Shown here one piece after another: positions 1 through 64,000 of a stretch of DNA of 64,000 nt (within the stretch, counting starts at the first letter, position 1; each line of letters opens with the position of its first letter). The stretch spans positions 1-64,000 of IMG/VR virus record IMGVR_UViG_3300031788_000007; one strand, given 5' to 3'. The translations under genes and the position numbers were made by a program. Below the pieces are notes generated by a model. It was not told where the DNA came from, ran no database searches, and was given only the letters and a program-made list of their open reading frames with translations. Source of the DNA: a virus.

Positions 1-29
1 AGGTCAAGGCATACGAACTTCAAGATGGA

Positions 30-452
30 ATGCTTCGCAAAGCGTATGAAGATTCAGGTGATGCGGGGCGGTTCACATGGAGTGGTTGGCTGCTGAAACT
101 TGTGCGCGATAATGCCGCGTTGGAGGCTGAGGTCAAGGCGGCAGGTACGGTCCAGCAGCCAGCCGGGCCGGAGCCGACGTTCACGCTGGAGCAGATCGAG
201 AAAGTCCGCGTAGCAATCCTAGCTCAAGATCACCAAGGAGGGCCTCTCCGCTGGCTTGAATTTGCAAAAGATGTGTGCAACCGTCTCGCTCCCGAGCCGC
301 AAAAGCAGGTGACTGTCTCTAAAAACTCTGTGCTTATAGATGGCGATGTTTGTGCGACATTTAGTGGCAAAGATTCCTTGGATGCCGCGCAGGATTACGC
401 TAGGCTGCGCATCGCCCGTCTCGCCGAGCTTGCGAAGGAGGCAGGACGTTGA
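30..452 (+). CDS. hypothetical phage protein (may extend 5' of window)
   Basis: 140-aa ORF whose stop overlaps the next start; no motif recognised. Confidence 0.55.
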   Translation: MLRKAYEDSGDAGRFTWSGWLLKLVRDNAALEAEVKAAGTVQQPAGPEPTFTLEQIEKVRVAILAQDHQGGPLRWLEFAKDVCNRLAPEPQKQVTVSKNSVLIDGDVCATFSGKDSLDAAQDYARLRIARLAELAKEAGR

Positions 453-619
453 GCGAGAAGAAAAAGTGTGGAGTATGTGGCGAAGAAATGGAACACAAAT
501 TCTTCAAGGGCGGATTCCCTCCAATATGGCGTTGTCGTAGGTGTGAATACGCAAAGCCAGCCGAGGTCAAGGCGGCTGCTAGCGCCGCAGCACCCCCGGC
601 AGACAAGGCGGGCGCATGA
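449..619 (+). CDS. small CxxC...CxxC zinc-ribbon protein (56 aa, TTG start)
   Basis: Translated by hand: MSEKKKCGVCGEEMEHKFFKGGFPPIWRCRRCEYAK...; AAGGAGG SD upstream; overlaps previous stop. Confidence 0.6.
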   Translation: MSEKKKCGVCGEEMEHKFFKGGFPPIWRCRRCEYAKPAEVKAAASAAAPPADKAGA

Positions 620-1207
620 GCACGCCAGTCCAAATTTTGGAGTAAAAACCGTGGTGTTCCGCGGGAAAGGAGGGCAGCCCTATGCGACGAACCGACCTGC
701 AAGACAATCAGAAGAGCAATTCGATGCGGTAGACGGGCGCCGGCCACGCCGGAGTTCAGTTGGAAGTAGCGCGGGCCTGGGGCAACCTGGGCTCGCGGTG
801 TTTTGGTCGTGAGATCTGGCCGTGGGGTTCGGGACTTCCTCAAAACCCACCTACGGCCGCAGCAGGATTGGCTGAGACGAGCCGGCGGCTGTCGGGTGGC
901 GTCGTAGCACGGCGGAATCGTCTACGGGGCGACAGCGGCCAGGAAACGGGGGCCTTGCGGGAGGGCTTGGAGCGGGGCAAGATGATTCAGGAGGAAGAAG
1001 CCATGCCTGAGCAGTTTTGGCACGTTTACAACTACTTGGCCCGTCAGTGGTACGAGACGGAATACGGGAAGGTTCCGTATGGGGATCGTTACTATGGGGT
1101 GGCGATGGATTATCTGTCTATGAGGGCAGCAACGGAGATGACTAGAATGGTCTGGGGTGAAAGCGATCAATCAACAGCGGCTTAGGCCGGGAGTAGGGGA
1201 GGAAACG

Positions 1208-2272
1208 ATGGGAATTAAGGAGAAGGTAGTTGAACTGCTTTGGGATTCTCTGAAAAGAGACCGCAGCAGCGGAAGTAATGACCGCAGGCTAACCGGCTGG
1301 GGAACGAAGACGCAAGACGGGCTGGTGGCCTGCATCGAGGAGATCACGAAGCAGCCGGAGCCGAAGGAAACTCCCTACGTTCCGAACGCGGTAGAGCTTG
1401 GCTTCATCGAGTACGCACGGGAGAACCTTGTCACCAACGAACTGGAGATCGACGACGGGCCAGACTGCAAGGGGAACTACCCAAAGGTGAGCCAGAGCGC
1501 AGACGGGGCTTTTGTAGCGGCCTGGGTATGGGTAAGCAACGAGCAGGCGGGAGTTGAGGAAGTGGAAGAGGAGGACACCGACGAAGTTTGCCCTCATTGT
1601 GGAGAGAAAGGCGTAGCGTATGGCGCTCACTGCAACATGGTCGATCACGAAGACACGCACATCTCAGAGGGATATTGCCCTGAGCATGGTCTGGTAAAAA
1701 CAGTAGACGACGCGGGTATTGACAAGTGCCCAGATTGCGGAAGAGCCACGTCTTTCGATGCGGAAGAGGCCGCACGTTTCGAGCATCAGGACGACGAGCC
1801 GGAAAGCAACTGCGAACGGGGCGAAGAGCCGATCAGCAAAGAAGGCTATGCGCGGGATGGGAATTGTGGTGGCGTGCTTTGCCGCACCTGCTCAATGAAG
1901 GACGACGCACTGCCGCCGGACCCGGAAGGCCAGAACGACGACCGGGCGAAGTGGGCAGGGGTGGCGCTCGATGCTTTTCAGTCCGAGACAGGAGCAGACG
2001 ACTGCGACAAGTTGGGCGACCTGTTGGGCGACCTCATGCACTGGTGCGACCGCAACAATCAAGAGTTTGAGTGGGCGCTTGACCGAGCCCGTGAGTATTA
2101 TCGCCAGGAGACGCTATCAGAGCCGGACGACGATCCAATGGACGTAGCCTCAACCGTTTGCCCCGAGGCCGTGAGGGGAAGCGCAGCCTGGGAAGCCAGC
2201 GGGCGGGAGCCGATGAGCATTTCTCCTCTTGAGGTATTGCTTCTAGCCGAGAAGGCTGGGGTGAAGCGTTGA
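1208..2272 (+). CDS. acidic, Cys-rich mosaic hypothetical early protein
   Basis: GGAGGA SD before ATG 1208; several CPxCG/CPxHG knuckles; C-terminal DLLGDLMHWCD...FEWALDRA motif typical of small phage proteins. Confidence 0.7.
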   Translation: MGIKEKVVELLWDSLKRDRSSGSNDRRLTGWGTKTQDGLVACIEEITKQPEPKETPYVPNAVELGFIEYARENLVTNELEIDDGPDCKGNYPKVSQSADGAFVAAWVWVSNEQAGVEEVEEEDTDEVCPHCGEKGVAYGAHCNMVDHEDTHISEGYCPEHGLVKTVDDAGIDKCPDCGRATSFDAEEAARFEHQDDEPESNCERGEEPISKEGYARDGNCGGVLCRTCSMKDDALPPDPEGQNDDRAKWAGVALDAFQSETGADDCDKLGDLLGDLMHWCDRNNQEFEWALDRAREYYRQETLSEPDDDPMDVASTVCPEAVRGSAAWEASGREPMSISPLEVLLLAEKAGVKR

Positions 2273-2437
2273 GGGCTAAGAGATGGCACGACCTCATCTT
2301 GGCGGGCTTTCTGATAGCGGCACTGGTTGAGCTTTTTATCCTTCCAGTGTGCAAGATCGTCATCGGTCATGCGGTATTGCCGATGGTGCAACGTTAACGA
2401 TTCACTATGGGGAAGAGAACAGAGGAGGAGTGCAACT

Positions 2438-2809
2438 ATGGGATGGGATGGAGCGCACGACCGCAGAAAGTGGCTAGAAGCGCAGAAAACAAAGACTTGG
2501 CCTTACGGTGAAAACACTTGCTCGTATCGCAAGCACCACGCGCACGGCCAGGAGGATTGGTTCATTGTTGACGTGAAAGCGCCGGATGGATCGTTGGTCG
2601 AATCGTTTATCGCCGTGACCTTGTGGGATGGGGGGTACAAGAAGGACATGAGCGAATCGATGGGTCCGTACTGCTACGGCTGCCCTATCGAGTGGCTTGA
2701 TGAAGTGCCGGAGCCGCCGCATCACCCGGATTACAACTGGCGCGACCGCCGCAGGAAGATCGAAGCGGACAGGCTGGAAGCAGGGGCATTGCTCTCTATG
2801 GGGAAGTAG
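2438..2809 (+). CDS. hypothetical protein (DUF6927-like KDMSESMGP..CP motif)
   Basis: GAGGAGGAG SD; motif YKKDMSESMGPYCYGCP recalled from mobile-element proteins. Confidence 0.6.
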   Translation: MGWDGAHDRRKWLEAQKTKTWPYGENTCSYRKHHAHGQEDWFIVDVKAPDGSLVESFIAVTLWDGGYKKDMSESMGPYCYGCPIEWLDEVPEPPHHPDYNWRDRRRKIEADRLEAGALLSMGK

Positions 2810-2844
2810 GAGACTATCAGTTATCGGCAACAGCCGATGGAGGA

Positions 2845-4330
2845 ATGGGGATGATTTTTCCAACACTGCACATGAACGGAACGAGCAAGCAACAATTGCT
2901 CGATGACTGTTGCGACATGGGCCATGCGCTCAATGCCGCAATGGAGAAGATGATCGAGAACGGTCCCAATGGCAGGGACTACTACCCTCAAGGCGACCAA
3001 GCCTTTGCTCAGGCCCGGAAAGAGCACATGGACCGCATCGCAAAGATTCACGCCGTTAAGGCTGAGATCGACCAGATTGCAGAGCACATTGCGGACGCGG
3101 AAGGAGGCCGATAGTGGTAAAAATCGGTAGGCGTTACGAGGAGATTGAGCGGCGCTACCCTCTGCTAATCGCGGCGATGAAGTGGGCGGCCATTCTCTCG
3201 ACGACCGAGGCCGTAGACTGCATCAAGGCAATTCAGGAGGAGCGCGGCAGCGGAGAGGCCGTGCAGCACTTTGGAGGCCCGGTGGCAGTGTTTGAGGGCG
3301 CGATGCGGTGCCGGAAGTGGGCGAAGCAGCTTCGCCAGGGAAGGAGGGCAATTTGAGGAGCCCTGATTTCATCATTAAGATCGCAGCCGACAGCATAGAT
3401 CGGTTGCGGCGTTCTGACGTGGAGCGCGTTCTGGAAAATTGCTCTGACGTGGAATTGGGTCCGACCGCAAAGTGGATTGTCGAGAACCGGGCGGATTTGG
3501 CCGTCAAAGTAGAAGACGAAGTGGCCTACCAGGAGGCACAGCGGTTTTCTCCGCATCGGCCAGCCTAAGCAGGGGCCTTGAATCTAAGGCCCACTCACTT
3601 CATTATGGGGATGGAGGCAGTCAATGAGAGCAACGGCACACAACACGAGAGGAGCCTGCCAGCGATGCGGCAAGGTAGGCTGTTTTGTTATGGCCGTAGC
3701 CTTCCAAGGAGACGGGACAGCAACCTTCCGTCACCTGTGCGCCAGTTGTGAGCGGATGGAGAAACACAAGAACGAGCCGCACCTGTTCATCGGGATCGAG
3801 TGGGTATTCATCGGGACGCCTGAGCCGGAGGAAGAGATCGAAGCGGAGCCGGTAGAAGTCTACAGCCCGCAAATGTGTTTGTTTTAATCGCGGCCCAGCC
3901 GCAGGAGGAGGGAAGAATGGAGACATGCCCACAATGTGAAGGAACGCCGGACCTGTGCAACGGCTATTGTGAAGGAACCGGCAAAGTGACGACCAGCCAT
4001 GCGGCAGAGTGGCATCGGCAGAATGATGAACCGAAGGCAGGGAAGACACTGGCCGACTTCGCCCACAGCGGGAAGCTCTTCAAGCGCCCGATGCACGCCA
4101 ACCCGCACGGATTTACGGCAGGCAGTGACAGCCTGAAAGAGATCCGCACATCGACATGGGGCGACCAGATCAACATTTGCTCAGACTTCCCACGGCTGAC
4201 CCGCGAAGACCTCACGGCGACCGACTGGGAAGAAGTAACACTCCCTAAAGAAGTCGAGGAGTACAGGAATTTCGGCGCGAACAACACCACGAACACCGGA
4301 GCCGACGGCCTGTTACCGGCGCTCAGTTAG
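2845..4330 (+). CDS. run of small hypothetical early genes (2845-3114, 3114-3356, ~3353-3568, 3624-3887, 3917-4330)
   Basis: Tightly packed same-strand ORFs with SD sites and overlapping stop/start codons. Confidence 0.6.
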
Positions 4331-4348
4331 TCCAAAATTTGGACTCGT

Positions 4349-4404
4349 GGCTTCTGGTGTTCTGGTGTCGTGGAATCTTCCAGAGCGCCGGGAGCCTTCT
4401 TTTT
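4349..4404 (+). terminator. rho-independent terminator
   Basis: GGCTTCTGGTGTTCTGG pairs with CCAGAGCGCCGGGAGCC (with G-U pairs), followed by TTCTTTTT; directly after palindrome 4329. Confidence 0.7.
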
Positions 4405-4548
4405 GCGGCGAGATCCGAAGGACAGGACGGCCGTCGGAAGCCCCAGGCCGGCGGGAGGGAAGGCAGGATTTAAGCCGCAGGGCAGGGGGATTGCAAACGC
4501 CAGGAACCGCGTTACAGTGAAGGAGTGGCAAGAGCCACAGGAGGAAAG

Positions 4549-6096
4549 ATGGAAGCCTATTACAACGTGTTTGTTCGCAACTGGTGGAGGCGCACGGCAA
4601 CCGGAAGGGAGCCAGGGGTGGGGAAGAAAACTTACCTCAGGAAGCACGTCACATACTCCGACGCCCGCGCGATCTGCAAGCAGTACAACGACACCCACGA
4701 ACCCGGCTACCTCAGCCGCAAAGCGGAATTTGAGGAAGCCTAACCACAGCGCGGAGCCAGCGCACAACCAACGGAGAAGAGGACAACATGAGCGAATACA
4801 CCGAACAGGCAGAGAATTTCTTAAAGGCGCATGGGCTGGAATTTCGGTCTGTGCTTGTGGGCGACGACTGCCCGAAGTTTTGCGAAGACGCCCAGGCAGG
4901 CCGGGACATGGACAAGGTAAACACCTTCCCCCGGAAGAGCCACATTCACGGCAAGCACTACCGCTGCACGATCAGCGGCACCGATCGCGGGCACGTTGAC
5001 TTTGACTTCTGGAATAGCTACGCGGACGAGGAATTTAACGCGCTCGGCTCGCCGGAATATCGGAAGGCGCAACAGGAAGGCCGGTTTGCGGTGGGGCTGT
5101 ACAAGTACGGTCGCATCAAACGGCCAGTGACGCCAGAGAACGCGGGCCTGTCTGCGTGGATGAATGGACCCAAGAAGACCCCGGAAGCCTACGACCTCCT
5201 AGCCTGCATCGAGAAGAACGAGCCCGGCACGTTCAAGGACTTTTGCGGCGATTTCGGATACTCTGACGACTCAATGAAGGCGTTCGACGTGTACCGCGCC
5301 GTGCAGGAGGAGTACGCCAAGTTCCGGCGCTTCTTCACAGCCGAAGAGATCGCCGAGGCGCAAGAAATATCGTAGCGCAACCCGCGACGGTGGGCAGCGC
5401 AGGCGGTAGGAGACTTGGGAAAGGACTCGCGGCCCGAACTGCCAAAGCATCGGCACTAGGACAAACCGATTGGAGCGCCCTACTCGGCCGAGAGGTTTCC
5501 TACTGCCTACCCTGCCCACTGACCGATAACCGGCGCAAGCCGCAACCGAAGGAAGGAGCACGAGAGAATGAAGAGCTTTTATGTGTCAATGTCTTACGAC
5601 CTGCTTCACGTCTATATCGAGTACAAGGCAGAGAGCGACAAAGCAGTGAGGCAGTACCTAGAGCGGCAATACCTGAGAAATGGAATTTGGAAGCTGCCCT
5701 GGTGCGCGATCTACACGGTATTACCAGCCAACGAGCCGGAGCGGATCATCGTAAAGGCTCAATGCGGAACGATCTACGAGGAGCCGGAAGAAATCGCGGC
5801 CCGGTAGACGGCCCCAGCCGCCAAGCCCCGCAGGGAAGGCGAGAGAGGCACTCAAAGGAAAGCGAGGAAAGCAAATGGACAGATACGAGAAGCGGCTTTT
5901 TATCGAAGACCTGTGTGACAGCATCAAGTTAACGGTAGTTGATTCAATCTCGAAGATGCCAGAAGAGTGGGACGGTTTCGAGCTTCGAGAACTCATCGCA
6001 GAGAAGGCTACGCAATCGGCGGGATGGTTGAACAAGCCAGAGAACAGGAAGCGCCGGAAAGACTACCGAAACACAGTCATTGTCAGGAACCTTTAA
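4549..6096 (+). CDS. hypothetical early genes (4549-4743, 4788-5375, 5568-5807, 5875-6096)
   Basis: Each has a purine-rich SD; 4788-5375 ends in YDLLACIEK..GTFKDFCGDFGYSDDS, a motif typical of small phage proteins. Confidence 0.65.
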
Positions 6097-6438
6097 CCAG
6101 GCTCGGGTATCGTTGCACCACCCCACCACAGGCACCGATACCCACCCACCCCTATACTAAATTCCCCTAATCTCTACTGCCCTTCCCCATACAAGAATCC
6201 CCCTACCCCCAGCCTCACCCCTTCAGCGCCAGCCCCACCTGAGCCAACCTAAAGCCCAAAACATCCACGAAACAGCCAGCGCAGCGGCCCAAGCCAACAC
6301 GAACACGGAGCCAGGGACGCGAAAGAGACGCGGCGGTAATCTCGTCTCGCCGTCCTCCAGCGCCCTCTTAGATGGCGCAATAGTGCCAATTGTATCGAGG
6401 TATCAAGATGCGTTGATGAGTGTGTTAGACTCGCCGAC

Positions 6439-6476
6439 GGTACTATGTGTCCAACCCTAGTGGTACTATGTGTCCA
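6439..6476 (+). promoter_or_regulatory. tandem 15-bp direct repeat GGTACTATGTGTCCA containing TACTAT -10-like boxes
   Basis: Exact copies at 6439-6453 and 6462-6476; the second has a TGn extended -10 and overlaps the next start. Confidence 0.6.
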
Positions 6477-6766
6477 TGTACAAACAGGTGATGGCATTTG
6501 AGTGTAGGTGTGATTTGTGCGGGCATCGTTGGATAAGTGAGGCGAAGCCGGTCAGGTGCGCGAAGTGTAAGAGCCGCATCTGGAACTGTGACGATAAGAC
6601 CGTTGATCCCGTGGTCGTAGAGTCGCGGAGTCCTGGAGCCGTGGTCTCAAAGGAAGAGAAACCGAAACCGATAATCATTCAAGAGGAAGCGAAACCAGCG
6701 GCCAGGTCGAGCGGCTGCTTGAAGTGTGGCGCGTTGGGTGGCGTCCACATGAAAGGCTGCAAGTAG
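6470..6766 (+). CDS. zinc-ribbon protein, possible regulator
   Basis: CxCxxCGHxW...CAKCKS and a C-terminal CxxC..H..C. Confidence 0.65.
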   Translation: MSMYKQVMAFECRCDLCGHRWISEAKPVRCAKCKSRIWNCDDKTVDPVVVESRSPGAVVSKEEKPKPIIIQEEAKPAARSSGCLKCGALGGVHMKGCK

Positions 6767-6817
6767 GGGTATTGAACCCTTAGCGGTTTGGGGCGATAGT
6801 TGAGGCATGGAGGAAGT

Positions 6818-8429
6818 ATGCACAGCCCACACAAATACACGGCAGTTGATTACATGGGCCACCGTCCCGGCCTCTGCGATATTTGCAATGAAGCGGAGGG
6901 CGCACCCATCCACGTTTACACCTTCGCCGGCCTTGAAACCTGCGACCAGGACAGGGAAGCAGCCTTAGCCATTAGCCAGCGCGAGGAGATGGAGACGCGC
7001 CTACGGTCTACCAGAGGCGATATTTCGGCCCGATCTGGCAAGATGGAGCGGCACAGCCCGCTATTCTTCGGGACGGGAGACAACCCGCTGCTTTGGTAGC
7101 GTACCGATGTATTAACTGTCGGCATAGTTGCGTTAGCTTTGCCGATGCGGTCCCGGCCTGCGGCTGGTGTGGGTCTGGACCTATCTTTCAGAGAGTGGAG
7201 CACAGAGAGCCAGCAGAATGACAACCGCAAGAGGAGGCAGGAGCAATGCACATGATGGAGCGGATTTTAACGAACGCCATCAACGCCGGATTCGTGGGGA
7301 TGATTCCGGCAACCGTGGGAGCCGTGGAGCAAGAGACGCGGTATCAACAGGAGCTCGACCGGCAGGAAGAGCAATTCAGGCAGGAGCAGGCACAGCGAGC
7401 GCGGCGCCGGATACTGCGGCTTGGCTGCGAATAGGCGCCACCGTCACGGACTGGGGTCAGCTTCGGCTGGCCCCTTGCCGTCAGGAGGAAACAGGGACAC
7501 AGTAAGAGGAGAGGAGAAACAACCGATGAGCAACTTGGCAACGATCACCCACACACACCTTTATGCAGTAGTCATGCCACCGGCAGGGTACAAAGACGAT
7601 GTGGATTTCCAGCTTCGCACCCTCGCCCACAAAGAAGAGGCACTTGCACGGCAAGCGAGAGACCAGCGGCGGAACCTCGACGCCCAGACCCACGCCGACA
7701 GAGCGATTCGTTACCACCTGGAAGCGGAAGGCCGTTACGCGCCGACGATTCAACCAAGGCGGATAGTGGCTGATCTCCCGGCAGGAGAGAAGATAGCGAT
7801 TGCGTTCTTTACCTTCACGGCAGCTTGCGGCCTGTTCGGCTGGCTGGCAGGTATTCTGTAGGACAACGGCACGGCACCGGCGAACCCGGAGGAGATGAGG
7901 AGACATGGAAGCAGCGGAGAGAATAGGGAAACTGGTAGCGGCTCGATGCTTCAAAGAGCGCGGCAACCATTCACAGGCCCACTTGCTACAGGTAGAACTG
8001 GCGGGCTGGTGTCAGGTAGCGGCAGAGCTAGCCTTGAGAGTGGCAGACAACGCGCACACGGCGGCCCTGATGGAACCCAGCGACCGGCAGGACTGCGAGA
8101 CCTCAGAAGTGACGGAAGAGGCGAAAGCAGCTAACCGGGCGATGATAGCGGAGATGGAGCAGGACGGCGGCAGGACGCGGATCGGCAACACTCCAAGTTG
8201 TGATCTATGCGGAGAGCAGCACAGCGAGGAGCGGTCATGCGAGGAGCGTACAGCGATCGTCAACACGCCACGGTTTAAGGCAACCCATCGCGGTCAGGTT
8301 ATAGGTTGGTACGACACAGCCGCAGAGGCGGAGGCGGCAATAGACGCCGAAGCGGCAGGCTGCGACGAGTGCGGAGAGATCGACGGCCACGGCCCGGCCT
8401 GCTCCCTCAATCACGCCAACTTCGTCTAG
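6818..8429 (+). CDS. hypothetical genes (~6818-7099, 7246-7434, 7526-7861 with C-terminal TM helix, ~7905-8429)
   Basis: SD-preceded same-strand ORFs. Confidence 0.55.
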
Positions 8430-8450
8430 CACTCCAGAATTTGGACTCAC

Positions 8451-8480
8451 GCCCCCGGCTTCGGCTGGGGGCTTTCTTTT
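8451..8480 (+). terminator. strong rho-independent terminator
   Basis: GCCCCCGGC-TTCG-GCTGGGGGC followed by TTTCTTTT. Confidence 0.9.
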
Positions 8481-9077
8481 GCCCGGAACCCGGCCAGGGG
8501 CGGAACCGGCAGGGAACGAGGCACGACGTTGCCCCAGGACGCGCCGCCGCATCGGTGGACATACTACGGCACCCGGCAAACGCCAGCCGCAGGACGCCCA
8601 CAGCCAGCCCCAGCCGCCAGCCCCGCAGGGAGGGAAGAGCAGAGCATCCAAGAGGAGAGAGGCATAAGGTAGGAGACGGCACCGCAGTACCACCCTGTTA
8701 CATCGCACTTCCCCAGCCCAGCCAGCTATCGACGCCACCCGCCCGGCAGGCTGCACCGCTTTCAACCCGGCCCCCCGGCCCCTGCCCTGCCCGGCCCGCC
8801 CGCCCCGCGCCCCGCTCGACCGCCGCGCCGCCGCCGCCCCTCCTTCGACGCGCACAGGTGGGGGCAAGGGGGTCGGGTACCCCGTCGCCTTCGGCGACTA
8901 TGTCCATCAGCACAAAACCGAGTTCTCATTTTTGATGTAGGCAGGAAATAGATTTGATTTTGAATTTGAGATTTTAATTTTCAATTCAAGAAAAGTGGGA
9001 GATTTTAAATTTAGCAGTTGCAGGGTATTGTGTTTTGTGAGTGTGGGTTGTATGGTTTGTGAGAGGGTAAGACGGGG
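8481..9077. other. non-coding compositional switch (candidate genome terminus, pac or origin region)
   Basis: C-rich/GC-rich 8760-8850, GGGTACCC palindrome ~8876, AT-rich tract 8925-9012, then G/T-rich + strand. Confidence 0.45.
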
Positions 9078-9359
9078 GTGGGGATGGACATTGGGGTTCA
9101 GGAGTTGATTGATAATTTAGGAAAGATCGCGTTGGTGCGTCAGCATCCTACGGTGCTAGTGATTGTCCACAGTGAGGTTGACTTGGAGATGATGTCGTCA
9201 ACGGGGGATTTTGTAATGAAGATGGGGATGTTGGATGTGGCGAAGCTGATGGTGGTAGACATACATACGCGGTTGAACGAGGAGAACGCGGAGATGTGCC
9301 GGAGGGCAGGGGAAGCGGCAGTGGCGGCTTTGGCGGTAAAACCAGGGAAGGCGAACTAG
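9078..9359 (+). CDS. hypothetical protein
   Basis: 93-aa ORF starting the next gene run. Confidence 0.6.
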   Translation: MGMDIGVQELIDNLGKIALVRQHPTVLVIVHSEVDLEMMSSTGDFVMKMGMLDVAKLMVVDIHTRLNEENAEMCRRAGEAAVAALAVKPGKAN

Positions 9360-9362
9360 GGT

Positions 9363-9662
9363 ATGAACAAGTTTCTGTGGCGGCTATTCGGGATTGAGGA
9401 CGAAGAAGAGTTTGTCGACCTAAGCCGACGCGGGTTCTTGCGTGGGGTGGGAGCGGCAGCGGTTTTGGTGGCGGCTGGACCAAAATTTTTTCTTCCGCCG
9501 ATTGGCGGGTGGAGCCCGGCGGTTGCGGAGCCTGTGTATCAGTTCGGGTTTCTGGAGTGGAAGGATTTGACTGCGGTTACCAACAACTACATCGTGCCGT
9601 TGCTGACAGACAATGTATTCAAGCCAAGCCCATTATTTACAAAGTTGAGGAGGTCGAACTGA
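9363..9662 (+). CDS. Tat-like signal peptide fused to a copy of the major capsid N-terminus
   Basis: SRRGFLR plus hydrophobic stretch; a 33-aa C-terminal segment is 22/33 identical to MCP residues 2-34. Confidence 0.85.
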   Translation: MNKFLWRLFGIEDEEEFVDLSRRGFLRGVGAAAVLVAAGPKFFLPPIGGWSPAVAEPVYQFGFLEWKDLTAVTNNYIVPLLTDNVFKPSPLFTKLRRSN

Positions 9663-9663
9663 T

Positions 9664-10071
9664 ATGGGGACAGAAGCGGAAGAGAAAGAACTGGCGGCTG
9701 CGCGGGAGCATTTAGGGTACTGGCAACGGGAGTTGCGGCTTGACCACGTAGACTTCGAGATTATCTTGATGGCGCCAGAAGACAACAACGGGAACCTGGG
9801 AGACTGCAAGCACTCGTTCGGCCGGCACAGGCAAAAGATTCGGTTGTACAATCCGGCAGACCGGACGGATAAAGACCGAGCGGTTTTCCGGCGCGATTTG
9901 GAAGTTGTGATTGTGCATGAGTTATTGCACACCAAGGAAATGCCGTGGCGGGATCACCCGAAGGTAGATGAGATTTTCGACAAAGACAAGTGGCTGGAGG
10001 GTCTACATGAGGACAGCCTGGACGCGGTGGCCGAGGCTCTTGTGCGGGCTCGGAGAGGGATGAGGAGGTAA
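9664..10071 (+). CDS. zincin-like HExxH metallopeptidase-family protein
   Basis: VIVHELLH motif with a downstream E. Confidence 0.6.
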   Translation: MGTEAEEKELAAAREHLGYWQRELRLDHVDFEIILMAPEDNNGNLGDCKHSFGRHRQKIRLYNPADRTDKDRAVFRRDLEVVIVHELLHTKEMPWRDHPKVDEIFDKDKWLEGLHEDSLDAVAEALVRARRGMRR

Positions 10072-10073
10072 GT

Positions 10074-11194
10074 ATGGGGATGGAAATAATCGACAAGAGG
10101 GCGGAGAAGCGGGCGGCTGAGGCGGCTGCACCGAAAGAGCCAACGGTTTTGGAAATCTGCGAGGATCGCGCACAACGAGCGGCAGAGGCGATTGCGAACG
10201 GGGACATGGAGACAATCAACGCGGTAGCGGCTGAGTGCAAGAATCCGCCGTCGACGTATGGTGATGTCGTTCCGTTCAAGAAGACGGTGCGTGGCGAAGT
10301 GCAGATGTGGAAGAGTGTCGGGTACGTGGTGGCTTTTCTTCCTCTCGGGCAGAATCAGGTGTTGATGGTCCGAGCGGCGGGTTTGCGGTCGGACGGGATG
10401 CTGTTCACTGCGGACTACGCGATGCCTCCAGTGTGGGAGGATGGGACGGATTTCACGGGTGAGGCGCGGAAGCGGCTTGACACGTTCAAGGGGTGTTCGT
10501 GCGACAAACGGGGGAGGTGCAAGTTCCACGGCGAGGTATGTCCGGGGCCGGCCGGGCCTGGGCGGTGGCTGGAGGATGACATCAAGCGGTTACAGGCGAT
10601 CCAGGGGCAGCAGTTGCCGGAGGCTGTCGAGGTGTTGATGCGTGCTGAGGCCAACAAGCCGAATATCATCGTGCCGGGGAGGGGATGATGGACAACCCAA
10701 AGATGACATTCTCGGGTTGGCGCGGGCCAAAGGAGCCAGTACGTGTCGTAATTCCAGAGGGAATGCTTCAAGTCGGTCGAGCGGCATACAACGCCTACGT
10801 AACGGCAGATAGAGGTGCGATATTTATTCTCGAAGCGGCCCTTCGCTGGCTGTCGGAGAACCCGGTGGTGCCGACACCAGAGCAGACTAAAAAACTTCTT
10901 GCCACGGTGCAGTTCGGGGCAGGAAGAGAAATTGATCCTCATTTGATCGAAAACTTATTGTTGGCGTGGCAGCGCCGCATGTTCCTCGCGCCCGAGCCGG
11001 AAGTTCCGGAGGCGATCAAAGATTTGCTGTACGCTGGCAATGGCTTGACGAGTGGCGACATTGATAAGAAAGTGATCGAAGCCTACCGCCGCGGCCAGAA
11101 AGCGGCCTGCCCAACTTGCGGCAACACCCTGGGATGCGTCTCGTGCTTCGATGAAGCCAAAACGCCGACGGCGGAAAAGGCGGCGCAAAGATGA
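10074..11194 (+). CDS. two hypothetical proteins (10074-10688, 10685-11194)
   Basis: Overlapping stop/start codons, SD sites. Confidence 0.65.
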
Positions 11195-11288
11195 AAGCCC
11201 ACCTTGGAAATTTATGGCGTGAGAGGGCAGACGAAATACTCTGTCTCGGGAAGTACCGTCGATCCCTGATGGCGTTGAAAGTTACGCT

Positions 11289-11939
11289 ATGGGAACTTCA
11301 AAGCCTGTTCGTGGAGAGGTAGCCTTGAAACTCTATTTCTTCGGGTCAGAGATGGTTTCGCAATCGGCGTATCTTGAGATCGAAATTCTCTACCCGCAAG
11401 AGTTAGAATACCTTCGGAACATTGAAGCGCACATGCTTGCGGTCATCAACGAGTTTGGGATACCGGGGTTGGCCGCTCCACAGATCGGGTTTCCGATTCA
11501 GATGGTAGTGGTGAGGTTATCGGGAGGGAAGCGGTTGACGCTTTTGAATCCTCATATCGAGAGGATGTACGGAGCGGAGACAGAATATCCCGAAGGCTGC
11601 ATAAGTTGCCCTCCAGGCGGAAACCGATGCCCTACGGCGAGGATGCAATTCATCAACGTAATAGGGAGTTCGATCGAAGAGCCGGCAGTTGTGAAAGACT
11701 GGCATTTCTCCAGCAGGGATGCGAGGGTGGTGCAGCATGAAGTAGATCACTTGGCGGGGACATTCTTTGTAGACAGAGCGAGTGTGGTGGAGAAGTCGAA
11801 GGTGTTGGATCAGTTCCACCAGTGGAAGCACACATTCAAACAGAATGGGAGTCCAAATTTTGGACTCACACGAGGAGGACACAATGGCAGAGCAACCACC
11901 AGTACCCAGGCGCAGCATTCCCGAACAGTCACCGCTTGA
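11289..11939 (+). CDS. def: peptide deformylase (copy 1, divergent)
   Basis: GLAAPQIG, EGCIS and QHEVDHLAG motifs. Confidence 0.9.
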   Translation: MGTSKPVRGEVALKLYFFGSEMVSQSAYLEIEILYPQELEYLRNIEAHMLAVINEFGIPGLAAPQIGFPIQMVVVRLSGGKRLTLLNPHIERMYGAETEYPEGCISCPPGGNRCPTARMQFINVIGSSIEEPAVVKDWHFSSRDARVVQHEVDHLAGTFFVDRASVVEKSKVLDQFHQWKHTFKQNGSPNFGLTRGGHNGRATTSTQAQHSRTVTA

Positions 11940-13287
11940 GGGTGGAACAGTCATTTGCGGCGGCTGTGGTAAGGCAATGACCATGACGGTCAAGATGGGG
12001 CGCCGTGGCGTCGACTCATTGCGCTACGAGTGTTTCAACGAAGAGCGCGGGTGCTCCTACGGCTTTGACCGGAAGGTGTACGTGAGCAACACGGAGATGA
12101 AGGGGATACGGAAGGACGGGACCGAAGTCAAGGTTCCCGAAGCGAGGGTGTGATGGGTACATGCTCTGCCTGCGGAACACGAATCGAACTTGGGTCTTCG
12201 ATAACCAAAGGGTGCAAAGAGTGCTTCTTTGGATATTTGAAGCTGCGAGAGGCTGCTAAGGAGTCTGGGGGGAAGGTATACCCGTTGGCGCCTTGGGTTG
12301 GGAAAGTGAAAGATAAGTGGGAAAGTTTTTTGTCGAGGTGGAGTTAAATGAACCAGACGTGGATGAAGGGGACAGTTATCGAGTATCACGGAGAAAAGTT
12401 CGTGGCGGCCGATGACGAGATCCTTGGATTGCTTGAAGAGGCAACGATCTTTGAGAGAGGGGGATCGGCGAGTCTCCACGAGGCATTCAGGGTGGCAATA
12501 GGGTGCGGGAGACTAATTCCTCACTTTTTGACAGAGAGGGTATGATTATGGGTACGAACATCGGACCTGACATTAAGTACAAGTGCAACAACGATTGCAG
12601 CCAGATGGGTTGCCCTGGACACACTATGCGAATGGACGACAGCCGCTCAAGTGATGTGATTTCATTTGTGATGGACGGAGACCCTCTCATCTATCTCGAT
12701 GAAAACCAGTGGAAGGCCATGCAGGACGCCGAGAAAGAACATGCCAAGAAATACAACTGGAATCTCGACATTCTAAAAAGTTCGCTAGTGGAGGGGATAT
12801 GAACCAGATACTCAGCGGCCTAGCCGGGGCGGTGATCCTCGCAGCGGCCTACGCAACCTTTGTGTTGGCTCGAAGGATCGGCGCTGGCGCCAAGCAATTG
12901 ACGGCGGCCTTGAACGGGATACCAAAGTTGGTGAAGTCTCAGCAAGAGGTCGCCGTGGCCTTGCATCGCTTCTCGGGGGAGTTGGAGTTCCTTCGGACAG
13001 CCATGATCGGAGGGACGCCAGAGGCAGAGCCAGGGGAAGCAGCCAACCCTACAGCGCAGCCGAGGCCGAGGGGTGGACCGATTCCATCATTCCCTCAGTG
13101 GCAGCCTTTCGTAGCGTCTCCGGCTGATGTTCCTGATGCGGCGGTGGAGGATACCGAAGTGATCGACACCTCCGACGAAGATTTTGTCCAGCAAGAGCAG
13201 ATCGAGGAAATCCGCGGCCAAGGGTTCGCGGCTGGACCCGAGGCTGACCCGATGGAAAATCCGCCGGGGGTAACAGCAAACGTATGA
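11884..13287 (+). CDS. small hypothetical genes (11884-12153 Zn-ribbon, 12150-12347, 12348-12545, ~12542-12802, 12799-13287 TM plus acidic tail)
   Basis: Translationally coupled ORF chain. Confidence 0.6.
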
Positions 13288-13889
13288 GCCCAGCCATTTC
13301 AAGACGGCCGGCAGCGAGAGACGCCCGTCACCTCATGCGCTACATTAAGGCGAAGGGTGGGATGGCACCTGCGGCCATTGCTAAGTCGGAAAAAGTGTCT
13401 CTTTCGACGGTAGTGGAATCGATCAAGTCGATCGAGGTGTACGAACAGCAGAACACTGAGGGACAGTTGCAGTTGGCTGTGCGGGATCTGGTAATCTCGA
13501 CCATCCCGCAGGCGAAAGAGACCCTGCACGGCTTGCTGACCGCTACGGAAGTGGTGATGAAAAAGAACCTCAAGACCGGCAAGGATGAGTATGTGACGGT
13601 CGACGACAAGACGACGCGGCTTGAGGGAACCCGTCTTGTGCGGGATTTGGTGATAGGGATGCAGCCGAAGGGGCCGGGGGTAGCTGTCCAAGTGAACAAT
13701 AACAATCAACCAACAGTGAACCTTGGAACAACTGAAACTACGGAAGAGAGGATGAAACGCCTTCGTGCTCAAGCTCAGGCTTTCAACTTGCTTCCCCCAC
13801 AAGTGACGGCAGTTCCTCAGCATATAGATGAGGGTGAGGATTCTCCCGACGACGAACACGATGAGGATGACGACGAAGAGGGCGAGTAA
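13284..13889 (+). CDS. terS: probable terminase small subunit
   Basis: Immediately upstream of TerL; N-terminal HTH-like segment, VAVQVNNN strand, acidic tail. Confidence 0.6.
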   Translation: MSPAISRRPAARDARHLMRYIKAKGGMAPAAIAKSEKVSLSTVVESIKSIEVYEQQNTEGQLQLAVRDLVISTIPQAKETLHGLLTATEVVMKKNLKTGKDEYVTVDDKTTRLEGTRLVRDLVIGMQPKGPGVAVQVNNNNQPTVNLGTTETTEERMKRLRAQAQAFNLLPPQVTAVPQHIDEGEDSPDDEHDEDDDEEGE

Positions 13890-16052
13890 ATGGGAATCCG
13901 TCGCGCAAATCCTCACTTAGAAGAAATTATTGAGGTGTTGGACCTCCATCTCCAAAAGTACAGTGGCGATCAAGCGAAGGCCCGCGAGTATCTTTCTAAA
14001 GATGACAATGCTTGGATAGATGCAGAGATACTCCACTGCATGACTGAGCGACGTTACTTCCTATCCAACTACTATGCCATCAAAACTGAGGACCGCGGCT
14101 TCACCGGGTTGTACCCGTTTTGGGATTCGCAGGAGATTCTGCATGACGAATTCCGCCGGCTGGAGAAGCAGTTTGGACGCGTAAAAGCAATCGTCAACAA
14201 GGCTCGACAGATGGGGGGCAGCACGTATGTCTCAGGGGAAGTCTTCGCGGCAACAATCTTCAGTGAGCATGTAAACTCCATCGTCGTAGCTCAGGACGCC
14301 GATGTGACCCGGTACATCCTCGATATGTACGCAGCGGCTCTTGACTTTTTACCGTGGTGGATGCGTCCCCGAATTCGCTATCAAGAGGCCGGAAAATTCA
14401 TCGACTTTGATGAGAAAGACGAAACCCTGCGAATCACTCGCCCAGGACTGAAGACGCGCATCTACGGAGACAACGGGAACAAGCCGACCGGAGTGGGGAG
14501 GTCTAAAACTTTCGCAAGAGCCCACCTCGACGAGTTGCCGTTCTGGACCGATCCAAGCCAACTTACTAAAGCACTATTCCCAACCTTCAACTCCCCCGAC
14601 GGCTTCTATGTAATGATTTCAACCCCTAAGGGGCGTAATAATCCTTGGCACAATATGTGGCGTAAAGCGGAAGCTGGAGACATTGACTGGAACCCGGTCT
14701 ATATTCCGTTTTACAGGCGCGAAAAGACGTACTCTCTGCCGATTCCCAAAGGCGAAGTCTTTACGTTGACGAAGGACGAGGAAGAGATAAAATACCTCGT
14801 TCTCAAAAAAGACGGCTTCGCGATGAAGAACGAAGTCTTCAACTGGCGCCGGAAGAGGATTCAGGAATTCATCGCTAACGATGGCGACGACAAAATGTTC
14901 AATCAGGAATACAGCCTTACCGCAGAGGAGTCTTTCCAGACCTCCGCAGTCACCGCATATCCGTTGGGCATCATCAACAAGCTGATGAAACGAGTGCTGA
15001 ACCCGAAGTGGATTGGGGAGATCAGTTACGACTTCGACGCTGGCCGGCCGAAGGTGATGGTCCGCGAAGTGGAGCCGACTGCCGACTTGGAGTATCCAAA
15101 GCACCACAACCGCTTCAGTGTATGGAAGCGTGAGCGGCCAGGCGCGGTCTATGTCGTAGGGGTGGACGTGAGCCTTGGAAACGACGGCGGCGACTTCTCA
15201 TCAGTCACGGTAATCGACATATCTCTAGACCTGCCGAAGGATGAAGTGGTGGCAGTGTGGCACGGCTATATTGATCCCGAGTCGCTGGCTGATGTAACTC
15301 TAGCAATTTGCTGGATGTACAACGAGGCTCTGGCGGCCGTGGAAGTAAATTCGATGGGCATGGTGACGAACAACAAGTTGGTCCGCCAGTACGAGTACGA
15401 GAACATCTATCGGTACAAGCACCTCGACAAACTGACTCATTGGATGACCGACATTATCGGCTTTTGGACGAATGACAAGACCAAGCGGGCCTTGATGTCG
15501 AAGATGTCGAAGACGCTGATTGATGACTTGCTCAACATTCCAGACAAATTCACCGTCGACGAGTTTTATGATTTCACTGAAGATGGAGCCGAGGGAGACG
15601 GGGCTAGGGACGACCTTATGATGAGTCTTCACATCGCTCTTTACTGCGGCCACGAGGCTGAGTACCGCGAGATGCGGGAGGGGACCAGCAAGCAGGAATC
15701 GACAAAGCAGCAGAATGAATTCAAAATCCTCGACCGATTCGGTACAATCATTCAGACGACGAACTCGCAGCATGAAGCGGAGCGAGTGTCGAAGAAGAAC
15801 ATCGGAAGCAGTATCGTGAGGACGGCGGGGGCGACCGCTACAGTCAACCTGAAGGGATTGGGGGAAAGGAAAGTACCTAGCGATTTTCAGAATAGCGAGT
15901 ACAGCCCTGTGTTTGACGGCAATGGGACGGCTTCGCGCATGTACGAGGACGGGATCGATCCGGAGCTGATAACTCCAGAGGCGATAGCCCAGTACGAGGC
16001 GGATCAGGCGGAACTGGACTCGGATGACGAGAATTCATGGCTTTATCAGTGA
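13890..16052 (+). CDS. terL: terminase large subunit
   Basis: KARQMGGST Walker A, HLDE Walker B, ISTP coupling motif, YVVGVDVSLG..GD/VEVNS/DD RNase-H nuclease; ~130-aa C-terminal extension. Confidence 0.95.
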   Translation: MGIRRANPHLEEIIEVLDLHLQKYSGDQAKAREYLSKDDNAWIDAEILHCMTERRYFLSNYYAIKTEDRGFTGLYPFWDSQEILHDEFRRLEKQFGRVKAIVNKARQMGGSTYVSGEVFAATIFSEHVNSIVVAQDADVTRYILDMYAAALDFLPWWMRPRIRYQEAGKFIDFDEKDETLRITRPGLKTRIYGDNGNKPTGVGRSKTFARAHLDELPFWTDPSQLTKALFPTFNSPDGFYVMISTPKGRNNPWHNMWRKAEAGDIDWNPVYIPFYRREKTYSLPIPKGEVFTLTKDEEEIKYLVLKKDGFAMKNEVFNWRRKRIQEFIANDGDDKMFNQEYSLTAEESFQTSAVTAYPLGIINKLMKRVLNPKWIGEISYDFDAGRPKVMVREVEPTADLEYPKHHNRFSVWKRERPGAVYVVGVDVSLGNDGGDFSSVTVIDISLDLPKDEVVAVWHGYIDPESLADVTLAICWMYNEALAAVEVNSMGMVTNNKLVRQYEYENIYRYKHLDKLTHWMTDIIGFWTNDKTKRALMSKMSKTLIDDLLNIPDKFTVDEFYDFTEDGAEGDGARDDLMMSLHIALYCGHEAEYREMREGTSKQESTKQQNEFKILDRFGTIIQTTNSQHEAERVSKKNIGSSIVRTAGATATVNLKGLGERKVPSDFQNSEYSPVFDGNGTASRMYEDGIDPELITPEAIAQYEADQAELDSDDENSWLYQ

Positions 16053-16066
16053 AAAAGGAGGAAACA

Positions 16067-16273
16067 ATGGAAAATCAAATGAAGGTCTGTTTTATCACGC
16101 TGGATCAGTACAACAGGATTTGGGCGAAGTTACAGCCACAGGAGAGGTTCGTTGTGGAGATGCCAACACTGGGCCTGATGCACAGAAAGGCAAACGCGCT
16201 TCTCATTGTCGGGAAGCAGGAAGATTTCATTGCAGACGTGAAGACGGTCATTCGACCAGATTGGTTGGCGTAA
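16067..16273 (+). CDS. hypothetical protein
   Basis: AAGGAGGA SD before ATG 16067. Confidence 0.65.
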   Translation: MENQMKVCFITLDQYNRIWAKLQPQERFVVEMPTLGLMHRKANALLIVGKQEDFIADVKTVIRPDWLA

Positions 16274-16275
16274 AC

Positions 16276-16596
16276 ATGGACGTATCAAGAAGGAAGTTCT
16301 TCGGAGTAGGAGCAACAGTAATGGCGGCAGCAGCTATCCCGGCAGTAGCAGCCGAGAAGCCTGCGGACGAGGCCGTAGGGCCGATGATGTTTGAACATAC
16401 CTGCGACAGAGGAGCATCGCGACTGACGCCTGAAGAGGTGACGGAGATTCAGAAGGAGGCTCCGTGGATGTATCGAGGCTGCGGAACACGCTTTCGGTGG
16501 TGGTTTGGAATGCCGGTGATCTGCCCGAACTGCGGCTGGCACTATGTGTTCACAATCGAAGATGTGAAGACCAACTTTTACAAGCGGGTTCAGTAG
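16276..16596 (+). CDS. Tat-signal-bearing Cys-rich small protein
   Basis: MDVSRRKFF, hydrophobic core and AVAA site; C...C...CPNC. Confidence 0.75.
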   Translation: MDVSRRKFFGVGATVMAAAAIPAVAAEKPADEAVGPMMFEHTCDRGASRLTPEEVTEIQKEAPWMYRGCGTRFRWWFGMPVICPNCGWHYVFTIEDVKTNFYKRVQ

Positions 16597-16623
16597 TCCA
16601 AATTTTGGAGCCGAGGAGGGGTT

Positions 16624-16929
16624 ATGGAATGGGTGAAGCGTAGAGTATTCCAGTTTCAAAAAAAAGACCCGTGCCACACGGAGATTGAGCATGTATGTTT
16701 CTTCAGGCTCCGCAGCGACGGGACGATGTGGTATCAGGTGTCGCGGCTCTCAATGGCCGAAATGATTCATCGGCTTCCCGGCGGGTGGCTACATGATAAG
16801 TGGAAGCGGTTCTTGGCAGAGGAAACAAAAGTTCCGAAGGTAACAGTCGAAGAGTTCGATAGAGAGTTCGAGGCTTGCATGAACCGTATGCGCGGCGTCG
16901 AGGTCGAGTTGATGTTCAAAAACACGTAG
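16624..16929 (+). CDS. hypothetical protein flanked by two palindromes
   Basis: GAGGAGG SD; palindromes at 16595 and 16928. Confidence 0.7.
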   Translation: MEWVKRRVFQFQKKDPCHTEIEHVCFFRLRSDGTMWYQVSRLSMAEMIHRLPGGWLHDKWKRFLAEETKVPKVTVEEFDREFEACMNRMRGVEVELMFKNT

Positions 16930-16959
16930 TCCAAATTTTGGAGTAAGGGGAGGAGAAAG

Positions 16960-17589
16960 ATGCCAGCATTCAAGACGGAATTTAGCTGTCCGAAGTGCAA
17001 GCGTGAAACGGGGCAGTCGAACCAGATTTCAGCCGCCGAGGGAAGGTTGACGTGCCCGGCCAACTCGAATCATCGGTGGGACGACACCGCGGCCTTCTAC
17101 GCAGACGGGCCTCAAATGGAGTTCAAGGTAGGGCCGGCCAAGTTCCCACCTGTTGAGGGGCAGACGCCGATCACCCTGAAGATACCCTTGCGGATCAAGA
17201 CCGATCTATCCGCTCAGTGGGGGAGTGACGAGGCAGTTTCGGCCAGGGTAGCCGACATCCTTTTACAGATGGCCGAGGGCGAAGTGATGATCCTTGGGAT
17301 GACAGACAAAGGGCGTCTGTTTGACCGCCTTGGACAGAAGTTCTCAAATTCCAGTGAACTTGTTGGCATAGTCTATGCGAAGATGTGTGAAGTAGACGAA
17401 GCCAAGGGTGAGCGGGACGCAGCCGTAGAAGACCTAAAGGCTTACGAGTCGAGGTCGCCGGGGAGGGTTATCGTGGATTTGGGAGACCAGTTCGCAACCG
17501 CTCAGGCGAAGGCTAAGGATGCGGAGACCCCACTCAAGCTCTGGATCGAAGAGCGGACACGGATGGCACTTCAAGAGAACTGGTTTTGA
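16960..17589 (+). CDS. zinc-ribbon plus RHH-like/coiled-coil protein
   Basis: CPKC...CPANSNHRW; ITLKIPLRIK RHH-like strand. Confidence 0.6.
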   Translation: MPAFKTEFSCPKCKRETGQSNQISAAEGRLTCPANSNHRWDDTAAFYADGPQMEFKVGPAKFPPVEGQTPITLKIPLRIKTDLSAQWGSDEAVSARVADILLQMAEGEVMILGMTDKGRLFDRLGQKFSNSSELVGIVYAKMCEVDEAKGERDAAVEDLKAYESRSPGRVIVDLGDQFATAQAKAKDAETPLKLWIEERTRMALQENWF

Positions 17590-17600
17590 TAGGAACTCCA

Positions 17601-19436
17601 ATGACGCTGGACGATTTTCCCGAGATAAGGCAGAAGCCGAGCGAGGAAGATAAGCGGACCTCCTCACGAGCCGAGTATTACATCCAACTCAACAACTGGT
17701 GCGATTCGGTTGTAGAGGAGGGGATAGCACTCCAGCAGGACGTTCCTGAACTCAAGGACATCTCTAACGCCCTCGACTATCTGGTAGGGATGCAGTGGAA
17801 GGATGCAATGCCTTCCTACCGGGCGAAGCCGGTCTCGAACGAGTTCTTATCGATGTTCTGGGAGACGGTTGGGCTCATCACGGACATCCGGCCCACCTCG
17901 CACATCGTCGACATCTCCAACGACGGCAAGTATTCCGAGATTCAGAAAATCCTCAACAACTTGAATAAGGGCTGGGTATCGACCTCCGGGTACGAGCGCC
18001 GGATGGCGTTCTGCATCATGTGGGCGATGTTCACTTCGGCGCCGGCCATGCTGTACTATAACCCGTTCGCCAGGGGAGACAGCGGCGATCCCGAAGACGG
18101 CGACTTGACCCTTGAGGCTCTGCCGCCAAGCTCGATTCTGCGGTTGGGGATGGGTGAAGACCTTCAGGAAGACGAGTGCGTAGTCTATCGCAAGATGCGG
18201 ACGCTAGCGTGGATCAAGCGGGCCTACCCGACGATGGGCAAGTATGTTCAGGCCGAGGAGACCAAGAGCCGGTACACGGTCGACGTACAGAGTCCGATGG
18301 GCGTATCGCCGCAGTTGTACCCACCGCTATCGCCGGGCATGAAGCGGCTTTTAGGGGCAGGTGACAAACAATCCTACGAGAGCAACTTCCCCCAGGCCGA
18401 AGTGCAGCAGTTTCACCGGAAAGACGACTCGATCAATGAGGGTCGAGACAAGATTTGGATGGGTCCAAAGGGCGCACCTTGGGGATACTGGGTCGAGCCG
18501 GGGAAGAAGTTGTACCCCAGAGGCCGCTTATTCATCCGGGCCAACCGGGTCACCCTGTACGACCAGCCAAACCCCTACTTCCATCGGAAGAAGCCGTTCG
18601 CCTCTCTTGGGTTGTACGGAGTGCCGTGGCAGCAGTACGCGATGAGCGTAGTGAAGCCTTGGATGAGCCAGCAGGACATCTTGAATCAGATGATGGCTGG
18701 GATGCTCCAGACGGTAAAGAAGGCGATCAACCCTGCCTTGATGGCGGCCAAGTCAGCTATCAATCCAGCCGCGATGAAGGCGATCGACAGTTCCAAGCCG
18801 GGGTTGAAGATCACCTACAGCCAGAACGCGCCACATCCCCCAACGTGGCAGACGCCTCCAGTTCTGCCAACCTACGTCCTGCAAATCTACACGCAGATTC
18901 TCCAATCGATGAAGCAGAGTTCTGGAGCCGCGGCAATCGGGGATGCGCTCGGGAAGAAGCAGGTTCCTTCAGGAGACTCTCTCGACAAGATTCAGATGGC
19001 GAAGAACACCCCGATCCGGGTCATGGGCCGCAGCGTGGAATGGTTTGCCGACGACATTGGTCAACAGTGGTGCGCTGACGCCTTGCAGTTCTACAGCGCC
19101 GAGCGCCGGATGGAGTTGCTGGGCATGGCCGGTCTCACGAAGGAAGACATGGACGACAGGCCAGGTTCGCTCATCCCTGATGGAATCCAGTCAGAGGCAT
19201 TCGTAAGGCGCTACCACTATCGCACGGAGCGCGGAACCCTACTCCACGTCGAGCAGCAGGAGCGTGTTCCGATTGCGTTCGCTCTACGCAAGGGACGCGA
19301 CCTATCTCGGAAGCAGGTATTCAAGATCCTCAAGTGGAATATCGACCAACAGGCCAACGATGAAGAGTTGAAGGCTGAGGCCGCGGCAATGGCTCAGGCC
19401 CAAGCCGGCGCACCACCGAAAGCGGGGCATAAGTGA
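17601..19436 (+). CDS. portal protein
   Basis: ~610 aa between TerL and scaffold; NPYFHRKKPF...SVVKPWMSQQDILNQ pattern of podovirus-type portals. Confidence 0.85.
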   Translation: MTLDDFPEIRQKPSEEDKRTSSRAEYYIQLNNWCDSVVEEGIALQQDVPELKDISNALDYLVGMQWKDAMPSYRAKPVSNEFLSMFWETVGLITDIRPTSHIVDISNDGKYSEIQKILNNLNKGWVSTSGYERRMAFCIMWAMFTSAPAMLYYNPFARGDSGDPEDGDLTLEALPPSSILRLGMGEDLQEDECVVYRKMRTLAWIKRAYPTMGKYVQAEETKSRYTVDVQSPMGVSPQLYPPLSPGMKRLLGAGDKQSYESNFPQAEVQQFHRKDDSINEGRDKIWMGPKGAPWGYWVEPGKKLYPRGRLFIRANRVTLYDQPNPYFHRKKPFASLGLYGVPWQQYAMSVVKPWMSQQDILNQMMAGMLQTVKKAINPALMAAKSAINPAAMKAIDSSKPGLKITYSQNAPHPPTWQTPPVLPTYVLQIYTQILQSMKQSSGAAAIGDALGKKQVPSGDSLDKIQMAKNTPIRVMGRSVEWFADDIGQQWCADALQFYSAERRMELLGMAGLTKEDMDDRPGSLIPDGIQSEAFVRRYHYRTERGTLLHVEQQERVPIAFALRKGRDLSRKQVFKILKWNIDQQANDEELKAEAAAMAQAQAGAPPKAGHK

Positions 19437-19606
19437 TGGCCGATTCAGAAATGAGCAAAAAGATAGCCGAGCAGGACATCCCGAGAATCCTTGCCGCGAT
19501 TAAGAATGGGGTTGATTCCAAACAGTATTGGACATTGACGATCAAAGGCACTGACAACGGCGGGATCATCGACATTCGGCTAGTGAAAGAGCAGAGCTTC
19601 AAGTAG
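19436..19606 (+). CDS. small protein (56 aa, DUF2292-like)
   Basis: Translated by hand: MADSEMSKKIAEQDIPRILAAIKNGVDSKQYWTLTIKGTDNGGIIDIRLVKEQSFK; coupled to portal stop. Confidence 0.65.
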   Translation: MADSEMSKKIAEQDIPRILAAIKNGVDSKQYWTLTIKGTDNGGIIDIRLVKEQSFK

Positions 19607-19634
19607 TAATTTTGCAGGCGTGTTAAGAAATCGC

Positions 19635-19663
19635 TTGACGAAGCACGGACTGCGGATAATGAT
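19635..19663 (+). promoter_or_regulatory. sigma70-like promoter for head operon
   Basis: TTGACG-17 nt-AATGAT. Confidence 0.45.
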
Positions 19664-19670
19664 TCTCACA

Positions 19671-19856
19671 GGGCAAGAGTAGCGGTTACCGAGAAATCGG
19701 AGAGGCCGCAGCAGCCGCGCAAGGGAGAAATCCTGAGTGCGGCTTTTCTTTTGTCCGAGAGGCCCCAAATCTTTCCTGGGGGCAACCTCAGCGGTGGAGG
19801 CCGCCGGCCGAGCGATCGGTCGCAATAAAAAACCCAGGGGGCAACCCCGGAAAGGA
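19671..19856 (+). ncRNA. candidate structured RNA / leader with GNRA-capped hairpins
   Basis: Closing stem 19671-79/19748-56 enclosing twin GA-GAAA-TC hairpins; further GCAA and GCGA tetraloop stems. Confidence 0.65.
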
Positions 19857-19863
19857 CTACACC

Positions 19864-19914
19864 ATGGCACGCAAAAAGGGCCGCAAGGGTGGACGGAAGC
19901 ACGGCCGCAAGTAG
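19864..19914 (+). CDS. 16-aa protamine-like peptide MARKKGRKGGRKHGRK
   Basis: AAAGGA SD, ATG...TAG, 9/16 residues K/R. Confidence 0.7.
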   Translation: MARKKGRKGGRKHGRK

Positions 19915-19984
19915 TTCGCGGCAGTCAGCAGTAAACGGGGGGCGTTAACAGCGCCCCTCCATCACACCTCAAGGGGAGCATCCA

Positions 19985-20512
19985 ATGAAGAAGTCAGGCA
20001 TGGCCGAGAACATCGAGCAGGGCCACTACCTTGCTACCCCAAGCCCAAAATTGGGCAAGGGAACCTTCGATCAGGTGGGGACTTTCATAGACGAAGGCGA
20101 AATGACAACCACCACGCCAAAGGGCACGAGCGTCAACGTGAAGACCGGCAAGCTCCAGAACAACGAGAACGGATTCTAGTCCATGCCTCCAATGACACAG
20201 CCGCCGATGGCGCCGGATGTTCAAGCCCAGATGGGTGCTGGACCGCAGTTTGGGGCGGGCGTTGGTCAGGCGCAGCAGCAGATGGGGAAGAATCCGATTG
20301 AGCTTGCCGTGGGCACCGTGGAGAAAATCCTCAACGGGATTCAGGATGAAGCGATGCGCCCCTTCATTCAGAAGGCACTCGCCACCCTCAAGGTAGGTTT
20401 GGCGCAAGCACAGCAAAAACAACCACAGTCGGCCGGTATGGGGGCACCGCCTCCAGGTGGAGGCCCACCTCAGATACCGACGCCACCGACTCCGGGGCAG
20501 ATGCCGGGGTAG
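19985..20512 (+). CDS. two small head-module proteins (19985-20179, 20183-20512 Pro/Gln/Gly-rich)
   Basis: Adjacent ORFs between portal and scaffold; GGGGAG SD before the first. Confidence 0.7.
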
Positions 20513-20597
20513 GCAACGATAACAGGTAAGCAGTCGGAAACGGCGATCTTATCCCGAGCTTCGCGGAACCCGAAAGGGAAGCGAGGAAGGAAGTTAG

Positions 20598-21539
20598 ATG
20601 GCAGTCCAAACGTGGGAAGAAATTGTATCGGCAGCGCAGCTTAGTGCTGATGAACGCAAGCTCCTTGACAACATCGTGCAGAAAGTCCCCGAGTTCAAAG
20701 ATGGGCGGCTTCGGCAAGCGGACTACAGCCGGAAACTGACTGAGTTGCAGACGCAAGAGAAGGAATACACAGAAGCTCTTGCATACAACCAGAAGATGAA
20801 GGTGTGGGCTGACGAAAAGGTTCCGATCTGGGAATCCCTTGTAGAGCAAGGGGTGATCGACGAGGAATCGAAACCGTTATGGCCTGAAGAGAAGGCCAGG
20901 CTTGCAGCAGAACTTGAAGCGGCTAAGAAGGCAGCAGTTGGAGGCGAGATGGACCCGGCAGAGTTGGACAAGCGAGTGAAGGAAATCGTGGTGGCATCGG
21001 GCTTGAGCCTGAACGCCGAGCAATATCGAAACCTCTACGCCAGCGAGGGAAAGAAGTTGGTGGAAGAGACGATCAACGCCAAGTACACGGAGTTCGAGAA
21101 GAACTTCAACGAAAAGACGATTCCATTCACGACCGGATTCGCAACGTCCATGGCGATCATGGCGAACAAGTTTGAGAAGGAAACCGGGAAAGAGTTCACC
21201 GACGAAGATCAGAAGGCAGTATTCGATCTGATGTCGAAGGAGAAGGACTTCAATCCCAGGACCGCCGTGGAGAAGTACATGGAACCAACAGTCCGCGAGA
21301 AGAAGACGGCGGCCGACATTGAGCGGCTGGCTGAGGAGCGGGCGAACAAGATCATTGCCGAGCGCGGCGGTTTGCCGGGCGGCGGCAGCGAGGGTCACTT
21401 CCCAACAGGCGAAGCAAGGGGCAGTCTGCAAAAGATGTTGGAGCAAAGCGCCAAGGAGGGTGAGGGCGACGTTGAATCACTCACCATGGCGGCGGCAAGA
21501 ACAGCGGCGGCCGAACTTCGGAGTGTTGGCAAGTTTTAG
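20598..21539 (+). CDS. capsid scaffolding protein
   Basis: GRLRQADYSRKLTEL motif, helical and acidic, directly before MCP. Confidence 0.8.
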   Translation: MAVQTWEEIVSAAQLSADERKLLDNIVQKVPEFKDGRLRQADYSRKLTELQTQEKEYTEALAYNQKMKVWADEKVPIWESLVEQGVIDEESKPLWPEEKARLAAELEAAKKAAVGGEMDPAELDKRVKEIVVASGLSLNAEQYRNLYASEGKKLVEETINAKYTEFEKNFNEKTIPFTTGFATSMAIMANKFEKETGKEFTDEDQKAVFDLMSKEKDFNPRTAVEKYMEPTVREKKTAADIERLAEERANKIIAERGGLPGGGSEGHFPTGEARGSLQKMLEQSAKEGEGDVESLTMAAARTAAAELRSVGKF

Positions 21540-21766
21540 GTGGTGAGGCAGGCGGGACGCCTTGAGTTCCCGCAACTGCAATTCTCCAAGGAAGCATGGG
21601 TCCATGCGGAGCCTGAAGGGATAGCAGGGATGAGTTGAACGGGAAGCCGAGAGGCCGAGCCTGTGAGACTAGGGCGACAACGGCGAAGGCCGCGGTAATC
21701 AAACATCTCTGGCCCAATAGGGCGCTCGACAAGGGCTCAACCCGAGTCGAAGAAAGCAAAGGGCTT
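21540..21766 (+). ncRNA. candidate structured RNA in scaffold-MCP spacer
   Basis: At least 6 short hairpins (GCGGGA/TCCCGC, GCATGG/CCATGC, GCC-GAGA-GGC, CGGC-GAAG-GCCG, GCCC-AATA-GGGC, TCGAC/GTCGA). Confidence 0.55.
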
Positions 21767-22735
21767 ATGCTTACGTGGAATGATCTCACGGGCAAAACGA
21801 ACGATCATATCGTTCCGATCATCACCGACAACGTGTTCAAGTCTTCGCCGGTATTCACCCGCCTCCGCAAAAAGCGGAGATTCGCATTTCCCGGCGGCTT
21901 GACCATTCGCCATAACATCATGTACGCGCCGCTGAAGGGCGGGTTCTTCCAGCGCGGCCAAGCCTTTGACACCTCGGCAGTGCAGACGGACACGGCTCTT
22001 CAGTTCAACCTGAAGTACGCCTATGTGAACGTCACGCTGTATGGTGTGGATCAGGTTCTCAACCGCGGCGCAGAAGCCGCGATGAGTTACGTCTCCTCGA
22101 AGATGGTGAACGCTTCGGGCACGATGGCCCAGATCCTCGGCACCTCGGTCTTCGGTGACGGCCAGGGTACGCTGAACTCAACTCTTGAGTTGGATGGTTT
22201 ATCGGCGGCTGTTGACAACGGCGTGAACTACGCAACTTATGGTGGCATCACCCGGTCGGACATCTCCAGCACAGCGAACACTGGCATCAACTCTTACTAT
22301 GCGGCGCCATCGGCCTTTAACCTTTCTCAAATCCAGACAGCCTTTGGTGCGAGTTGGTTTGGGCAGGAGAAGCCGGACATGCTGCCGACCACGCAGCCGG
22401 TGTGGGATGCGTTCTGGAACAAGCTCCAGCCGCAGCAACGGTTCAACGACGAGACCTCCGACGTTCACGTTGGCTTCAAGTCGTTCAACTGGAACGGTGC
22501 GCAGGTGGTGGTTGACCAGTACCTCTCGGTCCTGGGCGGAACCTACACGATGTTTGGTCTCAACACCAACTACATCTACCTGTACGTCTCCGATGTGCCG
22601 AAGTACCAGTTTGGATTTACGGGCTGGAAGGAAGCGCAGAACACCGACGATGTGGCCGGACAGTATATGTTCGGTGGCAACATGGTTGTTGCCGCATCTC
22701 GCTTGATGTTCAGAGAGGCATTCACGGCCCTGTAA
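21767..22735 (+). CDS. major capsid protein (HK97 fold)
   Basis: 322 aa after scaffold; DNVFKSSP..., LQPQQRF, GFKSFNWNGAQVVVD patterns; highly biased codons. Confidence 0.9.
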   Translation: MLTWNDLTGKTNDHIVPIITDNVFKSSPVFTRLRKKRRFAFPGGLTIRHNIMYAPLKGGFFQRGQAFDTSAVQTDTALQFNLKYAYVNVTLYGVDQVLNRGAEAAMSYVSSKMVNASGTMAQILGTSVFGDGQGTLNSTLELDGLSAAVDNGVNYATYGGITRSDISSTANTGINSYYAAPSAFNLSQIQTAFGASWFGQEKPDMLPTTQPVWDAFWNKLQPQQRFNDETSDVHVGFKSFNWNGAQVVVDQYLSVLGGTYTMFGLNTNYIYLYVSDVPKYQFGFTGWKEAQNTDDVAGQYMFGGNMVVAASRLMFREAFTAL

Positions 22736-22760
22736 TCGGCCTGATTGAGAGGACAAGACA

Positions 22761-23432
22761 ATGGCATTTTTGAATTCGTCGAATCAACTTATCCAGATCG
22801 ACACTGGGAACGCACTCACCTACTGCTACAACCCATCTTTGGGGCTCGGCGCGGTGGCTGCCTATTCGGGACTCGGGCAAATCCAGGTTCTCGGCCAGAG
22901 GTACGTGGGGTATTCCGCGGCATACACTTCCACGAATCCCTACGGATACCCGTCAGCCTCCAACCCGGCTGGCTCTCCGGCGGTCTACGTACAGGCGAAG
23001 TATCTGGCGACTTCGGCACTCTCGCTGGCAAACTGGCAGGCGGCCAATGCTCCGGCGCCTGTGTACTGGACAGACAACACGTTTACCACGGTCACCGGCA
23101 TCACCACCGAAGCCTTGGGGGGAACGACTCTCGGGTTGAACTTCCCGGCCGGCTTTATGATGGTCAACTATGCCTCGGCGCCGAAGTTGACGCTGGCGCA
23201 GTTGCTTGGCGGGTATGTGTTGGTGCAGGTGGCCGGTTACCTCAAGGGAGCCTACATTTCAGGCACATCAGCCCCCGGTATCGGATCTTCGATCATCCCG
23301 GTAGCTGGCACCCTGAGCGCGAACTCACTTGCGGCCGGCACGGCCCCAACCTACCGTCCATTCGGCCGGCAACTCACAGCGTTGGTCAGCACCAACTACT
23401 GCGATGTCATGGTCGAGTCCGACAACTTCTAA
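22761..23432 (+). CDS. capsid decoration/cement protein
   Basis: Follows MCP; A/G/T-rich; GYVLVQVAGY motif. Confidence 0.65.
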   Translation: MAFLNSSNQLIQIDTGNALTYCYNPSLGLGAVAAYSGLGQIQVLGQRYVGYSAAYTSTNPYGYPSASNPAGSPAVYVQAKYLATSALSLANWQAANAPAPVYWTDNTFTTVTGITTEALGGTTLGLNFPAGFMMVNYASAPKLTLAQLLGGYVLVQVAGYLKGAYISGTSAPGIGSSIIPVAGTLSANSLAAGTAPTYRPFGRQLTALVSTNYCDVMVESDNF

Positions 23433-23444
23433 CCGGAGGGCAGC

Positions 23445-23798
23445 ATGGGTTACGTAATCACGAAACAGCCCGACGGCGATGTAAGCTGGGGGAACCTAAA
23501 CGGCGAGTTAGTGTCGCTGTCGGATTCCGTCTCGGATTACGCCACCGGAGGGTACGCAATCATCAGCGGGGAGACGGCGAATACCAACAACACGCCGCAA
23601 CTCATCAACTGCGACCTCTGGCGCATCCTTACCCTTATCCCGGTTGGTGGGCAAGGCGGATTCCAGCCTGTTTGGAATCCCAACACGCAGAAGATGCAGG
23701 TGTACTGCAATGGATCACTAAACGGTCCAGACAACGAAGTAGCCAACGGTTATGACTTGTCGGGGTACGTGTTTCAGTTCTTCTTGTTCGGGTACTAA
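23445..23798 (+). CDS. virion structural protein
   Basis: YATGGY motif, position in head operon. Confidence 0.6.
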   Translation: MGYVITKQPDGDVSWGNLNGELVSLSDSVSDYATGGYAIISGETANTNNTPQLINCDLWRILTLIPVGGQGGFQPVWNPNTQKMQVYCNGSLNGPDNEVANGYDLSGYVFQFFLFGY

Positions 23799-23851
23799 GC
23801 CCTTCGGGGCAATTACCGGGGGGCCGCTCTTTACCGGGCGGCCTTTCGTTT
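23799..23851 (+). terminator. cUUCGg hairpin plus terminator ending the capsid transcript
   Basis: GCCC-TTCG-GGGC, then GGCCGCTC/GGGCGGCC followed by TTTCGTTT. Confidence 0.75.
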
Positions 23852-23864
23852 GTAGGAGGGTGTC

Positions 23865-24783
23865 ATGTACGGATACGCATACGGGTTTCTTCCAATGCAG
23901 TTGCTTGACAGCTACGACGACGATGGCCCCTCTCTCGGAGAACACGTCTCAGAGACGAAGCGTGAAACAAAACAAGGCAAGAGCGACAGGGCGAAGAGTA
24001 CCGCGGGCGCGATTGGAAGTTCCCTGAGTAGCATGGGAAAAGACGAATCCGACCGTGCATCGTCGATCTCGCAAAACATCCGTCCGGTCCAGTACCGCAA
24101 GGGTGGCAAGGTCCGCAAGACGGGCCGAGCCATCGTCCACAAGAATGAGCGTGTAATCCCTGCCAGCAAGCGCAAGAAGGCCGAGAAGGTCATGCGGAAG
24201 GCTGGGATGAGGCTCACGAATAAGAAGGGCCGGAAGTCTTCAGGGAGGTCGTAGCCTATGCCGTGGGGCAGCAAGGACGCCAAGAGGCACACAAAGAAGG
24301 CGAAGTTGCCTAAACATAAGCGGCAGTGGGCTCATGTGGCCGACTCGGTTCTTGAGAGGACAGGGGATGAAGGTGCCGCAGTACGGGCGGCAAATGGTGT
24401 CGTGAAGAAGTCTGGAAAGAAGCGAAAGTCAAAGCGGTCTAAGGGCCGCACGAAGGGAAGGTAGTCATGGCGAAGCGCGAGAAGGACGAGAAGCCCTCAG
24501 ACGAAGCCAGGGAGCACAGCGTTGGTTTCTTGAAGAAGGCGGAGCGGTTGGCGGAGAAGAAGAGCAATCGCGGCAAAAAGCGCAGCAGTAAGGGTCGCGG
24601 AAAGGGGAGGTCGTAATGGCATCCAGAACCGTCAAGAAGGCGCTTCCCGATCGAGAGGAAGCAAGGACTTGGAAGGGCGGTACGGTGAAGCGGGCTCTTC
24701 CTGAGCGCGAGACAGCGAAGCCGAAGAAGCAGCGTGGAAAGGTGAAGCGGGCCTTGCCGGTATCGAGAACACGTTCGCGGTAG
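23865..24783 (+). CDS. four small basic proteins (23865-24254, 24258-24464, 24467-24616, 24616-24783)
   Basis: All end in K/R/S/G tails; last two translated by hand (MAKREKDEKP...RGKGRS; MASRTVKKALP...RTRSR). Confidence 0.75.
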
Positions 24784-24803
24784 TCCAAAATTTGGAGTAA
24801 GAC

Positions 24804-25784
24804 ATGCCTGTTGTAATCACACAAAATCCGCAGTTCCCATATCAAGTCGGACCAAATGGGACGCAGGCATACGTCCAACAGCTCGGATTCAGACAAATGA
24901 TAAATCAGGTCTGCGCTTGGAACCCAGACCTAGACCCGATGTGGGCCGGCCGTTTCATCAACGACGCCTACCGTGAGGTGATTGACAGCTACCAATGGTA
25001 TGCCCTCAAGGTGCGCGGGAACATCAATATCCCCAAGATCACCACGACTGGGACTTGCATCCTCACAACCGGGAGCAACATCGTTCAAGGCATCGGAACA
25101 GCTTGGACAAACTCTCTCATCGGCTTTCAGTTCCGTGGCGGCTTTCAGGGGCCGTGGCGAACAATCAACAATGTCAACGCCATCACTCAGCAGTTGACGA
25201 TCGACACGCCTTACGGTGGCGCCACTCGGACAGGGGGCTACCAATGTCAATGCGTGTACGCAATGCTCGGCGCCAACGTCAAATATCTCCTTCACGCGAG
25301 GAACCAAAATCAAGGATGGCCGATCGAAGTCAACGGCAACCAGGAAACGATCGACGCCTGGGATGTGTGGAGAGTATCTCTCGGGTGGACAACGTACTTC
25401 GCAACGCTTCCACCGACTCCCGACGGACAATTTCAGATCGAGATGTGGCCGACGCCTTATCAGCCGCAGGTGTTTCCTTTTGAAGCATACATTCAGCCAC
25501 CAGACATGATGCTGGACAACGACTCGCCGGTATCCTTCATCCGTGCAGATGTGCTCGTGCGGAGAGCCATTGCCGATGCCAAGCTCTTTGGCGGCCGGCA
25601 GAGCAAATACTACGATCCACTCGTGGCCGGGCAGAAGATGAAAGAGTTCTACTCTACCCTTGAGCAGATGCAGAACGCCTCAAACATGCTTGACCAACAA
25701 GATGTTACCTGGCGGTACGGGGCGGAAGAGGGCCGCGTTGGATTCGGACCCGGTTCAACTTGGGTTCAGTCGCACGACGCCTAG
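24804..25784 (+). CDS. head-tail adaptor-like protein with beta-sandwich insert
   Basis: FINDAYREV..W...IEMWPTP pattern of podovirus adaptors. Confidence 0.65.
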   Translation: MPVVITQNPQFPYQVGPNGTQAYVQQLGFRQMINQVCAWNPDLDPMWAGRFINDAYREVIDSYQWYALKVRGNINIPKITTTGTCILTTGSNIVQGIGTAWTNSLIGFQFRGGFQGPWRTINNVNAITQQLTIDTPYGGATRTGGYQCQCVYAMLGANVKYLLHARNQNQGWPIEVNGNQETIDAWDVWRVSLGWTTYFATLPPTPDGQFQIEMWPTPYQPQVFPFEAYIQPPDMMLDNDSPVSFIRADVLVRRAIADAKLFGGRQSKYYDPLVAGQKMKEFYSTLEQMQNASNMLDQQDVTWRYGAEEGRVGFGPGSTWVQSHDA

Positions 25785-25841
25785 CAGAATCCAGTGGCAC
25801 TCATAGCCTCGGGGACGCATAATCATTCTGAGGAGTACAAG

Positions 25842-26246
25842 ATGCCGTTTCAGAAGATGTATTGTGCGGACCCCGGATGCCGGTGGCACACAGAGAGCAA
25901 AGGTGGGGAGTTTGTGTTCTCGGCTGAGAGGGGAGGATTCTACTGCCCCGAGTGCTTTCGAGCCGGGCCTCCAGTAATGAACTCAGCGAAGAATTTGTGG
26001 GACTTCACCACGACCCACTTCAACGGTGAGAAGATCCACGTTCGGGATGCGGCCCACTTGCAGCGGCTTGAGAAGCAGTTCGGAGTCTCGAATCAGGCTT
26101 TTCACAACGATCATGCACATTGGGATATTTCACCATCCTCGCGGCCGGAGCCGATGAATGCCGAGCTTGCAAGGTTCATAGGTAAGGCAAGCGAGATGGG
26201 GCGGATGGACAAAGGCTCTCGGGTATCAGGCGAGTGGCAGCGGTAG
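25842..26246 (+). CDS. FmdB-like zinc-ribbon protein
   Basis: GAGGAG SD; C..PGC...CPEC. Confidence 0.55.
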   Translation: MPFQKMYCADPGCRWHTESKGGEFVFSAERGGFYCPECFRAGPPVMNSAKNLWDFTTTHFNGEKIHVRDAAHLQRLEKQFGVSNQAFHNDHAHWDISPSSRPEPMNAELARFIGKASEMGRMDKGSRVSGEWQR

Positions 26247-26258
26247 GGAAGCGGCCTA

Positions 26259-27124
26259 TTGGCCGAAGGAGACGTAACCGTGAAACGAAAGACAAGCCAA
26301 AGCGCGATCGAAACGCACGATACATCGTCAAGGCAGTTCCCAATGCCGGGGACGGACCTGGGGACCACGAACGCCATACCGTTCAACGAGGCGTGTGACG
26401 TTGACTTTAGCGGCGGCCGGCAGAGCCGGTATTGTCTCGGGCACGGGGACGACAGCAGTAACGAGTCCGTGTTGGTCGAGGACCGTAAAGGGATTCTCAT
26501 TCCGGCGACGAATCCGACAAGGAGTAAGGCGCCGCGGCCGTCATGGGAAACGCCCATGTCTTTCAGTAAGGAGATCGAATAGCCATGTTCAGAACCTTTG
26601 GACTTCAAGCATTGACGGGAGTTTCACAGCCGTTGTTTGGCGACAAGTTGACTGCGGCCATGCCAATCCCACAAGCGGGAGTGGATGCGATAGCGCAGGT
26701 AGCGAACACAGCCATCTACCAAGTTGGCGACAGGATCACTTTTGATCCCTATACGGCGAACCAAGACACGTTGATGGTGAGCAAGATCCTCACCTCCACG
26801 ACCATGCAGGTCACATCTCAGGGAGGCGCTCCGCAACATGCTCATGCTTCCAGTGCAGTTATGTGTTTATCAATTTCCGTAGGGGAGTTGATTATCGAGC
26901 CCTTAGATGGAGGGCAAGGACAAGTCTACCTTGGTTCTGATAACACAGTGACGGCTGGCGGCGGCGGAAACACGTTCTATAAGCTCTTGAAGGTCGCCGC
27001 AGGAACGATGCCGAACATCTTCAGGGCAACGAACAGCATAGCCTTCAATCCGGTCAGGACTGATGACATATGGATTGCGGGCTCGGCGAGCGACTCGTAC
27101 TACGCTGGGGCTGAGATCATTTAA
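26259..27124 (+). CDS. hypothetical (26259-26582) and virion structural protein (26585-27124)
   Basis: Position in the structural run; second is beta-rich with A/T/G bias. Confidence 0.55.
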
Positions 27125-27135
27125 GGTGGGTATGA

Positions 27136-27831
27136 ATGGCGACGACGCTGGCGACACTTCTTCCAGACGTACTCGGGAGGATAGAAGAAGAAAATCCTCC
27201 CGTTTTCTGGAATGAGACTTACGAGGTTCTTCCGGCGCTCGTAGATGCAATGTTCGAGGCCGCGCTGATAACAGGGACCGTGCAGGCTATCAATGTGCCG
27301 GTCACCCTTCCGGCTAACACCACCTTCATCTCCCTCCAGAACAACACAGCCATCGGCATACCAGCGGGCGTGATTGCGGCCCTGCGGTTAAGGTTGCCGT
27401 GGCCGATCAGGAAGACGACACTGAAGGGGTTGAGTGACGTGATACCAGGGTGGGAGAACGAGGCACCGGCGTATCAGTTGAGGGCGTGGTTTCCTCTCGG
27501 GGTGTCCCAGTTTGGAATCTATCCGCAGTTGGCCTACTCACAGATTGCGGTGATGGACTTCATTGTGGCTCCAACCACCGCGGCCAGGCCGTACACGACG
27601 GCGATAGCAGTTCCTTTTCAGGAGGAGTTCTCGTCGGCCTTTCCTGAGTACGCGGCGGTGATGTTAAGGACGAAAGAACTCGGATTGGAAGCGGAAGCGG
27701 CCAGCACCGTCTTGAACGAGTATATGGAGCAGATGAAGGCTCTCTCGATCTTCCAAGGCCGAATCGACAGTTTGGTTATGACGAACACTTACGGAGCCCG
27801 AGCAGCGGTCAATCGTAGAGAGGTAGTCTAA
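27136..27831 (+). CDS. head-tail adaptor/tail tube-like protein
   Basis: FWNETYEV..., FGIYPQ motif; position. Confidence 0.6.
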   Translation: MATTLATLLPDVLGRIEEENPPVFWNETYEVLPALVDAMFEAALITGTVQAINVPVTLPANTTFISLQNNTAIGIPAGVIAALRLRLPWPIRKTTLKGLSDVIPGWENEAPAYQLRAWFPLGVSQFGIYPQLAYSQIAVMDFIVAPTTAARPYTTAIAVPFQEEFSSAFPEYAAVMLRTKELGLEAEAASTVLNEYMEQMKALSIFQGRIDSLVMTNTYGARAAVNRREVV

Positions 27832-28709
27832 TGCCCGTGCAAGGTGTTGGCGCCCTCATCGCCAATGACATTTTGACCGATGTGGCGTTCTGGCTGATCG
27901 AGCCGTGCGTAAATACCATCATCCCGGCAGGTGGCATAGGCGCAGGCTCACAGACGGTCAACGTATGGGATGCAAGCCTCTACGTAGGCGCCCAAGTGCT
28001 TGTAGGGGTGCTTGGAGGCAATTTAGAGGTAGTCACGTTAACAGCCACGGTGCCTGGCGTCTCTTTCACGGCTACCTTCACTGTTCCGCACATTGCAGGG
28101 GAAGCGATCATAGGAGCTACCTTCCCGGTTCAAAACACGGCCGGCGATCCATTCTTTACCCAGGCCGAGATGCTTCAGTACCTCTCCAACGCCGTCAACG
28201 AGTTCCTACTTGCCGTACCGTTGGTTTACAACGTCACCGATGCCATCTCCATGCCGCCAACGCAGCAGTTCACGGCTCTACCTTCGGACTGTATGCTCCC
28301 GGTGCGTATAAGCGCCTTTGGCATCGGTTTGAGGGAGACCTCACAGAGCAATCTCGACGGAGTGGACTACAGGTGGATGATGGAGACCGGGAATCCTCCC
28401 ATGGTTTACTACCGGGACAAGATTGGAGTGCAGAACTTCGGGATCTGGCCCGTGCAGGCAAACACTACTCCAGTGGAGATCGTGTACCAGCAGCGCGGCC
28501 AGGAGACGATGGGGCTGGGTGATGGGTTCTTAGTGTCTGATCCGTTCCTTGTCTACGTCAAAGCCCGTGTGCTTGAGTTCGCTTATTCCAAAGATGGGGA
28601 GCAGTCCTCTCCGGCTCTGGCGAGGTTCTGGAACGGCCGCTACGAAGTGGGCTGCAAAATCTCGAAGATATTCCTCGAAGCGGTTATCGAAGATCCCAAT
28701 ATGCAGTGA
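27831..28709 (+). CDS. head-tail adaptor-like protein
   Basis: FFTQAEMLQYLSNA, GNP..YY, FGIWPV, AYSKDGE patterns. Confidence 0.6.
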   Translation: MPVQGVGALIANDILTDVAFWLIEPCVNTIIPAGGIGAGSQTVNVWDASLYVGAQVLVGVLGGNLEVVTLTATVPGVSFTATFTVPHIAGEAIIGATFPVQNTAGDPFFTQAEMLQYLSNAVNEFLLAVPLVYNVTDAISMPPTQQFTALPSDCMLPVRISAFGIGLRETSQSNLDGVDYRWMMETGNPPMVYYRDKIGVQNFGIWPVQANTTPVEIVYQQRGQETMGLGDGFLVSDPFLVYVKARVLEFAYSKDGEQSSPALARFWNGRYEVGCKISKIFLEAVIEDPNMQ

Positions 28710-28766
28710 GCAATCTGGAACATCCTTCAGTTTCCTAAAGGGCATCTACTCAACCCGAGGTGCCTT

Positions 28767-28973
28767 ATGCTTTCGCTGCTTATAACTATTCTCGTGGTCT
28801 GCATCATCTTCGCGTTGATCTGGTGGATTCTCACACAGATTCCCCTGCCACCACCCTTCGCACAGATCGTGCGCGTTGTCGTGGTCGTGATTTTTTGTAT
28901 TTGGTTGATCTACATGCTGTTGCCGCTTGCTGGCGGCCTTGGCGGTGGATTGGGGCGTCCGTTGGGGAGATAG
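28767..28973 (+). CDS. small two-TM membrane protein (Thivi_2564-like; possible holin)
   Basis: Two hydrophobic helices separated by IPLPPPF. Confidence 0.7.
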   Translation: MLSLLITILVVCIIFALIWWILTQIPLPPPFAQIVRVVVVVIFCIWLIYMLLPLAGGLGGGLGRPLGR

Positions 28974-28989
28974 GACTCCAAAATTTGGA

Positions 28990-29205
28990 CTATTCTCGGA
29001 ACGGATCAATCCCCCGCTCTCGCAGGAACACCAGATCCTTCTGAGTGAACTCCAGCAGCGGCGACTCGACAATCACAAACACATCTTCGCAGCGAGGGGC
29101 TTCAAATATCCTCAAGCCCTCCTGTGGCCGGTGATCCGAGTTGGGGATGGGTCTAAGGTAGTGGCGTATGCTCATGCGCTTGCTCCAAGGGAAGAGTCTT
29201 CTCAT
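28990..29205 (-). CDS. hypothetical protein
   Basis: Coupled to the def copy 2 stop; ends at palindrome 28975. Confidence 0.55.
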   Translation of the reverse strand: MRRLFPWSKRMSIRHYLRPIPNSDHRPQEGLRIFEAPRCEDVFVIVESPLLEFTQKDLVFLRERGIDPFRE

Positions 29206-29687
29206 TACTGCTTTCCTGCGGCTGTGGCGAACTCTTCCAAGCCCGCTCGTACCGAGAACAGAACCCCGTCCAGATGATCGAGTTCATGCTGAAACACCCT
29301 AGCCTCCAAGTTACGGAGGGAGCCCCAGTGTACGTCTCCAGAGAGCGTCTGTGAGACGAAGTGCAGGTAGGTTGCCCTGCGGACGTTCAGGAAGAGCCCA
29401 GGCATCGAGAGACAGCCCTCCTCATCGACGGCGCTACCCGTTGCGGCCTCAAGTTGCGGGTTGATGAACGCGAGTGGGTTGTGGGGCTTCTTGCTGTTGC
29501 GAACGTCCATGACGAAGATACGCTTCAATTCCCCGATCTGTGGCGCGGCCAGGCCCACGCCGTCGCTGGAATACATTGTCTGGAAGAGGTCTTCCACCAG
29601 GTCGTTGAGTTGTTTATCGAAAGACTTCACAGGCTCGCAGACGGTGGTCAAGCGGTCGTCTGGAAAAATGATTATTGGTCGTTTCAT
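29205..29687 (-). CDS. def: peptide deformylase (copy 2, canonical)
   Basis: GVGLAAPQIG, EGCLS and QHELDHLDG motifs; GGGGGA SD. Confidence 0.95.
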   Translation of the reverse strand: MKRPIIIFPDDRLTTVCEPVKSFDKQLNDLVEDLFQTMYSSDGVGLAAPQIGELKRIFVMDVRNSKKPHNPLAFINPQLEAATGSAVDEEGCLSMPGLFLNVRRATYLHFVSQTLSGDVHWGSLRNLEARVFQHELDHLDGVLFSVRAGLEEFATAAGKQ

Positions 29688-30097
29688 CCCCATTCCCCCA
29701 TGCCGAAGAATATAGCACAGCCGGCATTCCTGCCGGATGAGTGCCAGCAAGAGAGGATGATTTGGTTTGCAAGAATGAGACTTCGAGGCGGGACTGTGCT
29801 GCGCGGAATTTCAAGTGGAGCTGGCTGTTGAAGGAATTGTACACCAAACACACCACGGTCCCCGGAGGCAAGCCGGAGGCCGTGGTGCAGAAGGAGGGAG
29901 AATGAACAACCAGCGGAGTATGCGACCCGAACTCCAGTCGCCGTAGATTGAAGAGTACACCGGGTCAAATAAAAATGCAAACACCAAACCCCTCTTTCGA
30001 GGGGCTGGGTGCGCTCTTAGCGAAACTGTCGAGGGATCGGAAAAGAGACGGCGGCCGTGGCGACCACACTCATAAGATACATGATTTTAGAAAGTAG

Positions 30098-30126
30098 TTG
30101 CAAATTAAATCGCGTTGAATTACTGT
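30098..30126 (+). promoter_or_regulatory. sigma70-like promoter
   Basis: TTGCAA-17 nt-TACTGT after an AT-rich UP-like tract. Confidence 0.5.
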
Positions 30127-30529
30127 GAATTCGTCGAGGTTGATGCGGAAAATTGAGATGCAGGAAAGTGCCTCTCATTCCCCCATTCATTTGTACCCGG
30201 CAAGCTGATACGTGGCAGCCAGCTTTATGCTGGCCGGTGGGTTCGCGGCACTCCTTACTCCGAAGAAGCAACGGGCCGCTTTTGCAGTGAAAGCGTACAG
30301 ACATAGGCACTGATGACGACACGGGAATGGCGAAACCCAGGCAACGGGCAGGTGGTTGACTCCTGCATACGCGGCTACGCCCTGGTCCTACGGGATTGGG
30401 CGTGAGCCCTTTCGCATACTAAGCCTTCACCCGGTCGTCAAGACGCTTCAGCCACGTAGAGAATAGCGGCCACTTAGGAGCTTATCCCTAGGGAAGCCGC
30501 GCTCTGTCTAAGAGGGAAAGAGAGGGAAG

Positions 30530-31132
30530 ATGGGATTGTCGAAGTCGGTTCGGTTTGAGGTCTTCGCAAGAGATGGGTTCACCTGCCAGTATTGCGGCCG
30601 GCGGCCTCCAGATGTGGTTTTGGAATGTGACCATATCCACCCTCAGTCGAAGGGCGGCAAGAATGATCTGACGAACCTTATCACATCTTGCTTTGACTGC
30701 AACCGCGGGAAGTCAGCTAAGGTAATCTCGGAGGTGGCGCCCAGGCCCGACGCTGATCTTGCATTTTTGAAGACACAGCAGGAGATTGCGGAGGTTCAGA
30801 GATTCCTTGAGGCGAAGAAAAGACAGGACGAGTTGAACGATCAACTCTGCGATGCGTTGCGGGACTTGTGGTGCCAATCTCTCACTCCAAAGAACGAGCC
30901 GAGCAACTTTTTACTCCTTCCCTGGATTGCGCAATACGGAGCAGAAGAGATAGCGGAAGCAATCAAAATTGCGACTCTTCCATATCTTCGTGGTCAGTTC
31001 TACGGATGTGATGAGTTTAGAAAATTGGTGAAGTATATTGGTGCCGTGATGCGCAACCGAAAGAAAGAACCGGAAAAGTGGGGGGTTGACGTAAGCAAAG
31101 ACAAGGAACAATCTGAAGTAGGGACCATGTGA
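30530..31132 (+). CDS. HNH endonuclease-domain protein
   Basis: RFEVFARDGFTCQYCG...DHIHP..GG...NL...C..CN.GK. Confidence 0.9.
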   Translation: MGLSKSVRFEVFARDGFTCQYCGRRPPDVVLECDHIHPQSKGGKNDLTNLITSCFDCNRGKSAKVISEVAPRPDADLAFLKTQQEIAEVQRFLEAKKRQDELNDQLCDALRDLWCQSLTPKNEPSNFLLLPWIAQYGAEEIAEAIKIATLPYLRGQFYGCDEFRKLVKYIGAVMRNRKKEPEKWGVDVSKDKEQSEVGTM

Positions 31133-31206
31133 AGCCTAGCGCAGCGGAGAAAAAGCATGGCGTGTTGAATACGCGCAACCATAGAGGAAAAGAGGAGGAT
31201 TGTTCA

Positions 31207-33277
31207 ATGGTGGGAAAAGAGAAAAGATTACCGGAGCATCCAAGAGCAAAGTGCATCCATCACGGCGAGATATTCATAGTCGTCGCGTGGGATGCTTTCT
31301 TTGCGGTCGGGCCGTTGCTTGGGCAGGGGAGCACGGCAGATGAAGCCTGGGAGAGCGCAGGGCGGCCTACGATGGCATCGGTGATGCCTACTGTTAACGC
31401 AGCGGTTCTCAGCGGAGAGCGGTATTTCAGGAAGCATCGGGGAAAGAGGTAGTTATGGCAATCACACTAAACTTCGCCTGCAACGATCCCGACAACGGGA
31501 ACTTTGTAGGCCGCTTCGACCGGATGGACTTAGACGCCGGGGATCTTCACATGGAGTTCGAGGGAAGTGAGACTTCAGTTGAGTTCGACTTCCCTACTCG
31601 TGGCGGCTATGGGAACGTCACGGTCGGAGAGAAGCAGACGACCTCGCTGGCATACAAAGAGTGGTATGGGAATTGGTGCTGGAATGCGGCGTCTTTTACC
31701 TGGGCGGAAGCGTTGGAGATCATCAACTATCTTGGCGCTACAGGTGAGTGGAGCATGACCGAGGGGCCTTGCTCTCTGTTTGATGCGTTCAACAAGCGTC
31801 ACAGGATTACACAGACGGAGTGGAAGACTGAGAACGAAGCGGGGAGGGTAGGCTGTGAAAGTTTGGATACTAGAACGCGACCATGAGCCGATCACGACGC
31901 TCCGCGATACCCCTGAAGGCACGGCTGCTGCTAGAAGTATCCTCAACAGCCTTCCAACGGGAGAGGATCACTACTACGACGCAGTTCTTTACGAGCGCAT
32001 TGAGCCGGGGCCGCGAGTCCAAAATTTGGAGTCACGATGATTACCTGCCGATACTGCGGAGAGAAGATTGTGCCGGATACCCGCGAGGGTTGGCTGCTCG
32101 ACATTCACCAGCCGGCGGGGGTGTTTAAGAGGGTCTGGGGCCGCACAGGAGGAATCTTCGGCTGGATGCACGCTCCGAAGACCGCGAAGGCCCGCCATTG
32201 CGATTACTGGGCCGAGGCTAGACCGAACTGGCGCCGGGCGCTCAGGGGCCGCAGGGAGAGGATAGGGAGGGTTTCAGCATGAAGATCAAACTAGAACTCG
32301 AAGACTTCCGTTTCGCCACGACAAGGGGAGCGACTTTCGGCGATGTCCGCTGGCTACTTGTGGATGTAGGAGGTAAGCCTTTTTCGGTGTACACCACGAT
32401 GAGCCCACAGCCATTTCAGTCGCCAGAGAAGAGCGAATACTACGACCGCCTGTTGATCGAGAAGATGGAGTTAATGCTTCGGATGGTGTTCGTGGATGCT
32501 TGTGCAGCGATACCGCCGGGGACGGCGATACTTGACGAGGAAGTGCGATGAGCGACGAGAGCATCCTTGGACTTCTCCTTCGGGCGCACAAAGATTGCTG
32601 TGCTCAGGCTTATGGGGAAGAGTTTATCCACAAAAACGTCAGCGCTATGTGCTGTTACCAACAGGCGGCACAGAGCATCGAGTCTGCAATCAAGTCGGTA
32701 TTCATGGCTCAAGCTCACGTGATTGCCGACAAGAAGCCGAGGGGGTGACAATGAGCAACTGGGTCTATGACAAGTGGATGGAGCCGAAGGTGGTCAAGAC
32801 GGAGATACTGCCTCCCGAGACTGCGCAAGAGCGGGCGTACCGCGATCCCATGTACTTCGCAAAGCACTATCTGCTTGGCGAGTGGCCGGTCAACGATGCC
32901 GTCTACAGCCGCGAGGAAGTGGAGAAAATGGTGAATCGGGGAGAGATTTTCCCAGCGCGGGCGGATGAGTTGCTGCGGCTTCGCTACGAGGTTAAGCGCA
33001 AGGGAGAGAAGGTGCAGGTATGCGAAAAGTAAGGATCACAGCAATGGGGCCTTTGGGTTGGAAGGACACAGAGGACATCTTCGAGGAGGACGATTTGGTT
33101 CTTATCTCGAACGGTCGAGTGAAGCCGGTTCGTCAGTTGCGGGAGGGGGAAGTTCTGGTACGGTTCAACGGCCAGCCGGGGACTCCGCAGTGGTGGACGG
33201 TGATGAAGATGGAGTGGTTGAGGAGGGATCATCATAGAAGTCATCTTGACAAACCATCTTTGGGGACGGACACTTAA
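31207..33277 (+). CDS. run of small hypothetical genes (~31207-31452, 31455-31886, 31855-32040, 32037-32282, 32279-32551, 32548-32748, 32751-33032, 33020-33277)
   Basis: Translationally coupled ATGA/GTGA overlaps. Confidence 0.6.
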
Positions 33278-33337
33278 ACCACGAAACGCGAAGCGCGACC
33301 TTGGGGGTCTTGATAGACCCCCGATTTTTGGGGGAAG

Positions 33338-34324
33338 ATGGGGAGGAAGTACATGGGGACACAGACACACAAAGTAGAAGTCGTGCGTATTCAGATCGAA
33401 GCGCATCCCAATGCAGATCGCCTCGATGTTGCCCGAATCTTTGGGTTTACCTGTTGTGTAGCCAGAGGCCAATTCCAAGACGGACAACTTGCCGCCTACG
33501 TCCAACCGGACTCGGTTGTAGACTCGGCGCGGCCGGAATTTGAGTTTCTAGTGGGGCATGAGCGCATCCGCGTGAAGAAGTTGCGCGGGGTGGTTTCGAT
33601 GGGACTCTTGCTTCCCGCTCCCGATGGAGCGCAAGAAGGCGACGATTTGGCAGAGCATTTCGGCGTTACCCACTATGAGCCTCCGATCCCTGGAGAACGC
33701 TGTGGCGAGGTCGAGGGCGGTCCTGTCGGCATCTGGGCTCCAAAGTATGATGTGGAGTCAATGTACCGCTATAAGCGCCTATTTGAGCCAAGAGAGCTTG
33801 TTGTAGCAACCGAGAAGATTCACGGAGCCAACAGTCGTTTCGTGTTCGCACAAGCCGAGGATCGGATGTATTGCGGAAGCCGCGGTGAGTGGAAAGCTCC
33901 GAACCCTGCTGACATTTGGTGGAAGGCACTTAAAACGAATCCTTGGATTGAGGAGTTCTGCCGCCAATTTCCAGGTGACGTGCTTTACGGAGAAGTGTTT
34001 GGAAATGTCCAGAGTCTCAAGTACGGAGCCGGGCCGGGAGAGGTGTTCTTCCGAGCTTTTGACGTGCTGAGAGGCAGCGCATGGAGAGAGTACAACGACT
34101 GGACTCAATACATCTCGGCAGATCATCGCGTCCCGGTGGTCTATGGTGGAGCGTTTGATTTCGACATGCTCGTTAAGTTATCAGACGGACCAAGTTTGAT
34201 ACCGGGAGCGAACCACTGCCGAGAGGGGATTGTAGTGCGACCTATCCCCGAGCGCATCCATGAACACCTTGGCCGCATCCATCTCAAGTTGGTTAGCAAC
34301 ACTTATCTGGAAAAGGAGAAGTGA
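33338..34324 (+). CDS. ATP-dependent RNA ligase (DRB0094-like, N-terminal OB-like domain)
   Basis: TEKIHGAN (motif I), YGEVFG, AFDV, REGIVV, LKLVS. Confidence 0.9.
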   Translation: MGRKYMGTQTHKVEVVRIQIEAHPNADRLDVARIFGFTCCVARGQFQDGQLAAYVQPDSVVDSARPEFEFLVGHERIRVKKLRGVVSMGLLLPAPDGAQEGDDLAEHFGVTHYEPPIPGERCGEVEGGPVGIWAPKYDVESMYRYKRLFEPRELVVATEKIHGANSRFVFAQAEDRMYCGSRGEWKAPNPADIWWKALKTNPWIEEFCRQFPGDVLYGEVFGNVQSLKYGAGPGEVFFRAFDVLRGSAWREYNDWTQYISADHRVPVVYGGAFDFDMLVKLSDGPSLIPGANHCREGIVVRPIPERIHEHLGRIHLKLVSNTYLEKEK

Positions 34325-35520
34325 TGGCACCTATTCCCCTCCTTCTTGTTAGCGACTCCCCTGCGGCCCCAACAGGGCTTGGCAGGATCACGCGAGAGCT
34401 TGCAGTCCGCATCCACGAGAACCTGGGGGACACCTTCCGGCTGGCAACACTGGGCTACGGGGGGAACTATTCCAGCCGCTTCAAGTGGCCGCAGTATCAG
34501 ATTTCCAGACTTGAAGCGTGGAGTGTTCCTGATCTTCCGAGGGTTTGGAAGGACTTCGCTGGCGACGAGAAGGGAATAATTCTGACCATCTGGAATCCTT
34601 CATGGTTGCCCTGGTTGGCCGATCCCGAGAAGTTGGCGCCGGGGACTTTGAAAGACTTCCTGAAAACGAAGCCGTTCGAGCGGTGGGGATACTTCCCCGT
34701 GGATGCGGAAGGCCCGAACGGGAAGCTGCCGGCGGAAGTGGAGATGGTAATTAAGGGGTTCGACAGGCCATTGATGTATACCCAGTGGGCCTCAGACCTT
34801 GTTGAGAATACGTGCGGCTTGAAGGTGCCTCACCTTCCTCACGGGACCGACACGAACATCTTCTATCCCCGCGACAAGAGGGAGATGCGGAAGACGTTCC
34901 TGCGGACGGTGAACGGCTTGGGAGAGCCGAAGGAAGGCGAGAACCCGATGCTGATGGCCGACAGCGTGTTCTTGGTCGGAGCGATTGCCACCAACAGCGC
35001 CCGCAAGGATTGGAACCTCTGCTTCGAGGTGTGCCAGGAGTTGCTTCGCCGCGGAGTCAACGTAGGTCTGTGGGCTCACACAAACGCTCTCAGCAAGCAC
35101 TGGAACATCATGGGGCTGGCGAAGGCTTACGGGATGGAGGGAAGGATCGTTCCAACGGTCACGGAGCTTACAGACGAACAGATGGCCGAGGCGCAGTGCG
35201 CTTGCGATGTGACGATAATGCCGAGTCTGGGAGAAGGTTTTGGACTGCCGATTTTTGAGTCCCTCGCGTGTGGTGTTCCATGTATCCATATCGACTACGC
35301 AGGAGCGGCTGAGTTTCTTCCAGACGAGTACAAAGTGAAGCCGGTTGCTTTTTATGGAGAGGGGTTTTACGCTAACCGGCGCCCTGTCTCTACCCCGTCA
35401 GATTGGGCAGACAAGATTCAAGCGGCATACGGAACTAAGGCGGAACTGCCGAGCAAGTTGACTTGGGAAAATCTGTGGCCGAGGTGGAAGGCGTGGCTTG
35501 AGGATGGGGTAAATGGGTAA
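34321..35520 (+). CDS. glycosyltransferase family 4 (GT-B)
   Basis: SDSPAAPTGLGR, PHGTD, PSLGEGFGLPIFESLACGVP. Confidence 0.92.
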   Translation: MMAPIPLLLVSDSPAAPTGLGRITRELAVRIHENLGDTFRLATLGYGGNYSSRFKWPQYQISRLEAWSVPDLPRVWKDFAGDEKGIILTIWNPSWLPWLADPEKLAPGTLKDFLKTKPFERWGYFPVDAEGPNGKLPAEVEMVIKGFDRPLMYTQWASDLVENTCGLKVPHLPHGTDTNIFYPRDKREMRKTFLRTVNGLGEPKEGENPMLMADSVFLVGAIATNSARKDWNLCFEVCQELLRRGVNVGLWAHTNALSKHWNIMGLAKAYGMEGRIVPTVTELTDEQMAEAQCACDVTIMPSLGEGFGLPIFESLACGVPCIHIDYAGAAEFLPDEYKVKPVAFYGEGFYANRRPVSTPSDWADKIQAAYGTKAELPSKLTWENLWPRWKAWLEDGVNG

Positions 35521-36328
35521 GATTATCGATCTTGAGGGTCAGAGGTTTGGACTACTTGTTGCTCGTAATCGAGCGGGTGTCAATAGGCATGGACAGTCTC
35601 GATGGCTATGCCTGTGCGACTGCGGGGAAGAGACAATTGTGGTTATTGGTAATTTACGCAATGGCATCACGAGGAGTTGCGGATGCTTGAAACACTACGT
35701 ATGCCAAACAAAGTTTAGGACGCACGGAAATTCAAGCGGTGGAGTAAAAACACGAGAATATACAACATGGAGAAACATGCGATCTCGCTGTGGAAATCAA
35801 AATAACACCGAGTGGAAAAACTACGGAGGTCGCGGAATATCTGTTTGCGAGCGTTGGGAATCGTTTGAGAATTTTCTTTTCGATATGGGGAAAAAACCGG
35901 ATGGGTTAAGCCTTGAAAGAGAGGACGTAAACGGAAACTATACCCCGGAAAACTGTCGATGGGCAACACCAAAAGAACAAGTAAAGAACAGGAGAGGAAG
36001 GACTAAATGTAAGCGAGGGCACGAACTAGTGAAGGGTAATGTCTATATCTCCGGTGGGACTCGACACTGCCGAAAGTGTGTTTTGGCGAGAACCTCCAAA
36101 TCCAAGAAACCAACAAATCAGGTTAAGGCTAGAGAATCGTTGGCTTGGGCTGTCAGGTCAGGAAAGATGAAACGACAACCATGTGAAGTCTGCGGAGATC
36201 CTCAATCACATGGGCATCACGAAGATTACAACCACCCATTGTTGGTATCGTGGTTGTGCCCAAAACATCACCTCGACAGACATCATCAACTGCGTCTCCT
36301 TAAGGGAGTGAATGGGGAGACACTGTAG
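35513..36328 (+). CDS. HNH-type homing endonuclease (free-standing)
   Basis: GQRFGLL..WLCLCDCG, YGGRGISVCERW, LEREDVNGNY.PENCRWAT; A-rich relative to neighbours. Confidence 0.85.
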   Translation: MGKIIDLEGQRFGLLVARNRAGVNRHGQSRWLCLCDCGEETIVVIGNLRNGITRSCGCLKHYVCQTKFRTHGNSSGGVKTREYTTWRNMRSRCGNQNNTEWKNYGGRGISVCERWESFENFLFDMGKKPDGLSLEREDVNGNYTPENCRWATPKEQVKNRRGRTKCKRGHELVKGNVYISGGTRHCRKCVLARTSKSKKPTNQVKARESLAWAVRSGKMKRQPCEVCGDPQSHGHHEDYNHPLLVSWLCPKHHLDRHHQLRLLKGVNGETL

Positions 36329-36331
36329 AGA

Positions 36332-37756
36332 ATGAAGATTTGCCTCATCACGCCGCCGTCTCCCTTCTTGCTAGATCAGCGAGTATTCCCCTCACTCGGA
36401 ATCTTGAAGGTCGCGGCGGTTCTGGAGCAAGCCGGTGTACAGGTGGACCATCTCGATCTAACCGGAGTGTCGAACTATGAAGAAGCTGCTAGGGAATATC
36501 AAGGAAATGCTGACGTTTATGCTTTTACCTCCACAACCCCGCAACTGCCAGCAGCTATTAGAATCCGCAGAGCAATTGGTGGACGAAGCGTGCTCGGCGG
36601 TCCTCATGCAACACTCGTACACGCCGCAGCAAAACGTGGAAATTCAAGAGCTAAATCGGCACTGGAAGGCTTGCTTGCGGAGTTTGGAACCGTCGTTGCT
36701 GGAGATGGAGAGAAGGCTATCTTTACGGCGCTTCACTCGCGGGGACTGGTAGACGCCGACGATCCGAAGGGCATCCTTTGGCAGTCGTCTAAAGACTTCA
36801 GCGAGTCACCCTGGCCGGCGCGTCACCTGCTCGACATGGAGAGCTACCACTACAGCATCGACGGCGCCAAGGCGGGGCATTGCATCGGGCAACTTGGATG
36901 CCCCTACCACTGCACGTTCTGCTCCGGCCGTAATTCTCCCATGTTGCGCCAGATCCGGCTAAGGACGCCTGACAGCGTTCTCGCCGAGGTTCGCCACCTG
37001 TATCAAACCTACGGCTTCACCGGAATCAACTTCTTCGACGACGAGTTGAACGTGAACCGGGAGATGATCCCACTGATGCGCGGCATGGCTTCTCTGGCAA
37101 AAGAATTGGGTATCGAGTGGAAGTTGCGCGGATTCATCAAATCAGAACTGTTCAACGAGGAGCAAGCGGAGGTCATGTACGAGGCCGGGTTCCGCTGGAT
37201 TCTGACCGGCTTTGAGAGTGGGTCTGACCGCATCTTGAAGAACATTCAGAAGATGGCCACCCGCGACCAAAACACCCGCTGTATGGAGATTGCCCATACT
37301 CACGGATTGAAAGTGAAGGCGCTGATGAGCTTGGGCCATGCCGGAGAGTCTCTTGAGACGGTGATGGACACCTGTAGTTGGCTATTGGAGACGAAGCCGG
37401 ACGACCTCGACGTTACGGTGATTACCCCGTATCCGGGTTCTCCGTATTGGGATGATGCAGTTCACCTCCGCGACAACGTGTGGCGATACACAGCCACCAA
37501 GACAGGCGACTTTCTCTACATGGAGGAGGTGGACTTCACACAGACAGCCGACTACTACAAAGGCGTTGCCGGGGAGTACGTGAGTCACGTCTGGACAGAT
37601 GAGTTGTCGCAGAAGGATTTAGTCGACTCTCGTGACTGGCTGGAGTGTGTCACAAAGGCAGAGTTAGGGATTGCCATGCCTACTAGCCAGCCAGCAATCG
37701 CTTATGAATCGTCGATGGGTATGACCTCAAAAATCCTTCGGAGTAGTGTAAAATGA
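36332..37756 (+). CDS. cobalamin-binding radical SAM enzyme (class B methyltransferase-like)
   Basis: N-terminal PSLGIL/GGPHAT/GDGE B12-binding pattern; GCPYHCTFC; FFDDEL; GFESGS; PYPGSP. Confidence 0.92.
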   Translation: MKICLITPPSPFLLDQRVFPSLGILKVAAVLEQAGVQVDHLDLTGVSNYEEAAREYQGNADVYAFTSTTPQLPAAIRIRRAIGGRSVLGGPHATLVHAAAKRGNSRAKSALEGLLAEFGTVVAGDGEKAIFTALHSRGLVDADDPKGILWQSSKDFSESPWPARHLLDMESYHYSIDGAKAGHCIGQLGCPYHCTFCSGRNSPMLRQIRLRTPDSVLAEVRHLYQTYGFTGINFFDDELNVNREMIPLMRGMASLAKELGIEWKLRGFIKSELFNEEQAEVMYEAGFRWILTGFESGSDRILKNIQKMATRDQNTRCMEIAHTHGLKVKALMSLGHAGESLETVMDTCSWLLETKPDDLDVTVITPYPGSPYWDDAVHLRDNVWRYTATKTGDFLYMEEVDFTQTADYYKGVAGEYVSHVWTDELSQKDLVDSRDWLECVTKAELGIAMPTSQPAIAYESSMGMTSKILRSSVK

Positions 37757-38367
37757 GGGCATCAGGCGTTGTAGCGCCCGACAAAAGTCACCGAGATAGG
37801 AGTCTCAGGATGCCCCATGACCAGTTTATCTTAGATCGTCACGAAGTATTCATGGAGAGGTTCTTGGCCAAAATTGAGGTCGTTGGTGAGTGTTGGCTAT
37901 GGATTGGAGCCAAACAGAATCCACGAAGAAGCCAGCCTGTCGGTTACGGAGTCATGGTTGTTTGTCCCCGTCCGAGATATGCAATGTTAGCTCATCGTTT
38001 GAGTTGGGTGTTGCATCATGGGCTAATTCCAGAAGGTTTGGGAGTCCTGCATAAATGCGATAATCCTCCGTGTGTAAATCCAGATCATCACTTTCTTGGA
38101 GATCAGAAGGATAACATGGAGGATTGCGTAACCAAGGGTAGGAAGGAATATGGAGAAAATCACTCTCGGGCTACGCTTACCGAGTCTAAGGTTTTGGAAA
38201 TCAGGAGACTCGCCGATTCTGGGGTAGGACTACCCGAGATTGCATCTCGGTTTAACTCTCCTCACCCCACGATTTGGGCCGTAGCTAAAAGAAAGTCTTG
38301 GAGGTATCTCCCAGAAGAATATTCGATGGGGATGGGATTACCACCGTCGATTCTAAGGACAACATGA
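37753..38367 (+). CDS. HNH homing endonuclease
   Basis: CWLWIGA, AHRLSW, VLHKCDNPPCVNPDH..LG..KDNM; C-terminal HTH-like segment. Confidence 0.9.
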   Translation: MRASGVVAPDKSHRDRSLRMPHDQFILDRHEVFMERFLAKIEVVGECWLWIGAKQNPRRSQPVGYGVMVVCPRPRYAMLAHRLSWVLHHGLIPEGLGVLHKCDNPPCVNPDHHFLGDQKDNMEDCVTKGRKEYGENHSRATLTESKVLEIRRLADSGVGLPEIASRFNSPHPTIWAVAKRKSWRYLPEEYSMGMGLPPSILRTT

Positions 38368-38903
38368 ACATTGAACGAGCACTAGCAACGGAAGGATTCA
38401 TGGCTGAAAGCGAGTTGACCTATCTGGCCGAGCTTGCCACAAAGTCAAAGGCCATCGCTGAGGTTGGAACGTGGCAGGGAAGAAGCGCGATAGCTTTTGC
38501 GGAGAATACTCGGGGGAGTGTTCTTTGCGTCGACACATGGGCTGACAACGCCTACGGTAGCGCCTCCGCTGAGATGACGTGCCATCCAAACTGGCTGTGG
38601 GATGCGTTCATGCGGAACACGATTGATCTGGGAAACATCCACGCATGGCGCATGAACTCGGTCGAGGGAGCGAGTAAGGCGAAATCGTTGGGGATGACTT
38701 TTGATCTTGTCTTCATCGACGCCGGTCACAACTACGAGGATGTTGTTTCTGACATCAAAGCGTGGAGTTCAATGCTGGCTCCCGATGGAGTCTTGTGCGG
38801 CCACGACTATGCCGAATATCACCCCGGAGTGATGAAGGCTGTCGATGAACTCGTTTTGAAGTTCAGAGTAGTGGGGACGATCTGGACCACGGAGGGTGCA
38901 TGA
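38364..38903 (+). CDS. class I SAM-dependent methyltransferase (Methyltransf_24-like)
   Basis: EVGTWQGRS, VDTW, DLVFIDAGHNYE, GGV-like GVLCGHDY. Confidence 0.9.
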   Translation: MNIERALATEGFMAESELTYLAELATKSKAIAEVGTWQGRSAIAFAENTRGSVLCVDTWADNAYGSASAEMTCHPNWLWDAFMRNTIDLGNIHAWRMNSVEGASKAKSLGMTFDLVFIDAGHNYEDVVSDIKAWSSMLAPDGVLCGHDYAEYHPGVMKAVDELVLKFRVVGTIWTTEGA

Positions 38904-39490
38904 GGTTTACGATCATCACCCCAACCGTTCAGCGCCAGAGTCTCCTGAAGGCTTGTGCGTCTGTGGATTCTCAGGTGGGAGTTGAGTGGGAACACGTCGT
39001 CATGGTGGACTCCGCAGAGTTTAATGCCGACATGATGCTCTCTCTCGCTCATCCCCGGAGGACGATTCTCCATTGCGACCGGCCGCATCGGAACGGAGGG
39101 AACACTTGCCGGCACAATGCCTGGGCTCTGGCGACCGGGGACTATTTCTTTTACCTCGACGACGACAACTACTTGGCCGACGAGAAGATTCTCGAAGACC
39201 TGTCGATTGCTTTGGAGCAGGCAGGAAACCCTCAGTGGGGAATCTTCCCGATCCTTCGTCACGGTCAGAGGTTCTATTTCAATCCCCCGCAGCCCTGCTA
39301 CGTTGACACAGGGAACGTCGTAGTGAGGCGGGAGGTAGGTAGGTGGCCCGACATCCCCGATTACTGCTCAGACGCGGTTTGGGTGGAGGGGTTGAAGCAG
39401 TATCCATTCGCGGCATTTCCCGATTCCAGGCCGATCATGGTGATGCCGGATTCTAGTTTTGGAGCAGGAGGAGGAATCAATGGGCAGTAA
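38900..39490 (+). CDS. glycosyltransferase family 2
   Basis: FTIITPT, EHVVMVD, ATGDYFFYLDDDN. Confidence 0.88.
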   Translation: MRFTIITPTVQRQSLLKACASVDSQVGVEWEHVVMVDSAEFNADMMLSLAHPRRTILHCDRPHRNGGNTCRHNAWALATGDYFFYLDDDNYLADEKILEDLSIALEQAGNPQWGIFPILRHGQRFYFNPPQPCYVDTGNVVVRREVGRWPDIPDYCSDAVWVEGLKQYPFAAFPDSRPIMVMPDSSFGAGGGINGQ

Positions 39491-40181
39491 TCCAGTTTTG
39501 ATCTTGACCCACAACTGCCTTGAGTTGACGAAGAAGTGCGTGGAGTCGGTGAGGAAGCAGGACGTTCCAACGTATCTCTGCGTTATTGACAACGGTTCTA
39601 CGGATGGAACGGTTGAGTGGTTTCTTTCACAAGGAGTTGATGGAGGTTTGTGCAAAAGTTTTGTGAGCAACGAGGGGGTATCGGCGGGGTGGAATGTCGG
39701 ACTCGAAATTTGTTTCAATGTGGATAAGGCGGATCATGTGCTTGTGGTCAACAATGACACGATCCTTCCACCATGGCTCTATCGCTCTCTGTTGGCCTAC
39801 GACGTGCCGTTTGTGACCGGGGTAAGTGTTGGGGAGATGGAGGCCATTGCAGCGCCACAGCCGCCCAAGGAACTCGCTCCGTGCCCTGATTTTTCGGCAT
39901 GGCTGATGCGCCGGGACTGTTGGGATAAGGTGGGAAGGTTTGACGAGCGCATGAAGCACTACGCCTCTGATAACGATTATCACGTCCGAGCGCACCGGGC
40001 GGGTGTTCCTTTGATGAACGCGGGAGTACACTTCTATCACGAGCGGTCTTCGACTCTGAAGCTGGCTCCTCCTGAAGAGCATCTGGAGATTTGCCGACAG
40101 GCAGACGCTGACCGGGAAGTTTTCAAGAGCATCTACGGATGTATGCCGTGGGAGCCGGGATACGCAGAGTTGTTCAAGTGA
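39480..40181 (+). CDS. glycosyltransferase family 2
   Basis: IDNGSTDGT, GWNVG, VVNNDT, VGRFDE..YASDND. Confidence 0.9.
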   Translation: MGSNPVLILTHNCLELTKKCVESVRKQDVPTYLCVIDNGSTDGTVEWFLSQGVDGGLCKSFVSNEGVSAGWNVGLEICFNVDKADHVLVVNNDTILPPWLYRSLLAYDVPFVTGVSVGEMEAIAAPQPPKELAPCPDFSAWLMRRDCWDKVGRFDERMKHYASDNDYHVRAHRAGVPLMNAGVHFYHERSSTLKLAPPEEHLEICRQADADREVFKSIYGCMPWEPGYAELFK

Positions 40182-40287
40182 AGAAGTTGAGACCGGGCAT
40201 CCTCCGTTGGTTGAAGTATCAGCAGGAGGGCAGGAAGATTTTCAGGGTGACGGAGGCGTACCGTAGGTTTATCGCCAGGGAGGGGAA

Positions 40288-40917
40288 ATGAATCATCCGA
40301 TAACGTGGGGAGAAGTGGTAACGGTCATCATTTGCATCTGGTTGGGGTTGCTTGTGCTTAGATTAGTCTTCGGAGTGATAGGAGCCTTGTTTATCCACCG
40401 GAAAGACATGAAGACCGACGAGGAAGTGGAAACGCATGAGCCATACGCAGGCAAGACTTTGGGCCTGTAGTCCAAAATTTGGAGTGACAAGGAGAGTGAT
40501 ATGGGAGATATGCGATGGTTGAGAATGGAGTGGGTGAAGCCGTTTCCGATAGAACGCGACGACGGATACGGGGGAAAGATCAAAGTGGGCGTCCAGATGT
40601 TGCGGGCGCTGAGAAGCGATGGGCAACTATTCGAGGTCCACGTTGAAGTTAATGAGGTTCCGTTCGATCTTACCGTGAAGCAGTTGAGGTTGACCCTAGA
40701 CGCCATGCTCGACAATCCAGCATTGCCGCCTTCGTTAGACGAAGAGAGCGGCTTGCCGATGACACGGAAGGTTCACTCAGAAACCTTCAAAGGGCAAGGG
40801 AATTGGTTCGAGGCGGCAGATTGGGATAAGTGGGTCGAGTGGATGAATACTTATACCCCAACCCCTGACAACTGGTGGCTATTCTCGTCATTTAAAGACA
40901 AGTTACGGGAGGCGTGA
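40288..40917 (+). CDS. small TM protein (40288-40470) and hypothetical (40501-40917)
   Basis: SD sites; separated by palindrome 40469. Confidence 0.6.
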
Positions 40918-40918
40918 C

Positions 40919-41497
40919 ATGGGCAGACGCAAGGGATTTGGCAAGACCAAAGCGAAGAAGCTGCCTCCGTTCGAGTTGATCGACCACGAGGCAAAGCCGC
41001 AACTGGAACCCTACAAACTGTTGGCCGAGATCAGGAAGGCCCACCACCCGGACATCAAAGAGGCGAAGATTGTTCTCGCCTGGCAGAAGGGCATCAAGGC
41101 CGACAAAGACGGTCACGTAATGCTCGGGAAGTGCATCAAGATCGGCGACCTCCAGAAAGAGCTTGCCGACTGGGATTTTGTGATTACCCTCAACTTCGAG
41201 GTGTGGCAGTCGAGCGAGTGGACCCGCGAGAAGAAGCTGGCCCTACTCGACCACGAGTTGATGCACGCTGATGAGTCGCTCGACAAAGACGGTGAGCCCA
41301 AGGTAGACGCCAAAGGCCGGCGGCAGTGGCGGATTCGGAAGCATGACGTTGAGGAGTTTTCGGCCATCATCGAGCGCCACGGAATCTGGAAGCGCGACCT
41401 TCAGCGGTTCGCAGAAGCCATTATGAAGACGACACAGAAGACGCTGGAGTTCCCTCCCGTGGCGGCCGACGCCAGCGAGCAAGTGGTGGTGCAGTAG
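40919..41497 (+). CDS. putative phage metallopeptidase
   Basis: ALLDHELMH...KHDVEEF..IIERHG. Confidence 0.8.
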   Translation: MGRRKGFGKTKAKKLPPFELIDHEAKPQLEPYKLLAEIRKAHHPDIKEAKIVLAWQKGIKADKDGHVMLGKCIKIGDLQKELADWDFVITLNFEVWQSSEWTREKKLALLDHELMHADESLDKDGEPKVDAKGRRQWRIRKHDVEEFSAIIERHGIWKRDLQRFAEAIMKTTQKTLEFPPVAADASEQVVVQ

Positions 41498-41540
41498 GAA
41501 TTCAGATGAAAGTCTACCGGCACAGCGGTAGACTCTTCTC

Positions 41541-44500
41541 ATGGCAGACGCTCCGTACCAGACGCAAAACTTTTTGCTCAAGAGCCTTGGGGTAGTCGCC
41601 CGTCCGGCAGACGACGCGGTTGATCCTGGGCATTATTTGCAACTCGACAGCCTCGAAGAGATAGAAGAAAACTCTCTTGCAAGTCGCCTTGGAACCACGA
41701 TCTTAAACAAGGTCGGCACAGCCGCTATGCCTATAGCGGGGTCTTTTCTTATAGGAAATCCGAACGTCCATAGCCTCCAGAAACTCAGTTCTATTCCAGC
41801 GCAAGGCAACGTTTCTGGAGCGTGGCGGTATGCTTCCAGAGGTGCAAGGCTCTACCGTATAGCAGGATTGAATCCAGGCGCATATACGCTCCTCTCCGCT
41901 TCTCTTAACGGCCAGCCGTGGGGAAGCGCGGTCTATTCTCCGTCTGTGACCGGCTACCCTTACCTTTACATTGCCGACTTGAACGGAATGTTGAAGGATA
42001 ACGGTTCTTTGGCTGCTCCACAGAAAGCGGGGATATTCCAGCCGCAGTATCCCGTACAGGCGCAAGCGCAGCCGTTATCGGAGATTGTTCTTGACTCCTT
42101 TGTGGGTTCCACTTATGCGACTTCCGGAGTGGGGGCATTTACAGCAAACACCACAGTCAACACTTCGACAAGTGGTTCTGCGATCGCCGTGACCGGCTTG
42201 CAGGAAGTTGTGTTTGCAGCATCGTGGAGGGATTTGTTTCAATCTCTAATCTTCGATGTTGGAGGGGCAAATCAAGAAACAGTTCTAGTTTTGCAGGTTA
42301 CAGATACGGGATTTGTCGCCAACTTCACCAAGACTCACCTTACCGGGGTGACCGTCAATGAAGCGGGTTGGACGGGAACGGTTGCAACCTCGACCACGGC
42401 GACGGTGAGCAAGACGTTTGTGGGAACGCCGATTGCGGCGTGGCCGACGACACTGGACCCAGCAGACTACATCGGGCTTTCACTGTACGTTGGAGATCCG
42501 AACGCGATTCAGTCGATCACCCTTCAATTCAATACGGCGAACGGGGCCTACTTTTACAGGACAATCGGCCAGGGGCCGCTCCAGCAGGCATTGAACGCCC
42601 AGACCGACAGTTCTACGGCCGCCGAGACTGCGGTGTTGACCGACACTCTCGGGGTGTACACGCCGGCCTCGGGAGGAGTGACTTCACTTAACACGGTCCC
42701 AGGTTGGACCCCATTTCTGGTGCAGTTGGAAAGTTTTTCGGGAGCAGGAGGAGCGGACTTCAATGATCCTGTGACGAACTGGCAGAACGTCACGGGCTAC
42801 CAGATAACGATTGTGACTGGGGCCGGGATAGCGACCACCTCATTTCCCATCACGATCAAAGCGGGGTCTTTGCTGCTTCTTGGCGGGGCCGGTCCAGACA
42901 CCTTTGCCGGAGTGGCCTACGATTATCTCGTCACCTACTTCAACATCAACGACTACACGGAATCCAACCCGTCGATGTCGATGACGAATGTAAATCCTCC
43001 ATCGAACACGAACTGGGTCTACCCGCGGCGCCAGCCTGTGCTGTTGACGATCACGAATGGAAGTTCCGACACTCAGATCACTCACCTTCGGATTTACCGC
43101 AGAGGAGGGACACTCGGAGACAACTACCGCAGGATCGACCAAGTGCCGTTGACGGCCGGCACAGGAGGGACTCAGACCTACCTCGACATCTGGAGTGACG
43201 CGGACATCCAGCAGGCGGATGTAGTCAGTTTCACCAATGATGTTCCAGTCACATCTCCGCTTCCCGTTCCGATGAATAACACTCTCGGATCGGCTATCGT
43301 CACCACGAATGGGGTTGTGACGGTAGTCTTGACGAATCAATACGACACATTGACGGGTGGTTTCACTGTTCCCTTATGGGTCGGACAACAGGTGAATATC
43401 GGAAATGTGGTGGCCGCGAATTTCGAGACGGTGATCGTTCTGACTGTTACCCGTGTAGGAATTTTAGGGAGGTTCATTACAGGGTTCACAGCATTTGTGC
43501 AGAACACTCACGCATTGAATGAACCTCTTTCCGCTACAGCGAAGTATGGACAGCCGTTCAACATCATGGCCGTGGCGTTCGATCAGGGGTGGTATGCAGG
43601 CGACTATCAGAATCCCTCATATCTGTACTGGACCCCCAAGGGGAATTTACAGGCGGTAAGCAGCGCATCCTACGAGCCGGTGAGCAGCCCAGGCGATGGC
43701 ATTACAGCGATCGTGGGGACGGCGGCCAATCTATTTGTGAGCACATTGCAGAGATGGTGGTCGGTGGCGCCAGGCAGCAACGTCAACTCTAGCCCGACAA
43801 TCTATCCGACCAATGTAGATCACGGTTGCGTAGGGCCGAGAGCGTGGACGCTGAAAGATGGAACGGTATTCTATCTTGGGTTAGATGGACTCCGCACGAT
43901 GCGTGGAGGTGGAGGGGAGTACATCTCTGAAATCATCGAGTTCGTATGGCAGAACACAGGGCCGACGCCTATTCCGATTGCAGACCCAACGCAGTTTGCG
44001 ACCGTGCAGGCGAGTTGGTGGAATCGGTGGGTGTTCTTCAGCTACATCGCCCTCGACGGGAACCGGCACAGAATCATTCTTGATGTGGACAACAAGCGGT
44101 ATCGCTGTGATGACCTCGATGCCCATAGCATGTTCTTAGAGGAGGATACCGGGACTCTGGTTTGGGGAGACTCTCAAGGGCTTATCCACCTCGACCGGCA
44201 GCTTGTCCAGTACGACGAAACGAACGTGGCCGGAACGGTGACGCAGAGCCCAATAGCGTTCACACTGCAAACACCATACGGGAACCAGGGGATGCCGGAG
44301 GTCCAGAAGCAGTACCAGGAGTTCACGCTGGACTGCAACACAAACGGAAATCCAGTTGGAGTGACTCTTTCGTTTGACGATGGAGAAACGACGGAATTCA
44401 TTGGGACTGTGACGACGACCGTGAGGGAGAGAATCAATCTCAACATCAACAACGGGGAAGGTTTTCAAGCGTACAAGGCGTCCTTGCTGTTGACGGGATC

Positions 44501-44888
44501 GGGAATAACTCGCATCTACCTATTCCAAGCGAAGTTGAAGTACCTGCCGCTGGCGATGACGCGGCAGAGCCTTGACACGTATTGGCTTCGGTTTGGAACC
44601 GACGAGAGCAAGATCTGCAAGCAGGCTTACTTCGAGTACAACGCGGGAGCGGTCATCAGCGGAGCGGTCTACTACGATGACAGCCCTACGGTCGGATTTC
44701 CGTTTACATTGCCACAGTATTCTGGAATCAGAAACCCGCTTCGGGTTCGGTTTCCTGCCGTAAAATTCAGGATGATGCGCTGTATTCTCACGAGCGCGGC
44801 AGACTTCCAAGTGTGGAATGAGAGTAACTTTGAAGTAAAGCCGCTGTGCCAGGGGAAGGGATACGCTAAGTTCCCGATGATGCCGTAA
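41541..44888 (+). CDS. tail hub/nozzle (P22 gp10 / T7 gp12-like) with inserted beta domains
   Basis: 1115 aa, T/G/V-rich; IYRRGG, YLYWT..GCVGP...FYLGLDG beta-propeller pattern; precedes ejection genes. Confidence 0.7.
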   Translation: MADAPYQTQNFLLKSLGVVARPADDAVDPGHYLQLDSLEEIEENSLASRLGTTILNKVGTAAMPIAGSFLIGNPNVHSLQKLSSIPAQGNVSGAWRYASRGARLYRIAGLNPGAYTLLSASLNGQPWGSAVYSPSVTGYPYLYIADLNGMLKDNGSLAAPQKAGIFQPQYPVQAQAQPLSEIVLDSFVGSTYATSGVGAFTANTTVNTSTSGSAIAVTGLQEVVFAASWRDLFQSLIFDVGGANQETVLVLQVTDTGFVANFTKTHLTGVTVNEAGWTGTVATSTTATVSKTFVGTPIAAWPTTLDPADYIGLSLYVGDPNAIQSITLQFNTANGAYFYRTIGQGPLQQALNAQTDSSTAAETAVLTDTLGVYTPASGGVTSLNTVPGWTPFLVQLESFSGAGGADFNDPVTNWQNVTGYQITIVTGAGIATTSFPITIKAGSLLLLGGAGPDTFAGVAYDYLVTYFNINDYTESNPSMSMTNVNPPSNTNWVYPRRQPVLLTITNGSSDTQITHLRIYRRGGTLGDNYRRIDQVPLTAGTGGTQTYLDIWSDADIQQADVVSFTNDVPVTSPLPVPMNNTLGSAIVTTNGVVTVVLTNQYDTLTGGFTVPLWVGQQVNIGNVVAANFETVIVLTVTRVGILGRFITGFTAFVQNTHALNEPLSATAKYGQPFNIMAVAFDQGWYAGDYQNPSYLYWTPKGNLQAVSSASYEPVSSPGDGITAIVGTAANLFVSTLQRWWSVAPGSNVNSSPTIYPTNVDHGCVGPRAWTLKDGTVFYLGLDGLRTMRGGGGEYISEIIEFVWQNTGPTPIPIADPTQFATVQASWWNRWVFFSYIALDGNRHRIILDVDNKRYRCDDLDAHSMFLEEDTGTLVWGDSQGLIHLDRQLVQYDETNVAGTVTQSPIAFTLQTPYGNQGMPEVQKQYQEFTLDCNTNGNPVGVTLSFDDGETTEFIGTVTTTVRERINLNINNGEGFQAYKASLLLTGSGITRIYLFQAKLKYLPLAMTRQSLDTYWLRFGTDESKICKQAYFEYNAGAVISGAVYYDDSPTVGFPFTLPQYSGIRNPLRVRFPAVKFRMMRCILTSAADFQVWNESNFEVKPLCQGKGYAKFPMMP

Positions 44889-44981
44889 ATGATTGTTGTG
44901 GATAGGGAGGTTCGGAGGTATACTGAGGGTGTCGGGAGTGCGAATCCCGGCCAAGCCTAATCGCTACTGGAGGTAGCAACC

Positions 44982-46124
44982 ATGACACCCTCAAACATCA
45001 ATTTAACACCTTTCACAAAACTGTGCCGCAAGGGTCTTCACGAGTACGACGCAACCAAGAAGCTCTGTCCTGAATGTTCCCGAGCCACAAAAGCATCTTG
45101 TCAATTGAGGAACAGAGAAAGATATGTAAAAGCCAACAGCGATAGATACTATTCAAACTATGAACGAAGCAAGGCAGAACATGCGGAATATAGGAAGAAG
45201 AATAGAGAGAAAATCAACGCAAGGCAACTAAAATCTTATCATGAGAACTTAGAGCTAAGGAGAAAACAATCAGCTAAGTATTGCCAGAAAAACAGGGAAC
45301 TGGCGGTGTGGAGAGCGATGGTTCTGCGCTGCACGGATACTAAAAATAAACAATATGAGGATTACGGAGCCAGGGGAATCAATGTTCACAGCGAATGGCT
45401 TGGAGAGAATGGGTATAAGGTTTTTCTCCGAGATATGGGGAAGAGACCAAGCGACAAACATACTCTCGACCGGAAGAATAACGATTTAGGGTACACCCCA
45501 GACAACTGCCGGTGGGTTTTGCCTATAGTCCAAGGAAGGAACAAAAGAAACAATCACCTTATCGAGTACAACGGAAAAACTCAATGCTTGTCTGCGTGGG
45601 CAGGGGAAGTCGGTGTGGGTTCTTCTACTCTGGCAAGGAGAATAACCTTCTGGGGTATAGATAGAGCCATGACCCAGAAACCGCGAATTGTGAACCAAGG
45701 GTTTCACCGTCAACTATGCGACCGAGGCGCAGCATGGTTACGCGACGAGAAATCGTGCCATACAGTCTTTACCGAGTGCGCCCGTAACGTGGACGAAAAA
45801 CCCGACGCAATTGGATGGAGTGGTGAATCTACGTACCTCGTTGAATGTAAGACAACGCGTACCAACTTCTTCGACGATGCCAAGAAAAAGATGAGGTTAC
45901 ACCCAGATAGAGGTGTCGGTTTATTCAGGTACTATCTAGTCCCAAAAGGCATGGTTCTACCAAAAGACGTTCCTGAAAAATGGGGACTCCTGTACGATGG
46001 AGATGTAGTGCAAATAGTCAAAGAGGCTGTTCGGTTCGATGTGAGAAATATCGAAGCAGAGACGCACATTCTTTCTCCGCGGCCTGGAAGGTGGAAAAAT
46101 GGGGCAAACAAATCAACTCCCTAA
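44982..46124 (+). CDS. HNH-type endonuclease fused to an MmcB-like PD-(D/E)xK domain
   Basis: YGARGINV..W, LDRKNND.GY.PDNCRW; then PDAIGW...LVECKTTR..F..D, RYYLVP, WGLL. Confidence 0.75.
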   Translation: MTPSNINLTPFTKLCRKGLHEYDATKKLCPECSRATKASCQLRNRERYVKANSDRYYSNYERSKAEHAEYRKKNREKINARQLKSYHENLELRRKQSAKYCQKNRELAVWRAMVLRCTDTKNKQYEDYGARGINVHSEWLGENGYKVFLRDMGKRPSDKHTLDRKNNDLGYTPDNCRWVLPIVQGRNKRNNHLIEYNGKTQCLSAWAGEVGVGSSTLARRITFWGIDRAMTQKPRIVNQGFHRQLCDRGAAWLRDEKSCHTVFTECARNVDEKPDAIGWSGESTYLVECKTTRTNFFDDAKKKMRLHPDRGVGLFRYYLVPKGMVLPKDVPEKWGLLYDGDVVQIVKEAVRFDVRNIEAETHILSPRPGRWKNGANKSTP

Positions 46125-46515
46125 ACCGACATTCATTGGAATTACGCAGGATCATCAACGATTTCTTAGCCAACTGACCGACGCGACGAACACCTTGCTT
46201 GGGTACAACGGCACGATCCCGATGGTCAACACGCTCGATCTCAACAACAACCCCATTCAAAACGTAGCCGCTCCGGTAGCGCCCACAGATGCCTTGAACC
46301 TCGGGACGGCGGAAGCTAAATACGCTCCATCAGTGACCGGCCCTCAGTTGGATGTGGGAGGGTCGAACTCGTTGAAGGGGGTGACGTACCTCTACACTTG
46401 GAAGAACAAGGGTTTGAGCGTAACGATCACGACGGCGAAGCTGACGGGCGGGGGGACGAACGGGAGTATGACCTTCACTGCGGGCCTCTTGACCGCGCAG
46501 GTCCAAGCCACTTAG
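46099..46515 (+). CDS. small tail/needle-like structural protein
   Basis: LDLNNNPIQNVAAPVAPTDA repeat typical of tail fibres. Confidence 0.6.
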   Translation: MGQTNQLPKPTFIGITQDHQRFLSQLTDATNTLLGYNGTIPMVNTLDLNNNPIQNVAAPVAPTDALNLGTAEAKYAPSVTGPQLDVGGSNSLKGVTYLYTWKNKGLSVTITTAKLTGGGTNGSMTFTAGLLTAQVQAT

Positions 46516-46561
46516 GAGTATGCTGTTGTGGGGAGTCCAAAATTTGGACTGAGGAGGGGAT

Positions 46562-47365
46562 ATGGGGACAGCAACATCATTGACTCTGGATATGCTCAAG
46601 GTGATGACGCCAGATAAAGGTCTGGTGTCGGTCGGCGAGGGGCCTTGGGGAGAGATTTACGCCGATTACCTGAAGAACGCCGGAAACAGGAACATTGTTT
46701 GGAAGCGTCGGCAATTGGGTATGACGACGTTCTCTCTGGCGCGAGGGTTCTTGAAGGCCGCCGAAGGGAAGACCTGCATCATCGTTGCCCATCAGTTTGC
46801 TGGAGCGGATTACCTTTGGGATATGGTGGAGACATTCATCGCTAACCTTCCTGCTCCACTGCCGATCAAGTGGAAGAATAGTCAGAAGCGCTATTTTGGA
46901 TTGGATGGGCGCTTCCCAGCGCAATTCCAAATTGGTCACTTGATGATGGCTGGATTTGGATTAGGAATGAATGTAGACTTTGTTCACTTGCAAGAGTTTG
47001 CATGGTGGCCGAGGCGCGATCAGGAGAGGGTGTGGCAGGCTTTGGCTCCATGTCTAAAACCAGACGCCGAGGTAATCATTGAATCCGCTCCAAAAGAAGA
47101 AGATAACGGACTGTTTGACGAAATATGGAAAGGAGCACCCGCATACGGATTCACCCGTCACTTCTTCCCGTGGTGGAGGGATTCTCGTTACGTTGCCGAG
47201 CCCGTCGATCCTAAGAGTCTGAAGAAGGCCGAGAAGGAATTGATTGACGATCATGGATTGACGCTGGAGCAAATCGGCTGGAGGCGCAAGCAGTGTGACA
47301 GATTCATGGAACTCTACGGAAGTGAGAAGATGTTCAAGATGGAGTACAGTGAATCGGTCCAGTAA
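46562..47365 (+). CDS. stand-alone, degenerate terminase ATPase domain
   Basis: WKRRQLGMTT, IIVAH, HLQEFAWW, IIESAP, FFPWW, WRRKQ, MFKMEYS collinear with TerL N-half. Confidence 0.85.
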   Translation: MGTATSLTLDMLKVMTPDKGLVSVGEGPWGEIYADYLKNAGNRNIVWKRRQLGMTTFSLARGFLKAAEGKTCIIVAHQFAGADYLWDMVETFIANLPAPLPIKWKNSQKRYFGLDGRFPAQFQIGHLMMAGFGLGMNVDFVHLQEFAWWPRRDQERVWQALAPCLKPDAEVIIESAPKEEDNGLFDEIWKGAPAYGFTRHFFPWWRDSRYVAEPVDPKSLKKAEKELIDDHGLTLEQIGWRRKQCDRFMELYGSEKMFKMEYSESVQ

Positions 47366-47381
47366 GAAGAGGGGGTAAGGG

Positions 47382-47984
47382 ATGTACGGATGGGGATGGT
47401 ACGGAACGAAAAGTCTTCAAGTGGTTCCTGTAATGAAGGGGACGCCATGCTTTCTCGACGGCATGATGAGCCACTTGTATTACGAGACGAAGCGGCTTGG
47501 TAAAATCCGGCAAACATTCTGTGGAGACGAGTTCTCGCATGACCACTTCATAGCCTACTTCGAGGCTCTGAAAACCGCTCAAGTTCTCTGCCGGGTGACC
47601 GATGAGGGGAAGTTGATTCCGGTCGGATACAGTTGGGTGAGCAATCCGCGAGGGGTAGACGGAGGCCGGGCCGCGCAGTGCGGGTTCTGCTTCTTGGAGG
47701 ACGGCAGTTCGGGGAAGTCGAGCGCAAGGGACTTGGCGAGATTGGCTGTAGCGTATGCTTTCGAGGATTTGCGGATTGACACAATCCACGGCGTCCAGGT
47801 CATCGACAACATCGCGGCCAGAAACTTCTCCATGCGGCTCGGCTTCAAGCCGGTAGCGGTGGTCCCTGATTACCATGCCATCGACGGCAAGTTGGTAGCG
47901 GCTCAGGTGATGATGCTCAGGAAAGCCGATTTTTGGCCTGGGTTTGTGGCGTGGAAAGAAAAGCAGCCGAAGGTGGGCGAGTGA
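47382..47984 (+). CDS. GNAT-family acetyltransferase-like virion-module protein
   Basis: AYAFEDL..., N.AARNF..RLGF motif; syntenic with P22-like gp14. Confidence 0.7.
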   Translation: MYGWGWYGTKSLQVVPVMKGTPCFLDGMMSHLYYETKRLGKIRQTFCGDEFSHDHFIAYFEALKTAQVLCRVTDEGKLIPVGYSWVSNPRGVDGGRAAQCGFCFLEDGSSGKSSARDLARLAVAYAFEDLRIDTIHGVQVIDNIAARNFSMRLGFKPVAVVPDYHAIDGKLVAAQVMMLRKADFWPGFVAWKEKQPKVGE

Positions 47985-48222
47985 ACACGATCGAAGAGAA
48001 TCTTGACGAGAAGACGAAGGCCGCCTTGAAGGCGTTTCGAGAAAGTCTTTGCGCAGCGGCGAAGAAGGCGTATTCTGATTCCAGCATCGGAGCGAAGGGC
48101 GACTTCTCACCTACTCGGATTGAACATCCAAACGGAGCCAGCCCTTCCGATGTTTCTGACAATCATTAAAATCCAGTAGAAAACTTCGCACAGGTGTCGT
48201 ACCCTCCCTGTAGGAGTGCCGC

Positions 48223-48999
48223 GTGTCGAAACCTGTAAGTAGTGCCGGTGCAGAAGTGGCGCAGGACAACCTCGCTAATCAAATGGCCGCTACGGGGGCC
48301 TCAATGACGGCGGAGAACCAGCAACTCTTTGGAATGGCTCTCCCCGGCCTCCAGCAAGCGGAGACGTACTACGGGACGCTGGCCTCTGGCGATCCGAACG
48401 CTTTAGCAAGGGCGAACGCTCCAGCGATTCAGGCGCTCACGAAGTCTACAGACTCAGCCAAGAAAAACATTATGCAAGACAATCCGAGAGGAGGGGAACG
48501 GAACCTCGCCCTTGAGGAAGCGGATTTGTCGAAGGGCGCCCAGATCGGGCAACTGGAGACGGGATCGTATCTTTCATCCTTCGGTTCACTGGCGAGTCTG
48601 GGTGGTCAGAACGTCGGGCAGGGGACATCGGCAGCTTCGAGCGGGTTGCAGGGAATGAACGCGGCGGCGAACCAGTACGGAAACATTCAGCAGATCAATG
48701 CAGCGAACAAGGCGCAGACGATGGGCACGGTTTCTGATTTTGCCGGGATGGCGATGGAAGGTGCGGCGATGTGCTGGGTGGCGGCTGAGTTGTTCGGTGG
48801 CTGGACTGACCGTAGGACGCACATGGTCCGGTACTGGCTCAAGAACGTGTACTCGAAGACTCTCATCGGGTCGATATTCTGCCGGCTGTATCGGCGGTAC
48901 GGGGAGTGGACTGCCAAGCAGGTACGGACTTACAGGCCGGTTCGGTTCGCGGTCAAGCCGATCTTTGACCACTTTTTGATGGAATCTCAAACAATATGA
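48223..48999 (+). CDS. DNA ejection (pilot) protein with C-terminal CWVA domain
   Basis: A/G/Q/N-rich helical body; CWVAAELFG...LYRRYGE tail. Confidence 0.65.
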   Translation: MSKPVSSAGAEVAQDNLANQMAATGASMTAENQQLFGMALPGLQQAETYYGTLASGDPNALARANAPAIQALTKSTDSAKKNIMQDNPRGGERNLALEEADLSKGAQIGQLETGSYLSSFGSLASLGGQNVGQGTSAASSGLQGMNAAANQYGNIQQINAANKAQTMGTVSDFAGMAMEGAAMCWVAAELFGGWTDRRTHMVRYWLKNVYSKTLIGSIFCRLYRRYGEWTAKQVRTYRPVRFAVKPIFDHFLMESQTI

Positions 49000-49006
49000 G
49001 GAGGAA

Positions 49007-49765
49007 GTGATGGGTAAAGAGAAATACGAACCGATCAACACCGCAAGAGAAGATCAAAAGACTATCACCTTTGTGTGCTCTTGCTGCGGTTCCCTCGTCA
49101 GGTCGGACTACACAGACGCACACGACAGGAAATGCGGGACGCCTGCGGAAAAGGGGATGGATGTGGTGTCAAATATGACTACCAAAGTTCTCGAATTAGT
49201 TGATGAGAGGAGAAAATCGGCTCCATCTCCGATACAAATATGGAGATTCCCTGAACCTGGGAAGTCCTATATTTTAGCGGCTGATCCCTGTACGGGGAGC
49301 GAGGGAGGAGACAATGCGGCGATTGAAGTGATCGACGCAGAGACGGGGGAGCAATGCGCCGAGTTTGCCGCAGTGGTTTCCCCGGAAGACTTAGCTCCCA
49401 TAATCCTTGATTTGGCGCAAAGGTACAACAGTGCGGAAGTGGCAGTCGAGGTGAACAGCGTCGGGCTGATTACAAACAACATCCTGATACGCCAATACGA
49501 GAACGTCTATCGCTATAAGCGCCTAGATAGGGTCAACCATACCGTGACCGATCTTATCGGTTGGTGGACGGACGTAAAAAAAACGAAGGCACTGATGGAA
49601 TCAGCATTCCGCGTAAGCGTTGAGAGGAATCCAAAACTGCTTAACAGCGCGGGCCTGATTGCCGAAATCCTTGCCTATGACGAGAATGGGTATGAGAAGA
49701 ATGATCGGTTCTCGGCGATGATGATTGCTCAAGCGGTTCGTGCCGAAAGAATGGTTACAGTCTAG
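49007..49765 (+). CDS. stand-alone terminase nuclease domain with N-terminal Cys knuckle
   Basis: YILAADPCTG..GGD, AVEVNS; 29/43 identical to TerL over AVEVNS...IGWWT. Confidence 0.9.
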   Translation: MMGKEKYEPINTAREDQKTITFVCSCCGSLVRSDYTDAHDRKCGTPAEKGMDVVSNMTTKVLELVDERRKSAPSPIQIWRFPEPGKSYILAADPCTGSEGGDNAAIEVIDAETGEQCAEFAAVVSPEDLAPIILDLAQRYNSAEVAVEVNSVGLITNNILIRQYENVYRYKRLDRVNHTVTDLIGWWTDVKKTKALMESAFRVSVERNPKLLNSAGLIAEILAYDENGYEKNDRFSAMMIAQAVRAERMVTV

Positions 49766-49789
49766 TCCAAATTTTGGACCGAGGGAATC

Positions 49790-51496
49790 ATGGCTGTTGA
49801 CACACCTCAAATCTCGATAGACCCGTATCGCTCTCAGGTTCCCCTCGTCCAGATCCCTCAACAGGACTTGCAGGGACCGCCTCCGCAGGGAGCCATCTAC
49901 AGCAAGACTGGCGGGATTGCGACCATTGCCGATGGAGCAATGAAGGGGCTGTTGAAGGGCCTCCAAATGAAGGAGGAGAAGAAATACAAGACGGCCGAGG
50001 CGGTGATGAACGCCCAGGACGCTGGAATCTCAGCAGCAAAGAAGAACTACGAAGACCTCTTGACGACCGAAGGGGCGTGGACGGTCAGTAGTGATGGAGT
50101 GGCGAAGACGCCGAACTTGAAGACCCAGGCAGCTTATGCGGCCTGGCAGACGGCAGTGAACGCAGCCGCAGCGCAGCGGCAAGCATTCGCTGTTCCCGAG
50201 AAGACGGCGAAGCCGAAGAAGGGCGAGAAAAAAGACAAGACGGCAGCCGATGGAGCGCCGGCTGCGCCGGGGTTTGGCGGCGCCCTGAAGCAATTCTTCG
50301 AGAGGAACCCGCACGTCCTACCGGAACTGACAATCACAGCATGGAAGGCCGGTCAGAACACACCCTACGGGCAGATGTCGCCGGAAGCCTTACAGGCTCA
50401 GAGGCAGAACACCTCCGCTCAACGGCAGGATGCGACCGAGCAGATTCAACTTCAAGGAGCGCAGCGGACGGCGAACGCTCAGAAGGTCTACGACCAGTAT
50501 TCAGGGTTGAGTGCCGAGGAGTTGGCGAAACTGCCGAGGGAGACGCAGCAAGCCTTCCAAGCAGCCAAGAACGTCCTTGTTCCAATTCCAAGGGCGTCGT
50601 CTACAGAGCGTGAATACACATCTCCAGACGGAAAGCAGAGGGAGTGGTATATCCCAGGCACAGAACCGCAGGGGTGGAACGCTACGGCCAATCCAAGTTC
50701 GGGGACATTGAAGGTTGGGACGGAGCCGGAATTCACTTCTCAGGCATTGAAGGGGTACGGCTACACCGCTGACACTGCACCGCCTGCTTTGTTGAAGTAC
50801 CTGCATGACTCGTGGGCCTACAAAGCGGCGCAAACAACCTCTGGCACATCCGAGCACATGGAGACGGACCCGAAGACCGGGGAGTTGGTTGCGGTCAAGA
50901 CGGGCAGTTCGACGACTCGCGGGGCAGCGGCGCCAAAGCCGCCGGCCGGATTCTCTCCTCTCGGAGAGAATGGGCTACCACAAGAATCAGCCGCAGCGAA
51001 GCCAGCGGGGGACACCGCCTCATCGGCGGCCACGCCGAAGACTGGGAAGATGAGCAAGCCTCCAGCCGCGCCGGGCGCAGGAAAAGGAACGATGACGGCC
51101 GCTCCACTGCCGCCGGGAGTGCGTGACACCGGAATCAAATCACTAGCCGGAGTGCAGTTCGACGTTCACTCTGAGGAGTCAACGGCGAAGTCGTATGATA
51201 CGGCGACCCAAGCGTACAACAATCAAATCAACAAGAATCGGTCAAAGGCCGCGGACGCGAAGAGCTTGGAGGCATTGAACGCTACAGCCCGAGAGGACTA
51301 CGAGAAGGCGAAGGCGAGGATCATCATGTCTAGGGCTGCACACATCAAGACGACCGGCGGTGATCCGTGGAAGGTAGTGAAGCACGGCGGTAAGGATGTT
51401 CAATTTTCTCAAGGCCCAGATGGTGTTTACGGAACGATGGATGGAATAAATTGGGTGAACATCAATACGGGAATGCCGTATTCTGGACAGCAGTAA
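49790..51496 (+). CDS. internal virion/ejection protein
   Basis: A/Q/T/P-rich, between pilot and giant protein. Confidence 0.6.
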   Translation: MAVDTPQISIDPYRSQVPLVQIPQQDLQGPPPQGAIYSKTGGIATIADGAMKGLLKGLQMKEEKKYKTAEAVMNAQDAGISAAKKNYEDLLTTEGAWTVSSDGVAKTPNLKTQAAYAAWQTAVNAAAAQRQAFAVPEKTAKPKKGEKKDKTAADGAPAAPGFGGALKQFFERNPHVLPELTITAWKAGQNTPYGQMSPEALQAQRQNTSAQRQDATEQIQLQGAQRTANAQKVYDQYSGLSAEELAKLPRETQQAFQAAKNVLVPIPRASSTEREYTSPDGKQREWYIPGTEPQGWNATANPSSGTLKVGTEPEFTSQALKGYGYTADTAPPALLKYLHDSWAYKAAQTTSGTSEHMETDPKTGELVAVKTGSSTTRGAAAPKPPAGFSPLGENGLPQESAAAKPAGDTASSAATPKTGKMSKPPAAPGAGKGTMTAAPLPPGVRDTGIKSLAGVQFDVHSEESTAKSYDTATQAYNNQINKNRSKAADAKSLEALNATAREDYEKAKARIIMSRAAHIKTTGGDPWKVVKHGGKDVQFSQGPDGVYGTMDGINWVNINTGMPYSGQQ

Positions 51497-51516
51497 GTTG
51501 ATAGAGAGGGAGTCCA

Positions 51517-54500
51517 GTGGCAGTTCTCGACCAGACCGAGGCTCAAATTCCTGTCGGGTTGACCCCAATCCCACTCGGGCAAGCGCCATCTAGTGAGGCA
51601 AAAATCCCTGCCGGGCTTACTCCTATCCCACTCGGTAGTCAGCAATCGAGTCCAAATTTTGGAGTGAAGTCGCAGACTCAGGCGACTCACGCCGTTACCC
51701 CTCCAGTAGATGTAAAGAGTTCTATCCCTGCCGGATTGACGCCCATTCCTAAGGAAGATTCTCACGTTGACGCTTTCATGGCGGGAATCAGGAAGCCAGC
51801 GGCTCTCCGTCAGCAGGTCTACGACTACACAGTGGGGTCTGGTTATAACGCAGACCAAGGACGCCAGCGCCAGAATGAGTACGACTACGCCATCAAGAAC
51901 GGGATGAACCCACAGCGAGCGCAGGAGTTCGCCCTGGGGATGCAGTTCGAGGGCGGGACACCGAAGTACAATCTCACAGACCAAGAGAAGTCCGATCTCT
52001 ACGGGAAGGCGAAACAGGCCGCAGAGGGATTTAAGAGCGGCCAGCAGAAAACGATTGAAAGTCATTTCCTTGGAGAATCATTATTGCCGGGGGATGACGA
52101 AACATATCGTCAAAACATCGACCCCGACGAATACGCAAGAAACTATGTCAAGGGGTATACCTACGCTCGGTCTCAGGGATGGGATGAAGGGAAGGCGCAA
52201 GAGTACGCCACGTCTGATGCCGCATCGCAGTGGATGACTCGGGCTGGAGAGTGGATTGATCCGAAGTGGCACTCCGTCAAAAGCGCGATTCTCAACGTCA
52301 TTCCCGGCATCTCGAAGCCGGAGGAGAGAGCGGAGAACCCGTTCTTTGCGACGAATCAGGGGTATCGAGAGAATCAGTTCCACGTCTACCATGAGGCTGC
52401 TTGGCTGGATGAGCACGTAGGCAAGGTAGCTGGCAGCGTAGACGCTGGGCTCGGAAACGTGGTCAACGGCTTTTCTACTCCCGGCATGGCAGCATTGATG
52501 GTTGCCAGCGAAGGGCAGGGACTTCTTGCCCGTGGCGGTATAGGGGCGGCCGAAGAAGTCGAGACTGCGAATCTGGCTACACGTGCACTTGGAAGGGTGG
52601 CGCGGGCCGGGGGAAGACAACTTGGCCGGTCGGCAGCGGCAAGCGAGGAGATTGATTCAGCGCAGGCTCTCAGGGCGGCAGAGAACGCAGAAAAGGCCAT
52701 CCGAGCAATTCGTGACGCGAGACTTCCTGTGTCGGCACAGAAGGTGGCGAGAACGTTCAATAAACTCGTCACGGTAGGCTTTACGGCTCAGATGGCGCAA
52801 GGTTCCGCTGAACAACTGGAGCAGGCCGCTAAAACCGCGTTCCCCGGAGAAGGGAAGGACGGCGACAGTGCGCTGGCTGTCGAGTATGCGGTTGAGGGTC
52901 TTGTCAGCGGGTTGATGGCCGTGCAGGGTGGAAACCATCTTCGGCATGAGCATCTTCTCACGTCCGATCTCAACTCAAAGACCGCCGAGATGTACGGGCC
53001 GCAAAAGCTCTCGGATGTTGGCGGCTTACATGAGGGTCCGAGACAGAACGCCGCGACCAAATTTGGCGACCTCGACCCGTATCGACAGGCCGCAGTCATT
53101 CAGCGGTTGATTGAAGATGATCCGAAGTATAAAGCCGCAGAGGATGCAAGCGAGAAGGAGCAAAAGCGGCTTGCGAAGAAGATAGCCTACCGCTACAACA
53201 CAGCATTGCAGCAGGCGTGGAATCCCAACGCGGTAGATCGCATGGTGCGGGTGATTGACAACCATCGCGCAGCGAACGAATGGTACGGCGCAAGACAGAA
53301 GGCGGAGGATGAGGCTCGGAAGCACTACCTCGACCAGATCACGAAGCTCATTGACCTCCACAAGCAAGACAAAGCCGACGAAGAGGAACTTGTTAAGGCT
53401 GAGGCAGAGCGCCGGGCCGCGGCAAGGGAAGGCCGTCCGGTACGGAAGACTGTAGACGCGCAGAAGAGGGAAGAGAGTCGCAAGGTAACTCTGACGAACG
53501 CGGCGCAGATTGCCGAGCATCGGCAGGGGGTAGTAGATGCCCGCGATGTAGCGGATAAGGAAACGGCCGAGCAGGAGAGATCGGAGGCTCAGGACTCCAC
53601 CACGAACTCTCAAAAAGAATGGGACGATCGGTATGCTCGCGTCTACGGTATGCACGCCAGGAATAACCCTGATTGGTCTATGCCTCGTCTCCACGGTGAG
53701 ACGCTAGATATTGTCGGAGAAAGGCCCAAGGAGGATAAACAGGGAGAGTTACGCCACCCGGACGAGGTGACCGACGACCAAGGGTATGTGTCGTACCGTA
53801 GTCAGGTGTTTGGAGGGGAAGAGCACCACTTCGGCGTAGCTCAGACTCCAGACGGGAAGTGGGGAGTCTATCGGAAGACGCCGGATGGGATTGAATACCT
53901 GGGAGCCGGGGGAATCTTTGACGGCCAGCCGCAAGAAAGCTACCTTGCGCCCAATGAAGAGACGGCCAAGGCTCTCGCTCAGATCACTTCCCTTCGGGTC
54001 AATGCCGATTACGCTCTTGAGGAGCATGGAACCACGCCGGAGCGGGAAGCGGAACGGAAGCAACTCCGCGACTTAGAGCACAGTCTGGTAGATGGCACGA
54101 TCACGGGAGAGCAAGCACGCAAAGCCGCCGGACTGCCGGAGGAAGCGCAAGAAGCGCAGGCCAAGGAAAAGGCTAATCACGAGATCGAAGCCGCCAGAGC
54201 AGGAGCATTGAACGGTCCCCTTCACGGCAGAACGAAAGCTCAATACGAAGACGAGTTCCTTGCTGGGCTGGAAGAGGCGGGATGGGAGCCGGAGACGATC
54301 GAAGCGATGATCGACACCCTCCCTCTTCAACTTCGGATGGAGGCTGAGAACAATCTCCACTACGTCGGCCGTTCGGGAGACTGGATTGCCTCGAAGAAGG
54401 GTGTGACCTGGGTTCTCGACTCGAAGGGCATGTTGCAGCCGGACGATGGGATGAGTGCGCCGATCCCACTGATGAAGAATGGCCGCTACTCGACGCAGGC

Positions 54501-57500
54501 AATCGATCTGTCAATGTCGGGAAGGGTTGGATTCGGGCAGCGCAGTTGGGAAGACGCCAAAGTTGAAGAAGCGAAGGAGCGCGAAGCCAATCAGCAGTTG
54601 GAGAATCTTGTCGGAAACGTAGCCGATGAACTCCAGAGAGCCATTGAACTCTCGAAGCAGAACGCTGGCTTACAGATGGAAGCCGGGGAACTCCCTCTTG
54701 AGCGGCCGGCGCCGAAGCCGAGAAGCAGGTTCGCACCTCCAGTCGAAGGCCAAATGGCGGAATCTCCCGAGCGGGAGACTGACCGGGCCGTACAGGAAGG
54801 TCACGAGGCCATCCAAGCCGAGCAGAGGGCATTCGATGAAGCGTGGATTACCTTCATGGCCGAGGATCTGGCTGCGAACCATGAGACTCCGTGGCAGTTG
54901 ATTGAGAGGGTAGCCAAGAACAGCGGCATGACCCCGCAGGAAGTCTTGGCTCTCCAACTTGAGCGGTTGGCTCCTACAGACACCGTAGACGGCAGGATTC
55001 AACGGTTGAAGGCCGGGGACACCATCACCGACAAGATGGGCTTGCCGTGGGTGGTGAGGGCCGACAGGAACGGAACTCTGTATCTCCGTAAGGGGCAGGG
55101 AGCCAGAATCCACGTCAACAAGTTCAAGCCGTCAGACGACGTGCGGAGGATTGTTGGAACGGGAGAAGTTCAGCCGGCGCCAGGGCCGCGGTGGACTCCC
55201 GAAGACGTGCGGAAGGCCGCTTATGAACCTGCCTACATATCCCGCCGCAATGAAGTCATTGAAGAGGTGAAGCAAAGAGAGACGGGAGAGATTAAGGAGC
55301 ATCCACCGGCCACGCCAGAGGTTGCGGAGCGGCAAGCGGTGGCGGCAGAAGACCGTGAAACTCAGGTGAACGATGCGGCAGTAGCGGCAACCGCTGCGGC
55401 TGTTGATCCTCCACCAAAGGCGACCGACAAAGAGATCGACGAAGCCATTTCTAAGGCCGAGGAATTGCGGAAGGTTACCGAGGCCGCAGCGAGACAGGCG
55501 GCAGCCGCCAGAGGGCGCACAGCCGGGCCGGGAGAGTACCCACAGAAGGCGCCCATCACATCGAAGAGGGTTCCAGGGAGAGCATGGGCCGTAGGGCATG
55601 ACGGCTATATCCAGACGATCGCCAGCAAGATTCCCATGCACCGCGAACTCGTTAAATTGAATCAACTCACTCCATCCTTCAGATGGAACGGAAATATGCT
55701 AGAGAGGGTTACTGAGTATCCAGAGCAGATGCAGGATGTCCCCCCCGACGAAGCGACACGTTCACAACTTCTAGCAGATGCCCAGCCGGTCAGGTATGAC
55801 GTTGACCAATTTCTCGACCCAGGTTACGGCCCCGAGCGGGGACCGTCCATTGTGGACATTGGCGGCGATGTAGTTGGAGGGAACCGCCGCTTGCTCAGGA
55901 TGCTGAAGTACCTTGAGTTGATCCATGGAGACAAGGAAGCTCTTGCCGCGTTTCGAGCCAAGATGGCCGAATACGCCGGGAAGAACGGGATGGTGTACCC
56001 AGAGGGAGATGAAATCTACATCCCAGTTCGGATGCTTGACGAGCCGATAGGGACGATAGCCAAAGCGACTGAGTTAGGGCACTTATTCAACAAGAAGGCA
56101 TCTCATGGAATCGACGAAAACGCGAAGTCGATCACCTATGGACGGATGCTTTACGAAGCCCAGAGGACGGAAGAGGCACTAGGACGCAATGGAGTTCTGG
56201 ACCGTATAGCCGATGAGTTCAATAGAGCCGAGACGCCGCGAGATGCAATGGCTAACAAACCTGGATTCTTCGCCAATATAGTGCGAAATGAACTCGGGAT
56301 AGGCGGTGAAGATCAATCAGATTGGTTTAACAAAAACCCGAAGGGAGAATATGAGTTTCTGAGTACGAATGGTAAAGAGAAGCTAGAGAAAGCCCTGCTT
56401 GCCACCGTATTGAAGAATCCGTCTACGATCGACGCATTGGGAAGCTCGACGGCCTACGATTCGTTGCTGAAGTCGATTGGCCCTCTCACGCGCTTACGTG
56501 CCGTTCCAGACAAGGACATCATCAGTGTCATCGAAGAGGCAATTTCAGCCACGGCCACGACCGAGCGGAAAAGGGTTGATGGAGACTCCCCGAGGGTACG
56601 GTGGAATAAGACATTTGGAGAGCGAGAGTTTTTCTCGGACGAGAAGCCCCTCGATGAGCCGGGCCGGATGGTGGAAGCGATTTGGAGGGCATTGCATGAC
56701 CGGAAGACCACACGGTTCAAGAACGCTCTCAATGATTATTTGGTAGGCGAGGGAACCCAGCGTGGATTCTTTGACCCGGCAGAGCATGGATTGAAGACTC
56801 CCGCCGACCTTTTCAATGCGGCCTTCGAGGATGAACTGAAGGACGTGCGCGACTCTCGTGGACTGCAATTGGATGAGGCGAAGAGCGGGAAGTTCAAGGG
56901 CGATAACGCAAGTGGGATGAGAACATTCCTCGACACGCTTTCTTGGGAACTTACTCAGGATCAATTCGACGCTGCTCTTGAAAACCGCGACAATTACGGT
57001 GACGAATCGGTTGAGGATGCGAAGCGGTCAGAGGAAGGGAAGCCGCCACAGGAAGCGCCGAAGCCTGAAGGCGTGTCGAAGAAAATGTTCATCACGAAAC
57101 AAGATGAACGTGACCTGAAAGGACTCGGTTGGAAGCAAGAGCAGATCAATGCGATGAAGCCCGAAGAGGCGCAGGAGATTCTGTCTCTCGGGAAGCAAGC
57201 GCCGAAAGGGTTCAAGCCCCCAGAGCCCCCAGCGCCGAAGCCAGAAGCCGACCTCTCAGCGGCCAAAGCCGAGAAAGGCTACGTCACCCCCGACGAACTG
57301 GAGAAGTTCATCTCTGACCATCCGGCCACCGCAGATCATGCTCCTGAGATCATGCGTACCGCAAGGATGATGGCAGAGTATGTCTTCGATTCAGACCCAC
57401 CGGAGGGAGTGGAGAAGAAAGACGCTCTCGCCTGGGTGTTGGAGCAGCGCGTAGCAAAGTTGGCCTATGAGGAAAAGGGGAAGGGGAGAGGCTCCTACTC

Positions 57501-60500
57501 TGACCCCGAGATCGAGAAGGGCATTGGCACCCGCATTTTGAAGTTGACGAAGGCTTCAGATGAGACGACCTTCATCCATGAGTTCGCGCACGTCATCTTC
57601 CCGATGCTCTCTCAAGAGGACATGCGGGCCATCGACACGATCACCGGAGAGAAGGGTGAGCACTGGAAGCATGGCGACCCGCTCCGCGGCGAAGCCTACA
57701 AAACTGTCAGCGAGAAGTTTGCGCACGGGCTTGAGAAGTTCCTGCGGGACGAGAACCCGACCGGCTTTAGTGCTGAGGTGAAGAAGGTACTCGCCAAGGT
57801 CAAGGAGATGTTCCAAGCGGCCTATCTTCGGTTCCGTAGCGACCCGCTCTCGACGTTCAATCTGAGTGAGGACGCGAAGGAAGTCTTTGCGAATATGTTC
57901 CACATCGAAGACCTCGACCCCGCAGACGACTTCAGAAAGCAGCGAGAGGAAGCTCGCAAAGCAGACGCCAAGCAGAAGAAGGGCATGGTGAAGCCGGAAG
58001 CGGCTTTGCACCCAATTCAGCAGTTGGCGAAAGACCTGGGGCCGAAGCCAGTCCAAATTTTGGAGTCGATTGACGGATCGGTTGAGGATTCTTCAGGGGA
58101 GCGCGTGGACCCGTCGAAGCCGATGGCTGCATTCGTTTACGACGATGAAGAACATGCAGCGCAAGCCTATCTAAAAGCCGCAGAGGAAGGCTCTGGCGTG
58201 GCCGGCGTGGAGTTCGTGCAGACGAAGGACGGAAAGTACGCTGTCCGGTTCAACGTCAAGGCCAAGGTGCCAAAAGACATTCTCTATCAGGACGCGCAAG
58301 AGAAGCACCCCGGCCTGAGACTTGAGGACATGGAAGCGAAGTTGAAGACGACAACCTCGCCGATCCTGAAGAAGTTCCTTGAGACTCAGATTGGCAGGTT
58401 GAAAGCGGAGATCCGTAACGAGCCAAGGCCGCAGGTAGAACCCGGTTTGGCGAAGCAGGCAATCGCGGAGGTGAAACGTGGCACAGAAGGGCGAAAGACA
58501 GACACGGGACGAGCGGGGGTATCCGACTTACGAGGAGTACCTGATGGAAATCCTGGGGATGCAAAGCAAGCAGGAGTTGGACGACTTTCTCGGCCGCCCA
58601 TCATGGGGATGCCTGGACATGCAAGTGCCGGAGGTGCCGCCGATCGAAATAGACCCGGAGGAGGAAGTTCTCAGCCAGTTAACCTCGCAAACGTAACGCC
58701 GGTCAGACTCCAGCCGTTCGAGAGGGGGCGCGGAACACCAGTTGGCATCCTCGCCGGAGAGAAGTTTGACGAGAAGGTGTGGAGAGATGGCCTAAAGAGG
58801 GCTGGCCTTCCAGAGAACATGCCAGCGCCGACAGTGACGCTCTCCCCCGAGGTTGCTCGGACATTGAAGTATGCAGGACAGAAGCAGATCGTTCAGACCG
58901 TCCTATCAGCACTGGAGCAAGGAGACGGGGCTGTGATTGCATCTGTGGCGGGTTCCGGCAAGACATGGACGGAGATGGGTGTGGTTAAGGAAACGATCCT
59001 TCGGAACCCCGACGCCAAAGTTCTTGTCATCACCATGAATCGCGGATTGCTAGAAGAGGGCGACGATGCCGTTCGACAGGTAGCGAAGAACGGCTACGAT
59101 TTGAAGGTTGAAACCGACATCCTCGACAAACCTCCCGAGCCGGGTGTTTACGGGGCAACCTACCAGCGGTTGCTCAATAACTCCATCTACGCTCAAACGC
59201 AGTGGGACTTGGTGATCGCCGACGAGTCAGGAGCAGCGCGTAACTGGTACAGAGATGAAAACCAGCAGGGCAAACTCCTGAAGGCTGTGATGGACAACGC
59301 CAAGAAGGGTGTGTACGTCTCGGCGACTCCGTTCCATTCGCCTAACGAATACGGCTACGCCGAAAAGTTGAACTTGTGGCCGAAGGGAGGATTTGAAGAC
59401 TGGATCAAGAACAACTTTGCCCACGAGAAAATCGGCGACAAGGTGGTTGCGAAGCTCGACCCGGCAAAGCAGGCAAAACTACGTGAGCAGATGGTTGAGC
59501 GTGGGCAGTTCATCTCGCAGCAAATCTCCTACGATGGATTCTCTGTCCACTTCGGAGTGGTCCCTGTAACCGACGTGGTGGAACGGAAGCTAGACCGCAT
59601 CCATCAAGGAATTGCAGTTATGAAGAGGGAGTTGCTGAAGCAGGGCAAGAAGGGACTCTCTGAGCGGGTATCTGCTTTTGAGGCGACGTACACGAAAGCC
59701 TATCTTGAGCGGTCGAGACTGCCAGAGGCCATCGAAGTCGCAAAGAAAGCAAGAGCGCAGGGATGGCAGGTAGCCATATTCTCAGAAACCACATCTGAAG
59801 ACCTTTTCCGCCGGCCGGTTGGCCCGAAGGAGGAGCCGGGAACGTATCGTCTGTTAGACGAGGAAACCGGCGGCCAAATATCGCGCATCATGCCAGAGTT
59901 CCCGAACATTGCGGACGAACTCAAAGCCGAGTTTGGCGATGAGATGGGTGATTACAGCGGCGTTGGGAATACCGACGCGCAGCGCGAAGAGGCGAAGCAA
60001 GCCTTTTTGAAGGGGAAGAAGAAAGTTCTCTACACTTCATATGCCGCAGGAGGAATCGGCATCAACCTGCAAGACAAAGACGGAGATAAGCCAAGAATCT
60101 CCATCTTCCTTGGGCCGCCGTACTCTGGAATTCTACTCGAACAATCATTGGCGAGAACGTGGCGATTGGGAGTGAAGTCGAACGCGAGGGCGGTGTTCCT
60201 TGCGACAGACTCAGAGCCGGACATTCGTTTGATGGCTACAAAGATTGGGCCTCGCATGAGGGCGTTGAGCGCGGCGGTTCTAGGCGACCGTGATTCTTTG
60301 GCTTCGGTGATGACGAACTACACCGACGAAGAGAAGATGCGTGAACATCAGGACATGATGGCGTTCGACCAGGGCAACGAAGTGAAGGTTGACGCTCAGG
60401 GCTTCCAAGTGCGGAGCAAGCGGAAGGTCAATTTCGACAACTGGAGTTCGATCACCTTCCCGAACGCTGAAGAAGCCAAGAACAAAGGTATGCAGGTGGA

Positions 60501-63003
60501 GATGTCTGGAGGAGGCAAGGGGTCAGATTGGGCCACTCTCTATCAGGAGAAGCCGAGACGGTGGGAGCCACCTAACAGACCGTTGACCATCGAAGACCTC
60601 AAGATTCGCCGGGCGGTCAATGCGGCGGCCGACAAAGCAGCGGCGAACCCACAGATACCGCACGAAGAGGTCACCATGACGGCTGCGAGGGCCGAGGAGG
60701 TCGCCAAAGCCGCGCCAGAGGGAGTCGACAAAGAGGCGGCGGGTAGAGATGCCGTTGGCGGGCACCTGAAGGGCCTTGGCTACGTCCAAGACCCTCTCAC
60801 TGGCGAGTGGAAGACCCCAGAGAAGATTGAGCCGGCGCCGCCCAGCGGAGAGATCGAGGCTGCCAATCGCTCAGTCGCCAACCGACTTGTCGGATTCACG
60901 TTAAGCCAAGAGCAGAACATCCTCTCAGAAACAAGGCGCATGGGAGTGCCAGAACTCGGGCGGCAAATTGTCGGTATGGGGCGCTCATACTCCGGGCTTG
61001 TAAAAAATCATCTAGCGGACCTGCGCAATTCCCTATCTACAATCATGCGAAACAATGGTCTGAACCCGCACAATGAGAAGGTGATGCGTGACATCTTCGA
61101 CGTTGTGATGGGGAAGAGGGCCGTTGCCGATCCGCGAGTCAACAAGGGCGCAGAAGAAGTGCGTGTTTTGATGGGAGACATCCGCGAGAAGGGAGCCGCT
61201 GGCGGGTTGGCGGTGCGGACTCCAGATGGAAGAATAGTGCCGTGGGCGGATTTTCAGAACGATCCGAGCTACATGCCGCGGATAGCGGACTGGAACGCGA
61301 AGTTCACGGACGCGGAAGGCAAGACGTACACCCTGAAGGAGATCATGGGCGGAACCTTCGGTGAGATCAGGGCGAAGGAGTTACTGGCAAAGAAACTCAA
61401 AGAAGACGGCAATCCCATGTCTGCCGACAGAGCCTATCAACTCATCAAGCGTGAGCGGCTACAGGCACCCGTGCAGGGCAATATCCAGAGAACGAACGAG
61501 GTGAACTTCCCGTTTATCAGGAAGGACTATGGGGCGATCGACAACTACTTCAAGCAGTATTCACGGGCAATGGCGACCGAGAAAGTGTTTGGCTCGGACC
61601 TAAGAAAACTGCAAAAGGAGATTGGGAAGATCCCGAACAAGCAATTCAGGACAGATGTAGAGCAGATGTTCGGCTATATGTTCACGCCGCAAAACTGGGA
61701 TTCGGACCTGGGGGCGGTCTACAACGTCCTGTCCGCAGCGGAGACGGCCACAAAGATGTTCCCGTTCTCTGTAACAAAGGTGTTGTTCCATGCTGGGAAC
61801 GCGCCAATGATTATCGGCAAGACAGGCCACTACATGCCCGTCCTGAAGGCTGCATTCAAGGCGGCAACTGACCTCAAGGCCGTCAAAGAGAACGCCTATT
61901 TGGTTGGCACGATCGCGCATGGTGTCGATCCGGCAGTGATGTATATGCCGGATACGAAGACACAGCACGGCCTTTTCAAGTGGACTGGATTTGAGTACAT
62001 CTACAACGTGGCGCGAGCCATTGGCGGAGAGTCTGCGCGGGTCTACCTCGACCAGTACGCCGCGAACGACCTGAAGAAAGGCGGCAATACTGAGGTGCGG
62101 GCGCGAAGACTTCTGAAGAACTCGCTGCTCATTGGAGATCACGCCATTGACGAGTTCTTGAGAACAGGTAAGTGGGACCGCGATAGTTACAGGCTTGCTC
62201 AGGTTGCATTTGCCGACGAGTCACTATACTCGGAAAATCCAATGCAGATGCCGGAGTTTGCGCGTAGGAGAATCGCAGGAGAGGGATTAAGCTCCACGGA
62301 CAAGTATCTGAATATGGGCCTCCGGGCGTCCTATTCTCTCCAGTCGTTCACCGCCAAGACCTACTCAATGCTGAAAGAGCATCTCTACGATGAAGTGGTA
62401 CTCCACCATAATCTTCGTCCGCTCGCTTACGCGATGGTTGTGTCGCCGGTTATCGGGCAAATGCTGCAAGGAGTATCCTCGGCCGCAAAGGGCGGGGTAC
62501 ACCGTTTGGCGCAGTACGGCTTAGATAGGCCGCATACCGAGGATGCCTGGGATAAGTGGCTTTCGCAATTCTCTGGGATGAAGGACCATCCCGCTGCAAC
62601 CTTTCTGAAACTCTATGTCGACGGTCTTTGCGCACAGTGGGCTCTTGAGCGGACGAAGCGGCTGGCGGATGCGTTGTTTAACCTGTCTATAGATGACAAG
62701 CCTAGCCTAAAATCTGCAAAAGATACCGGGATGTATTTGTTGAACGATGAGGTTGAGCAGGATATAGGCCCCATCTGGACAGACACGGTAATGCGACCTT
62801 TTATTGACTTCCCAGCGGCCGAGATACAATCGGAAGCAGTAAGCGAGTCGCAGGAGCATCACGGCAAGCCAAGCAGTTTTTGGGATCGAACGGGGAAAAA
62901 CGTTGTGCGGGAATTGAGGGATACTGTGCCTGTACTCAGACAAGAGCCGGATGTGGAAGAATATCTCGCGCCGAAAAAGAGTGGAAAGTGGCAGGTTCCT
63001 TAG
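51517..63003 (+). CDS. giant polyvalent internal virion protein (ParB-like, HExxH zincin, SF2/Strawberry-notch-like helicase)
   Basis: GPSIVD..VVGGNRR (~55840), FIHEFAH (57577), AGSGKT (58948), IADESG (59221), VSATP, AGGIGINL, EQSLARTWR. Confidence 0.85.
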   Translation: MAVLDQTEAQIPVGLTPIPLGQAPSSEAKIPAGLTPIPLGSQQSSPNFGVKSQTQATHAVTPPVDVKSSIPAGLTPIPKEDSHVDAFMAGIRKPAALRQQVYDYTVGSGYNADQGRQRQNEYDYAIKNGMNPQRAQEFALGMQFEGGTPKYNLTDQEKSDLYGKAKQAAEGFKSGQQKTIESHFLGESLLPGDDETYRQNIDPDEYARNYVKGYTYARSQGWDEGKAQEYATSDAASQWMTRAGEWIDPKWHSVKSAILNVIPGISKPEERAENPFFATNQGYRENQFHVYHEAAWLDEHVGKVAGSVDAGLGNVVNGFSTPGMAALMVASEGQGLLARGGIGAAEEVETANLATRALGRVARAGGRQLGRSAAASEEIDSAQALRAAENAEKAIRAIRDARLPVSAQKVARTFNKLVTVGFTAQMAQGSAEQLEQAAKTAFPGEGKDGDSALAVEYAVEGLVSGLMAVQGGNHLRHEHLLTSDLNSKTAEMYGPQKLSDVGGLHEGPRQNAATKFGDLDPYRQAAVIQRLIEDDPKYKAAEDASEKEQKRLAKKIAYRYNTALQQAWNPNAVDRMVRVIDNHRAANEWYGARQKAEDEARKHYLDQITKLIDLHKQDKADEEELVKAEAERRAAAREGRPVRKTVDAQKREESRKVTLTNAAQIAEHRQGVVDARDVADKETAEQERSEAQDSTTNSQKEWDDRYARVYGMHARNNPDWSMPRLHGETLDIVGERPKEDKQGELRHPDEVTDDQGYVSYRSQVFGGEEHHFGVAQTPDGKWGVYRKTPDGIEYLGAGGIFDGQPQESYLAPNEETAKALAQITSLRVNADYALEEHGTTPEREAERKQLRDLEHSLVDGTITGEQARKAAGLPEEAQEAQAKEKANHEIEAARAGALNGPLHGRTKAQYEDEFLAGLEEAGWEPETIEAMIDTLPLQLRMEAENNLHYVGRSGDWIASKKGVTWVLDSKGMLQPDDGMSAPIPLMKNGRYSTQAIDLSMSGRVGFGQRSWEDAKVEEAKEREANQQLENLVGNVADELQRAIELSKQNAGLQMEAGELPLERPAPKPRSRFAPPVEGQMAESPERETDRAVQEGHEAIQAEQRAFDEAWITFMAEDLAANHETPWQLIERVAKNSGMTPQEVLALQLERLAPTDTVDGRIQRLKAGDTITDKMGLPWVVRADRNGTLYLRKGQGARIHVNKFKPSDDVRRIVGTGEVQPAPGPRWTPEDVRKAAYEPAYISRRNEVIEEVKQRETGEIKEHPPATPEVAERQAVAAEDRETQVNDAAVAATAAAVDPPPKATDKEIDEAISKAEELRKVTEAAARQAAAARGRTAGPGEYPQKAPITSKRVPGRAWAVGHDGYIQTIASKIPMHRELVKLNQLTPSFRWNGNMLERVTEYPEQMQDVPPDEATRSQLLADAQPVRYDVDQFLDPGYGPERGPSIVDIGGDVVGGNRRLLRMLKYLELIHGDKEALAAFRAKMAEYAGKNGMVYPEGDEIYIPVRMLDEPIGTIAKATELGHLFNKKASHGIDENAKSITYGRMLYEAQRTEEALGRNGVLDRIADEFNRAETPRDAMANKPGFFANIVRNELGIGGEDQSDWFNKNPKGEYEFLSTNGKEKLEKALLATVLKNPSTIDALGSSTAYDSLLKSIGPLTRLRAVPDKDIISVIEEAISATATTERKRVDGDSPRVRWNKTFGEREFFSDEKPLDEPGRMVEAIWRALHDRKTTRFKNALNDYLVGEGTQRGFFDPAEHGLKTPADLFNAAFEDELKDVRDSRGLQLDEAKSGKFKGDNASGMRTFLDTLSWELTQDQFDAALENRDNYGDESVEDAKRSEEGKPPQEAPKPEGVSKKMFITKQDERDLKGLGWKQEQINAMKPEEAQEILSLGKQAPKGFKPPEPPAPKPEADLSAAKAEKGYVTPDELEKFISDHPATADHAPEIMRTARMMAEYVFDSDPPEGVEKKDALAWVLEQRVAKLAYEEKGKGRGSYSDPEIEKGIGTRILKLTKASDETTFIHEFAHVIFPMLSQEDMRAIDTITGEKGEHWKHGDPLRGEAYKTVSEKFAHGLEKFLRDENPTGFSAEVKKVLAKVKEMFQAAYLRFRSDPLSTFNLSEDAKEVFANMFHIEDLDPADDFRKQREEARKADAKQKKGMVKPEAALHPIQQLAKDLGPKPVQILESIDGSVEDSSGERVDPSKPMAAFVYDDEEHAAQAYLKAAEEGSGVAGVEFVQTKDGKYAVRFNVKAKVPKDILYQDAQEKHPGLRLEDMEAKLKTTTSPILKKFLETQIGRLKAEIRNEPRPQVEPGLAKQAIAEVKRGTEGRKTDTGRAGVSDLRGVPDGNPGDAKQAGVGRLSRPPIMGMPGHASAGGAADRNRPGGGSSQPVNLANVTPVRLQPFERGRGTPVGILAGEKFDEKVWRDGLKRAGLPENMPAPTVTLSPEVARTLKYAGQKQIVQTVLSALEQGDGAVIASVAGSGKTWTEMGVVKETILRNPDAKVLVITMNRGLLEEGDDAVRQVAKNGYDLKVETDILDKPPEPGVYGATYQRLLNNSIYAQTQWDLVIADESGAARNWYRDENQQGKLLKAVMDNAKKGVYVSATPFHSPNEYGYAEKLNLWPKGGFEDWIKNNFAHEKIGDKVVAKLDPAKQAKLREQMVERGQFISQQISYDGFSVHFGVVPVTDVVERKLDRIHQGIAVMKRELLKQGKKGLSERVSAFEATYTKAYLERSRLPEAIEVAKKARAQGWQVAIFSETTSEDLFRRPVGPKEEPGTYRLLDEETGGQISRIMPEFPNIADELKAEFGDEMGDYSGVGNTDAQREEAKQAFLKGKKKVLYTSYAAGGIGINLQDKDGDKPRISIFLGPPYSGILLEQSLARTWRLGVKSNARAVFLATDSEPDIRLMATKIGPRMRALSAAVLGDRDSLASVMTNYTDEEKMREHQDMMAFDQGNEVKVDAQGFQVRSKRKVNFDNWSSITFPNAEEAKNKGMQVEMSGGGKGSDWATLYQEKPRRWEPPNRPLTIEDLKIRRAVNAAADKAAANPQIPHEEVTMTAARAEEVAKAAPEGVDKEAAGRDAVGGHLKGLGYVQDPLTGEWKTPEKIEPAPPSGEIEAANRSVANRLVGFTLSQEQNILSETRRMGVPELGRQIVGMGRSYSGLVKNHLADLRNSLSTIMRNNGLNPHNEKVMRDIFDVVMGKRAVADPRVNKGAEEVRVLMGDIREKGAAGGLAVRTPDGRIVPWADFQNDPSYMPRIADWNAKFTDAEGKTYTLKEIMGGTFGEIRAKELLAKKLKEDGNPMSADRAYQLIKRERLQAPVQGNIQRTNEVNFPFIRKDYGAIDNYFKQYSRAMATEKVFGSDLRKLQKEIGKIPNKQFRTDVEQMFGYMFTPQNWDSDLGAVYNVLSAAETATKMFPFSVTKVLFHAGNAPMIIGKTGHYMPVLKAAFKAATDLKAVKENAYLVGTIAHGVDPAVMYMPDTKTQHGLFKWTGFEYIYNVARAIGGESARVYLDQYAANDLKKGGNTEVRARRLLKNSLLIGDHAIDEFLRTGKWDRDSYRLAQVAFADESLYSENPMQMPEFARRRIAGEGLSSTDKYLNMGLRASYSLQSFTAKTYSMLKEHLYDEVVLHHNLRPLAYAMVVSPVIGQMLQGVSSAAKGGVHRLAQYGLDRPHTEDAWDKWLSQFSGMKDHPAATFLKLYVDGLCAQWALERTKRLADALFNLSIDDKPSLKSAKDTGMYLLNDEVEQDIGPIWTDTVMRPFIDFPAAEIQSEAVSESQEHHGKPSSFWDRTGKNVVRELRDTVPVLRQEPDVEEYLAPKKSGKWQVP
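58478..58696 (+). CDS. candidate overprinted acidic 72-aa protein inside giant ORF
   Basis: GGAGGT SD before GTG; +1 frame reads like a natural protein while main frame is a G/R/P-rich linker. Confidence 0.55.
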   Translation: MAQKGERQTRDERGYPTYEEYLMEILGMQSKQELDDFLGRPSWGCLDMQVPEVPPIEIDPEEEVLSQLTSQT

Positions 63004-63050
63004 TAGGAGTATGATTTTAATGTCTTCAGATTTGAAGACGAGGAGGACGT

Positions 63051-63224
63051 ATGGAGAAAGCGATAACTTTTGTGGAAGGAACGCAAACATGGATTGGCAA
63101 CCTTACAGAGAAGCGCGACAGGCTTCTTCGGGACGCCGAGCGTGTCAGCAAAGCAATCGCCTTTCTAGAGGCGCACCCGGAATTGGTAGAACTGTATACG
63201 GAGTATGTGGAAATAATGCCCTAA
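63051..63224 (+). CDS. small hypothetical protein (57 aa)
   Basis: GAGGAGG SD; translated by hand MEKAITFVEG...YVEIMP; TATGAT box at 63010. Confidence 0.65.
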   Translation: MEKAITFVEGTQTWIGNLTEKRDRLLRDAERVSKAIAFLEAHPELVELYTEYVEIMP

Positions 63225-63874
63225 GTAGAAGACTGGGAAGTGGGCCGTTCCTTAACCGACTCCAAAATTTGGAGTACCTGTTGCGCCAACTTGACCTTTT
63301 GAGCGAAGTCGGCTTTCTGTGATTCAGTGACGATCATTGAAAGCCGCTGCTGGAGGGCTTCATCGGCGCGGAACTCTTTATCGGTAGGGATGAGTGAGAC
63401 TTCAGCCGACAGGCGGGAGCGGAAGAGTTCAATCATCTCGGAGAGCAAGAATGGCGCGAGTTGTTTATGGAGAGTCTTTTTAGACCTTTTGAGCATCGTT
63501 TCTCGCACAAACAACGGAGAGTAGAGAAAGTGTTTTTTATCAACCCGCACAGAAGGAATAGCGTGTCTCAGTACGTATCGTCCCATCATTATCTGGCTCA
63601 TGCCGAGGAGTTCGGCACACTCGCCCTGAGTGAGTAATGCTTTTTCAGTGAGGCCGGCGGGAACGGGGAAGTGGCGCCTGTGGATGATGGCGCCCAGGCG
63701 AAGCTGCTCTGCGTACTCGGGGGTGGGGTCGAGGTAACGCTTATCGGGGTTCTTCCCAATGACAGCCAAGCAGCCCTTCCGTTCGAGGGTACGGACCTGT
63801 CTAGGGGACAGCCGTAGGCGGTCACAGATGCCGGAGAGGGAGAGCCATGTCTGTTCAGAGGATGGGTTGTGCAT
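63221..63874 (-). CDS. MerR/excisionase-like HTH DNA-binding protein
   Basis: WLSLSGICDRLRLSPRQVR and LLTQGECAELLGMS...IPSVRV winged-HTH-like units. Confidence 0.7.
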   Translation of the reverse strand: MHNPSSEQTWLSLSGICDRLRLSPRQVRTLERKGCLAVIGKNPDKRYLDPTPEYAEQLRLGAIIHRRHFPVPAGLTEKALLTQGECAELLGMSQIMMGRYVLRHAIPSVRVDKKHFLYSPLFVRETMLKRSKKTLHKQLAPFLLSEMIELFRSRLSAEVSLIPTDKEFRADEALQQRLSMIVTESQKADFAQKVKLAQQVLQILESVKERPTSQSST

Positions 63875-64000
63875 TCTTGCGCCTCCGGGGATGGGATGCC
63901 GCGGCCATTGCGGAGAACGTATCCGAAGGCAGGTTGCGCTTCTCTGCGCTGACGGAGCCGAGCTTGCGGAAGAAGTCAGGATCGGCTTTCGATAGCTTGA

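What the first reader, a model, noticed from the sequence alone, without database searches (positions are those of the whole stretch)
19864..19914. 16-aa protamine-like micropeptide directly after the structured RNA
Seen: MARKKGRKGGRKHGRK with SD, first ORF of the head transcript, followed by the hairpin GGGGCGTT/AGCGCCCC; too short for the ORF track. Established: Arg/Lys-rich peptides condense DNA in eukaryotic viruses (baculovirus P6.9, adenovirus mu), and lambda N-type arginine-rich motifs bind GNRA-like hairpins. Inference: a virion DNA-condensing peptide, or the ligand of the adjacent RNA.
Basis: partly seen in the sequence, partly recalled or inferred. Interest (0 to 1): 0.7.

Follow-up and report, generated by a model that had tools for sequence, protein, structure and literature searches.

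The report
Conserved polycationic micropeptide gene in peat phages
A 16-codon gene for an almost purely Lys/Arg/Gly/His peptide, with its own conserved RNA hairpin, opens the capsid operon of a large group of uncultured peat phages; it is a real gene that annotation misses, and what it does is still untested.

Summary
The ORF at 19864-19914 encodes MARKKGRKGGRKHGRK, behind a GGAAAGGA ribosome-binding site and ahead of a GC hairpin.

It is a real gene. I found a 12-29-codon ORF of the same composition at the same position in every relative that reaches it. There are 47 distinct DNA versions (12-24 aa), and further variants came from motif-only scans. The capsid protein of these relatives is as little as about 45-50% identical.

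Evidence for translation:
- All 45 checked starts are ATG, with an AAGGAG-type site 4-10 nt upstream.
- Arg is encoded only by CGT/CGC/CGG: 0 of 212 codons are CGA/AGA/AGG, against 40% in the phage's large genes.
- Changes fall mostly on third codon positions.
- Peat metatranscriptome contigs cover the stretch.

A short upstream hairpin (19791-19804, loop UGGAGG) shows strong covariation and is gained and lost together with the ORF. Relatives that lack both carry small proteins ending in the same kind of basic tail.

Function is inferred, not shown. The most likely role is a head-associated nucleic-acid polycation that neutralises packaged DNA, possibly controlled through the hairpin. It is not a lambda N-type motif. 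No described family matches.

The parts
19635..19663 (+). Late-type sigma-70-like promoter of the capsid operon (TTGACG, 16-17 nt spacer, TAATGA/AATGAT)
   Evidence: Consensus scan. The hexamers are kept and the spacer varies in relatives. No RNA contig of run X1 covers 19427-19690, which is a weak point only.
19682..19752 (+). Optional leader domain 1: hairpin 19682-19709, then a terminator-like hairpin 19714-19743 with a U-run 19744-19752
   Evidence: Fold. Present in most relatives and absent in L035, L039, L040 and L044. RNA contigs read through it.
19791..19804 (+). Conserved hairpin GCGG-UGGAGG-CCGC (stem 4-8 bp in relatives, loop UG-N1-2-(A/U)GG)
   Evidence: Covariation score 0.68 against 0.15 in shuffles (0 of 500 reach it) and 0.03-0.14 when the partner is slid. 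All 33 hairpin-bearing loci have the micro-ORF and 34 loci lack both. Motif-only scans: and 85/86.
19824..19835 (+). A-rich tract AATAAAAAACCC that follows the hairpin in every member
19849..19856 (+). Shine-Dalgarno GGAAAGGA, 7 nt before the ATG
   Evidence: An AAGGAG-type site at 4-10 nt in 45 of 45 relatives.
19864..19914 (+). Micro-ORF, 16 codons plus TAG: MARKKGRKGGRKHGRK
   Evidence: 47 unique DNA versions among relatives, codon bias, and changes mainly at third positions. RNA contigs: X1 19691-19996, X2 19711-19887, X3 19857-19993.
19937..19959 (+). GC-rich hairpin (GGGG...CCCC type) with no U-run, between the micro-ORF and the next gene
   Evidence: Relatives keep a GGGG..CCCC hairpin with a changed interior.
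19985..20179 (+). 64-aa protein (motif ..VN-x-KTG..) that always follows the micro-ORF. Function unknown.
   Evidence: No PHROG or Pfam family and no Atlas lead.
23865..24783 (+). Cassette of four small proteins (129, 68, 49 and 55 aa; net +17, +18, +10, +14), three ending in the same kind of K/R/G/S tail and the 55-aa one in a short R/S/T tail (SRTRSR)
   Evidence: In relatives without the micro-ORF, proteins with such tails sit in the micro-ORF's slot.

Best explanation
Shown: 19864-19914 is a real, conserved phage gene with every mark of heavy translation. It is the first cistron of the capsid-assembly operon and encodes a structureless polycation of 12-29 residues (K/R/G/H). It forms one inherited unit with an upstream hairpin (loop UG-N-AGG), an A-rich tract and a strong ribosome-binding site. 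Inferred: the peptide acts through its charge on nucleic acid in the head pathway. The most likely role is a genome-bound counter-ion, made in large amounts together with scaffold and coat, that binds the DNA as it fills the capsid, lowers its self-repulsion and stays with it. The same basic stretch, attached as a C-terminal tail to several unrelated small proteins of the head module, would carry those proteins along. More speculative: free peptide binds its own leader hairpin and limits its own translation, in the way phage T4's single-stranded-DNA-binding protein gp32 and ribosomal proteins do.
For: Reality and translation:
- The ORF is present at the same position in all relatives that reach it.
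- 45 of 45 starts are ATG, with an SD 4-10 nt upstream.
- 0 of 212 Arg codons are CGA/AGA/AGG, against 40% in the window's large genes. GGC/GGT make up 83% of Gly codons against 41%.
- pN/pS is 0.38 on five independent pairs, with 20 third-position changes against 9 and 9. The MFETKRG block varies only at third positions.
- K and R are exchanged although AAG to CGN needs at least 2 changes.
- The null expectation is 0.045 such ORFs per window.
- Identical RNA-library contigs come from four peat studies.

The module:
- Hairpin covariation and strict co-occurrence with the ORF.
- Motif-only scans: 11 of 11 viral hits are followed by a K/R/G/H micro-ORF. In metagenomes 19 of 20 hairpin-forming hits are, against 0 of 13 hits that form no hairpin.

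Link to the head:
- Position between portal and scaffold/capsid genes.
- The scaffold-like protein is acidic, net -13.
- Four basic-tailed small proteins lie in the same module.
- Loci without the micro-ORF carry on average 1.3 basic-tailed small ORFs in its slot, against 0.15 in loci with it.
Against: - There is no evidence of any kind that the peptide is in virions or binds DNA.
- Tailed phages are not known to need encoded counter-ions.
- How a free 1.8-kDa peptide would be retained in a procapsid before DNA enters is unclear.
- A strictly co-inherited hairpin with a conserved loop points at least as much to an RNA partner.
- RNA contigs show neither translation nor amount. The predicted accessibility of the SD is merely average.
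- The host and the phage are uncultured.
Confidence: 0.4

Rival explanations
1. RNA-directed peptide: an arginine/lysine-rich motif whose specific partner is the co-inherited UG-N-AGG hairpin or a similar host RNA. It would regulate the translation or stability of the capsid-operon mRNA and have no structural role.
For: The hairpin has a conserved loop and a covarying stem. Hairpin and ORF are gained and lost together. Short basic peptides of this size bind hairpins specifically in BIV Tat-TAR and in N-boxB (established knowledge). Gly next to Arg or Lys, as in BIV Tat, allows close approach to an RNA groove.
Against: Only one such hairpin is seen in the 64-kb window, so the only target would be its own mRNA, and the benefit is then unexplained. 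K is at least as common as R, whereas specific RNA binders are Arg-dominated. The peptide sequence turns over freely while the loop is kept. The same tail occurs on several head-module proteins.
Confidence: 0.2
2. Tag without cargo: the basic stretch is a loading signal that takes small proteins into the procapsid, by binding the acidic scaffold or the inner capsid wall. The free peptide fills or tunes those sites.
For: The same kind of tail ends unrelated small proteins (DUF6496, phrog_2423 and others) in the head module. These proteins and the micro-ORF occupy the same slot in a complementary way. The scaffold-like protein has a net charge of -13.
Against: No loading signal of this kind is established for tailed phages. 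A tail shared by DNA-binding proteins explains the same pattern equally well. Nothing here is tested.
Confidence: 0.12
3. Cis-acting upstream ORF: what matters is the act of translating it (protecting the mRNA, opening structure, setting downstream expression) and the peptide is a by-product.
For: It is the first ORF on a structured leader and is followed by a conserved hairpin ahead of the next gene.
Against: The composition is held at 47-60% K/R over about 50 versions while peptide identity falls to about 20-25%. The codons are the preferred ones, not rare or hungry ones. The hairpin starts 22-35 nt after the stop codon and has no U-run, so it is no attenuator.
Confidence: 0.1
4. Host-directed effector: the polycation binds host ribosomes, RNA or nucleoid, working like tiny basic ribosomal proteins such as bS22, bL37 or Thx.
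For: Size and charge resemble those proteins (my own knowledge; such tiny ribosomal proteins often go unannotated, PMC10618245).
Against: No family or solved-structure match for the 20-22-aa forms or for the profile. The Gly-rich sequence is unlikely to form a helix as bL37 does. A late capsid-operon position is odd for host takeover.
Confidence: 0.08

Closest known systems
Adenovirus mu (from pX) and baculovirus P6.9 / protamine-like viral core peptides
   Same: Very small (mu is 19 aa), more than 45% basic with His, Gly and Ser, no hydrophobic core, and produced with the structural genes. The presumed action is charge neutralisation of packaged dsDNA.
   Different: Those are Arg-dominated, belong to eukaryotic viruses, and mu is cut from a precursor. 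Here K is at least as common as R, the peptide is made directly from its own 16-codon gene with a dedicated leader hairpin, and its presence in virions is unproven. No sequence relationship.
Phage T4 internal proteins and internal peptides
   Same: Phage-encoded small molecules that sit with the DNA inside the head and are made from head-module genes.
   Different: T4 uses an N-terminal capsid-targeting sequence and cleavage by the prohead protease, and its internal peptides are acidic. No protease gene and no targeting sequence were found here among the 10 head-module proteins scanned.
Lambda N / P22 N arginine-rich motif with boxB; BIV Tat with TAR
   Same: A basic stretch of 15-20 residues next to a short hairpin with a conserved loop on the same transcript.
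   Different: The loop here is UG-N-AGG (6-7 nt), not a GNRA-like pentaloop. There is one site, not several. There are no NusA- or polymerase-binding parts. The peptide is rich in Gly and Lys.
T7 gp6.7 and gp7.3 (small head and tail-channel proteins ejected with the DNA; PMC11784390)
   Same: Small head-associated proteins that annotation and structural work overlooked for a long time. Basic residues of gp7.3 touch the DNA.
   Different: They have 88-99 residues with defined folds and fixed low copy numbers, and they are not polycations.
Autogenously controlled nucleic-acid binders (T4 gp32, ribosomal-protein operons)
   Same: A nucleic-acid-binding product with a conserved structured element in its own leader. 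This is the logic proposed for the hairpin.
   Different: Here the binding is only inferred, and the product is 16-24 residues long.

Membership tests
Lambda N-type ARM / boxB antitermination | Arg-dominated, helix-forming basic motif | tested here: not met
   K 28%, R 24%, G 19%, H 7% over 47 versions.
Lambda N-type ARM / boxB antitermination | boxB: 5-bp stem with a GNRA-like pentaloop, at nut sites ahead of terminators | tested here: not met
   The co-inherited hairpin has a 6-7-nt UG-N-AGG loop. Only one copy in the window. It lies after the leader terminator, not before it.
Lambda N-type ARM / boxB antitermination | Further regions that bind NusA and RNA polymerase | tested here: not met
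   The ORF ends after 12-29 codons in all members.
Viral DNA-condensing basic peptides (mu, P6.9, protamine-like) | Small, highly basic, no hydrophobic core | tested here: met
   Net +9 in 16 aa, pI 12. Composition.
Viral DNA-condensing basic peptides (mu, P6.9, protamine-like) | Arg-dominated composition | tested here: not met
   Lys is at least as common as Arg.
Viral DNA-condensing basic peptides (mu, P6.9, protamine-like) | Present in the virion, bound to the genome | not testable with these tools
   Only the gene's position in the capsid operon and its presence in RNA libraries are known.
T4-type internal proteins | N-terminal capsid-targeting sequence removed by a prohead protease | tested here: inconclusive
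   No protease family among the 10 head-module proteins scanned. Many members carry an N-terminal (F/Y)-E-x-(K/R) motif of unknown meaning.
Amino-acid-sensing leader peptide / attenuator | Run of regulatory codons, and a terminator/antiterminator choice set by the ribosome's position | tested here: not met
   K, R and G are interleaved and use preferred codons. The downstream hairpin starts 22-35 nt after the stop and lacks a U-run.
Tiny basic ribosomal proteins (bL37, bS22, Thx) | Match to the family model or to a solved chain | tested here: not met
   NCBIfam: none for the 20- and 22-aa forms. PDB: none for two forms or for the profile at E up to 10. The 16-aa form is below the tools' minimum length.
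Tiny basic ribosomal proteins (bL37, bS22, Thx) | Bound to ribosomes | not testable with these tools
   -

The most novel reading that the evidence does not exclude
A self-contained peptide-RNA module. It would be one of the smallest phage genes with a function (12-29 codons), making a polycation whose synthesis is set by its own co-inherited operator hairpin. The polycation would serve as a built-in, non-diffusible counter-ion for packaged DNA in phages of ion-poor, acidic peat water. The same basic stretch, used as a portable C-terminal tag, would load small cargo proteins onto the genome for delivery into the host.
Probability: 0.2. Interest if true: 0.85.

Novelty: new variant of a known kind. 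Interest (0 to 1): 0.62.

Why it matters
Gene callers discard ORFs this short, so the family is invisible in every phage annotation. Yet it is among the most strictly kept features of the head module in well over a hundred viral and metagenome contigs.

If the peptide travels with the DNA, tailed phages would have an encoded answer to the charge problem of packaging. Until now that has been ascribed to host polyamines and metal ions, and to protamine-like proteins only in eukaryotic viruses.

If it binds its hairpin, it would be a minimal natural peptide-RNA pair. Both partners are small enough to synthesise, and about 50 natural variants of each are available to read the recognition rules from.

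Either way, the basic tail shared by unrelated small head proteins points to a so far undescribed way of bringing proteins to the phage genome or into the capsid.

Tried and rejected
- Rfam: no match at gathering thresholds for the whole window. Only chance-level hits at E up to 10 for 19400-20100.
- blastn against cultured phages found nothing.
- Only distant cultured relatives exist (Mx8/Mx9 capsid about 30%, Tunturiibacter phage portal 24%). Mx9 and Bradyrhizobium phage ppBjS10J-1 have no such ORF.
- Pfam, NCBIfam and PDB gave nothing for the 20-22-aa forms or the profile.
- My recollection that mycobacterial bL37 begins in a similar way could not be checked against a sequence, so I dropped it as evidence.
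- A scan of bacterial genomes with the capsid profile found no prophage, so the host is not identified.
I reached more distant relatives through a second capsid profile instead.
- RNAalifold on a MAFFT alignment of the whole leader was uninformative. nhmmer with that alignment found only L128. Anchoring on the hairpin loop solved this.
- Predicted SD accessibility equals the regional mean (0.43 against 0.43), so I make no claim that the site is open or masked.
- I found no convincing pseudoknot partner for the loop by inspection.
- Depths of RNA contigs cannot rank genes, and the gaps between contigs prove nothing.
- The ESM Atlas gave no lead for the neighbouring 64-aa protein.
- Four literature searches found no phage-encoded polycationic micropeptide.
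- The 65-aa GTG ORF at 19737-19934 overlaps the micro-ORF in another frame and lies across the structured leader. I treated it as spurious.

Full report
**1. The observation**

The window is the first 64 kb of a 78,982-base IMG/VR virus record, estimated 81% complete. Almost all its genes are on the + strand.

The gene order around the finding is:

| Position | Feature |
|---|---|
| 13890-16052 | large terminase |
| 17586-19436 | portal |
| 19433-19606 | 57-aa ORF |
| 19607-19863 | 257-nt gap |
| 19864-19914 | micro-ORF |
| 19985-20179 | 64-aa ORF |
| 20183-20512 | 109-aa ORF |
| 20598-21539 | acidic 313-aa scaffold-like protein |
| listed from 21635 | major capsid protein (phrog_9953) |

An ORF with these properties is expected 0.045 times per random window of the same composition.

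**2. Conservation**

- Portal relatives in IMG/VR (67-98% identity) all carry a K/R/G-rich micro-ORF at the same position, provided the contig reaches it. In L001-L004 an inserted minus-strand gene pushes it 600 nt further on.
- Capsid-protein relatives at 60-95% identity do the same, without exception.
- A second capsid profile was built from proteins about 60% identical to the window's. It reached groups that are only 43-52% identical to that second profile, and therefore at least as far from the window's protein. Many of them again have the micro-ORF about 1.45 kb upstream of the capsid gene.

In total I collected 47 distinct DNA versions of 12-24 codons. More came from motif-only scans, up to 29 codons. 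Peptide identity to the window's version falls to about 20-25%. What is kept is the composition and a loose core: K/R-R-G/H-K..R..K-G-G-R-K/S, with a His in most versions (7% of residues overall).

**3. Evidence that it is translated**

- All 45 starts checked are ATG, with an AAGGAG-type site 4-10 nt upstream; the mode is 6-7 nt.
- Of 212 Arg codons, all are CGT, CGC or CGG. In the window's large genes CGA, AGA and AGG make up 40% of Arg codons.
- GGC and GGT make up 83% of Gly codons, against 41% in the large genes. This is the bias also seen in the capsid gene.
- In five phylogenetically independent close pairs, pS is 0.26 and pN is 0.10. There are 20 changes at third positions against 9 and 9 at the first two.
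- The seven versions that begin MFETKRG differ only at third positions in that block.
- Lys (AAG) and Arg (CGN) replace each other although this needs at least two substitutions.
- The other two frames carry stops in 12 and 31 of the 47 versions.

Together these findings show selection on a translated product with positive charge. They do not fit selection on a purine-rich RNA.

**4. RNA evidence**

Ten peat metatranscriptome runs from nine studies hold parts of the 5.2-kb stretch. The four I laid gave these contigs:

| Run | Contig | Note |
|---|---|---|
| X1 | 19691-19996 | no mismatch, adapter sequence directly before 19691 |
| X2 | 19711-19887 | |
| X3 | 19857-19993 | adapters at both ends |
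| X4 | 19691-19860 | |

The leader, the micro-ORF and the downstream hairpin therefore occur on single molecules in RNA libraries, and the leader terminator is read through. Two studies share an end at 19691. That is a weak hint of a 5' end about 20 nt inside the transcript. Contigs cannot give strand, amount or translation.

**5. The leader and its hairpin**

In the window's own group the leader has three parts:
- a conserved promoter;
- an optional first domain, a hairpin followed by an intrinsic-terminator-like hairpin, which is missing in four relatives;
- a conserved second domain.

Across all groups the constant part is short: a hairpin, then an A-rich tract ending in CC, then sometimes a small variable hairpin, then the ribosome-binding site. 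In the window the hairpin is 19791-19804 (GCGG-UGGAGG-CCGC).

On 29 aligned hairpins with six-base loops the four inner pairs are always paired, and each shows compensatory changes. One pair reads CG 12, GC 8, UA 8, AU 1. The covariation score is 0.68, against 0.15 in shuffles (0 of 500 reach it) and 0.03-0.14 with the partner slid. The loop is U-G-N-A-G-G, or a seven-base variant.

Hairpin and micro-ORF are inherited together. Among 75 more distant loci that reach the slot, all 33 with the hairpin have the micro-ORF; four of these had been missed by my composition filter. Thirty-four loci have neither.

As a prediction test I scanned for the RNA motif alone, leaving out the ORF.
- In IMG/VR, 11 of 11 hits are followed by a K/R/G/H micro-ORF.
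- In the metagenome collection, 19 of the 20 hits that form a stem of at least 5 bp are followed by one.
- None of the 13 hits with a stem of only 2-3 bp is. These serve as chance controls.

The hairpin is thus part of the micro-ORF's own unit and not a general signal of the operon. Predicted accessibility of the ribosome-binding site is average, so I draw no conclusion on masking.

After the stop codon every member has a GC-rich GGGG...CCCC hairpin without a U-run. Its interior changes in a compensatory way. The 56-67-aa VN-x-KTG protein follows.

**6. The basic tail elsewhere**

The window has four more small, very basic proteins at 23865-24783 (net +10 to +18). Three of them end in tails such as ..KKGRKSSGRS..SKGRTKGR and ..KGRGKGRS. 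The fourth, the 55-aa protein, ends in a shorter R/S/T tail..PVSRTRSR.

In relatives without the micro-ORF, its slot holds one to five small proteins of 38-122 aa. They have different N-terminal parts (DUF6496, phrog_2423 and others) and end in the same kind of tail. One example is a 45-aa protein ending RKSKRGKGRKGGRGSGRK. On a rough count there are 1.3 such ORFs per locus without the micro-ORF and 0.15 per locus with it.

The micropeptide therefore looks like this tail on its own.

**7. What it does**

Nothing here measures function. The facts that bear on it are:
- pure charge without structure;
- free turnover of sequence under constant composition;
- signals of high expression;
- first place in the operon that makes scaffold and coat;
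- an acidic scaffold;
- a family of tail-bearing small proteins in the same module;
- a dedicated hairpin with a conserved loop.

I rank the readings as follows.
- A head-associated nucleic-acid polycation, meaning a counter-ion for packaged DNA with the hairpin as expression or feedback element: 0.40.
- A peptide whose real partner is the RNA hairpin: 0.20.
- A loading tag without cargo: 0.12.
- A cis-acting upstream ORF: 0.10.
- A host-directed effector: 0.08.

The remainder is left open. That the source is peat suggests a reason for non-diffusible counter-ions in ion-poor acidic water. This is speculation.

**8. Comparison with known systems**

- It is not a lambda N-type motif. The composition, the loop type, the single site and the absence of further domains all fail that test.
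- It resembles adenovirus mu in size and in its His/Gly/Ser admixture. It differs in being Lys-rich, directly encoded, and from a tailed phage.
- T4 internal proteins and peptides, and T7 gp6.7/gp7.3 (PMC11784390), are precedents for small molecules inside heads, but they work through folds, targeting sequences or proteolysis.
- I found no family model, no solved chain and no paper in the held library that describes such a gene.

**9. Verdict**

The gene is real and new to annotation (confidence about 0.9). It forms a module with a covarying hairpin (about 0.85). Its role as a DNA counter-ion is the best guess, not a result.

Noticed in passing
window 19635-19752: A promoter followed within about 80 nt by an intrinsic-terminator-like hairpin with a U-run (19714-19752). 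This recalls the lambda PR'-tR' (6S RNA) layout that needs a late antiterminator. RNA contigs read through it. Four relatives lack this domain entirely.
   Followed up: partly
window 19691: Contigs of two peat metatranscriptomes from different studies begin exactly here. One has adapter sequence directly before it. This may be a processed or primary 5' end inside the first leader hairpin.
   Followed up: partly
window 23865-24783: Four consecutive small proteins (129, 68, 49, 55 aa), net +10 to +18. Three have K/R/G/S C-terminal tails like the micropeptide; the 55-aa one ends in a short R/S/T tail. The 55-aa one also has three VK(K/R)ALP repeats.
   Followed up: partly
L001:6030-6530 (also L002-L004): A roughly 500-nt insertion with an ORF on the opposite strand, between the 57-aa gene and the capsid-operon promoter. 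It is absent from the window and looks like a mobile or moron-type gene.
   Followed up: no
window 21635-22735: The capsid ORF as listed starts at TTG 21635, but homologues are 320-328 aa and begin at MLTWNDL. The true start is probably the ATG at 21767. That leaves a long untranslated gap of about 225 nt after the scaffold gene.
   Followed up: partly
window 51517-63003: A 3828-aa protein with an SNF2/Strawberry-notch-type helicase region (residues about 2447-2932). It is not an N4-type virion RNA polymerase.
   Followed up: no
window 19864-19911: The ORF is a 12-nt tandem repeat (CGC AAR AAG GGN type) giving RKxG four times. Slippage of this unit would explain the length variation among relatives.
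   Followed up: no
L030-L060, L096-L128 micro-ORFs: Many versions start with a short non-basic head containing (F/Y)-E-x-(K/R), for example MFETK, MNFED, MINFEVK. Its meaning is unknown; it could be a cleavage or recognition site.
   Followed up: no
L189:650-694 (minus strand) and downstream: One motif hit is followed by a 29-aa K/E/R-rich variant (MARKKKEEPKRKKEMERKEERKMERKGKR). This shows that mixed-charge forms of the micro-ORF exist.
   Followed up: no

Follow-up and report, generated by a model that had tools for sequence, protein, structure and literature searches.

A stand-alone terminase ATPase-domain gene in a peat-soil phage: an optional accessory, apparently of foreign descent, with nucleotide-binding residues kept and motor-specific residues relaxed

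Truncated copies of the large terminase subunit (TerL) that hold only the ATPase domain recur in unrelated phages, as in the Rak2-like jumbo phages, in phiM12 and in T4, where the example is vs.8. Truncated TerLs have been described by Buttimer et al. (2017; PMC5259590), and Evans et al. (2026; PMC13601566) described T4 vs.8 as an ATPase-like protein that resembles the T4 terminase ATPase and is possibly an anti-defence protein. For TerL itself, hydrolysis in phi29, P74-26 and D6E cannot do without a trans arginine finger; HK97 TerL functions without one, by means of a cis lysine, and in isolated TerL monomers the spontaneous ATPase activity is low (PMC7617512). Truncated TerL paralogs are already known from other phages, and the gene presented here adds another. 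A literature search for the exact phrase ‘truncated large terminase’ gave no match. As a kind, the truncated TerL paralogs that lack the nuclease domain are probably polyphyletic.

The stretch of DNA analysed here (“the window”) comprises positions 1 to 64,000 of a 78,982-bp IMG/VR record, approximately 81% complete, from an uncultured peat-soil phage that is present in many peat and permafrost metagenomes. The gene of interest is a real ORF that starts with ATG and is open throughout, coding for 267 aa (hereafter the mini-protein). It is located approximately 30 kb from the terL/portal region, that is, outside the packaging module. The features discussed in the text are collected in Table 1.

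Table 1 Coordinates of the ATPase-only gene, its motifs and the other features considered in the window
Feature	Coordinates	Strand	Evidence or remark
TerL ATPase and lid domain, stand-alone	46562..47365	+	ORF, AF2, Foldseek, orthologs of 263-268 aa, dN/dS; MFKMEYS starts at 47330
Deviant Walker A, K48 R49 R50 Q51 L52 G53 M54 T55 T56	46703..46729	+	KRRQLGMTT starts at 46703
L134, position of the trans arginine finger	46961..46963	+	hmmalign column shared with P74-26 R139 and own TerL R204; GLGMN starts at 46958
End of Walker B, H142-L-Q144-E145	46985..46996	+	HLQE starts at 46985; catalytic Glu kept, preceding residue Gln
C (coupling) motif, E174-S175-A176-P177	47081..47092	+	ESAP starts at 47081
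Upstream palindrome (46534-46550) and Shine-Dalgarno GAGGAGG	46534..46558	+
TerL nuclease domain, stand-alone, with Cys-rich N-terminal extension (CxxC...H...C)	49007..49765	+
GNAT acetyltransferase	47382-47984		between 46562-47365 and the nuclease-only ORF
Uncharacterised gene	48223-48999		between the GNAT gene and the nuclease-only ORF
HNH endonuclease	44982..46124	+	phrog_3377, E 1.9e-43; upstream of 46562-47365
Own full-length TerL, 720 aa	13890..16052	+	phrog_2, E 1.7e-20; near the portal gene; KARQMGGST starts at 14199, GRSKT at 14496, HLDE at 14523, ISTP at 14616
Portal, P22/SU10 type	17586-19436		PF16510

An earlier note on this DNA, made from its letters and open reading frames, had proposed a stand-alone TerL ATPase domain, which the predicted fold, the structural matches and the homology to the phage's own TerL all bear out. 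The AF2 model of the mini-protein (62-row alignment) is compact, with a pLDDT of 93.6 and a pTM of 0.90, and its best solved matches in Foldseek are the T4 gp17 ATPase 2o0h (E 8e-10), PhiV-1 TerL (8dgc_E, from its complex with Avs3) and the P74-26 TerL ATPase. The best matches among viral models are full-length terminases, with a TM of about 0.8 over the query, and a 235-aa CBB protein annotated as a terminase large subunit (probably CBB_274) appears as a structural match at rank 35. Pfam, PHROGs and PADLOC returned no match for the mini-protein itself, and a PDB sequence search with a small alignment returned none either; the 62-row family profile was needed, which in the PDB sequence search matches T4 gp17 with an E of 3e-38 and aligns to its Walker A (SRQLGKT), Walker B and C-motif (TTT/STP). 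The stop right after MFKMEYS does coincide with a domain boundary, as had been claimed: the C-terminus corresponds to residue 346 of the own TerL, which leaves out the RNase H-like nuclease domain, and none of the 20 stand-alone relatives has its C-terminus more than 23 residues away from there.

P74-26 TerL, the own TerL and the mini-protein were aligned to the family profile by hmmalign for comparing their active residues. Every motif difference from the own TerL listed in the earlier note is present in the DNA, but their description as altered catalytic motifs stands only in part. The trans arginine finger (the residue mutated in PDB 4ZNJ) is R139 in P74-26 and R204 in the own TerL and has become L134 in the mini-protein, so the loss of this Arg is real. 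The Walker A, on the other hand, cannot be called altered. Its canonical lysine position (K43 in P74-26) is occupied by G110 in the own TerL and by M54 in the mini-protein, and an upstream lysine (K48 in the mini-protein) replaces it in the whole family, whose pattern K-x-R-Q-x-G-x-[ST]-T the mini-protein fits; since the upstream lysine is used family-wide, the Walker A is intact for its family. At the end of Walker B, Q144/E145 correspond to D149/E150 of P74-26 and D214/E215 of the own TerL. The change from HLDE to HLQE is thus confirmed as regards Gln, but the Asp it was measured against is not the family norm, as the nearest full-length TerLs have Ser or Thr there without exception. As for the change from ISTP to ESAP, it is present, and the difference from the ESTP or ESSP of the orthologs is confined to the mini-protein lineage, position 176 being mostly Thr.

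The stand-alone orthologs are proteins of 263-268 aa, 50-87% identical, found on phage contigs of 85-94 kb. Across seven orthologs, with identity down to 50%, 72 columns are invariant, and K48, R50, Q51, G53, T55, T56, H142, E145, E174, S175 and P177 are among the positions invariant in orthologs. The dN/dS is approximately 0.12 when calculated against a 68%-identical ortholog, with dS near saturation, and by this measure the gene is under purifying selection and selectively maintained. The invariance of the nucleotide-binding set and the low dN/dS speak against the inactive fold-mimic that had been proposed for it.

Among 1.8 billion representative proteins, 4505 matched the family; most of these are full-length terminases, but there are also further stand-alone proteins of 248-291 aa ending at the same boundary. 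When 111 full-length and 20 stand-alone sequences are compared (rows that are phylogenetically non-independent, with about five separate losses of the Arg estimated), the arginine finger position holds Arg in 103 of the former and 9 of the latter (Fisher p 2e-6), and a Ser or Thr precedes the catalytic Glu in 111 and 8, respectively (Fisher p 4e-12). The catalytic Glu itself is present in 110/111 and 17/20 sequences, and the upstream lysine in 111/111 and 19/20. The subclade of the mini-protein carries Leu, His or Cys at the finger position and Gln, His, Asn or Gly before the catalytic Glu, which is itself replaced by Asp in more distant stand-alone members. The pattern in the stand-alone forms is that residues for nucleotide binding are kept and those specific to the motor are relaxed. 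The Arg is retained in the basal stand-alone members P0008, P0028, P0029 and P0033, the first three of which are basal in the clade of the mini-protein; the loss of the Arg therefore postdates the stand-alone state, and the family did not begin as a poison subunit.

The mini-protein aligns with residues 99-346 of the own TerL at 25% identity (BLASTP, E 5e-13), a homology that is real but distant. When the ATPase region is used for a maximum-likelihood tree (quick search on 65 rows), the stand-alone proteins fall into two clades, both separate from the clade of the own TerL and the TerLs of G003, G004 and G006, which has 100% support; the own-TerL orthologs in these three relatives are 49-54% identical. 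The phylogeny against full TerLs that had been suggested as a check thus places the stand-alone clades apart, and the earlier judgement that the gene is too divergent for a recent duplicate agrees with both the tree and the 25% identity. For the second stand-alone clade, a single 4-kb viral contig (L022) was retrieved, with uninformative neighbours. In a panel of full-length TerLs chosen by ATPase similarity, 123 members of which matched the mini-protein, the best BLASTP matches are foreign TerLs (P0009, 37%) and those of the own clade rank 120-123 of 123; no full-length TerL in the sample exceeds an identity of about 40%. Among 185,579 species genomes, more than 588 related stretches were found, and the 80 best of them are without exception full-length TerLs (mostly 500-600 codons) from Acidobacteriaceae, Terracidiphilus and other Acidobacteriota, many of them from bogs. 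In Terracidiphilus gabretensis S55, the one locus checked (L141), the portal gene is two genes downstream of TerL. Tree and identity place the mini-protein in an old clade of TerL paralogs that stand alone and hold only the ATPase part, and its nearest full-length kin are prophage TerLs of peat Acidobacteriaceae rather than the own TerL. This suggests that the gene was captured from a phage lineage that shares the host range of the window phage, which is probably acidobacterial.

A TerL of the type with H-x-S-E and GRG motifs is found in more than 588 species genomes, with the best 80 nearly all from Acidobacteriota, mainly Acidobacteriaceae and Terracidiphilus (L126-L205). Prophages, or prophage-like elements, of this lineage are very widespread among the bacteria of peat.

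The ATPase gene occupies two slots in related phages. In the window phage and its closer relatives L104 and L105 it is flanked by the homolog of 46099-46515 on one side and by the GNAT gene on the other, and in a 56%-identical lineage (L001, L002, L106, L107 and L111) it precedes a metallopeptidase gene, with two tRNA-like sequences (judged by eye) and a small ORF ahead of it. It is absent from G004 (97 kb, with terminal repeats) and G006 (104 kb), both of which are complete, as well as from G003, and G001 carries both the ATPase-only gene and a full TerL, as does the window phage. It is thus an optional, mobile accessory of related peat phages with genomes of 80-100 kb, in which it uses two variable slots among the tail and ejection genes. 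The HNH gene upstream, inserted between the gene of a 1115-aa protein and the 46099 gene, is not found at this site in L104, L001 and L002, which have the two neighbours without it; it is therefore a separate, lineage-specific insertion, likely a homing one.

Elsewhere in the window, the giant ORF 51517-63003 (3828 aa) contains a Strawberry-notch/ResIII-type helicase region (AAA_34, Helicase_C_4), and its product may be a large protein that is ejected in the manner of DarB. Within the virion-gene region, the cluster at 33338-40181 codes for an RNA ligase, a GT4 ‘conflict-system’ glycosyltransferase, a B12-binding radical SAM enzyme and a further glycosyltransferase (39459-40181). A 99-aa ORF (9363-9662) contains a stretch of 35 residues with 63% identity to residues 45-79 of the 366-aa protein encoded at 21635-22735, which is the putative major capsid protein; it is a second case of a fragment copy of a hallmark protein.

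The region ahead of the start codon had been described as carrying a TATGCT box, a palindrome and a strong Shine-Dalgarno sequence. The last of these is confirmed, as GAGGAGG is found approximately 6 nt before the ATG. The letters TATGCT are there as well, but a sigma-70 scan of 44800-49900 found no promoter-like site, which leaves the box without support as a promoter. The palindrome, AGTCCAAA-A-TTTGGACT, exists but is not specific to 46562-47365, since the window has 15 copies where 0.16 are expected, which makes it a genome-wide intergenic motif. Its consensus, AGTCCAAA[A/T]TTTGGA[C/G]T, occurs at 15 sites across 627-63275, and several copies, such as those at 16928, 24782, 40469, 46534 and 49764, are located in short gaps, 6-16 nt before starts on the + strand; the palindrome probably serves in regulation or RNA processing throughout the phage. 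One metatranscriptome run (X24) gave contigs solely at 47929-48393 and 49445-49867 and is uninformative on the expression of the ATPase gene.

What the mini-protein does has to be sought between its conserved and its lost residues. ATP binding is probably retained, given the invariance of the Walker A set, of the C-motif and of the catalytic Glu. A role as packaging-motor subunit is very unlikely, because the protein lacks the nuclease/portal-docking half, a trans arginine finger and, ahead of the catalytic Glu, a Ser or Thr. With binding residues kept and motor features lost, nucleotide-dependent binding would be the most likely activity, rather than DNA translocation. The best explanation as a whole, which we hold tentatively and at a little under even confidence, is a nucleotide-binding module derived from the N-terminal part of TerL that is not a motor and acts by binding; the likeliest target would be a terminase assembly. 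The ATP-loaded mini-protein would mimic a TerL subunit that accepts an arginine finger but cannot donate one, and could in this way act on a TerL ring as a cap or a poison, or titrate the small terminase subunit. This ring might be that of the phage itself or, more plausibly, that of prophages or satellites residing in the same host. A terminase assembly is our preferred target, proposed from the residue pattern, although taken by itself it is somewhat unlikely. The identity of at most about 40% to sampled full-length TerLs, which appears low for co-assembly into a foreign ring, argues against a poison subunit.

An active ATPase with a new, non-packaging job, working as a monomer or activated in cis, such as the processing of DNA in the infected cell, is the first alternative, and we consider it rather unlikely. 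The loss of the Arg does not prove inactivity, as HK97 TerL needs no trans arginine finger (PMC7617512), and the invariance of the catalytic Glu, Walker A residues and C-motif under purifying selection would suit an active enzyme, as would the Arg kept in basal members of the family. Against it, two positions that are near-invariant in the 111 full-length relatives are lost or variable in the mini-protein subclade, distant stand-alone members even have Asp for the catalytic Glu, and TerL monomers alone hydrolyse little ATP spontaneously (PMC7617512). A more general proposal, that TerL ATPase domains without the arginine finger are mobile conflict weapons, serving either as poisons of prophage or satellite motors or as Avs/Upx sponges that do not activate, is decidedly speculative. 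As poisons, they would let lytic phages stall the packaging motors of resident prophages or satellites, here those of Acidobacteriaceae.

It is improbable that the mini-protein is an anti-defence decoy, which would occupy the pocket of terminase sensors (Avs1-3, Upx) without activating them and so shield the real TerL. Avs2 and Upx do recognise the TerL ATPase domain, EcAvs2 reads its ATP-loaded active site, and Evans et al. propose that non-terminase Avs2 activators might be anti-defence proteins (PMC13601566). The gene is also optional and found in variable slots beside candidate conflict genes, such as that of the giant ejected protein with a helicase domain, in a phage that has a fragment copy of a putative capsid protein as well. 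Every tested case is however the opposite of a decoy: EcAvs2 is activated more than 1000-fold by the isolated ATPase domains of five terminases, all Upx homologs are activated by the ATPase domain alone, and T4 vs.8 is toxic together with EcAvs2 (PMC13601566). No inhibitor of such a kind is known, and PADLOC and anti-defence families give no match to the mini-protein.

The window also contains a gene for a TerL nuclease domain alone (49007-49765), which raises the question of whether the two are halves of a second, split terminase. The product is 36% identical to residues 409-582 of the own TerL (E 6e-33), with a weak match to Terminase_6C, and belongs to a nuclease-only family of 195-253 aa in which the catalytic D/E/D is mostly kept, as it is here. 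Both genes are present in the window phage and apparently in one other phage (P0006 and P0014 are each on 92,377 bp, taken as the same contig), which together with the intact D/E/D would suit a split enzyme. Nevertheless, an active split terminase, an option the earlier note had considered, is disfavoured by distribution and descent, and we regard it as highly improbable. The ATPase gene occurs without the nuclease gene in G001 (48.8 kb, ~50% complete) and G002 (35.8 kb, ~37% complete), both partial, the nuclease gene without the ATPase gene in G003, G004 and G005, and G006 has neither. The two also shift between slots independently: the nuclease-only gene is found at three different positions in related phages, two of them further positions in G003, G004 and G005, one of which is the slot held by the ATPase gene in the window phage. 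The intervening genes (GNAT and 48223) are moreover conserved in relatives missing either piece. With the same BLASTP panel, own-clade TerLs rank 1-3 for the nuclease ORF; as the nearest kin of the ATPase gene are foreign TerLs, the two genes are of different origin. A complex prediction for the two proteins scored 0.00, which speaks neither way. The nuclease-only gene resembles in its behaviour a free-standing mobile nuclease gene. In the DNA run X7, joints were found from 48991 to 49762 and from 49044 to 49805, with sides of only 20-21 letters, a weak hint of a co-occurring variant without this ORF.

Finally, there is next to no chance that the gene is a decaying, functionless remnant of a captured terL, as truncation exactly at the domain boundary and the lost motor residues could suggest, given that reading frames of 263-268 aa have stayed intact in lineages with as little as 50% identity, and given the dN/dS of 0.12 with saturated dS, the strong Shine-Dalgarno and the compact, high-confidence AF2 fold.

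In comparison with known systems, the mini-protein shares the ASCE P-loop fold and lid of T4 gp17-type TerL ATPase domains (PDB 2O0H, 3CPE; Pfam Terminase_6N type). Unlike gp17, it has no nuclease domain, is encoded outside the packaging module and has an upstream lysine in place of the canonical Walker A lysine (a family-wide feature), and it differs from a functional TerL by the Leu at the position of P74-26 R139 and the Gln before the catalytic Glu. Its nearest full-length relatives, the Terracidiphilus/Acidobacteriaceae prophage TerLs, are 33-40% identical over the ATPase domain and have the motifs HFFPWW, EQIGWRR and QEYxE in common with it; unlike the mini-protein, they are 500-600 aa long, with a nuclease domain, a GRG arginine finger and an H-x-S-E Walker B. 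The truncated TerLs of Buttimer et al. (PMC5259590) are, as here, ATPase-only second genes in addition to a full TerL; they adjoin terL, whereas the window gene is about 30 kb away, optional and apparently descended from foreign TerLs. T4 vs.8 (219 aa; PMC13601566) is likewise a stand-alone, terminase-ATPase-like protein that has Walker motifs and whose phage encodes a normal TerL as well, although it has no detectable homology to the family profile beyond the P-loop (hhalign probability 0.6%), and it is a shown Avs2 trigger, toxic with EcAvs2. To these systems the present locus adds an accessory lineage that is clearly optional and mobile, of foreign descent and not a neighbour of terL, together with a quantitative residue pattern for 20 stand-alone against 111 full-length relatives, which narrows the hypotheses to binding-type roles, and a link to the prophage terminases of the probable host family.
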